Positions 1 to 24,000 of a stretch of 24,000 nucleotides of DNA are shown in pieces. Location of the stretch: positions 626,475-650,474 of the forward strand of contig NZ_CAKLDI010000001.1 in the NCBI RefSeq assembly GCF_921293875.1. The letters run 5' to 3'. Position numbers and translations under genes: made by a program. The notes beneath the pieces are model-generated. The model was given only the letters and a program-made list of their open reading frames with translations. It ran no database searches and was not told the DNA's origin. Position 1 is the stretch's first letter; the number at the start of each line of letters is the position of its first letter. Source of the stretch: Vibrio stylophorae (GTDB lineage: Bacteria; Pseudomonadota; Gammaproteobacteria; Enterobacterales; Vibrionaceae).

Positions 1-1
1 G

Positions 2-1147
2 AAAAACGCAGTTCATTTTGGTGCAGGCAATATCGGTCGTGGCTTTATTGGTAAATTACTCGCAGATGCCGACGTTGCTGTGACATTTGCCGATGTTGAT
101 ATGCCGCTGGTGGATCAGCTAAGCCACAAACAAGAATACAAAGTGAAAGTGGTGGGGACTGAGTGCCAAATCGACACAGTAACCAATGTCACCGCAGTGA
201 ACTCGGCCAGTGCTGATGTCATTGAGCGCATCATTCACACTGATTTGGTGACCACAGCTGTGGGTCCAAACGTGCTTGATATCATCGCCAAAACCATTGC
301 CACTGGGATTGCCAAACGCTTTGAAGCGGGCAACGACAAGCCATTGAATATCATCGCCTGTGAAAACATGGTGCGTGGTACCAGCCATCTGAAAAATGAA
401 GTGTATGGTCACTTAGATAGTCAATGGCATGATAAAGCGGATGCACTGGTTGGCTTTGTCGATTCAGCCGTAGACCGTATTGTACCGCCAGCGCAAGCGG
501 CCAACAATGATCCATTGGAAGTGACTGTGGAAAGCTTTAGCGAGTGGATTGTTGACCAAGGTCAGTTTAAAGGTGAGATTCCAGCCATCGAAGGCATGGA
601 AAAAACCGATAACTTAATGGCTTTTGTTGAGCGTAAGCTTTTTACCCTTAATACCGGCCACTGTATTACCGCTTACTTGGGTTGTTTGCATGGCTACAAC
701 ACCATTCGTGAAGCCATTGAAGATGATGCGATTCGCGCAGAAGTGAAGCAAGCGATGCAAGAAAGTGGTGAAGTGCTGATTCGTCGTTACGGTTTTGATC
801 GTGAGATGCACAACGCCTATATCGAAAAAATCCTAGGTCGTTTTGCTAACCCATATCTAGTGGATGAAGTGGACCGTGTCGGTCGTCAGCCAATCCGTAA
901 ATTGGGAGCAAGCGATCGCCTGATCAAGCCTCTTTTAGGTACAATGGAGTATAGCACTGAAAATAAAACACTTTTGAAAGGTATTGCAGCAGCACTGAAA
1001 TACAAAAACGACACTGACCCACAGGCAGTGGAGTTGCAGCAATCCTTAGCCGACAAAGGTGTACGCGAGACCCTCGCACATTACACAGGCCTTGCAGCAG
1101 AGAGTGAGCAAGTGGCACAAATCGAAGCCATTTATCAGCAACTGTAA
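2..1147 (+). CDS. mtlD: Mannitol-1-phosphate 5-dehydrogenase, 5' end cut by window edge
   Basis: The frame is open from base 2. Bases 2..79 translate to [33 protein letters not shown], the N-terminal GAGNIGRG Rossmann motif of MtlD, and run straight into tracked ORF 80..1147. Only a few N-terminal codons lie outside the window. mtlR follows, as in mtlADR operons. Confidence 0.93.
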
Positions 1148-1163
1148 TCTGTATCGATGACAC

Positions 1164-1187
1164 ATGAAGAGGGGAAACCCTCTTCAT
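1164..1187 (+). other. Intercistronic stem-loop between mtlD and mtlR (10-bp stem, GAAA loop)
   Basis: atgaagaggg (1164..1173) is the exact reverse complement of ccctcttcat (1178..1187), with loop gaaa. No U-run follows, so this looks like an mRNA-stability or processing hairpin rather than a terminator. Confidence 0.5.
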
Positions 1188-1210
1188 ATTAGCCAACGGA
1201 TAGTTTGTAT

Positions 1211-1741
1211 ATGACTGACATGCCACAAGAATCAGAGATTCTCGAACGACTAAATGGCGCGCCAACGGTGCGTGGCTTTTTTATCGTTGCGGTGGATATT
1301 TTCCATTTGGCAGTGGATGGTTTGATGCAGCGAATTTTCCAAAAAGACAATTTTGCAGTGCAGTCTGTGGTGGGTCCTTTGCTTCAGGCATCGGGTCCAT
1401 TGGGTGATTTGTCGGTGCGTCTAAAACTGCTGTTTGGCTTAGGTGTTATTGCTAACGATGTTTACCATGACATAGAGACCATGGTGAAACTCAAACATCA
1501 GCTCAATAACGATGGTCATGATTATGACTTTACGACCGCGCAGTTAATTGAGCCGATTTTAAAAATGCATTTAGTGAAACGTATGGGCATGATGCCTGAC
1601 ACTTTTGCACCTTTTGATGAATCTGACCTCGCGTTATGTCAATTGCAGCAGCAACGACAACAGCGTGTGGTTCAGTCCAGTCTCTCCCTTGTGATTGTTG
1701 AAATTTGTAATGCTTTAAATCAAGACAGCCCATTTCGTTGA
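1211..1741 (+). CDS. mtlR: Mannitol operon repressor MtlR
   Basis: The translation contains ILERLNGAPTVRGF...GPLGDLSVRLKLLFGLGVI, which matches my recollection of E. coli MtlR (GPLGDLSVRLKLIYGLGVI). It lies directly downstream of mtlD. The tracked ORF begins at a TTG (1205); the first ATG is at 1211. Confidence 0.85.
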   Translation: MTDMPQESEILERLNGAPTVRGFFIVAVDIFHLAVDGLMQRIFQKDNFAVQSVVGPLLQASGPLGDLSVRLKLLFGLGVIANDVYHDIETMVKLKHQLNNDGHDYDFTTAQLIEPILKMHLVKRMGMMPDTFAPFDESDLALCQLQQQRQQRVVQSSLSLVIVEICNALNQDSPFR

Positions 1742-1774
1742 ATCCCCCTCAACGCAAATTTGTATGATTTGTTT

Positions 1775-1800
1775 AGCCGCCTCTGAGGCGGCTTTTTTTA
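1775..1800 (+). terminator. Rho-independent terminator of the mtl operon
   Basis: agccgcc (1775..1781) pairs with ggcggct (1787..1793) and is followed by a T-run to 1799. It lies 34 nt after the mtlR stop. Confidence 0.8.
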
Positions 1801-2106
1801 TGCCTATCTTTTGTCAAATATCGCCAAACCCTCAATCAATCATCAAGGTGGTTGAACCGCGAGCAAGGCCCAAGGCGCTGATTGATCAATTCAGAGATTC
1901 CGCATGAATTTTGCCATTTATCACAAACTTTGGATGGAATAAAAACAAATACACAGGGGCTCAGATTTATTGAGGTGATTATGTTTTAATCAATATAAGG
2001 GGGGCTGCTTTGATTTGCTGATGGCCAATAGGTGGGACGATTTGGCTGTGAGCGTCATGGTAATGAGTCAAAGCGGCGCAAGGACGGCGTGACGCACACG
2101 ATTAGG

Positions 2107-3273
2107 ATGATTATGTTACTTCGCAAATGGATATTGCCCATCGCACTTTTGCTTTTGGCGGTACTTGGCTATCAATGGATTAGTGCTAAACAGGAGCAAG
2201 CGCCAGCAAAGCCTGTCGGCGAGCAGTTGATGAAGGTGCAAACCCAAGTGCTGCAAGCGCAATCCTTAACTGTCATGCTGGAAGGATTTGCCGAAGTGAC
2301 GCCAGTAGAGCGCACTCAAATCGCCAGCCAAGTCGCTGGCGAGGTACTGGCTTGGCATCCCAATTTTGTAGCCGGTGGTCGTGTTGAGCGTGGCACTGTG
2401 CTGTTTTCCATTGACCCCTCCAACTATCAAGCGGCTGTACTCATGATGGAAGCAGAGCTCGCCCAAGCACAGGCTGCTTACATTGAAGAAAAAGCACGCG
2501 GCAAAGTCGCCGCGCGCCAAGCACAAAGTATTCCCGACAAGCAAGTCACCGCCCTTTATCTAAGAAAGCCGCAACTATTGAGTGCCAGCGCCCGGGTGAA
2601 ATCGGCGCGCGCTGCGCTGCAACGGGCCAAACGCGATCTCGAAAACTGCCAAGTGAAAGCGCCCTATGATGCGCTGGTGATCTCGCGGCAAATTGGTGTG
2701 GGGCAATATCTCAATGTGGGCAGTCCCATCGCTGAGCTCTATAACATTGAGTCAGCCGAGCTGATTGTGCCTATTGCTGGTTTTGATGTGCCATTTTTGG
2801 CGCGCCCCTTGGCGGATAGTCCTGTGGCTATTCACATTCCCGGTCAGCCTGATACTCAGTGGCAAGGGCGGTTAAACCGCGATCTCGGCGTGGTGGATAG
2901 TGCTACGCGCATGCTGCAGCTGGTGGTACATATTGATGATCCCTACGGCATTCATTCGCAGCAGCCCCCCTTGCCTTTTGGCAGTTATGTAGCGGTGCAA
3001 TTTGCCGGAAAAACCTTAAATAATCTTTTCCAAGTGCCGCAAGAGCTGGTACGTGATAGCACGCTGTGGCTGATTGACGATCAAAATCAATTGCAGCCGC
3101 GTACCGTCAATGTACGCAGGCAAGTGGATCGCTTCTTCTATCTTGACCATGGGGTGGCCATTGGCGATGAAATGGTGCTGACGCTCCCCGAATTTCCTTA
3201 TCAGGGCATGCCCGTTGAACGTCTTGCGGATGTAAGGCCGTCAGCACCAAATAAGGGGGCTGAGCGTGACTGA
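2107..3273 (+). CDS. RND efflux pump periplasmic adaptor (membrane fusion protein, HlyD/AcrA family)
   Basis: It has an N-terminal membrane anchor (LLRKWILPIALLLLAVLGY), coiled-coil-like AQAQAAYIEEKARGK...ARAALQRAKRDLENC, and then beta-barrel-type sequence. Its stop overlaps the start of the RND permease (GTGA). The tracked ORF starts at GTG 2032, but ATG 2107 or 2113, just before the anchor, is more plausible. The start is uncertain. Confidence 0.85.
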   Translation: MIMLLRKWILPIALLLLAVLGYQWISAKQEQAPAKPVGEQLMKVQTQVLQAQSLTVMLEGFAEVTPVERTQIASQVAGEVLAWHPNFVAGGRVERGTVLFSIDPSNYQAAVLMMEAELAQAQAAYIEEKARGKVAARQAQSIPDKQVTALYLRKPQLLSASARVKSARAALQRAKRDLENCQVKAPYDALVISRQIGVGQYLNVGSPIAELYNIESAELIVPIAGFDVPFLARPLADSPVAIHIPGQPDTQWQGRLNRDLGVVDSATRMLQLVVHIDDPYGIHSQQPPLPFGSYVAVQFAGKTLNNLFQVPQELVRDSTLWLIDDQNQLQPRTVNVRRQVDRFFYLDHGVAIGDEMVLTLPEFPYQGMPVERLADVRPSAPNKGAERD

Positions 3274-6200
3274 TCACTCTTATGAGCCGCAGGAAAATGA
3301 CAGTGAGCACACACCGACCGAGCAGCGCGGTTTAATTGCCTATTTTGCGCGTAATCCCGTGGCCGCTAATTTGCTGATGATCTTTATTTTGATCATGGGC
3401 ACGGTGAGCTATCTGCTGATTCAGCGCCAGATGTTCCCCAATTTTGAAATTAATTTTATTCGCGTTTCGGCCGCCTATCCCGGTGTATCAGCGCAAGAAA
3501 TCGAAGAAAACATTCTGATTAAAGTGGAAGAATCCTTGCAGGATGTGACGGAAATTAAAAAAGCGGTCACCGATGCCTATCGTGGCGGCGGCACTGTGAT
3601 GCTCGAAATTGATAGCAAAGCCAGTCTGTCTGATGTGCTGGATAAGGTGCAGCAGCGGGTGGATGGCATTGCCAGTTTTCCTCGTGATATGGAGCCCATT
3701 CAGATCACCCAAGTTGAATTTCAGCAAGATGTGATTGGCATGGTGCTCACCGGTGATGCGCCCTTGATTGAGCTGAAAGCGCTGGCCAATGACATTGAAA
3801 AAGAGCTACTGCAGCTTGCCGATGTGGCCTTGGTTGAGGTTAGTGCGCCGCAGGATGAGATCGCCATTGAGGTGCCGCCAGAGCAGTTGCGTCGTTACGG
3901 TTTGACCCTCAATGATGTAGTGCAAGCGGTGCAGCAATACTCTGCAAATTTCTCAGCCGGCCAAGTGCGCACGCAAAGTGGCTTGGTCTCCATTCGTATT
4001 GAAAACCAATATTATCGCGGCGATGAGTTTCGCCAGATCCCCGTCAAAATCGGTGCCAATGGTAGCCAAATACGACTGGGTGATATCGCGGCGATTTATG
4101 ACCAATTTACCGAAGGTCAGTACCATTTTCAGTTCTCGGGAAATAATGGCATTTACATCGCGGTGAAGGCGACCAAAACCCAAAATATGGTGCCTGTAGC
4201 GGAAGCGGTTAACGCCTATATTGAGCAGCGCAATCAAACCTTACCCCATGGATTGCATATCAGCACTCTGATGGATATGACCTATTACCTCAATGGTCGC
4301 CTCGATATGATGCTGAAAAACTTGCTGCAAGGGGCGATTTTGGTGGCTTTGCTACTGACGCTCTTTTTGCGTTTTCGCTTGGCAATGTGGGTGATGGTGG
4401 GGCTGCCGGTGTGCTTTTTGGGCGCCATGATGATGATGCCGCTGTTTGATGTCAGCATCAATATCATGACCTTGTTCGCCTTTATCATGGTGCTGGGGAT
4501 CGTGGTGGATGATGCCATCGTGATTGGTGAAAGCGTCTATACCGAAGTGGAAAAAAATGGTGGCGGAGTGCGCAATGTGGTGCGCGGCGCCAAGCGCGTG
4601 GCTACGCCAGCCACCTTTGGTGTGCTCACCACCATTGCGGTGTTTGTGCCCTTTTTGTTTTCCACGGGGCCAGAAAAAGCCTTCTTCTTTGGCCTGTCCA
4701 TTGTGGTGATTTTTTGCCTGATCTTTAGCTTGATTGAGTCCAAGTTGATTTTGCCAGCGCATTTGGCGCATACCCAATTTAAACCTATGGTGTCGGGCTC
4801 TTGGCGCGCGCGTTTTCACCAAAGCTTTTTCGCTTTGATTGATGGGCCTTACAAACGCACTTTGGCTTGGTGCGTGGCATGGCGCTGGTCGGTGATGGCT
4901 GGTTTTATTTTACTACTGACACTCTCGATCGCCCTGATTTCGGGCGGATATGTGCGCGTAGTGCCTTCCCCTAAGGTACCTTCTGATTTTCCTTTGCTCA
5001 AAATCAGCATGAATAGCAATGTGTCGGATCAGCAGATGATGCAAGCGATCAGGCAAGTGGAAGCCATGGTACTAGCGGTGGATGCTGACGTCGCGCGTGA
5101 ATATGGCCAGCCCGTGGTGCGCGATGTGATGAGCTTTAATACCAGCCGAACCGATGCCATGGTGATGACCGCCTTGGTCGATGAGCATCTGCGTCCCATC
5201 AATGCCTTTGAATTATCACAACGCTGGCGAGAGCAAATACCCGATGTCGTGGGGGTGAAATCGCTGATTATTGTGGATGATGTGGTCGGCAGTGAAGATG
5301 GCGATGAGTTTGGTTATCTGCTCTATGGGCCGGATATGCAGACCTTGAATAGCGCAGGGGCCTATTTAATGAGCCAACTGCGTCAGCAACCGGGGCTATT
5401 TGATATCAGCTCGACCATAGATACGGGCAGCGAAGAGGTGCAACTGTCGCTCAAACCCGTGGCCTATGACTTGGGGCTGGATTTAGCGATGATTGCCGCG
5501 CAAGTGGGCGGTAGTTTTTATGGCGGTGAGGCGCAGCGAATTTTACGCAATGGCGAAGAGGTGCGGGTGATGGTGCGCTACCCTCAGCTTACGCGCGAAG
5601 CTTTTGCCTCATTGCGCTATGCGCTGATCACCACGCCCATGGGCGAGCAGGTGATGCTCGGCGATTTGGTGGACATTGATCGCCAACCCAGCATGAATCA
5701 GATTCGCCGAGAAAATGGTTATCGCACGGTTTATGTTTATGGCGCCATTGATGAAAGCATGGTGGAGCCCGACAAGGCTGTAGCCGCCATTGAAGAAACC
5801 TTGTTGCCTGAGCTCACTAAGCTCTTTCCCACGATTCAAACTGAGCTTGGCGGCGCGATTGAAGAGCAGCAAAAACAGCGCGCGGAGCAGGGCGTCTTTT
5901 TTCTTGCTGGGATGATTACCATTTATATTTTGCTGGCCGTGCCGCTGAAAAGCTATGCGCAACCGTTGATCATTATGTCGGTGATCCCCTTTAGTGCCAC
6001 CGGCGCGATTTTGGGGCATTGGCTCTATGGTACGGATCTCAGCATGATGTCGACCTTTGGTTTGATTGCCGCAGCTGGCGTGGTGATCAATGACTCCTTG
6101 GTGATGACGGACTACATCAACCAGATTAAGACGCGCTGTTCGTGCGTTACCCAAGCGGTGATTGAAGCGGGCTGCGCGCGTTTTCGCGCCATCACCTTAA

Positions 6201-6430
6201 CCTCCATTACCACCTTTTTTGGCGTATTGCCTATTTTGTTTGAGACCAGCTTGCAGGCTGCATTTGTCAAACCCATGGCCATTGCGCTGGGCTTTGCTGT
6301 GCTTTATGCCACGGTGATCACCTTGGTTTTGGTGCCTTGTCTGTATGTGATGCTCGAAGATATGGGCGGTATTTTTCGAAAAATCGGCGGCGGATTGAAA
6401 CGCCGAGTTGTGGGACCTAGCGAGGCTTAG
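3266..6430 (+). CDS. RND efflux transporter permease (AcrB/AcrD/AcrF family)
   Basis: The 1054-aa protein has the typical N-terminus (AYFARNPVAANLLMIFILIMG...SAAYPGVSAQEIEE), two large periplasmic loops and two blocks of hydrophobic helices. It is translationally coupled to the adaptor gene. Confidence 0.92.
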   Translation: MTDHSYEPQENDSEHTPTEQRGLIAYFARNPVAANLLMIFILIMGTVSYLLIQRQMFPNFEINFIRVSAAYPGVSAQEIEENILIKVEESLQDVTEIKKAVTDAYRGGGTVMLEIDSKASLSDVLDKVQQRVDGIASFPRDMEPIQITQVEFQQDVIGMVLTGDAPLIELKALANDIEKELLQLADVALVEVSAPQDEIAIEVPPEQLRRYGLTLNDVVQAVQQYSANFSAGQVRTQSGLVSIRIENQYYRGDEFRQIPVKIGANGSQIRLGDIAAIYDQFTEGQYHFQFSGNNGIYIAVKATKTQNMVPVAEAVNAYIEQRNQTLPHGLHISTLMDMTYYLNGRLDMMLKNLLQGAILVALLLTLFLRFRLAMWVMVGLPVCFLGAMMMMPLFDVSINIMTLFAFIMVLGIVVDDAIVIGESVYTEVEKNGGGVRNVVRGAKRVATPATFGVLTTIAVFVPFLFSTGPEKAFFFGLSIVVIFCLIFSLIESKLILPAHLAHTQFKPMVSGSWRARFHQSFFALIDGPYKRTLAWCVAWRWSVMAGFILLLTLSIALISGGYVRVVPSPKVPSDFPLLKISMNSNVSDQQMMQAIRQVEAMVLAVDADVAREYGQPVVRDVMSFNTSRTDAMVMTALVDEHLRPINAFELSQRWREQIPDVVGVKSLIIVDDVVGSEDGDEFGYLLYGPDMQTLNSAGAYLMSQLRQQPGLFDISSTIDTGSEEVQLSLKPVAYDLGLDLAMIAAQVGGSFYGGEAQRILRNGEEVRVMVRYPQLTREAFASLRYALITTPMGEQVMLGDLVDIDRQPSMNQIRRENGYRTVYVYGAIDESMVEPDKAVAAIEETLLPELTKLFPTIQTELGGAIEEQQKQRAEQGVFFLAGMITIYILLAVPLKSYAQPLIIMSVIPFSATGAILGHWLYGTDLSMMSTFGLIAAAGVVINDSLVMTDYINQIKTRCSCVTQAVIEAGCARFRAITLTSITTFFGVLPILFETSLQAAFVKPMAIALGFAVLYATVITLVLVPCLYVMLEDMGGIFRKIGGGLKRRVVGPSEA

Positions 6431-6524
6431 CAAGGTATAGTGGAGCATAGTAGGGCGTAGTGGGGGGATGGTGAGGTGCAGAGCGCTGCTAATATCGTTG
6501 CATTATCACATCACAAAAGGCTGC

Positions 6525-6570
6525 TATCCAAATACAGCTGAGGCACATATCCAAATACAGGTGAGACACA
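6525..6570. repeat. Tandem 23-bp direct repeat (2 copies, 2 mismatches) upstream of glpK
   Basis: tatccaaatacagCtgagGcaca (6525..6547) is immediately followed by tatccaaatacagGtgagAcaca (6548..6570). Confidence 0.85.
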
Positions 6571-6622
6571 GCGCTGAGAGCTAGACTAACAAAATGACAA
6601 ACCAGCAAGGGATGTGAGTTTT

Positions 6623-8179
6623 ATGTCTGTGACTTCAGCGCAATACATTATGGCGCTTGATCAAGGAACCACCAGTTCGCGAACGGTGATCCTTGATCAC
6701 AACGCCAACATTGTCAGCAGCGCGCAGCGCGAGTTTCGCCAAATCTATCCCAAAGCTGGCTGGGTCGAGCACGACCCCATGGAGATTTGGGCGACCCAAA
6801 GTGCCACCTTGGTTGAAGCGCTGGCCAAAGCGGGCATTCGCAGCGATGAGCTCGCCGCCATTGGCATCACCAATCAGCGGGAAACCACCATTGTTTGGCA
6901 CAAAGACACGGGTAAACCCATTTATAACGCCATTGTTTGGCAGTGCCGCCGCACCGCAGAGATGTGCGATACCTTGCGCAGCCAAGGCTTGGCTGAGATG
7001 GTGCGTGATAAAACTGGCTTAGTGTTGGATCCCTATTTTTCTGCCACCAAAATCAAATGGTTGCTAGATCATGTCCCCGGTGCGCGTGAAGCGGCTGATG
7101 CTGGCCTATTATGTTTTGGTACCGTGGATACTTGGCTGGTTTGGAAGATGACCCAAGGCCGAGTCCATGTCACGGACTATACCAATGCCTCGCGAACCAT
7201 GTTGTTCAATATTCACCAGCGCTGCTGGGATTCATCGCTTCTTGACGCATTTGATATTCCTGCCAGCATGATGCCTGAAGTGAAATCCTCATCGACGCGC
7301 TATGGCAAAGCTAATTTGGGCGGCAAAGGCGGTGTTCGCGTGCCCATTGCGGGTATTGCGGGCGATCAGCAAGCGGCGCTCTTTGGCCAAATGTGTGTAT
7401 CGCCGGGACAGGCGAAAAATACCTATGGTACGGGCTGCTTTTTGTTGATGAATACCGGTCAAGTGCCGGTACGCTCTCAGCATAACTTACTGACCACTCT
7501 TGCTTGCGATGCTAAGGGGGAGCCTGCTTATGCCCTGGAAGGTGCGGTATTTATGGCCGGCGCAGCTATTCAATGGTTGCGCGATGAAATGAAAATATTG
7601 GTGGATGCCAAAGATTCCGCCGACTGCGCCAAGCAAGTGGCCTCTGCCAATGGTGTGTATGTGGTGCCTGCCTTTACGGGCCTTGGCGCACCCTATTGGG
7701 ACCCTTATGCGCGAGGCACCATTGTGGGCCTGACGCGCGGCGTCAATCGAAACCATATTATTCGCGCAACGCTGGAGAGTATTGCCTATCAAACGCGCGA
7801 TGTGCTCGATGCCATGCAGGCCGATGCGGGGATTGAATTGGCGCATTTGCGCGTCGATGGCGGCGCGGTGGCCAATGATTTTTTGATGCAATTTCAAGCC
7901 GATCTATTAAATAGCACGGTGCAGCGGCCACAAGAAAGCGAAGTCACCGCACTTGGCGCGGCTTATTTGGCTGGGTTAGCCGTTGGCTTTTGGCAAGACT
8001 TGGATGAACTGGCCAATCAAGCCGTGTTAGAGCGCACTTTTACCCCTTCAGCCAATGCTGCCAAGCGCCAGCGGCGCTATCAAGGATGGCTGCGCGCCAT
8101 TGCCTGCGTGCAAGCATGGTCCGCGCTTCATGATGAGGCTGATGAGGATGCGATGGAGAGTATGACAGATAATATGTGA
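6623..8179 (+). CDS. glpK: Glycerol kinase
   Basis: FGGY-family hallmarks are present: [56 protein letters not shown] 6623 is preceded by aaggga, whereas the tracked ORF starts at GTG 6614. It ends in an acidic tail ([16 protein letters not shown]). Confidence 0.93.
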
Positions 8180-8191
8180 ACACCTGATCGT

Positions 8192-8223
8192 AAAATGAGC
8201 GGTGGTGGGCCCCCGCTCATTTT
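8192..8223. terminator. Bidirectional hairpin terminator between convergent glpK and the UPF0303 gene
   Basis: aaaatgagcgg (8192..8202) is the exact reverse complement of ccgctcatttt (8213..8223). The A-tract / T-tract flanks give a U-rich 3' arm on either strand. Confidence 0.6.
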
Positions 8224-8282
8224 CGCGAATGGAAGTGAAGGGTTACGAGAATCAGCTTGTGTGCTGTTCTTGTCTTTAAAAT

Positions 8283-8750
8283 TTAAGGCATGGTGGCTAA
8301 AAAGCGAGTAAGGACATCCACAATCAATTGATGATCCGCTTGCTGTGGTAAACCTGAAACCGTAATACTTCCTACCACGCCAACATGACGAATGGTTAGG
8401 GGATAACTGCCACCATAGGGGGCGTAATCTCTCGCATCGACCAATGCAGCTTCTGCCATAGTTTTACCCTTGGCTTCATAGTAGCGACCCATATACCAGC
8501 TGCTGTGTTGCCAGCGCTGTACGACATTGCGTTTGCGCCGAATCCATTCGGCATTGTCTTGGGTGGTCGTTGGCATCGCATAATAAAACAGTGTTTGGCC
8601 GTTGAAGGTGATATCGATAGCGACATTGACACCGCGGTTCTCCGCTTCCTGCTTAATCGCTTCACCTAATTGCCAAGCGTAGGCATGGTCAAAGCGTTCA
8701 AAACTTAAGGCTTGCTCTTGTTCTTGAAGCGCTATAAGTAGTGGCGTCAT
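8283..8750 (-). CDS. UPF0303 / heme-degrading-domain (GlcG, DUF336-like) protein
   Basis: The 155-aa protein carries the family-like features I recall: ...AIDITFNGQTLFYYAMPTT...NAEWIRRKRNVV...YAPYGGSYPL...GSITVSGLPQQADHQL. A GAGGA Shine-Dalgarno lies 7 nt upstream of ATG 8750. It is 24 nt downstream of the oxidoreductase stop, so probably co-transcribed. Confidence 0.7.
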   Translation of the reverse strand: MTPLLIALQEQEQALSFERFDHAYAWQLGEAIKQEAENRGVNVAIDITFNGQTLFYYAMPTTTQDNAEWIRRKRNVVQRWQHSSWYMGRYYEAKGKTMAEAALVDARDYAPYGGSYPLTIRHVGVVGSITVSGLPQQADHQLIVDVLTRFLATMP

Positions 8751-8774
8751 GGTTGATTCCTCTGCGTTGTCACA

Positions 8775-9860
8775 TTAAGCGGGTAAAAAGGGTATCGTGC
8801 GTTTTTCTGCGGCGCTTTGATAGGCGGCTTCAATCACCCGCACCACATTGAGTGCTTCATCGGGCAGTACAGGAAGGGGGTGATTGTGATGAATCGCGGT
8901 GGCTAGCTGAGTGAAAAATTGTTCATACCCCCCTTGTTCAGTGGGGATGGTTCGGCGCTCTCCTTCGGCAGTGGTGAGTACGCCAAAATTAGCCGGATCA
9001 TCCAACCCCCAACCTGGGTGCTCTGGCCCTTGCTTCTCACGGAGTTGCGCTTCTTGGCTGTCCATACCGTATTTGATAAAGCTGGCTTGGTCGCCAAAAA
9101 CTTGAAAACGTGGCCCTTCGGTAGTGCTTAAACAATTGCCATGCAAAATTACATCGCAATCGGGGTAGTGCAGCTGCACATGGAAATGATCCACTGCTTG
9201 TGCACCGGGACGCTGGTTGCGTAACGTCGCGTTGATCAAGATCGGTAGGCCAAAGAGGGCTAAGGCTTGGTCAATTAAATGGGCACCCAAATCATATAAA
9301 ATACCGGCACCTGGTATATTTTGTTCACGCCAGCGCACCTTTACCTCTGGGCGATAGCGGTTGTAGCTGGAATAGAAGGTATGTACTTGGCCAAAGGTTT
9401 GTTCATTCATGAGGCGCTTGATGGTGAGAAAGTCGCCATCGAAACGACGGCTATGATAGACCGTTAATTTTCGATGGTGTGCTTTTGCAAGCGCAATTAA
9501 TGCTTTGCCATCTTCACTGTGATTGACGAATGGCTTTTCGATGACAACATGTTTGCCAGCATCCAGGGCTTGCTTGGCCATGGGGTAGTGCAAATTGTTG
9601 GGGGTGGCAATAATGACTAGTTCAATACTGTCATCGGTGAGTAAGTCGTTGAGGTTCGGGTATACCGTGACCTGTGGTAATTGTTGGTGTACTTTTTCCG
9701 CATCACTGGAGACCACTGCGACTAAATCTAGGGCTGTGACATAGTCAATGATCGGCGCTTGAAAACATTGCCCAGAAATACCAAAGCCAACTAATGCGGT
9801 ACGAATGGGGCGCGTTGATTGCTCTGAGGCTGCAGTTGACGGTGCGATTGCAGTGGACAT
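8775..9860 (-). CDS. Gfo/Idh/MocA family NAD(P)-dependent oxidoreductase
   Basis: It has an N-terminal Rossmann segment (IRTALVGFGISGQCF...), then ...VIIATPNNLHYPMAKQALDAGKHVVIEKP with the EKP motif typical of the family, and a C-terminal alpha/beta domain. ATG 9860 has GGAG 7 nt upstream. The tracked start at 9887 falls inside the ptsA terminator hairpin. Confidence 0.85.
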   Translation of the reverse strand: MSTAIAPSTAASEQSTRPIRTALVGFGISGQCFQAPIIDYVTALDLVAVVSSDAEKVHQQLPQVTVYPNLNDLLTDDSIELVIIATPNNLHYPMAKQALDAGKHVVIEKPFVNHSEDGKALIALAKAHHRKLTVYHSRRFDGDFLTIKRLMNEQTFGQVHTFYSSYNRYRPEVKVRWREQNIPGAGILYDLGAHLIDQALALFGLPILINATLRNQRPGAQAVDHFHVQLHYPDCDVILHGNCLSTTEGPRFQVFGDQASFIKYGMDSQEAQLREKQGPEHPGWGLDDPANFGVLTTAEGERRTIPTEQGGYEQFFTQLATAIHHNHPLPVLPDEALNVVRVIEAAYQSAAEKRTIPFLPA

Positions 9861-9879
9861 AAAGAGGCTCCATAAAATA

Positions 9880-9899
9880 GAGGCCACCAGTGTGGCCTC
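9880..9899 (-). terminator. Hairpin (terminator or attenuator) directly after ptsA
   Basis: gaggccac / gtggcctc forms an 8-bp stem with a 4-nt loop. On the minus strand it begins 6 nt after the ptsA stop and is followed by tattttat. The next gene's ATG (9860) lies only 19 nt beyond it, so read-through is probably needed. Confidence 0.55.
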
Positions 9900-9905
9900 A
9901 TTGTG

Positions 9906-12407
9906 TTAGATGATCTCAAGCTCTGCCTTTAGTATGGCTTCAATTTGGTGTGCTGATTCAGCATTCATCAAATGATCGCGAAATTCTGCGTGCATGATCT
10001 TACGTGCAAGGCGAGAAAATATCTTCATATGCTGGTCACCTGCGGCATGTTTGTTGAGGGTGAGCATGATCACAAATCTAGCTTCTTCATCGCCCCATTG
10101 AATCGGTTTAGCAAGACGGCAGACACTAATGGCTGATTGCTCAATATGTTCACTTTTGGTGTGTGGAATGGCAAAACCAAAGCCAAGACCGGTGGAGAAC
10201 ACGTCCTCACGAGCCCATAAATCATCGGCCAGTTTATTGGGATAGCGACAACGACCCGTTAAGTACAAGTTATCAGCTAGGGTTTTAATGACTTCCTCTT
10301 TGCTGCGCAAATCGCGATCTAAGCTAATGCAGTCAGCTGCAACCAGTGGCGCATCGGATTGGGTCATTCGGAACTGGGCCAGCAAATGTTCTACTTCAAG
10401 TGCGGTACGGCATTGCATCGCTTTGTTGAGCAGTTGGCGACATTCACGACTATCCAAACGGGCAATACGCTCTTTGGTTGCTGGAATGCTTGGCGCGCTC
10501 ATACTGATCTCATCCAAACCTAGACCAAGCAGTAGCGGTAATACTGAACCCTTGGCACCCAATTCACCACATAAACCAATCCATTTGCCATGGCGATGCA
10601 CTTCATTGACGACATGGTCCAAGGTGCGCAGAAAAGCAGGGTTCAAGCTGTTGTAGTTTTTGAGGACTTTGGCATTGTCACGATCCACCGCCATCAAGTA
10701 TTGGGTGAGGTCATTGGAGCCAATAGAGAAAAAGTCCACTTCTTCACAACATTGATCAATGATAAAGGCCACGGATGGTACTTCTAGCATGATCCCAAGC
10801 GGAATTTTTTCATCAAATGGAATATGTTCGCTGCGTAGCTCTTGACGAATTTCAGCCAATACATCCTTGACCCATAAAATCTCTTCCATAGAGGAGATCA
10901 TCGGAATCATGATCTTTAAGCGACCGTGGGCAGACGCACGAAGAATGGCTCGCAGTTGTGTTTTCACCATGGGTAAAAACTCTTGGTAGATGCGAATGGC
11001 GCGATAACCTAGGAATGGATTATTTTCTGCTGGAATATTGAGGTAATCCACTGGTTTGTCGCCACCAATATCGATGGTACGAATAATAATGGATTTGCCG
11101 TTTGCCGCTTCGATTGCTTGGCAGAAAATATTGTAGAGCTCATCCTCTTCTGGTGCATTGCTGCGATCCATATAGAGCATTTCGGTGCGAAATAGGCCAA
11201 TGGCCTCGGCGCCGTTGGTAAAAGCTGAGTCCGCTTCAACTGAGTGTGCAATGTTAGCTGCCACTTCTAGTTTTTTCCCATCTTGACTACAACCAGGCTC
11301 AAATCGATAAGCTTCTTGGCGTTTAGCAACTTGTTCGGCGACAAAACTTTCTTGTTGATAGTAACGCGAAAGCGGTTCGCTTATTTCGGTGGCGACAAAG
11401 CCAAGGGAACCGTCAATCAGAACCTCTTGATTAAGATAGGCTTGTAAGCTGTTGCCATCAATGCCCACCAACGTTGGAATAGCAAAGGAGCGCGCTAAGA
11501 TGACGGTGTGTGAGGTGCTACCGCCATGAGTCAGCAGCAATCCCTTGAGTTTGGATTTATCTAATTCAAGAAATTGGCTCGGGGTGAGGTCATCCGCCAT
11601 ACAGATGGAGGGGCCTGTCAGCTCGAGTTGGCTGGCAAAGCGCTGTTCGCCATAAATGGCTTGCAGGAGTTGGAAGCAGACATCGCGAATATCTAATTCA
11701 CGTTCACGTAGGTAAGTACTGGATGAATTTTTCATCATCTCGCCATAGTGTTTGGCGGTGGCGATAACCGCATCAGCGCAGCTTTTCCCGATGCTCAATT
11801 TACTGGCTAAGGTGCTGTTAAATTCACGGTCGGTAGCAATCGAAAGGTGGGCATTGAGCACCTCAAATTCGGTGTGCGTAGCTGCTTTGAGCTGAATATT
11901 AATGCTGGTCTTTAACGTCTCAAGTCCCTGCTTGAGTCGATCCTGTTCTTCATCCTGTGTGGTCGCAGCAATGCTTTCAATATTGTCAAAATTAATGGCA
12001 CCAATGTGCAACAGTTGGCCTTGACCAAACCCAGCAGAGACGGCACGGCCACGAATGAGTTTTGGATTTAAGTTAGCGAGATTACGTGGTAGGGCAAGAT
12101 GTTCATCCTCTTGTTCCGTGGTTTCAAGGGGGGCGTCACATGCAGGTAGATCTTTTTCAATAAATTCGCGAAGTGCAGCAAAGGCGGTTTCTTCATCATG
12201 ACCGTCAATGGTTAATTGACACGGGTCATCAAGTAGGGTGTCGGTACCAATTAAAGAGAGCACGCTTTTAGCATTGGCGCTGAGTTTGGTTCGGCCATTG
12301 GTCCAGATGATTTCAGAATCAAAACGGTTACACACGGCTTCAATATGGCTGGCTGGGCGAGCGTGGATGCCATTGGGTAGTTCACAACGAAAGGATAAAG
12401 TTTTCAT
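9906..12407 (-). CDS. ptsA: Multiphosphoryl transfer protein: fused HPr - Enzyme I - EIIA(fructose/mannitol type)
   Basis: The N-terminal HPr-like domain carries NGIHARPASHI. The EI core carries GGSTSHTVILARSFAIPTLVG (phospho-His), NPFLGYRAIR and FFSIGSNDLTQYLMAVDRDN. The C-terminal EIIA type-2 domain carries GFGFAIPHTKSEHI. The domain order and ~830-aa size match my recollection of E. coli PtsA (FrwA). AAGGA lies 9 nt upstream of the ATG. Confidence 0.92.
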   Translation of the reverse strand: MKTLSFRCELPNGIHARPASHIEAVCNRFDSEIIWTNGRTKLSANAKSVLSLIGTDTLLDDPCQLTIDGHDEETAFAALREFIEKDLPACDAPLETTEQEDEHLALPRNLANLNPKLIRGRAVSAGFGQGQLLHIGAINFDNIESIAATTQDEEQDRLKQGLETLKTSINIQLKAATHTEFEVLNAHLSIATDREFNSTLASKLSIGKSCADAVIATAKHYGEMMKNSSSTYLRERELDIRDVCFQLLQAIYGEQRFASQLELTGPSICMADDLTPSQFLELDKSKLKGLLLTHGGSTSHTVILARSFAIPTLVGIDGNSLQAYLNQEVLIDGSLGFVATEISEPLSRYYQQESFVAEQVAKRQEAYRFEPGCSQDGKKLEVAANIAHSVEADSAFTNGAEAIGLFRTEMLYMDRSNAPEEDELYNIFCQAIEAANGKSIIIRTIDIGGDKPVDYLNIPAENNPFLGYRAIRIYQEFLPMVKTQLRAILRASAHGRLKIMIPMISSMEEILWVKDVLAEIRQELRSEHIPFDEKIPLGIMLEVPSVAFIIDQCCEEVDFFSIGSNDLTQYLMAVDRDNAKVLKNYNSLNPAFLRTLDHVVNEVHRHGKWIGLCGELGAKGSVLPLLLGLGLDEISMSAPSIPATKERIARLDSRECRQLLNKAMQCRTALEVEHLLAQFRMTQSDAPLVAADCISLDRDLRSKEEVIKTLADNLYLTGRCRYPNKLADDLWAREDVFSTGLGFGFAIPHTKSEHIEQSAISVCRLAKPIQWGDEEARFVIMLTLNKHAAGDQHMKIFSRLARKIMHAEFRDHLMNAESAHQIEAILKAELEII

Positions 12408-12432
12408 CTCAGCATGTCCTTGAATTTAATTT

Positions 12433-12458
12433 TTTGAGGGCTGAATCATTACCTCAAA
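12433..12458. promoter_or_regulatory. Inverted repeat in the ptsA 5' region (candidate operator or 5'-UTR hairpin)
   Basis: tttgagg (12433..12439) and cctcaaa (12452..12458) are exact reverse complements separated by 12 nt. The spacer region gctgaatcattacc (12440..12453) is a near match to the Cra/FruR consensus as I remember it (RSTGAAWCSNTHHW). Confidence 0.3.
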
Positions 12459-12533
12459 CAATATCAAATTCGTCTGTCCATGCTATGGGATAAAAAATCG
12501 AAACACTGGATATTTGTTATATTTTGGGTTTTG

Positions 12534-12549
12534 TGTGAGTGCGCTCAAA
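12534..12549. promoter_or_regulatory. CRP-like site in the divergent ptsA / frwC control region
   Basis: TGTGA-gtgcgc-TCAAA compared with the consensus TGTGA-N6-TCACA gives 9 of 10 half-site positions. Confidence 0.35.
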
Positions 12550-12771
12550 AATACTGCTTTAAATGTGACTCTGAGCATGTTTTTCATTGTTGGTTGATAT
12601 GGGGTTGTTTTGTAATACATTGATTTAATTTGTTTTATGTCGATTTATTCACGTTTATTTATCTATTGGTTAAAAAGTGTGGTGTGGATCTGCTTTTTAG
12701 TTGGTTCATACAAAAATCCAGTTAAAAGTAGTTTTATCCTCTATTTGATTAGCATATTTACTCACTATATT

Positions 12772-12817
12772 AGCTGCATCAGAACGCAGTTAGAAACTGC
12801 GCACTGGCTGTTTTTTT
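12772..12817 (+). terminator. Leader hairpin plus T7 run about 55 nt upstream of frwC (candidate attenuator)
   Basis: The core stem is cgcagtt (12785..12791) / aactgcg (12795..12801). It can be extended by cag/ctg and agc/gct pairs, and is followed immediately by ttttttt (12811..12817). Confidence 0.35.
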
Positions 12818-12872
12818 ACTTTATCAACCAAGTTCAAAAATAACGCTTACTTACCCTGAAGGAGAAGTCACC

Positions 12873-13943
12873 ATGAATGACTTGATCTCAATACTCAAAA
12901 ATACAAGACAACACTTGATGACTGGTGTGTCACATATGATTCCGTTCGTCGTTGCGGGGGGTATTTTGCTTGCCACATCGGTGATGCTTTCCGGTAAGGG
13001 CGCTGTCCCTGCAGAGGGCTCATGGCTCCATGATTTGTTCTTTATTGGGGTTGCAGGCTTTACCTTGATGGTACCTATTCTTGCTGCTTACATCGGTTAT
13101 TCCATTGCCGACCGTTCGGCACTTGCTCCTGCGGCCATTGGCGCGTTCATTGGCGCCAATATGTATAACACAGGTTTCTTTGGTGCCATTTTTGCTGGTT
13201 TGTTGGGCGGTATTGTCGTTTTTTACCTAAAGAAAATTAAAGTTCCATCCTTTGCCCGCTCTGTGATGCCTATTTTTGTGATTCCAATTATCGGTACTTT
13301 TATCACTGCAGGTGCCATGGTTTGGTTGATTGGTGAGCCGATTGGTGCCGCAACGGACGCTCTAACTGGCTTTTTGAGAGGCATGCAAGACTCAAGCATT
13401 GTGGTACTTGCAACTGTGATGGGTTTGATGATCGCCTTTGATATGGGTGGTCCGGTCAATAAAGTGGCCTATGCATTTGTGATTATGTGTGTAGGTGAAG
13501 GGATTTATAACGTTGCAGGTATCTCTGCGGTAGCTGTGGCTGTGCCTTCTGTCGGTATGGGCTTGGCGACCTTCTTGAATAAAAAACTGTATGACGTGAG
13601 TGAGCAAGAAGCGGGCCGCGCCTCAATTTTGATGGGCACCATGGGAATCACAGAAGGTGCAATTCCATTTGCCGCTGCCGATCCACTTCGCGTGATCCCA
13701 TCAATCATGATTGGTACAGCGGTGGGCTCTGTGACTGCGGCACTGCTCGGCGTGAAATGTTATGCCGCTTGGGGTGGTCTGATTGTCCTCCCTGTCGTTG
13801 AAGGGCGCTTTGGTTTCTTAATTGCATTGGCGGTTGGTTCAATCGTGACTGCGCTGCTAGTGAACCTATTGAAGTCGCGCCGTACTGTCATTGACACCAA
13901 TGCTGACTCAGATGATTTAGACATGGATATCTCCATTGGCTGA
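12873..13943 (+). CDS. frwC: PTS fructose-family EIIC permease
   Basis: The 356-aa polytopic membrane protein begins ...HLMTGVSHMIPFVVAGGILLA, typical of fructose-type EIIC. A strong AAGGAG Shine-Dalgarno precedes the start. Its position matches E. coli frwC. Confidence 0.9.
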   Translation: MNDLISILKNTRQHLMTGVSHMIPFVVAGGILLATSVMLSGKGAVPAEGSWLHDLFFIGVAGFTLMVPILAAYIGYSIADRSALAPAAIGAFIGANMYNTGFFGAIFAGLLGGIVVFYLKKIKVPSFARSVMPIFVIPIIGTFITAGAMVWLIGEPIGAATDALTGFLRGMQDSSIVVLATVMGLMIAFDMGGPVNKVAYAFVIMCVGEGIYNVAGISAVAVAVPSVGMGLATFLNKKLYDVSEQEAGRASILMGTMGITEGAIPFAAADPLRVIPSIMIGTAVGSVTAALLGVKCYAAWGGLIVLPVVEGRFGFLIALAVGSIVTALLVNLLKSRRTVIDTNADSDDLDMDISIG

Positions 13944-14005
13944 TGGATAGCCACACCGTTACTTACGAATACATTGAATTTGAATTGCAAATAGAGGAAT
14001 TCGCT

Positions 14006-14326
14006 ATGACTAGCATTATCGCAGTAACCGCATGTCCATCAGGCGTAGCGCACACATATATGGCTGCCGAGGCCATTGAATCAGCAGCAAAAGCAAAAGG
14101 CTGGAGTTGCATGGTTGAAACCCAAGGGTCAATCGGTATTGAAAATGAGTTAAGTGCCGAGGTGATTGCCAGCGCAGATGTGGTGATTCTGACTAAAGAC
14201 ATCGACATCAAAAACACCGAGCGTTTTGAAGGTAAAACTATTATCCGCATCGGCATCAGTGACGCGGTAAAACGCGCGGCGTTGGTGATGGATAAGATTG
14301 AGGCACACCTCGCTTCAGTCGCCTAA
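14006..14326 (+). CDS. frwB: PTS fructose-family EIIB
   Basis: MTSIIAVTACPSGVAHTYMAAEAIE carries the phospho-Cys motif of EIIB(Fru). GAGGA lies upstream of ATG 14006. The tracked ORF start at 13943 adds an unlikely 21-aa extension. The product is 106 aa. Confidence 0.88.
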   Translation: MTSIIAVTACPSGVAHTYMAAEAIESAAKAKGWSCMVETQGSIGIENELSAEVIASADVVILTKDIDIKNTERFEGKTIIRIGISDAVKRAALVMDKIEAHLASVA

Positions 14327-14335
14327 TGAGTATGG

Positions 14336-14370
14336 CCAGCATCTGTGTTGTCGCCACTCACAGATGCTGG
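14336..14370 (+). other. 12-bp-stem hairpin between frwB and the GRE gene
   Basis: ccagcatctgtg (14336..14347) is the exact reverse complement of cacagatgctgg (14359..14370), with an 11-nt loop. No clear U-run follows (ttgatggg). Confidence 0.5.
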
Positions 14371-14547
14371 TTGATGGGTTCCTGGCACCCAGATGAATGA
14401 CTAGCCAGGATCACTTGCCCTGCATTGTGACCTGATGTGATTGCCACGCAGCGAGACACAATATCAGTGCAGCGCAAGTCATTCTTAAATCAGTGCTTAT
14501 CGCACATTAACAATAATAAATCAGCCTGAATCAAGATGGAGTCAATC

Positions 14548-16848
14548 ATGAGTACCCCTCGCATCGAACGACTAAAAACGGCACTGTTTGCTGATGGCCG
14601 TGAAATTTCTCTAGAGCGCGCGCTGCTCTATACCGAAAGCCATCAACAAACTGAAGGTGAACATACCCTGATTCGTCGCGCTAAAGCGACGGCGCATGTG
14701 ATGGACAGGGTTGCCATTGCTATTCGTGATGACGAGTTGATCGCAGGGAATCGCACGGTGAAACCGCGAGCGGGGATCATCTCACCAGAGATGGATCCTT
14801 ACTGGATTGCAAAAGAGCTGGATATTTTCGCAACTCGACCACAAGACCGTTTCACCATCAGCGACGAGGACAAGGCTGTTTATCGTGAGCAGCTGTTGCC
14901 GTATTGGACGGCGCGCTCGATGAAAGACTTTATCAATGGTCAAATGCCTGAAAACGTGAAAGAAGCGGCAGGGCAAAAAATATTTTCGGTTAATCAAACC
15001 GATAAAGGCCAAGGGCATATTATTATCGATTTTGAACGATTGTTGGGGCGGGGTTTGGGCGCGTTGCGTCAAGAGATGCAGCGTTTGAGTTGCGAGCAAC
15101 CTGACAATGAATTTTTCCAAGCGGTGCTGATTTTACTGGATGCCTCAGTGCGCCATATTCAGCGTTATGAAGCGCTGGCCCGCGACATGGCGGCCGCCTG
15201 CGCAGATAGTACCCGCGCCGCTGAGTTGACGCGTATTGCGGATATTTCGTCGCATATTGCTGAGCACAAACCGCAAGACTTCTACCAAGCCTGCCAGCTG
15301 TTTTGGTACATGAACATCATTTTGCAATATGAGTCTAACGCTAGCTCTTTGTCTTTGGGGCGTTTTGACCAATATATGATGCCTTTTTACCAAGCCTCAT
15401 TGGCGCAAGGGGAAAGCCCAGCTGCGCTCAAAGAGTTACTAGAAAGCTTATGGGTGAAAACCAATGACATCGTGCTGCTGCGCTCTTCTTCTAGCGCCAA
15501 GTTCTTTGCTGGTTTCCCAACGGGTTACACCATTTTGCTTGGCGGCTTGACGGACAATGGCCGTAGTGCGGTGAATCCATTGTCGACCTTATGTTTAGAT
15601 GCCTATCAAAGTATTCAGCTGCCACAACCCAATCTTGGCGTGCGGGTGAATGAGTTCATTGATCGCGAGTTCTTAATGAAAACTGCCGAAACCATTCGTT
15701 TGGGTACGGGGATCCCGCAAATTTTCAATGACGAAGTGGTGGTTCCCGCCTTTTTAAATCGCGGCGTGAGTCTTGAAGATGCGCGTGATTACTCTGTGGT
15801 GGGGTGTGTTGAACTATCGATTCCGGGTAAAACCTACGGTTTGCATGATATTGCAATGTTTAACTTGTTGAAGGTGATGGAGTTGGTGTTGCTGCGTAAT
15901 AAGAACAACCCCGATGTAACCTTTGAAAGTTTGCTCCAAGAGATCCGCAGCGATATTTGTCACTACGTTAAGCTGATGGTGGAAGGCTCTAATATTTGTG
16001 ATGTTGGCCATCGTGATTGGGCTCCAGTGCCGCTGCTGTCGTCGTTGATTAGCGATTGCGTGAAAAATGGCAAAGATATTACCGATGGTGGCGCCCGTTA
16101 TAACTTTTCGGGCGTACAAGGGATTGGCATTGCCAATCTGTCTGACTCACTTCACGCTCTGAAACGCTTTGTCTTTGAAGAAAAACGGATGACTTTTGCT
16201 GAGTTGATTGCGGTTCTGGAAAGCAATTTTAGTGGTGAAGACCACGATAAAGTGCGTGCACGCTTAATCAATCGTTATGAAAAATATGGTAACGATATTG
16301 ATGAAGTGGATGTGCTTGGCAGCGATCTACTGCGTCTCTTTTGTAAAGAGGTAGAAATCTACCAAAATCCGCGTGGCGGCGTATTTACTCCAGGATCTTA
16401 TACCGTGTCTGCACACGTACCTCTGGGCGCTGTGGTTGGTGCTACACCAGATGGGCGTCATGCCGGGGAGCAGCTTGCCGATGGCGGTTTATCGCCGATG
16501 GTTGGAAAGGATCAACAAGGGCCGACAGCAGTACTGAAATCGGTGAGTAAGCTGGATAACTACCTACTTTCTAATGGTAGTTTGTTGAACGTAAAATTTA
16601 CCCCATCGACCCTTGAGGGGCCGCAGGGACTAACCAAGCTGGGAGACTTTCTTCGCGCCTTTATGAAGCTCAAATTGCAGCATGTACAGTTTAATGTGCT
16701 CAATGCTGAAACTCTGAAAAAAGCGCAGGAAAAACCAGAGGACTACGCCGGCCTTGTCGTCCGTGTGGCGGGTTACAGCGCCTTCTTTGTTGAGCTTTCT
16801 AAAGAGATTCAGGACGACATTATTCACCGCACGGCGCATCAGCTGTAA
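14548..16848 (+). CDS. pflD: Glycyl radical enzyme, PflD-type (eliminase/lyase class, not a true pyruvate formate-lyase)
   Basis: The C-terminal glycyl-radical motif is VVRVAGYSAFFVEL (Gly codon 16771..16773). The thiyl loop is VVGCVELSIPG, a single Cys with Glu two residues later, as in the dehydratase/lyase GREs, rather than the CC pair of PFL. The size, the N-terminus RIERLKTALF and the activase immediately downstream match E. coli PflD as I recall it. GGAG lies 6 nt before ATG 14548. Confidence 0.92.
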   Translation: MSTPRIERLKTALFADGREISLERALLYTESHQQTEGEHTLIRRAKATAHVMDRVAIAIRDDELIAGNRTVKPRAGIISPEMDPYWIAKELDIFATRPQDRFTISDEDKAVYREQLLPYWTARSMKDFINGQMPENVKEAAGQKIFSVNQTDKGQGHIIIDFERLLGRGLGALRQEMQRLSCEQPDNEFFQAVLILLDASVRHIQRYEALARDMAAACADSTRAAELTRIADISSHIAEHKPQDFYQACQLFWYMNIILQYESNASSLSLGRFDQYMMPFYQASLAQGESPAALKELLESLWVKTNDIVLLRSSSSAKFFAGFPTGYTILLGGLTDNGRSAVNPLSTLCLDAYQSIQLPQPNLGVRVNEFIDREFLMKTAETIRLGTGIPQIFNDEVVVPAFLNRGVSLEDARDYSVVGCVELSIPGKTYGLHDIAMFNLLKVMELVLLRNKNNPDVTFESLLQEIRSDICHYVKLMVEGSNICDVGHRDWAPVPLLSSLISDCVKNGKDITDGGARYNFSGVQGIGIANLSDSLHALKRFVFEEKRMTFAELIAVLESNFSGEDHDKVRARLINRYEKYGNDIDEVDVLGSDLLRLFCKEVEIYQNPRGGVFTPGSYTVSAHVPLGAVVGATPDGRHAGEQLADGGLSPMVGKDQQGPTAVLKSVSKLDNYLLSNGSLLNVKFTPSTLEGPQGLTKLGDFLRAFMKLKLQHVQFNVLNAETLKKAQEKPEDYAGLVVRVAGYSAFFVELSKEIQDDIIHRTAHQL

Positions 16849-16856
16849 GGAATAGC

Positions 16857-17714
16857 ATGATGTGTGATGGTCAAACTGAGGCATTTGGGCGCATTTTTAA
16901 CATTCAGCGCTACTCACTGAATGATGGCGAGGGAATTCGCACTGTGGTGTTTTTCAAGGGCTGCCCATTGCGCTGCCCTTGGTGCGCTAATCCTGAATCC
17001 CGCTCTTTGCATCAGGTACATGTGCGTCGTTTGTCGAAATGTTTGCACTGTGATGTTTGCCAAGAGGATGTTGTGGAGTGCCCGAGTGGCGCTTATGAGC
17101 AAGTTGGTCAAGATATGACGCTGGCTGAAGTGCTTACTGAAATTGCCAAAGATGACTTGTTTTACCAAACCTCTGGCGGCGGGGTGACGTTATCAGGCGG
17201 TGAAGTACTTAGCCAAGCGCCTTTTGCCATTGTCCTGCTCGAAGCATTAAAAGCACGTGGTTATCGCACCGCGATTGAAACGTCGGGCCATGGTAACGCT
17301 CAGCAGCTGCTACAAATTGGTGCACTGTGCGATGAAGTGCTGTTTGATTTCAAAATAATGGATGCGGCGCGCGCCAAAACTGTGATTGGCTCGAATGTCG
17401 AACGGATACTCGAGAACTTTCAAAGCTTGATGGCGCAAAGTAAAACCACAGGCACCAAGGTGATCCCCCGATTACCGCTGATTCCGGGGTATACCTTAGA
17501 TATCGTCAATGTCGATAAGGTGCTGAATTTTCTTTGTCCCTTTGCACTTGACCAGATTCATTTACTGCCATTTCACCAATTTGGTGCCAGCAAATATGAG
17601 CTGTTGGGAATGGCATACCAACTTAAAGATGTCGATGTGCCAACCCATGCCGAGGTCAATGCGATTCGCGCACATGTTGAAGCACAGGGCTACACAGTCA
17701 CAATTGGAGGCTAA
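16857..17714 (+). CDS. pflC: Glycyl-radical enzyme activating enzyme (radical SAM)
   Basis: It has the CPLRCPWC (CX3CX2C) radical-SAM cluster motif and the GGVTLSGGE SAM-binding motif. A 4-Cys insert (CLHCDVCQEDVVEC) follows the first cluster. It starts 8 nt after the GRE stop. Confidence 0.92.
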   Translation: MMCDGQTEAFGRIFNIQRYSLNDGEGIRTVVFFKGCPLRCPWCANPESRSLHQVHVRRLSKCLHCDVCQEDVVECPSGAYEQVGQDMTLAEVLTEIAKDDLFYQTSGGGVTLSGGEVLSQAPFAIVLLEALKARGYRTAIETSGHGNAQQLLQIGALCDEVLFDFKIMDAARAKTVIGSNVERILENFQSLMAQSKTTGTKVIPRLPLIPGYTLDIVNVDKVLNFLCPFALDQIHLLPFHQFGASKYELLGMAYQLKDVDVPTHAEVNAIRAHVEAQGYTVTIGG

Positions 17715-17715
17715 G

Positions 17716-18576
17716 GTGAAAAAACGCATTTTAATAACAGGGGCCAATGGTTTTTTTGGGACGCGCTTTATCAATCGTTATCGCCATGAGTTTGAGATCA
17801 CCGCGACTGATGTGCCTGATTTAGATATTACAGATGTCGCCATGGTCAACGAGACCTTTGCCAAGGTGCGCCCCGACTATGTGATTCACGCAGCGGCCAT
17901 TGCCGTCACCGATTTTTGTAACGCCAACCCAGATGTGGCCTATCAAGTGAATGTACAAGGGGCGATCAACGTTGCCACGGCTTGCAAAGCGGTGGGTGCC
18001 AAACTGGTCTTTATTTCAACCGAGCAGGTATTTAACGGTAATCCTGAAGCTGGTCCTTACGATGAAACTATGATCCCTGTGCCAGATACGGTTTACGGCC
18101 AAAACAAGCTGGAAGCGGAAGCCAAACTGTCTGAGATTATCGATGAGCTTTGGGTGCTGCGTTTTACTTGGCTGTTTGGCTTGCCAGAGCGTAACACCAG
18201 CATTAATCCCAATGTGTTGTGGAATGCGTTGCAAGCCTTGGTCAAAGGTAAGCGCATGGCTGAACGGCGCAATGAGTTTCGCGGTTTGACCTATGTGCAT
18301 GAACTTATCGACCAGTTCCCGAAAATTTTTGATATCCCTTATGGTCTTTACCATACCGGTGCACATAACGACGCTAGCCGTTACGACATTGCCGCGCACA
18401 TTATTGCTGAAATGGGATTATCGCTAGAGCAGCATGAATTGCTAGAAGCGGTAGATGCACCAAAAACGCGTGATGTGCGGCTTAACACTCAAAAATTAGC
18501 CGATGTTGGTGTGGTCTTTAGTGACAGTCGCACTGCCATTAGCCAATGTTTAAACGAATTTAGTTTTCGCCTATAG
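17716..18576 (+). CDS. RmlD-like extended SDR (NAD(P)-dependent sugar reductase/epimerase family)
   Basis: GTG 17716 lies 1 nt after the pflC stop, with GGAGG 5 nt upstream. The translation gives KKRILITGANGFFG (GxxGxxG), LDITD..RPDYVIHAAA, STEQVF and YGQNK (YxxxK), a layout typical of the dTDP-4-dehydrorhamnose reductase (RmlD) family. The tracked ORF start (17542) overlaps pflC out of frame and is not credible. Confidence 0.85.
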   Translation: MKKRILITGANGFFGTRFINRYRHEFEITATDVPDLDITDVAMVNETFAKVRPDYVIHAAAIAVTDFCNANPDVAYQVNVQGAINVATACKAVGAKLVFISTEQVFNGNPEAGPYDETMIPVPDTVYGQNKLEAEAKLSEIIDELWVLRFTWLFGLPERNTSINPNVLWNALQALVKGKRMAERRNEFRGLTYVHELIDQFPKIFDIPYGLYHTGAHNDASRYDIAAHIIAEMGLSLEQHELLEAVDAPKTRDVRLNTQKLADVGVVFSDSRTAISQCLNEFSFRL

Positions 18577-18633
18577 GGCAGCAAATGAAAACGCCGCGCA
18601 GTAGCGCTGCGGGTCTGAAGTAGGAGTGACCTC

Positions 18634-19311
18634 ATGATTTATATGTTAGATACCGCGAATTTGGATGCAATTCAAAAGGCTGTTGACCTTTATCCAATTG
18701 AAGGTGTAACCACCAACCCCACAATTATTGCGCGTGAAAATCGTCCATTTAAGGAGGTGATCACCAGTATTCGTGCCATTATCGGTCCTGATCGCATGCT
18801 CCATGCGCAGGTGCTCGGTAAAACTGCGGAAGTGATGCTCGAAGAAGCGCGAGCGATGCGCCAAATTGATGCCGATATCATAATCAAAGTGCCAGTGACT
18901 CCACAGGGCATTAAAGCAATGAAACTGATTCACCAAGAGGGGATTCGTATCACTGCCACCGCGATTTTAACGCCGCAGCAAGCGCTTATGGCGGCTATGG
19001 CTGGCGCTGAATTTTTAGCGCCTTATGTCAATCGATTGGATAACATCTGTGGTGATGGCACTCAGGTGGTAGCTGAAATTGCCCATCTGATTGATATTTA
19101 TGGGTTAAATGCTAAGGTGCTAGCGGCATCGTTTAAAAATGTACAGCAAGTGCATGAAGTGGCAAAGGCGGGCGCACAATCCGTGACTATTGGCCCAGAT
19201 GTGTTTGATTTGCTTCTGGTACATCCGCTTACTGATTCTGGCGTAGCGGGCTTTGTTAGCGACTGGGATAGTGTATATGGCGCCGATAAAACGGTACTTG
19301 ATGTGATTTAG
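18634..19311 (+). CDS. fsa: Fructose-6-phosphate aldolase type class I aldolase (transaldolase subfamily 5)
   Basis: It carries MIYMLDTANLD..GVTTNPTII, IIKVPVT (Schiff-base Lys) and LAPYVNRLD. The Tyr in APYVNR is the Fsa-type residue; transaldolases have Phe there. The protein is about 220 aa. AGGAG lies 8 nt upstream. Confidence 0.88.
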   Translation: MIYMLDTANLDAIQKAVDLYPIEGVTTNPTIIARENRPFKEVITSIRAIIGPDRMLHAQVLGKTAEVMLEEARAMRQIDADIIIKVPVTPQGIKAMKLIHQEGIRITATAILTPQQALMAAMAGAEFLAPYVNRLDNICGDGTQVVAEIAHLIDIYGLNAKVLAASFKNVQQVHEVAKAGAQSVTIGPDVFDLLLVHPLTDSGVAGFVSDWDSVYGADKTVLDVI

Positions 19312-19373
19312 GTCTTTTTTACGTGCTAGGCATGTAAAACTCACCAGTCATTTATGATGTCGGTCAATATTTG

Positions 19374-19413
19374 AGTACTCAGTGCGTATATACTCACTGA
19401 GTACTTTGTATTT
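19374..19413 (+). terminator. Strong hairpin plus T-rich tail between fsa and the second EIIB gene
   Basis: agtactcagtg (19374..19384) is the exact reverse complement of cactgagtact (19395..19405). The loop contains the palindrome gtatatac. It is followed by ttgtattt. Confidence 0.45.
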
Positions 19414-19427
19414 AGCGACGGACGAAT

Positions 19428-19763
19428 ATGAAAATTGTTGGAGTCACGGCTTGTATAAGTGGTGTTGCTCATACCTATATGGCTGCTGAGCTGCTAGAAA
19501 AAACAGCACTGAAAATGGGTTGTAGTGCGATCATTGAAACGCAGGGCGCACTGGGTAGTGAAAATACCCTGACAGACAGCCAAATTAGTGAAGCGGATGT
19601 GGCGTTAATTGTGGCTGATATTAATATTGAGGGCGAAGCACGTTTTGCGCAATCACGCGTGTTGATGTTGTCTATTTCTCAGTTTTTAAAAGATCCGCAA
19701 GCAGCGATTGTTGCGGCTGAAAAATTAAAAAAAGCCCCACCGCAAACACGAATGATCCTTTAG
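19428..19763 (+). CDS. frwD: Second PTS fructose-family EIIB
   Basis: MKIVGVTACISGVAHTYMAAELLE retains the EIIB phospho-Cys motif. It is 111 aa and is the last gene of the cluster, as frwD is in E. coli. Confidence 0.85.
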   Translation: MKIVGVTACISGVAHTYMAAELLEKTALKMGCSAIIETQGALGSENTLTDSQISEADVALIVADINIEGEARFAQSRVLMLSISQFLKDPQAAIVAAEKLKKAPPQTRMIL

Positions 19764-19789
19764 ATGCCAGAGAACTGTGAGATGTATTT

Positions 19790-19815
19790 AAAAACCAGCT
19801 GTGATGCTGGTTTTT
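19790..19815. terminator. Bidirectional rho-independent terminator between convergent frwD and the AraC-type gene
   Basis: aaaaaccagc (19790..19799) is the exact reverse complement of gctggttttt (19806..19815), with loop tgtgat. It has an A-tract on the 5' side and a T-tract on the 3' side (continuing tgttttt). Confidence 0.75.
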
Positions 19816-19898
19816 TGTTTTTAAGGACGCTCGAAACCTTGTTTTAGTAACCTTAAGTCTTTCAGCAATGTAAGTGATACCTTGTCAGCAATAACTGT

Positions 19899-20771
19899 CT
19901 ATACCTCTGCTTCTAGGTTACTGCGATATTGCACACGGTATTGCGAGGGAGTGCGAGCGGTTTGTTGACGAAAAACTCGGCAGAAATAGTTACTGTCACT
20001 AAATCCGCAACGGTGGGCCACTTCTTTTACTTTCATGTCATATTCTTTGAGTAAAAATTTGGCGCGCTCAAGGCGCACATGGTTTAAGTACTCATTAAAT
20101 TTATGCTTGCTTTCTTTTTGAAATAGCTGTGACAGGTAGTTGGGTGACACATAAAAGTGCTCGGCAACGGACTCACGTGAGAGTGGCTCATGATAATGGT
20201 GTTCAAGGTAATCGCGAACGGTATCAAATAGCGTTTTACTTTTAGAGTAGGTGGTCGCTGGGTGGTGGATGAGGTACAAAATATGGCTGCATAGTGTGCG
20301 AATGAGTAACCGCTGTGTTTGTTGATCACCCATTTGCCATGTCATCTCTTCGAGGGCTTGAAGAACAAAGGTTCCGGTTCTTGGGCCACGTCGCGCCACA
20401 CTTTCCTTAATGGAAGCATCAAATTGCTCTCCATCCCAGCTGAGCAAGCTCATGCCGAAATTTTGCTTACCTACTAGAACGGATAAGGTGACGACGGGTT
20501 GTGTCCAATTGGGTTTGTTCCAGCTTTCCGCTGGGACATACAGCACATCACCAGCCTGCATGATATGGCGTTCTTCCATCCCCATTTTGCTGCCCATTTC
20601 CATTTCAAGCTCGCCAATAAGTACCATTTCGACACGCGTGAAATGTACTTGATAAGCCATGGGTGGTGGTGTTGGCAAGTGGCCGGCATGCAGCACTTGA
20701 CCAATTGTGCTTTGGTGTGAAGCGTAATGCTCAAGGGCATCAATGAGGTAGGTGCGATCCACAATAGGCAT
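19899..20771 (-). CDS. AraC/XylS family transcriptional regulator (cupin sensor domain plus C-terminal HTH)
   Basis: The C-terminus (VAEHFYVSPNYLSQLFQKE...VKEVAHRCGFSDSNYFCRVFRQQTARTPSQYR) is the canonical AraC dual HTH. The N-terminal part (AGDVLYVPAESW) is cupin-like. The tracked start (20813) is a TTG. The first ATG is 20771, but its Shine-Dalgarno is poor, so the start is uncertain. Its position matches E. coli yijO. Confidence 0.85.
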   Translation of the reverse strand: MPIVDRTYLIDALEHYASHQSTIGQVLHAGHLPTPPPMAYQVHFTRVEMVLIGELEMEMGSKMGMEERHIMQAGDVLYVPAESWNKPNWTQPVVTLSVLVGKQNFGMSLLSWDGEQFDASIKESVARRGPRTGTFVLQALEEMTWQMGDQQTQRLLIRTLCSHILYLIHHPATTYSKSKTLFDTVRDYLEHHYHEPLSRESVAEHFYVSPNYLSQLFQKESKHKFNEYLNHVRLERAKFLLKEYDMKVKEVAHRCGFSDSNYFCRVFRQQTARTPSQYRVQYRSNLEAEV

Positions 20772-21110
20772 CCTTGGAAAGTGAATAAATCTACTACAAA
20801 TACATGACACCAATCGGTCATCATGGAGGGATTTTATCTCTAATTGCTTCCGTTAAAATCACAGTGTTGTGGATTTATCATGCGCATCACATTTTTGCGT
20901 TGATCGCACAAATTTCCAGTCAATCGTAGAAAAATCAAATATTGAAATTTTCTCAGCCACGTAGCCTGAAGGTGTGGTGCGTCAGAAATAATAAGGCAAA
21001 ACGCCATGGCGTTGCACTGCACTTTAGGCTGTTGCTGCTGGTGTGAATGTGCCTTTCGGACTTGGCATCAAGCAGTCAAAACGTATTGATATTGTTGCTG
21101 AGATCAAACC

Positions 21111-22391
21111 ATGCCAAATTATCATGTTTATCCCCATAACTTTTATCCGCTGCGAAATGTAATTCAAAATTACCCTTGGGGTAGTACCACTGCAATGCAC
21201 GAGCTGTTTTCTATTGATAACCCGACACATCAGCCACAAGCTGAATTATGGATGGGGACTCACCCTAATGGTTGTTCTCGTGTTCAAATCGGTGGGCAAG
21301 AGCATTCACTTGCAGCTCTAATTGCACAAAATAGCGCTGGTATTTTATCGCCACAAACCCTGGAGGATTTTGGTGAATTACCATTTCTATTTAAGATATT
21401 ATCGGCAGAAAAAGCACTTTCAGTGCAGGTGCACCCGAGTAAAGGTGAGGCGCAAAAAGGGTATGCATTGGAAGAGGGGAAAGGCATCGCGCCGCAAGCT
21501 GCCCATCGCAATTATAAAGATCCCAATCATAAACCTGAGTTGGTTTATGCGCTGACTACCTACCAAGCGATGAATGGTTTTCGCAATCTACAGCAAATCG
21601 CAGCGCTATTTGCGGCTATTGATTTTTCAGTACCGTCATGTCAGGCCATCGAAAAGTTAGTAATAGCTTACCAACAGCAGTGCGATTCTGCAGGGCTACA
21701 AACTTTCTTTTCTGCATTGTTGTCACTGCAGGGCGCAGATAAAGATGCGGCACTGGATGCATTATTAGCTCATGCTTTGCGAGAGCATCGACTGATGGAG
21801 TCGTCGCTTACGGAAAATGCCCAGCAATTACCAGATGCGCTAAACCAGACCGATATCTTTGAATTGATTTTAACGTTGGCGCAGCAATATCCGGGAGATA
21901 TCGGTTTATTTTCGCCGCTACTGCTTAATGTGGTGACCCTTGCGCCAGGCCAAGCTATGTACTTAGATGCGCGAACGCCTCACGCTTATATTAAAGGTAC
22001 TGGCTTAGAAATTATGGCGAATTCAGATAATGTGCTGCGTGCGGGATTAACCAATAAATTTATTGATGTGCCAGAGTTGGTGGCTTGTACGCAATTTGAA
22101 GAAAAACCCATGCGCACGATGTTGTTGACGCCGCACAAAGAGGGCGAGGTGTGGCATTATGACATTCCAGTCCCTGATTTTGGCTTTACGGTGTATCAAA
22201 GTGCGGTGCAAACATTGGTGCATTCACAGAGTGCGGAAATTATTTTAGCTCTGGATGACACCGTACAACTGACTCATGCTAATGGCGAAACCTTAACTTT
22301 ACAAAAAGGTGAATCTGCTTTTATTCCGGCCTACGCCTATTACTACAGTGTGACTAGCTCAGGACGGATTGCGCGAGTGTTTAATCAATAA
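21111..22391 (+). CDS. manA: Mannose-6-phosphate isomerase, class I
   Basis: It carries VIQNYPWGS, QPQAELWMGTHP, GELPFLFKILSAEKALSVQVHP, NYKDPNHKPELVYAL, PHAYIKG and EIMANSDNVLRAGLT, the conserved type-I PMI blocks including the zinc-ligand regions. It is about 35 aa longer than E. coli ManA as I recall it. Confidence 0.9.
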   Translation: MPNYHVYPHNFYPLRNVIQNYPWGSTTAMHELFSIDNPTHQPQAELWMGTHPNGCSRVQIGGQEHSLAALIAQNSAGILSPQTLEDFGELPFLFKILSAEKALSVQVHPSKGEAQKGYALEEGKGIAPQAAHRNYKDPNHKPELVYALTTYQAMNGFRNLQQIAALFAAIDFSVPSCQAIEKLVIAYQQQCDSAGLQTFFSALLSLQGADKDAALDALLAHALREHRLMESSLTENAQQLPDALNQTDIFELILTLAQQYPGDIGLFSPLLLNVVTLAPGQAMYLDARTPHAYIKGTGLEIMANSDNVLRAGLTNKFIDVPELVACTQFEEKPMRTMLLTPHKEGEVWHYDIPVPDFGFTVYQSAVQTLVHSQSAEIILALDDTVQLTHANGETLTLQKGESAFIPAYAYYYSVTSSGRIARVFNQ

Positions 22392-22433
22392 GAGGGGATA
22401 TTGGTATTGGGCGTGCTGTGGTTACGCCCAGTC

Positions 22434-22474
22434 CATGTAATGGTTCGACGGTTCGATAGTCGAACTATTACATG
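22434..22474 (+). other. 16-bp-stem hairpin downstream of manA
   Basis: catgtaatggttcgac (22434..22449) pairs with gtcgaactattacatg (22459..22474) with one G-U position and a 9-nt loop. A smaller hairpin, gggcgt/acgccc (22409..22429), precedes it. No U-run follows, so it is not a canonical terminator. Confidence 0.6.
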
Positions 22475-22987
22475 CTTGTCTATACATCATTGTGATGGTG
22501 TTGCTTTTATCACCCTATTTTTATGGTTCTCCTTTTATTATTTATGTTAATCAACATGACAATCTGAGTAGGCACGCCGTGATTGATTGTTCTAATCAAC
22601 GATCTCACATTTTCTCACCTGAAAACCACAGACAGTCACACCAACAAAGCGCCACAAAAACTCACATCAATTCACATAAGAGCAGATAGAAACGCTGATA
22701 TTTTCATCAAAAATGGTGCGTAATTGCTTTTCGAGCAAGGTGTTACCGCTGTTTTGAACCCATGTGGGCTTGCAGTGAAGGTAGTTAACGCAAGTGTTGT
22801 ACTGCATTTTGTTTCTTATGTGGTGGTTTATTTGGTTTGTTCTGCGTTTTTGTGGGTAATTGTTGTCACTTGTGACTTTCGTCGTTGTTTTCTGCTGGTG
22901 GTGTGTTGGATTGTGTGACTTTTGTCCGCGTTATTTTTCACTACTTATTGTTTAATTCATCTATAGATAATAAACATAAGTAGAAGA

Positions 22988-23740
22988 ATGCTAGCACAAC
23001 AACGACAAGCACTGATTGAATCCATGGTCAAAGAACAGGGCTCTTTGCGAGTCAGTGACCTCAGTGAACAATTTAATGTATCGCAGGAAACCATTCGTCG
23101 AGATATCGACAAACTGCAAGAAGAAAACGCCTATATCAGCAAAATTCACGGCGGTGTTTCTTATATTAGCGATCATGTTGTGCCCAGTGCGATTCGTAAA
23201 AATTTATTGGTTGAGGAGAAAAGTCAGCTGGCAAAAAAAGCAGTTTCGCTGATTAAAAATGGCGACGTTATTTTTCTCGATTGCAGTACAACATCACTGT
23301 ATATCGCACAAGAAATAGCGAAAACTGAGCACCAGGTGACGATTATTTCTAATTCTTCTCAGCTTTGTGAATATCTCAAAGGAAGTGATATCAAATTGGT
23401 AATGATTGGTGGCACCTATTGTGACGACAATAATGCCTTTACGGGCACTCTAGCCATTCAAATGTTAACCAATTTCTCTGCTCATAAATGTTTTATTAGC
23501 TGCCCAAGCGTCAGTTTGGAAAAAGGCTTATATGACAATAGCGAAGATGAAGCGAGTATTCGTAAGTTAATGATGGACAATGCACAACAAACCATTCTCG
23601 TCGTTGACTATACAAAATTCGATTCATTTAGCTTGATGAAAATTTCAAACCTAGATTGCATTGATGTTTTGCTCACAGACAAATTGATGTCTGAACAAGA
23701 AAAGATGTTCTGCTGCAATCAAAATATAAAAATTATGTAG
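22988..23740 (+). CDS. DeoR/GlpR family transcriptional regulator
   Basis: The N-terminal HTH is RQALIESMVKEQGSLRVSDLSEQFNVSQETIRRDIDKLQEE. The C-terminal sugar-phosphate sensor-type domain has ...IFLDCSTTSLYIA... and a typical 250-aa length. Confidence 0.88.
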   Translation: MLAQQRQALIESMVKEQGSLRVSDLSEQFNVSQETIRRDIDKLQEENAYISKIHGGVSYISDHVVPSAIRKNLLVEEKSQLAKKAVSLIKNGDVIFLDCSTTSLYIAQEIAKTEHQVTIISNSSQLCEYLKGSDIKLVMIGGTYCDDNNAFTGTLAIQMLTNFSAHKCFISCPSVSLEKGLYDNSEDEASIRKLMMDNAQQTILVVDYTKFDSFSLMKISNLDCIDVLLTDKLMSEQEKMFCCNQNIKIM

Positions 23741-23751
23741 GTAGTCGTCCC

Positions 23752-24000
23752 ATGGATAATTTTAAGTACACCTGTAAAACAGAAGTTCATTTCGGTAAAG
23801 ATGAGCATTTGAAAGTTGGCGAATATATTCGTCCTTTCGGTCAAAAAGTGCTGATCCATTACGATGGTAACCGCATTGAAACCAACGGCTTGCTGGATGC
23901 AGTGACTGAATCACTCCGTAATCAAGGCATCGACTATGTGACCTTGAACAATGTTGTGCCAAACCCGCTGCTCTCGGGCGTTCATGAAGGCGTTGCACTG
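23752..24000 (+). CDS. Iron-containing (group III) alcohol dehydrogenase, 3' end cut by window edge
   Basis: This is not in the ORF track because it has no stop within the window. ATG 23752, 11 nt after the deoR stop, opens a frame that runs to the window end. It translates to MDNFKYTCKTEVHFGKDEHLKVGEYIRPFGQKVLIHYDGNRIETNGLLDAVTESLRNQGIDYVTLNNVVPNPLLSGVHEGVAL, resembling the N-terminus of YqhD / butanol-dehydrogenase-type Fe-ADHs (MNNF..P..FG.G...PNP). Confidence 0.75.
   Translation, partial: MDNFKYTCKTEVHFGKDEHLKVGEYIRPFGQKVLIHYDGNRIETNGLLDAVTESLRNQGIDYVTLNNVVPNPLLSGVHEGVAL

Follow-up and report, generated by a model that had tools for sequence, protein, structure and literature searches.

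The locus at positions 8283-19815 of the analyzed window, a 24,000-nucleotide stretch of the Vibrio stylophorae genome, is shown by orthology to be this species' version of the PflD branch of "anhydroglycolysis", and its glycyl radical enzyme (GRE) is predicted to be a 1,5-anhydromannitol-6-phosphate (AM6P) C-O lyase. Two or three conserved extra genes of its layout are not explained by the published PflD pathway. Our full explanation, to which we give an even chance, is a PflD pathway in a probably ancestral layout joined to an entry-side C2 redox module.

The genes are organized in two divergent operons (Table 1). All those listed in an earlier reading of the letters without database searches (the sequence-only reading) were found where it had placed them, and the spacing it gave was exact: 8 nt between the GRE and activase genes, 1 nt between the activase and SDR genes, and 57 nt between the SDR and aldolase genes. 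The ptsA-like fusion gene does diverge from the EIIC gene across 465 bp, with a G+C content of 33% compared with 47.5% in the whole window. Exact product look-up returned the 766-aa GRE and the annotated 361-aa Gfo product starting at 9860, and the start of the FrwB-like EIIB agrees with RefSeq. GTG is the start codon of the SDR gene, one base after the activase stop codon, while the real start of the yijO-like gene is probably at about 20774. The translation of the PtsA-like fusion shows the phosphorylation-site motifs GIHARPA, GGSTSH, and AIPH, and the two EIIBs carry VTACPSGVAHT (FrwB-like) and VTACISGVAHT (FrwD-like). In addition, the UPF0303/HbpS-like gene at 8283-8750, which the earlier reading did not name, is the strictest partner of the SDR gene.

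Table 1. Genes and non-coding elements of the V. stylophorae locus (window positions).
Feature	Position	Strand	Evidence
UPF0303/HbpS-like (DUF336-type) protein, 155 aa	8283..8750	-	PF03928 1e-30; NF002696 199.6 > cut-off 146
Gfo/Idh/MocA oxidoreductase, YvaA(IolW)/YdgJ subfamily, 361 aa	8775..9860	-	Pfam; NF008607 352 > cut-off 330
Hairpin then T-rich tail, 45-nt ptsA-gfo gap	9880..9899	-	Consensus scan only
PtsA-like multiphosphoryl transfer protein, HPr-EI-EIIA(Fru), 833 aa	9906..12407	-	Five Pfam domains in order
Divergent regulatory region, 465 bp, 33% GC	12408..12872	.	Operator pattern, CRP-like site
PTS EIIC, FrwC orthologue, 356 aa	12873..13943	+	NF007787 575 > cut-off 426
PTS EIIB, FrwB orthologue, 106 aa	14006..14326	+	NF007783 174.7 > cut-off 135
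221-nt spacer 5' of GRE gene	14327..14547	+	12-bp perfect hairpin 14336-14370, without T-run
Glycyl radical enzyme, PflD orthologue, 766 aa	14548..16848	+	NF007437 1502 > cut-off 1109
GRE activating enzyme, PflC orthologue, radical SAM, 285 aa	16857..17714	+	NF007483 419 > cut-off 326
RmlD-like extended SDR, 286 aa	17716..18576	+	PF04321 1e-46
FSA-type aldolase, 225 aa	18634..19311	+	NF009299 224.6 > cut-off 214
Second PTS EIIB, FrwD-like, 111 aa	19428..19763	+	Best NCBIfam NF007747, 125.6 < cut-off 153
Intrinsic-terminator-like hairpin, 10-bp stem + T-run, closing the plus-strand operon	19790..19815	+	
AraC-family regulator, YijO orthologue, convergent	19899..20813	-	52% identity to E. coli YijO

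The comparison of the GRE with PflD and YbiW, which the sequence-only reading had proposed, identified it as a PflD orthologue by identity (77% to E. coli PflD vs. 35-37% to two non-PflD GREs, one of them YbiW-like), by equivalog score, and by all 56 PflD-specific columns. Against PDB entries it scored 1345 bits with 8YJO (E. coli PflD), 1048 with 8ID0, and 474 with YbiW. Across 91 PflDs, including the AM6P-bound Streptococcus dysgalactiae enzyme 8ID0, 286 columns were invariant. The Cys loop GCVE (C420 and E422) and the glycyl radical motif RVAGY (G742) are present, as are the CPLRCPWC motif at residues 36-43 of the activase and its second Cys cluster. NCBIfam equivalog cut-offs were exceeded by the GRE (PflD), the activase (PflC), FrwC, and FrwB.

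Since the GRE is a PflD orthologue, the core chemistry of the locus is known; the E. coli PflD branch was reportedly described by Ma et al. in JACS in 2024. The dedicated PTS, consisting of the PtsA-like HPr-EI-EIIA fusion, the FrwC-like EIIC, and the two EIIBs, would import and 6-phosphorylate a 1,5-anhydro-hexose or hexitol. PflD, once activated by PflC, would open the ring of AM6P to give 1-deoxyfructose-6-phosphate, from which the FSA-type aldolase would produce glyceraldehyde-3-phosphate and hydroxyacetone. The orthology evidence supports the earlier proposal of this same logic of PTS uptake, GRE ring opening, and aldol cleavage, and the ring-opening biochemistry that it gave for PflD and YbiW agrees with two reviews, which also summarize the E. 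coli branch (PMC13450708, with the reaction scheme in its section 5.7; PMC12441222). YbiW is described there as a 1,5-anhydroglucitol-6-P C-O lyase, whose product, 1-deoxyfructose-6-P, is then cleaved by an FSA aldolase (PMC13450708).

A neighborhood census, also proposed beforehand, covered 95 PflD loci; 28 bear the SDR gene, and 25 of these were assessable for UPF0303. The two genes are strictly paired, UPF0303 being present in 25/25 assessable SDR-bearing loci and in 0/67 of the others. The gene order of V. stylophorae recurs in more than 20 other genomes, far more than expected by chance, and the same set of genes, reshuffled, is found in Clostridium, Bacillus, and Exiguobacterium. The layout is not peculiar to V. 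stylophorae but is the norm in Vibrio, Photobacterium, Aeromonas, and Pseudovibrio. In the tree, the split that contains the E. coli type has SDR-bearing loci on either side. Because the SDR-bearing type is thereby paraphyletic, the E. coli layout, with fsaB and gldA beside ptsA and without SDR or UPF0303, looks derived, and the combination of GRE, activase, SDR, and aldolase with UPF0303, and usually with Gfo, is widespread and probably represents an ancestral state of the PflD cluster. The composition of the locus does differ from that in E. coli, as the sequence-only reading stated. The Fe-ADH reported nearby exists as well, its N-terminus (recognized by eye) starting at 23752 and running off the window end, but manA and a DeoR gene intervene over a distance of 4 kb; it occurs in no other locus, falls outside the conserved set, and is probably unrelated.

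The aldolase has the Schiff-base Lys together with Gln and Tyr at the FSA-specific positions (HAQV and APYVNR), rather than the Glu and Phe of transaldolases. It shares 38% identity with FsaB and 54-61% with the aldolases of Firmicute clusters, which places it in an FSA lineage different from E. coli FsaA/FsaB. Recruitment of the aldolase into the GRE operon, as previously put forward, is for these reasons improbable.

With regard to the accessory genes, the SDR contains the motifs GANGFFG and YGQNK, and STEQVF stands where S. Typhimurium RmlD presumably has STDYVF. A true RmlD was rejected, its score with the RmlD equivalog TIGR01214 (147) being under the cut-off of 224. The substrate domain of the SDR is complete and includes three invariant or nearly invariant Arg, as would suit an anionic substrate, and the identity of the SDR ranges from 50 to 85% inside PflD clusters of three phyla. 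The nearest solved structure to the UPF0303 protein is yeast YBR137W (4CLC). For the Gfo protein it is B. subtilis YvaA (315 bits), and the public record names the V. stylophorae protein IolW. The Gfo enzyme is probably of the NADP(H) type, with a Ser, read by eye, at the position that marks such enzymes (PMC9603128). Gfo/Idh/MocA genes have entered PflD loci twice, from different subfamilies.

The divergent region has a 32-bp bipartite operator in two inverted copies, at 12486-12517 (+) and 12710-12741 (-), where 0.05 matches would be expected. A CRP-like site, TGTGAGTGCGCTCAAA, lies at 12534-12549, with a second TGTGA half-site at 12564. Both operator copies and the CRP-like site are kept in most proteobacterial loci of this layout, and the region between ptsA and frwC in E. 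coli is built in the same way. The product of the yijO-like gene shares 52% identity with its E. coli counterpart over 265 aa, and the gene is found at this place in every proteobacterial locus of the type with enough flank. This AraC-type regulator, through the two inverted operators, and CRP appear to control both operons jointly. The hairpin in the ptsA-gfo gap may be an attenuating terminator. The spacer preceding the GRE gene, with its hairpin, has an MFE z of -2.0 and matched no Rfam family.

Strong type-specific divergence is confined to EIIC, at 43 of its 356 columns (12.1%), compared with 0.7-3.8% in the other six proteins. This supports the earlier suggestion that the locus may have extra or different chemistry, or another substrate, relative to E. 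coli, even though the faster divergence of EIIC could stem from causes other than substrate range. We propose, tentatively and at somewhat less than even probability, that the SDR, UPF0303, and the IolW-like Gfo work together on the entry side as a C2 redox module that would supply PflD with AM6P, the SDR acting as a C2 oxidoreductase or epimerase on anhydro-hexose 6-phosphates. C2-keto or C2-epimeric forms (1,5-anhydrofructose-6-P and 1,5-anhydroglucitol-6-P) would be converted to AM6P by oxidation and re-reduction through a 2-keto sugar, resembling the myo- to scyllo-inositol interconversion by IolG/IolW. Another model for the route is 2-epimerization within one SDR, as in CDP-tyvelose 2-epimerase. 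If this is true, one GRE could serve substrates that need both PflD and YbiW in E. coli. In favor of the module are the divergence of EIIC, the conserved Arg of the SDR, and the relationship to RmlD and YvaA, by which both redox families are ring-ketone reductases. In Bacillus and Exiguobacterium the SDR gene is placed within the PTS gene group and precedes the GRE gene, and gfo is co-oriented with the PTS genes in Vibrio and Clostridium. Moreover, the two organisms observed to have PflD together with a YbiW-like GRE, E. coli and Clostridium cel8, lack SDR and UPF0303. Against it, gfo is missing from 8/20 Vibrio-type loci, cel8 has gfo (after the aldolase gene) without SDR, both SDR and a nearby YbiW are absent from the clusters of S. 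dysgalactiae and C. arbusti, and just 6 of the 43 EIIC positions follow the SDR into Firmicutes.

In all Vibrio- and Clostridium-type loci the SDR gene is immediately upstream of the aldolase gene, mirroring E. coli gldA-fsaB, and this fits equally well an exit-side role in which SDR and/or Gfo, as a non-orthologous replacement of GldA, would balance redox by reducing hydroxyacetone to 1,2-propanediol, with the core unchanged and UPF0303 assisting by carbonyl binding or serving as a sensor. Some extended SDRs do act on small carbonyls. The absence of gldA from the window, correctly noted before, extends to 22/28 SDR-bearing loci; the cel8 gfo gene fills the post-aldolase slot held by an Fe-ADH in S. 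dysgalactiae, and the DUF336 relative EfgA has been reported as a formaldehyde sensor (PMC8153426). We nevertheless consider this role rather unlikely. GldA-like genes adjoin or lie inside the other six SDR-bearing loci, in one of them between the UPF0303 and gfo genes, without negative association with the SDR (Fisher p = 0.23), which is also in line with the entry side, so the SDR is not simply a GldA substitute. An exit-side role is further opposed by the Bacillus and Exiguobacterium gene order and by the RmlD-size substrate domain with its conserved Arg; two reductases plus a strictly paired UPF0303 exceed the needs of one ketone reduction, and the divergence of EIIC is left unexplained. 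The same divergence, the distinct FSA lineage, and the position of the SDR gene between those of activase and aldolase could also indicate that the GRE uses an anhydro- or deoxy-sugar phosphate other than AM6P, its product being adjusted by the SDR before the aldolase, for example by epimerizing a 1-deoxy-ketohexose-6-P. This is quite improbable given the fit to every PflD-specific column, the 77% identity to E. coli PflD, and the AM6P-bound 8ID0 at about 61% to both; only 11 columns, all conservative, separate the GREs of SDR-bearing and other clusters, and at 5 of them the SDR-bearing type has the 8ID0 residue. Public protein names ("Choline trimethylamine-lyase", "formate C-acetyltransferase", "GDP-L-fucose synthase", "IolW") would suggest a true pyruvate/ketobutyrate formate-lyase or choline lyase, or else SDR, UPF0303, and Gfo as unrelated neighbors. 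Such a reading is hardly tenable, being already contradicted by model scores (PFL model TIGR01255, 117, far under its cut-off of 994; CutC, 505 < 1050), by the co-occurrence of SDR and UPF0303 in three different gene orders across phyla, by gaps of only 1 and 8 nt, and by a window without rml, fucose, or iol genes.

Among known systems, RmlD shares with the SDR the fold, length, full-length PF04321 match, GxxGxxG, and Ser/Thr-Tyr-Lys catalytic residues; the SDR differs in its sub-threshold score, in STEQVF, in a six-residue LPERNT insertion, and in being always inside PflD clusters, without rml context. In B. subtilis, the two dehydrogenases IolG and IolW interconvert ring epimers through a ring ketone (PMC9768902). 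The likeness is an analogy only: the V. stylophorae Gfo is closest to YvaA among solved structures and shares the public name IolW, but iol genes are lacking from the window, a phosphorylated anhydro-hexitol is proposed as substrate, and an SDR takes the place of a second Gfo-family enzyme as partner. E. coli YbiW has the same reaction type and product, 1-deoxyfructose-6-P, but a YbiW-like GRE shares only about 37% identity with that of V. stylophorae, and no YbiW-like gene was found in the window or in the flank of any SDR-bearing locus. The S. dysgalactiae cluster, source of 8ID0, has the order EIIA-EIIB-EIIC-GRE-activase-FSA aldolase in one direction, with a GRE 61% identical; it differs in the Fe-ADH (GldA-like) after the aldolase and in lacking SDR, UPF0303, Gfo, and the PtsA fusion. 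The closest system is E. coli ptsA/frw-pflDC, whose map had been given correctly (gldA-fsaB-ptsA divergent from frwC-frwB-pflD-pflC-frwD, with yijO convergent). Divergent operons, a convergent AraC gene, and the operator and CRP-site architecture are common to both, with identities of 65% for PtsA, 65% for FrwC, 78% for FrwB, 77% for PflD, 57% for PflC, 54% for FrwD, and 52% for YijO. In contrast to E. coli, V. stylophorae has neither fsaB nor gldA beside ptsA, carries a non-orthologous aldolase (38%) in the GRE operon together with the added RmlD-like SDR, UPF0303, and Gfo/Idh/MocA genes, and belongs to a type whose EIIC shows 43 fixed differences from the E. coli type.

The glycyl radical enzyme (GRE) of the PflD locus is, judged from its sequence, of the PflD type, and it is predicted to open the ring of 1,5-anhydromannitol-6-phosphate (AM6P) to 1-deoxyfructose-6-phosphate. 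The core system is already known, and the sequence-only reading had its biochemistry right: YbiW cleaves the C-O bond of 1,5-anhydroglucitol-6-phosphate (AG6P) and PflD that of AM6P, both giving 1-deoxyfructose-6-phosphate, which aldolases convert to glyceraldehyde-3-phosphate and hydroxyacetone (PMC13450708, section 5.7, a 2026 GRE review), and PTS phosphorylation is the first step of both routes (PMC12441222). The window's GRE carries the glycyl radical motif RVxG[FWY] (RVAGY, Gly742 in the 766-aa numbering; PF01228 at 1e-30) and a Cys loop with CxE (GCVE), in which VVGCVELSIPG aligned to VGCVETSIPG of the Streptococcus dysgalactiae PflD structure 8ID0, where Cys431 and Glu433 are the CxE residues (residue roles in PMC13450708). 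It scored 1502 against NF007437, the NCBIfam PflD equivalog (cut-off 1109), and far below the respective cut-offs of the PFL, CutC, HypD and other GRE equivalogs. It also passed TIGR01774, a broad model of the PFL2/glycerol-dehydratase subfamily (1135, cut-off 678). Against solved structures the scores were 1345 bits for 8YJO (E. coli PflD), 1048 for 8ID0, 644 for glycerol dehydratase 1R8W and 474 for YbiW.

The S. dysgalactiae enzyme is about 61% identical to the window's GRE and to the E. coli and Clostridium enzymes alike, and pairwise identities together with a midpoint-rooted tree place the window's GRE between E. coli PflD, an AM6P lyase according to the review, and 8ID0, which was crystallised with AM6P. 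In addition, it has the PflD residue at all 56 PflD-specific columns, defined as those invariant in 65 reference PflDs (8ID0 included) with a different residue common to two non-PflD GREs, one of them YbiW-like. The model scores and these columns therefore set it apart from the true formate-lyases, with which the sequence-only reading had allowed that it might cluster, and show that it does not lack the PflD residues. The activase, 8 nt from the GRE gene, has the CxxxCxxC motif and scored 419 against NF007483 (cut-off 326); activase, EIIC and first EIIB all exceeded the equivalog cut-offs of PflC, FrwC and FrwB, respectively. The fusion protein shares 65% identity with E. coli PtsA and the AraC protein 52% with YijO. 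The earlier interpretation of the locus as a PflD-type radical sugar-phosphate pathway is thus supported by the four equivalog scores (PflD, PflC, FrwC, FrwB) and the 56 columns.

Features of the PflD locus in the window
Feature	Position	Strand	Basis or remark
UPF0303/HbpS-like gene	8283-8750	-	ORF map and domain scans
Gfo/Idh/MocA oxidoreductase	8775-9860	-	ORF map and domain scans
HPr-EI-EIIA fusion (PtsA-like), 833 aa	9906-12407	-	ORF map and domain scans
Divergent intergenic region, 465 bp, 33% GC	12408-12872		
32-bp operator motif	12486-12517	+	Faces one operon
32-bp operator motif	12710-12741	-	Faces other operon
EIIC	12873-13943	+	ORF map and domain scans
EIIB (first)	14006-14326	+	ORF map and domain scans
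GRE, 766 aa	14548-16848	+	ORF map and domain scans
Radical-SAM activase	16857-17714	+	ORF map and domain scans
RmlD-like SDR	17716-18576	+	GTG start 1 base past activase stop
FSA-type aldolase	18634-19311	+	ORF map and domain scans
Second EIIB	19428-19763	+	ORF map and domain scans
10-bp hairpin and T-run	19790-19815		Operon end
AraC-family gene	19899-20813		Convergent on plus-strand operon

Every gene of the locus listed in the sequence-only reading was found in the window by ORF map and domain scans, its gaps of 8, 1 and 57 nt proved exact, and exact-sequence look-ups assigned the window to Vibrio stylophorae, with gene boundaries that agree with the deposited annotation. The product names in the public records (CAH0532752-CAH0532761, window 8283-19763) are misleading: the GRE is called 'Choline trimethylamine-lyase', the activase 'Benzylsuccinate synthase activating enzyme', the SDR 'GDP-L-fucose synthase' or 'dTDP-4-dehydrorhamnose reductase', the Gfo/Idh/MocA protein (Gfo) 'IolW' and the EIIC 'mannose-specific EIIBCA'. 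The left flank (1-8179) holds mtlD (truncated at the start of the window), mtlR, a gene pair for the adaptor and permease of an RND efflux system (GC 50-54% vs 44-48% in neighbouring DNA) and glpK, and with manA and a DeoR regulator gene on the right the setting is a carbohydrate and polyol utilisation neighbourhood. The Fe-ADH that the sequence-only reading had counted as nearby does exist at the window edge, where its N-terminus (23752-24000, plus strand), YqhD/butanol-dehydrogenase-like by eye and not GldA-like, begins 11 nt beyond the end of the DeoR-family gene (22988-23740) and is cut off by the window end; it was rejected as a member of the system because it was found at no other locus examined.

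Two further hairpins lie within the operons. In the 45-nt ptsA-gfo gap (9880-9899, minus strand) an 8-bp GC-rich hairpin is followed by TATTTTAT; it may be a partial terminator, cutting the expression of gfo and the UPF0303 gene relative to ptsA. The spacer between EIIB and GRE genes is four times longer than in E. coli (221 vs 50 nt) and contains a hairpin (14336-14370, plus strand) that has a perfect 12-bp stem and an 11-nt loop but lacks a T-run; it could serve transcript processing or stability, or it could indicate an internal promoter. This spacer is structured only mildly (MFE z = -2.0), and Rfam revealed no RNA family anywhere in the window.

A bipartite 32-bp motif, TGGRAYAWWW-N10-CTGGAYWWWTGT, occurs twice in the intergenic region, in inverted orientation, against 0.05 matches expected by chance in the window. 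The interval between the two copies holds a CRP-like site, TGTGAGTGCGCTCAAA (12534-12549), as well as another TGTGA half-site. Among the 21 proteobacterial loci of the Vibrio type, that is, SDR-bearing with the window's gene order, both operator copies were present in 16 and at least one in all 21, and the CRP-like site was kept in 15, with a freely variable six-base spacer. The same motif adjoins a CRP site in the E. coli ptsA-frwC region, which supports joint control of both operons by a YijO-like regulator and CRP, as predicted from these sites; the regulator is assigned to the operator from the direct-repeat form of the site and the conservation of the regulator. No operator copy was found upstream of manA in the window, and manA was rejected as a regulon member by this test. 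This gene (21111-22391), encoding a class I mannose-6-phosphate isomerase, lies just past the AraC gene here and in six more Vibrio-type loci (at 13188-15463 in L002/L003), all copies being only 42-47% identical to each other. In Vibrio sp. EJY3 and V. parahaemolyticus a gene for a PhyH-family Fe/2-oxoglutarate dioxygenase stands between the AraC gene and manA, which suggests an oxygen-dependent route from AM6P through mannose-6-phosphate to fructose-6-phosphate.

The distribution of layouts was assessed in 95 PflD-family loci, all scored by tblastn: a scan of one genome per species gave 80 loci whose PflD shares at least 76% identity, and further loci came from SDR and 8ID0 homologues. A metagenome scan with the SDR returned 4 loci only, too few for a census. 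The Vibrio-type layout was found in Vibrio, Photobacterium, Aeromonas jandaei and the alphaproteobacterium Pseudovibrio. The E. coli type was seen in Enterobacterales, Necropsobacter and Gilliamella; here fsaB adjoins ptsA, in some loci together with gldA, and the SDR, UPF0303 and Gfo genes are all absent. GRE and activase stand alone in Kluyvera and relatives; eleven such loci from Kluyvera, Pseudocitrobacter and relatives have PflD and PflC orthologues (GRE 76-77% identical to the window's) with no adjacent PTS, aldolase or ptsA genes, and are a third, stripped-down context. Firmicute layouts varied: a UPF0303 gene, GRE-activase-SDR-aldolase and gfo with PTS genes in Clostridium; gfo, UPF0303-DeoR and EIIC-SDR-EIIA-EIIB-GRE-activase-aldolase in Bacillus sp. 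and Exiguobacterium; PTS-GRE-activase-aldolase-Fe-ADH in S. dysgalactiae; GRE-activase-aldolase-gfo beside a YbiW-like GRE in Clostridium cel8; and GRE-activase-aldolase only in C. arbusti. In Exiguobacterium, the stretch directly downstream of the cluster (L096, 12952-15343) carries genes for an IclR regulator and an MFS transporter and, after these, another HbpS-like gene. Both Pseudovibrio loci comprise the whole Vibrio-type locus in identical order (GRE 81% identical to the window's; SDR 73% in L005 and 70% in L016), an indication that a marine alphaproteobacterium acquired the locus horizontally from Vibrionaceae.

The SDR is present in 28 of the 95 loci and the UPF0303 gene in 25 of these 28, the remaining three being unassessable for UPF0303 since less than 1.8 kb of contig precedes the GRE gene; among the 67 loci lacking the SDR, UPF0303 was found in none. 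This pairing survives three gene orders in three phyla, which is strong neighbourhood evidence that SDR and UPF0303 work together, and with PflD. A Gfo/Idh/MocA gene occurs at 11 of 20 Vibrio-type loci and at all five Firmicute loci carrying accessory genes. The Firmicute genes are merely 23-28% identical to the Vibrio gene, so that a single Gfo orthologue across phyla had to be discarded and the family was recruited at least twice.

With respect to identity, the SDR has the Rossmann motif, the Ser/Thr-Tyr-Lys catalytic residues and a full substrate domain with three invariant or near-invariant arginines. It differs from RmlD (dTDP-4-dehydrorhamnose reductase) in score (TIGR01214 147, cut-off 224), in motif (STEQVF instead of STDYVF, plus a six-residue insertion) and in context, with no rml genes in the window, and was rejected as RmlD on these three grounds. 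The UPF0303 protein scored 199.6 against NF002696 (cut-off 146) and 106.9 against PF03928 (cut-off 25). The Gfo, IolW in the deposited annotation, is closest to B. subtilis YvaA among solved structures and has, read by eye, Ser at the position where this residue marks the NADP(H)-dependent ketone reductases of the Gfo family (PMC9603128). Its fold family matches that of the Ensifer/Sinorhizobium enzyme 1,5-anhydro-D-fructose reductase (AFR, EC 1.1.1.292), for which no E. coli orthologue is known (PMC13534727). Among the 51 solved chains that matched the Gfo at E <= 1e-8, the best are YvaA- and YdgJ-like and none is named AFR; this PDB ranking lends no support to the Gfo as an AFR orthologue.

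The transporter is the component in which the two types diverge most. EIIC identity is 88% inside the Vibrio type, 86% inside the E. coli type and 66% from one type to the other, with 12.1% type-specific columns, compared with 0.7-3.8% in the PtsA fusion, both EIIBs, the GRE, the activase and the regulator; the GRE barely differs between the types. Type-specific EIIC residues track the SDR into the Firmicutes at 6 of 43 positions, a weak signal.

Two roles were weighed for the accessory genes. On the entry side, the transporter would import a different or wider set of anhydro-sugars, and SDR and UPF0303, often with Gfo, would convert 1,5-anhydrofructose-6-phosphate and/or AG6P to AM6P at C2. 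On the exit side, they would reduce hydroxyacetone to 1,2-propanediol, which agrees with the SDR's place next to the aldolase (Vibrio, Clostridium) and with where gfo lies in Clostridium cel8. GldA is reportedly a hydroxyacetone reductase; six SDR-bearing loci have a GldA-like gene as a neighbour, in one case placed between the UPF0303 gene and gfo, and no negative association of GldA-like gene and SDR was detected (p = 0.23). In Bacillus and Exiguobacterium the SDR stands among PTS genes, upstream of the GRE gene, and neither SDR nor UPF0303 is present in the two organisms in which PflD and a YbiW-like GRE were seen together. The SDR and Gfo families both reduce six-membered-ring ketones, and CDP-tyvelose 2-epimerase is an SDR precedent for conversion at C2. 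IolG/IolW interconvert inositol epimers via a ring ketone, an analogy documented in PMC9768902. The entry-side role is favoured because of this ketone chemistry, the EIIC divergence, the GldA distribution, the SDR position and the two-GRE organisms, and we consider it quite possible, if somewhat short of an even chance; the exit-side role, its main rival, is rather unlikely. Under either model, the UPF0303 protein may bind a small carbonyl compound, a speculation by analogy with its DUF336 relative EfgA, a reported formaldehyde sensor (PMC8153426).

A stronger form of the entry-side role is that SDR and UPF0303, aided by Gfo, would be a new two- or three-protein module turning AG6P and 1,5-anhydrofructose-6-phosphate into AM6P by C2 epimerisation or reduction, giving marine vibrios and several Firmicutes a 'single-GRE' anhydroglycolysis; this we hold as a rather doubtful proposal. 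If true, marine vibrios and several Firmicutes would ferment common natural anhydro-sugars with one GRE, a possible source being 1,5-anhydrofructose released from algal or host glucans, and the UPF0303 family, conserved from bacteria to yeast, would have its first biochemical role.

The aldolase was classified with the criterion that FSA, as opposed to transaldolase, has the Schiff-base Lys with Gln59 and Tyr131 (E. coli FsaA numbering) and not Glu/Phe. It has this Lys, Gln at the 59 position and Tyr at the 131 position, and its IIKVPV, HAQV and APYVNR align with FsaA/FsaB, B. subtilis transaldolase having SAEV and SPFLGR. It scored 224.6 against NF009299 (cut-off 214) and 231.8 against TIGR00875, just under 245.95. 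At 38% identity to FsaB it is nearer to the Firmicute cluster aldolases (54-61%), and its sequence marks it as an FSA aldolase, though not as the orthologue of FsaB. On a Firmicutes metagenome contig (L091, 1-4105), an SDR and an aldolase sharing 60% and 56% identity with those of the window are paired next to a GRE fragment that has diverged much further (about 29-32% identity to PflD) and an activase that carries additional ferredoxin domains; this pair may also work with a different class of GRE.

In the neighbour-joining GRE tree S. dysgalactiae is outermost, clade 1 comprises the Vibrio-type and Enterobacterales loci and clade 2 the SDR-bearing Clostridium loci. Of 11 GRE columns separating the two types, the SDR-bearing type has the S. 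dysgalactiae residue at five. On the simplest reading of these sequences, GRE-activase-SDR-aldolase with UPF0303 would be the older form, and Enterobacterales would have lost the accessory genes and gained fsaB and gldA; since the tree is distance-based and midpoint-rooted, this is a likelihood and not proof. The sequence-only reading had the aldolase 'recruited' into the GRE operon, a direction that the tree, the 5/11 columns and the aldolase's Firmicute kinship reverse on that simplest reading.

A role for the accessory genes would define the anhydro-sugars fermentable by marine and gut bacteria, could tie the pathway to 1,5-anhydrofructose, for which we know of no bacterial anaerobic route, would correct a systematic misannotation (choline lyase, benzylsuccinate synthase activase, GDP-fucose synthase, IolW) and could supply the first UPF0303 function. 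The SDR-UPF0303(-Gfo) module with the transporter divergence defines a widespread variant, which appears, judged from two reviews (PMC13450708, PMC12441222), to be undescribed.

On the annotated E. coli chromosome, as the sequence-only reading had stated, gldA-fsa-ptsA is divergent from frwC-frwB-pflD-pflC-frwD, with yijO convergent. The window resembles it in that the PtsA fusion diverges from frwC-frwB-pflD-pflC-frwD-like genes with a convergent yijO-like gene, the second EIIB having FrwD as best match yet staying under its cut-off (125.6 vs 153). Unlike E. coli, neither fsaB nor gldA accompanies ptsA, downstream of which lie gfo and the UPF0303 gene, and the sole FSA of the window stands in the opposite operon; with no GldA match in the window, the missing gldA and the non-E. 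coli composition noted earlier are borne out. To our knowledge, the first description of the PflD/YbiW pathway dates from 2024 and covers the E. coli-type gene set alone. The window shows a second version of the PflD pathway, taxonomically wider and probably older, with three conserved components beyond the published one: an RmlD-like SDR, a UPF0303 protein and a Gfo/Idh/MocA enzyme.

Follow-up and report, generated by a model that had tools for sequence, protein, structure and literature searches.

The gene at positions 17716-18576 of the window (the whole stretch of 24,000 nucleotides of Vibrio stylophorae DNA that was analysed) encodes an extended SDR of the RmlD fold, whose subfamily is best explained as having left nucleotide-sugar biosynthesis for an accessory role in PflD-type "anhydroglycolysis" operons. 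Judged by its sequence, the protein is best understood as an NAD(P)-dependent oxidoreductase capable of catalysis, and we hold it highly probable that it is dedicated to this pathway and is not an RmlD. Anhydroglycolysis, described in 2024, has been presented as complete with a PTS, a glycyl radical enzyme (GRE), an aldolase and GldA; the conserved SDR is an extra oxidoreductase, seemingly undescribed, and its place in the operon points to a missing step in the pathway.

The operon of the window and its E. coli counterpart

In the core pathway, uptake and phosphorylation by the PTS are followed by the radical ring-opening of 1,5-anhydromannitol-6-phosphate (AM6P) by PflD and by the aldol cleavage of 1-deoxyfructose-6-phosphate (PMC13450708, PMC12441222), the functions of PflD (an AM6P C-O lyase) and of the FSA aldolase being those given in PMC13450708. 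The published components are the PTS, PflD/YbiW, FsaA/B and the hydroxyacetone step alone, and the SDR is not among them in these two papers, although the gene-cluster figures of Ma et al. 2024 may still show the gene. The corresponding features of the window are:

8283-8750, - strand: HbpS-like "heme-degrading domain" protein (PF03928; NF002696 199 bits, cutoff 146)
8775-9887, - strand: Gfo/Idh/MocA oxidoreductase, YdgJ/YvaA-like (PRK11579 352 bits, cutoff 330)
9906-12407, - strand: PtsA/FrwA multiphosphoryl transfer protein, HPr-EI-IIA (65% identity to E. coli PtsA)
12873-13943, + strand: FrwC-like PTS IIC (PRK10478 575 bits, cutoff 426; 65% identity to E. coli FrwC)
13943-14326, + strand: FrwB-like PTS IIB (PRK10474 175 bits, cutoff 135; 78% identity to E. 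coli FrwB)
14536-16848, + strand: PflD-type GRE (PRK09983 1502 bits, cutoff 1109)
16857-17714, + strand: PflC-type glycyl radical enzyme activase (PRK10076 419 bits, cutoff 326)
17706-17710, + strand: GGAGG Shine-Dalgarno of the SDR gene, within the final pflC codons and 5 nt before the GTG
17716-18576, + strand: SDR gene, 286-aa RmlD-fold extended SDR of the GRE-linked subfamily
18634-19311, + strand: FSA/TalC-type fructose-6-phosphate aldolase (PRK12656 225 bits, cutoff 214)
19428-19763, + strand: FrwD-like PTS IIB, final operon gene (55% identity to E. coli FrwD)
19790-19815, + strand: intrinsic-terminator-like hairpin (10-bp stem and T run), closing the operon after frwD
19899-20813, - strand: AraC-family regulator, YijO-like (55% identity to E. 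coli YijO)

The operon thus reads frwC-frwB-pflD-pflC-SDR-fsa-frwD, with ptsA transcribed divergently from it and the Gfo/Idh/MocA gene (matched in the PDB by YvaA, 3gfg, at 4.7e-93) downstream of ptsA. A PflD-orthologous GRE, an activase, a Frw-type PTS and an FSA stand together in this one locus, which is what characterizes a PflD-type anhydroglycolysis cluster; the equivalog cutoffs are exceeded for PflD, PflC, FrwC, FrwB and FSA, and the synteny with E. coli agrees. The GRE is 77% identical to E. coli PflD as against 37% to YbiW, and among PDB entries it scores 1345 bits with 8yjo and 474 bits with YbiW (8id7), so that the window carries a PflD-type and no YbiW-type GRE; by homology, the enzyme would be an AM6P C-O lyase. 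The activase is 56% identical to PflC. The aldolase, merely 39-41% identical to E. coli FsaA/FsaB, would be expected to cleave 1-deoxyfructose-6-phosphate, and the FrwD-like protein stays under the cutoff of NF007747 (125.6 bits, cutoff 153). The alignment with E. coli FrwB covers only 14006-14323 of the frwB-like ORF, and the real start of this gene may therefore be an internal ATG, the homology beginning only at 14006.

In E. coli K-12 the order is gldA-fsaB-ptsA, then frwC-frwB-pflD-pflC-frwD, then yijO. The backbone of the window (ptsA, frwC-frwB-pflD-pflC-...-frwD and yijO) is orthologous to and syntenic with it, but pflC and frwD are separated by the SDR-fsa pair, and the Gfo/Idh/MocA and HbpS-like genes, both missing from the E. 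coli locus, follow ptsA at the place where E. coli has fsaB-gldA. Searched with tblastn and E. coli proteins, the window gave no match to RfbA, RfbC or GldA, and RfbB and RfbD matched the SDR alone, weakly (22% and 27% identity). The earlier note had stated that the frw locus of E. coli has no such gene; the K-12 order bears this out, and the SDR DNA has no match among 5,426 complete E. coli genomes.

The SDR gene itself runs from a GTG (17716-17718) to a TAG (18574-18576), and a single base, G 17715, separates it from the TAA of pflC (17712-17714); this agrees on the sequence with the earlier note, which had placed a 286-aa SDR 1 nt past the pflC stop, behind a GGAGG and before the aldolase gene. 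The frame is open further upstream in the ORF list, up to a TTG at 17542, but 17716 is the true start, since all 21 aligned homologues (21/21) begin at an MKK that corresponds to the GTG and not at the TTG. By tblastn, the gap between activase and SDR genes measures 3-9 nt in proteobacterial loci and about 25-70 nt in most loci of Firmicutes type, a conserved tight junction which argues that the arrangement is far from a chance juxtaposition. A scan of the + strand found no terminator-like sites between pflC, the SDR gene and fsa. A regulatory hairpin or attenuator in the SDR-fsa gap (18577-18633) was considered and rejected: the fold there does not surpass that of shuffled sequences (z = -0.15), and the site is not terminator-like on the + strand.

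Fold and signature motifs of the SDR

The Pfam matches of the protein are solely extended-SDR families, with PF04321 (RmlD_sub_bind) covering it in full length (4.7e-47, residues 4-282) and Epimerase at 3.7e-22. The motifs that the earlier note had read off lie where an extended SDR should have them: GANGFFG at 9-15 (GxxGxxG), STEQVF at 101-106 and YGQNK at 127-131 (YxxxK), within a two-domain architecture, for which extended SDRs take about 290-350 aa. The AF2 model (pLDDT 89.6) superposes on RmlD structures at TM 0.83-0.88, so that the assignment to an RmlD-like family, made in the earlier note from motifs, holds by profile and by fold. Both RmlD equivalog cutoffs are nevertheless missed (TIGR01214, 148 bits against 224.05; NF007440, 70.1 bits against 308). 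The T102/Y127/K131 triad and the Gly-rich motif are unchanged in 22/22 aligned GRE-linked SDRs, and the triad of S. enterica RmlD is T104/Y128/K132 (PMC4832382).

With RmlDs (EC 1.1.1.133; for example S. enterica 1KBZ, S. pyogenes GacA 4WPG and S. pneumoniae 8G22), the SDR shares the two-domain fold (TM 0.83-0.87), the GxxGxxG motif and the T/S-Y-K triad, at only 21-28% identity in the fold-search alignments. The differences become apparent in comparison with five canonical RmlDs (E. coli RfbD, GacA and those of S. pneumoniae, B. anthracis and C. acetobutylicum). In GRE-linked SDRs, the canonical STDYVF is replaced by S[TS]EQ[VI]FNGN (STEQVFNGN in the window), DQxGxPT by NE[FY]RG[LM]TY (NEFRGLTY), [ST]W[YF][DE] by [SN]RY[DE] (SRYD) and RPxNS by RD[VIA]RL (RDVRL); a loop bearing PE[RK] after the RxxW strand is 6-7 residues longer (RFTWLFGLPER), and four additional Arg residues are invariant (R159, R189, R222 and R255), while R252, the Arg aligned with the canonical RPxNS motif, is retained. 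Going by the architecture of extended SDRs, we infer that the four replaced segments line the substrate cleft. An intact dTDP-sugar site, for whose residues the earlier note had proposed a check, is unlikely on these data because the equivalog cutoff and the canonical motifs are both missed. The texts of PMC4832382 and PMC13210114 give the catalytic triad alone, so this motif comparison rests on conservation and not on a ligand-bound structure.

The resulting signature (S[TS]EQ / YGxNK / PE[RK] loop / NE[FY]RG[LM]T / YH / [SN]RY / RDxRL), which together with a PflD-type GRE neighbour defines the subfamily, recurs in about 16 clusters out of the nearest 150 at 50% identity, and the window protein scores 6/6 on it and sits in a PflD operon. 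By these motifs, the GRE-linked RmlD-like SDRs are a small subfamily.

The nearest solved structure is the "RmlD" of T. vaginalis (9GPI/9GSC, probably TVAG_357160; E 2.9e-48 by sequence, TM 0.86-0.88), which is 32% identical to the window protein. Like the SDR, this protein and its large Bacteroidales-type clade have the longer loop, a Q following the catalytic S/T-[DE] and, where canonical RmlDs have DQxG, an NE[FY]R-like segment. However, they carry SSDQ[IV]Y, YGxHK, YN[YF]G and RN[IL]xM and lack the SRY and RDxRL arginines, and membership of the window SDR in that clade is ruled out, since it has STEQVF, YGQNK, YHTG and RDVRL instead. In the Bacteroidales members, the gene adjoins no GRE and no rml genes. 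Nor is 9GPI a guide to the function of the SDR, since it belongs to a different clade and no activity was obtained from the T. vaginalis gene (PMC9741107); a literature search on 9GPI/9GSC found nothing relevant.

Linkage to glycyl radical enzymes across loci

Relatives were gathered by an alignment-based metagenome scan, among other searches; a contig scan with a single-protein query gave six close relatives and one unrelated match. Counting SDR homologues of at least 42% identity with at least 3.5 kb of upstream sequence against homologues below 42%, a GRE is present in 18/22 loci of the former and in 0/27 of the latter, a tight linkage to PflD-type GREs. Unlike RmlD, the SDR has no rmlA, rmlB or rmlC neighbour (none in 30 of 30 informative loci with homologues of at least 42% identity) and nearly always a PflD-type GRE; the earlier note's remark that rhamnose biosynthesis is missing from the context thus extends from the window, where rmlA and rmlC are lacking, to the whole set. 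Vibrionaceae and Pseudovibrio contribute GRE-linked loci, as do Firmicutes-type clusters (Clostridium and a Bacillus), so that the chance insertion contemplated in the earlier note gives way to a conserved operon member across phyla.

The SDR and fsa genes are adjacent and 17-140 nt apart in most loci, but the SDR stays with GRE-activase or PTS genes where the aldolase lies elsewhere or is absent (L023, L039, L041, L022 and the Bacillus locus L101, in which it stands between IIC and IIA). Gfo/Idh/MocA genes accompany the SDR in the window, L016 (same slot), L003, L005 and L006 (same slot, clipped by the locus edge), L008, L022, L023, L098, L101 and L104, and are missing from the SDR clusters L018/19, L103 and L044. 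Between Vibrio and clostridial Gfo proteins the identity is just 25-30%, and their orthology is therefore not clear. Conversely, PflD clusters without the SDR occur in E. coli, Serratia and C. estertheticum, so that the core pathway can run without the SDR; leaving aside the loci found via the SDR, it is present in 4/8 sampled PflD clusters, E. coli included.

Candidate reactions

Which reaction would such an enzyme add? Our preferred, though tentative, reading is that it reduces 1,5-anhydrofructose-6-phosphate (AF6P), or a close keto-anhydrohexitol-6-phosphate, to AM6P, thereby feeding PflD. The PTS is the only transporter in the cluster, which makes a 6-phosphate the expected cytoplasmic substrate. 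Like RmlD, the SDR would probably reduce a ketone on a pyranose ring, here to the axial-OH epimer, AM6P, that PflD accepts. The ketone could be provided directly by imported 1,5-anhydrofructose, or else by oxidation of 1,5-anhydroglucitol-6-phosphate by the Gfo/Idh/MocA enzyme, a possible redox partner of the SDR, in which case both would constitute a two-enzyme C2 epimerisation. By our own reasoning, the two substrates could be mapped onto each other, the C2 ketone of AF6P lying para to C5 (CH2-O-P) as the C4 ketone of dTDP-4-keto-rhamnose lies para to C1 (O-P), with the ring oxygen and the 3-OH superposing too. Also by our reasoning, the SDR step on the anhydrofructose route would use up the one NADH from GAPDH, which would account for the lack of gldA in a cluster such as that of the window. 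The fuller picture of an RmlD-fold enzyme re-tooled to a sugar 6-phosphate, with AF6P to AM6P as a new entry step of anhydroglycolysis and, together with Gfo, a conversion of the glucitol into the mannitol epimer, is put forward with somewhat greater reserve.

There are enzymes of that chemistry already, although in unrelated families: the Sinorhizobium 1,5-anhydro-D-fructose reductase (EC 1.1.1.292) is a Gfo/Idh/MocA enzyme and the mammalian anhydrofructose reductase (EC 1.1.1.263) belongs to the aldo-keto reductases, so that a shared function would be analogous and not homologous. They act on the free sugar, whereas the proposed substrate of the SDR is the 6-phosphate. Otherwise they carry out the chemistry proposed for the SDR: with NAD(P)H, the C2 ketone of anhydrofructose is reduced and anhydromannitol results (PMC12441222). 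Literature searches for anhydrofructose-6-phosphate and anhydromannitol-6-phosphate found nothing relevant, and neither did those combining Vibrio with annotation names; no paper describing a GRE-linked SDR was found.

Some observations fit a PflD-feeding role less well. The aldolase gene directly follows the SDR in most loci, which suits a post-aldolase role too; the clusters of E. coli, Serratia and C. estertheticum work without the SDR; the described Sinorhizobium reductase being a Gfo/Idh/MocA enzyme, the Gfo gene of the cluster is an alternative candidate for the reduction; and two loci (L030 and L033) have a full-signature SDR without a GRE within 10 kb. PflD-type and YbiW-type GREs occur together with the SDR in L018/19 and L029, where an epimerisation module would be partly redundant.

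The post-aldolase role would be that of a carbonyl reductase converting hydroxyacetone into 1,2-propanediol, or acting on another small carbonyl, which would regenerate NAD+ and replace or supplement GldA. The adjacency of the SDR and FSA genes speaks for it, as does the fact that both seemingly move as a pair relative to E. coli; besides, the window lacks gldA, while in E. coli gldA stands beside fsaB, and extended SDRs on small substrates exist (L-threonine 3-dehydrogenase is among the weak PDB matches). We nonetheless regard it as unlikely. The SDR clusters of L002, L006 and L044 contain GldA homologues 53-55% identical to that of E. coli (flanked in L044 by ptsA and the HbpS-like gene), and L103 has an Fe-ADH upstream, near the cluster, which weakens the option of the earlier note that the SDR acts in place of GldA; the SDR is kept where no FSA is near (L022, L041 and L023), and it preserves the full two-domain architecture with its invariants concentrated in the segments of the RmlD sugar-phosphate cleft, for which a three-carbon substrate would have no need. 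Extended SDRs also include epimerases with tightly bound NAD+, such as GalE and CDP-tyvelose 2-epimerase, and an SDR with an intact triad beside a PflD-type GRE and no YbiW-type one could by itself interconvert 1,5-anhydroglucitol-6-phosphate and AM6P via the 2-keto form, so that a PflD-only organism would use both sugars. This seems rather improbable, given that the nearest structures and sequences are RmlD-type reductases and MAT2B, not epimerases, that such an activity would be redundant in L018/19 and L029, and that it would leave the frequent Gfo/Idh/MocA neighbour without a role.

The best sequence and structure matches of the SDR include MAT2B, which regulates methionine adenosyltransferase as its RmlD-fold beta subunit and has its role outside nucleotide-sugar metabolism; this shows that the fold can be re-purposed. 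Together with the translational coupling of the SDR gene to that of the activase, this match would suit a non-catalytic NAD(P)-binding partner that tunes GRE or activase in response to the redox state. Such a function is very improbable: in contrast to a regulatory subunit, the SDR has the T-Y-K triad and many cleft-segment residues invariant from Vibrio to Clostridium, which is the pattern of an enzyme, and it does not adjoin the activase in L101 and L041. A genuine dTDP-4-dehydrorhamnose reductase placed in the operon by chance is scarcely credible. RmlD models are its top Pfam and NCBIfam matches, its fold is that of RmlD and several public annotations give this name to homologues, but the scores fall far under both equivalog cutoffs, the canonical motifs are replaced, rmlA/B/C appear in 0/30 informative loci and the link to PflD clusters holds across phyla. 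The public label is thus very probably wrong for many such proteins, and the signature motifs permit the re-annotation of GRE-linked SDRs.

If the SDR does reduce a keto-anhydrohexitol phosphate, as we prefer, the substrate range of anhydroglycolysis would extend to 1,5-anhydrofructose and/or to the glucitol epimer. With the SDR alone, anaerobes of marine and sediment habitats could ferment 1,5-anhydrofructose, which alpha-1,4-glucan lyase forms as its primary product; with the Gfo/Idh/MocA enzyme in addition, PflD would suffice as the one GRE, in place of the YbiW and PflD that E. coli requires. The SDR would then also illustrate clearly how an RmlD-fold enzyme can act on a sugar phosphate instead of a nucleotide sugar. 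The work of Ma et al. 2024 (JACS) on YbiW/PflD anhydroglycolysis was reportedly motivated by routes from starch through anhydrofructose to 1,2-propanediol, in which the SDR is potentially useful. As for the remaining neighbours, the HbpS-like gene accompanies such clusters in L008, L016, L018, L022, L044 and L101 as well, and the YijO-like regulator occupies the same position in L001-L006, L015 and L016.

The SDR gene and its operon

The reductase gene under study (SDR) starts one base past the pflC stop, behind a GGAGG, and its product carries the motifs GANGFFG, STEQVF and YGQNK, all of which the earlier note had read correctly from the sequence.

17706-17710 (+): GGAGG, upstream of the SDR GTG
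17712-17714 (+): TAA stop of pflC, followed by a single spacer base
17716-18576 (+): SDR, GTG 17716 to TAG 18574-18576, 286 codons by direct sequence reading
19790-19815 (+): terminator-like hairpin 3' of the final, frwD-like gene, the sole convincing one in the operon

The start was taken as GTG 17716, and not as the TTG 17542 to which a mechanical ORF listing prolongs the frame, because 21 of 21 aligned homologues begin at the matching MKK. The gene belongs to a seven-gene operon (frwC, frwB, pflD, pflC, SDR, fsa and a frwD-like IIB gene). A small hairpin between SDR and fsa was discarded as an RNA element, given that its folding does not surpass that of shuffled sequence. As for the FrwB-like IIB ORF (13943-14326, +), its listed ATG overlaps the frwC stop and the homology to E. 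coli FrwB starts only at 14006 (MTSIIAV...), so that the initial 21 codons may be untranslated.

Five neighbours exceed the cutoffs of NCBIfam equivalog models: PflD (PRK09983, 1502 bits, cutoff 1109), PflC (PRK10076, 419, cutoff 326), FrwC (PRK10478, 575, cutoff 426), FrwB (PRK10474, 175, cutoff 135) and the fructose-6-phosphate aldolase, FSA (PRK12656, 225, cutoff 214). Judged by sequence, the glycyl radical enzyme (GRE) is of the PflD and not of the YbiW type, with 77% identity to E. coli PflD against 37% to YbiW, and 1345 bits to the PflD structure 8yjo against 474 to 8id7 (YbiW). Ring opening of 1,5-anhydromannitol-6-phosphate by PflD yields 1-deoxyfructose-6-phosphate, which FsaA/B convert into glyceraldehyde-3-P and hydroxyacetone, the first phosphorylation of this anhydro-sugar route being carried out by the PTS (PMC13450708, a 2026 GRE review; PMC12441222, a 2025 review).

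The E. coli K-12 order is gldA-fsaB-ptsA / frwC-frwB-pflD-pflC-frwD / yijO, and the window shares this frw/pfl backbone, including a YijO-like AraC regulator (55% identity). Unlike E. coli, it has an SDR-fsa pair added between pflC and frwD, Gfo/Idh/MocA and HbpS-like genes instead of fsaB-gldA in the slot after ptsA, and no gldA by tblastn. The absence of SDR from the E. coli frw locus, which the earlier note had pointed out, extends beyond K-12, since the SDR DNA finds no match among 5,426 complete E. coli genomes. The window aldolase (18634-19311, +) is just 39-41% identical to E. coli FsaA/FsaB, compared with 55-78% for the remaining backbone; together, SDR and fsa have the look of a two-gene module acquired separately. 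Elsewhere in the window, a class I mannose-6-phosphate isomerase (PMI) gene lies just past the AraC regulator (21111-22391, +), and upstream of the cluster, size and sequence appearance point to a membrane-fusion protein with a 1054-aa RND-type pump (2032-6430, +) and then to a probable 521-aa glycerol kinase (6614-8179, +).

Protein identity and subfamily signature

The RmlD-family layout that had been recognised from motifs is borne out by profile and structure comparisons: Pfam RmlD_sub_bind matches the protein over its full length (4.7e-47), and its AlphaFold2 model (pLDDT 89.6) superposes on RmlD structures with TM 0.83-0.88. The RmlD equivalog cutoffs, however, are missed, with 148 bits where the general model asks for 224, and 70 where the enterobacterial one asks for 308. 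The nearest solved structure, at 32% identity, is 9GPI/9GSC, deposited as “RmlD from Trichomonas vaginalis” and very probably TVAG_357160, a protein for which no activity was obtained and which is 46% identical to Bacteroides and Prevotella proteins (PMC9741107). That likeness was seen here too, and in the two bacterial loci examined the Bacteroidales relatives had neither GRE nor rml neighbours. This structure is part of a large, mostly Bacteroidales clade (SSDQ/YGxHK/RNxxM) without canonical RmlD motifs, and its RmlD annotation may deserve scrutiny.

The window protein was aligned with 70 homologues from the fetched loci, the Trichomonas/Bacteroidales proteins, E. coli RfbD and four canonical RmlDs whose sequences came from PDB alignments, and three motif states emerged.

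Motif states of the aligned proteins
Canonical RmlDs: STDYVF, YGx[ST]K, R[TS][AS]W with a short loop, DQxGxPT, [ST]W[YF][DE], RPxNS
Trichomonas/Bacteroidales clade: SSDQ[IV]Y, YGxHK, longer loop, [NH]E[YF]R, YN[YF]G, RN[IL]xM
Window SDR and all homologues of at least 42% identity: S[TS]EQ[VI]FNGN, YGxNK, RFTW[LM]FGxPE[RK] with a longer loop, NE[FY]RG[LM]TY, YHxG[AS], [SN]RY[DE], RD[VIA]RL

Within the window-type group the triad T102/Y127/K131 is invariant, the Arg aligned to that of canonical RPxNS is kept, a conserved Trp is lost and several invariant arginines are gained. In extended SDRs, the differing segments shape the cleft for sugar and phosphates, and on this family architecture the subfamily differences would sit in that cleft. 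Run exhaustively over 1.84 billion representatives, an HMMER scan returned 33,356 relatives at E <= 1e-3 and just 120 at E <= 1e-30; about 16 of the best 150 carry the window signature, most of the others are SSDQ-clade members, and canonical RmlDs come farther out.

Association with PflD-type clusters

Close relatives of SDR are surrounded by the same operon in Vibrio, Photobacterium and the alphaproteobacterium Pseudovibrio, and a Clostridium homologue (60% identity) lies in HbpS-like / GRE-AE-SDR-FSA / Gfo-IIB-IIC-IIA-regulator, where AE is the GRE activase. A scan of metagenome contigs with the SDR alignment returned 80 loci, and all loci (handles in L) were annotated by tblastn with window and E. 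coli reference proteins. Where at least 3.5 kb upstream of the homologue was available, a PflD-family GRE was found in 18 of 22 loci with at least 42% identity to SDR and in 0 of 27 below it, so that the co-occurrence with pflD, which the earlier note had suggested testing, holds and chance insertion does not account for it. The four GRE-less high-identity loci are L036/37 (near-duplicates keeping the activase alone), L033 (Gfo-DeoR-HAD phosphatase / SDR) and L030 (an orphan SDR). The lack of rhamnose context noticed earlier is likewise general: tblastn with E. coli queries found no RfbA or RfbC homologue within the window, and rmlA, rmlB and rmlC in none of the informative high-identity loci. 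The AE-SDR junction measures 3-9 nt in loci from proteobacteria, whereas most Firmicutes-type loci have one of about 25-70 nt.

The association was also sampled from the PflD side, looking up seven genomes from a clostridial PflD, with E. coli listed beside them.

SDR in PflD clusters
Present, Clostridium ganghwense: GRE-AE-Gfo-SDR-FSA
Present, Bacillus sp. HMF5848: Gfo / HbpS-DeoR-IIC-SDR-IIA-IIB-GRE-AE-FSA-HPr-EI
Present, Haloimpatiens: GRE-AE-SDR-FSA
Present, Firmicutes MAG: Gfo-DeoR-HAD / GRE-AE-SDR-FSA
Absent, C. estertheticum: GRE-AE-FSA
Absent, Serratia fonticola: E. coli-like order
Absent, Clostridium sp. cel8: GRE-AE-FSA-Gfo and a second GRE
Absent, E. coli

Since PflD clusters exist both with and without it, SDR is an optional yet frequent module, dispensable for the core PflD reaction. 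While the pathway and the fold are already known, neither the SDR-PflD association nor the subfamily signature nor the substrate class proposed below is described in the literature searched, the primary JACS paper lying outside that search.

Several loci pair adjacent GREs, the partner of the PflD type being of the YbiW type or of a third one, only 39-43% identical to PflD (L018/L019, ~11940-14370; L029, 1736-4174 and 6607-9069; L102, 15838-18243), and between the two of L029 lie genes for a GMC-family oxidoreductase and for a ROK protein. L033 (6919-10864), devoid of any GRE within 10 kb, has a full-signature SDR (57% identity to that of the window) next to Gfo/Idh/MocA, DeoR and a HAD sugar phosphatase resembling YbiV; it is either a decayed cluster or a sign that Gfo, SDR and phosphatase are workable as a standalone module.

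Proposed reaction and accessory genes

In all likelihood, SDR is no RmlD but an oxidoreductase dedicated to this pathway. As the PTS is the only transporter of the cluster, cytoplasmic intermediates should be 6-phosphates, and the most plausible role, tentative as it is, would be to feed PflD by reducing the ring ketone of an anhydrohexitol-6-phosphate to the epimer that PflD accepts, namely 1,5-anhydrofructose-6-P (AF6P) to 1,5-anhydromannitol-6-P. Imported anhydrofructose might be the source of the ketone, or else anhydroglucitol-6-P, oxidised by the Gfo enzyme. By our ring-atom mapping, AF6P would fit the RmlD substrate atom for atom, with the ketone para to the phosphate-arm carbon and the ring oxygen and 3-OH superposing. 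On the anhydrofructose route, by our redox argument, the SDR step would use up the single NADH from GAPDH, which would explain a cluster without gldA.

A reductase of hydroxyacetone or another downstream carbonyl is an unlikely reading, to which the position of fsa, directly 3' of SDR in most loci, lends some weight. Nevertheless, SDR stays with GRE-AE or PTS genes where the aldolase is distant or missing (L022, L023, L039, L041, L101). GldA homologues share its cluster in L002, L006 and L044, so that SDR is not merely a GldA stand-in, an alternative of the earlier note that is thereby weakened. In L044, GldA (1094-2280) even fills the post-ptsA slot that Gfo occupies in the window, and L006 has Gfo, SDR and GldA in one cluster. 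Epimerisation at C2 by SDR as a single enzyme seems more doubtful still, and a MAT2B-like, non-catalytic partner quite improbable. A true RmlD, in spite of the fold, is hardly credible, considering the missed equivalog cutoffs and the loci devoid of rml genes.

A Gfo/Idh/MocA gene accompanies SDR in the window, L016, L003/5/6, L008, L022, L023, L025, L028/29, L033, L098, L101 and L104, but not in L018/19, L103 and L044. The Gfo proteins of Vibrio and of clostridial/Firmicutes-type clusters share only 25-30% identity, which suggests independent recruitment. The best structural relative of the window Gfo (8775-9887, -; YdgJ/YvaA-like) is B. subtilis YvaA, also named IolW, an inosose/scyllo-inositol oxidoreductase working on an equatorial ring hydroxyl.

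Downstream of ptsA and Gfo, a 155-aa HbpS-like “heme-degrading domain” protein (8283-8750, -; PF03928; 199 bits to NF002696, cutoff 146) is encoded, whose gene recurs beside PflD-type GRE clusters from Vibrio-like to Clostridium and Bacillus ones (L008, L016, L018, L022, L044, L101). A PMI gene lies beside the SDR cluster in L017 (~6920) and right after SDR in L041 (10879-11868), a locus in which the FSA aldolase gives way to a PfkB kinase and a GatZ-like protein, and this arrangement may represent a variant downstream route.
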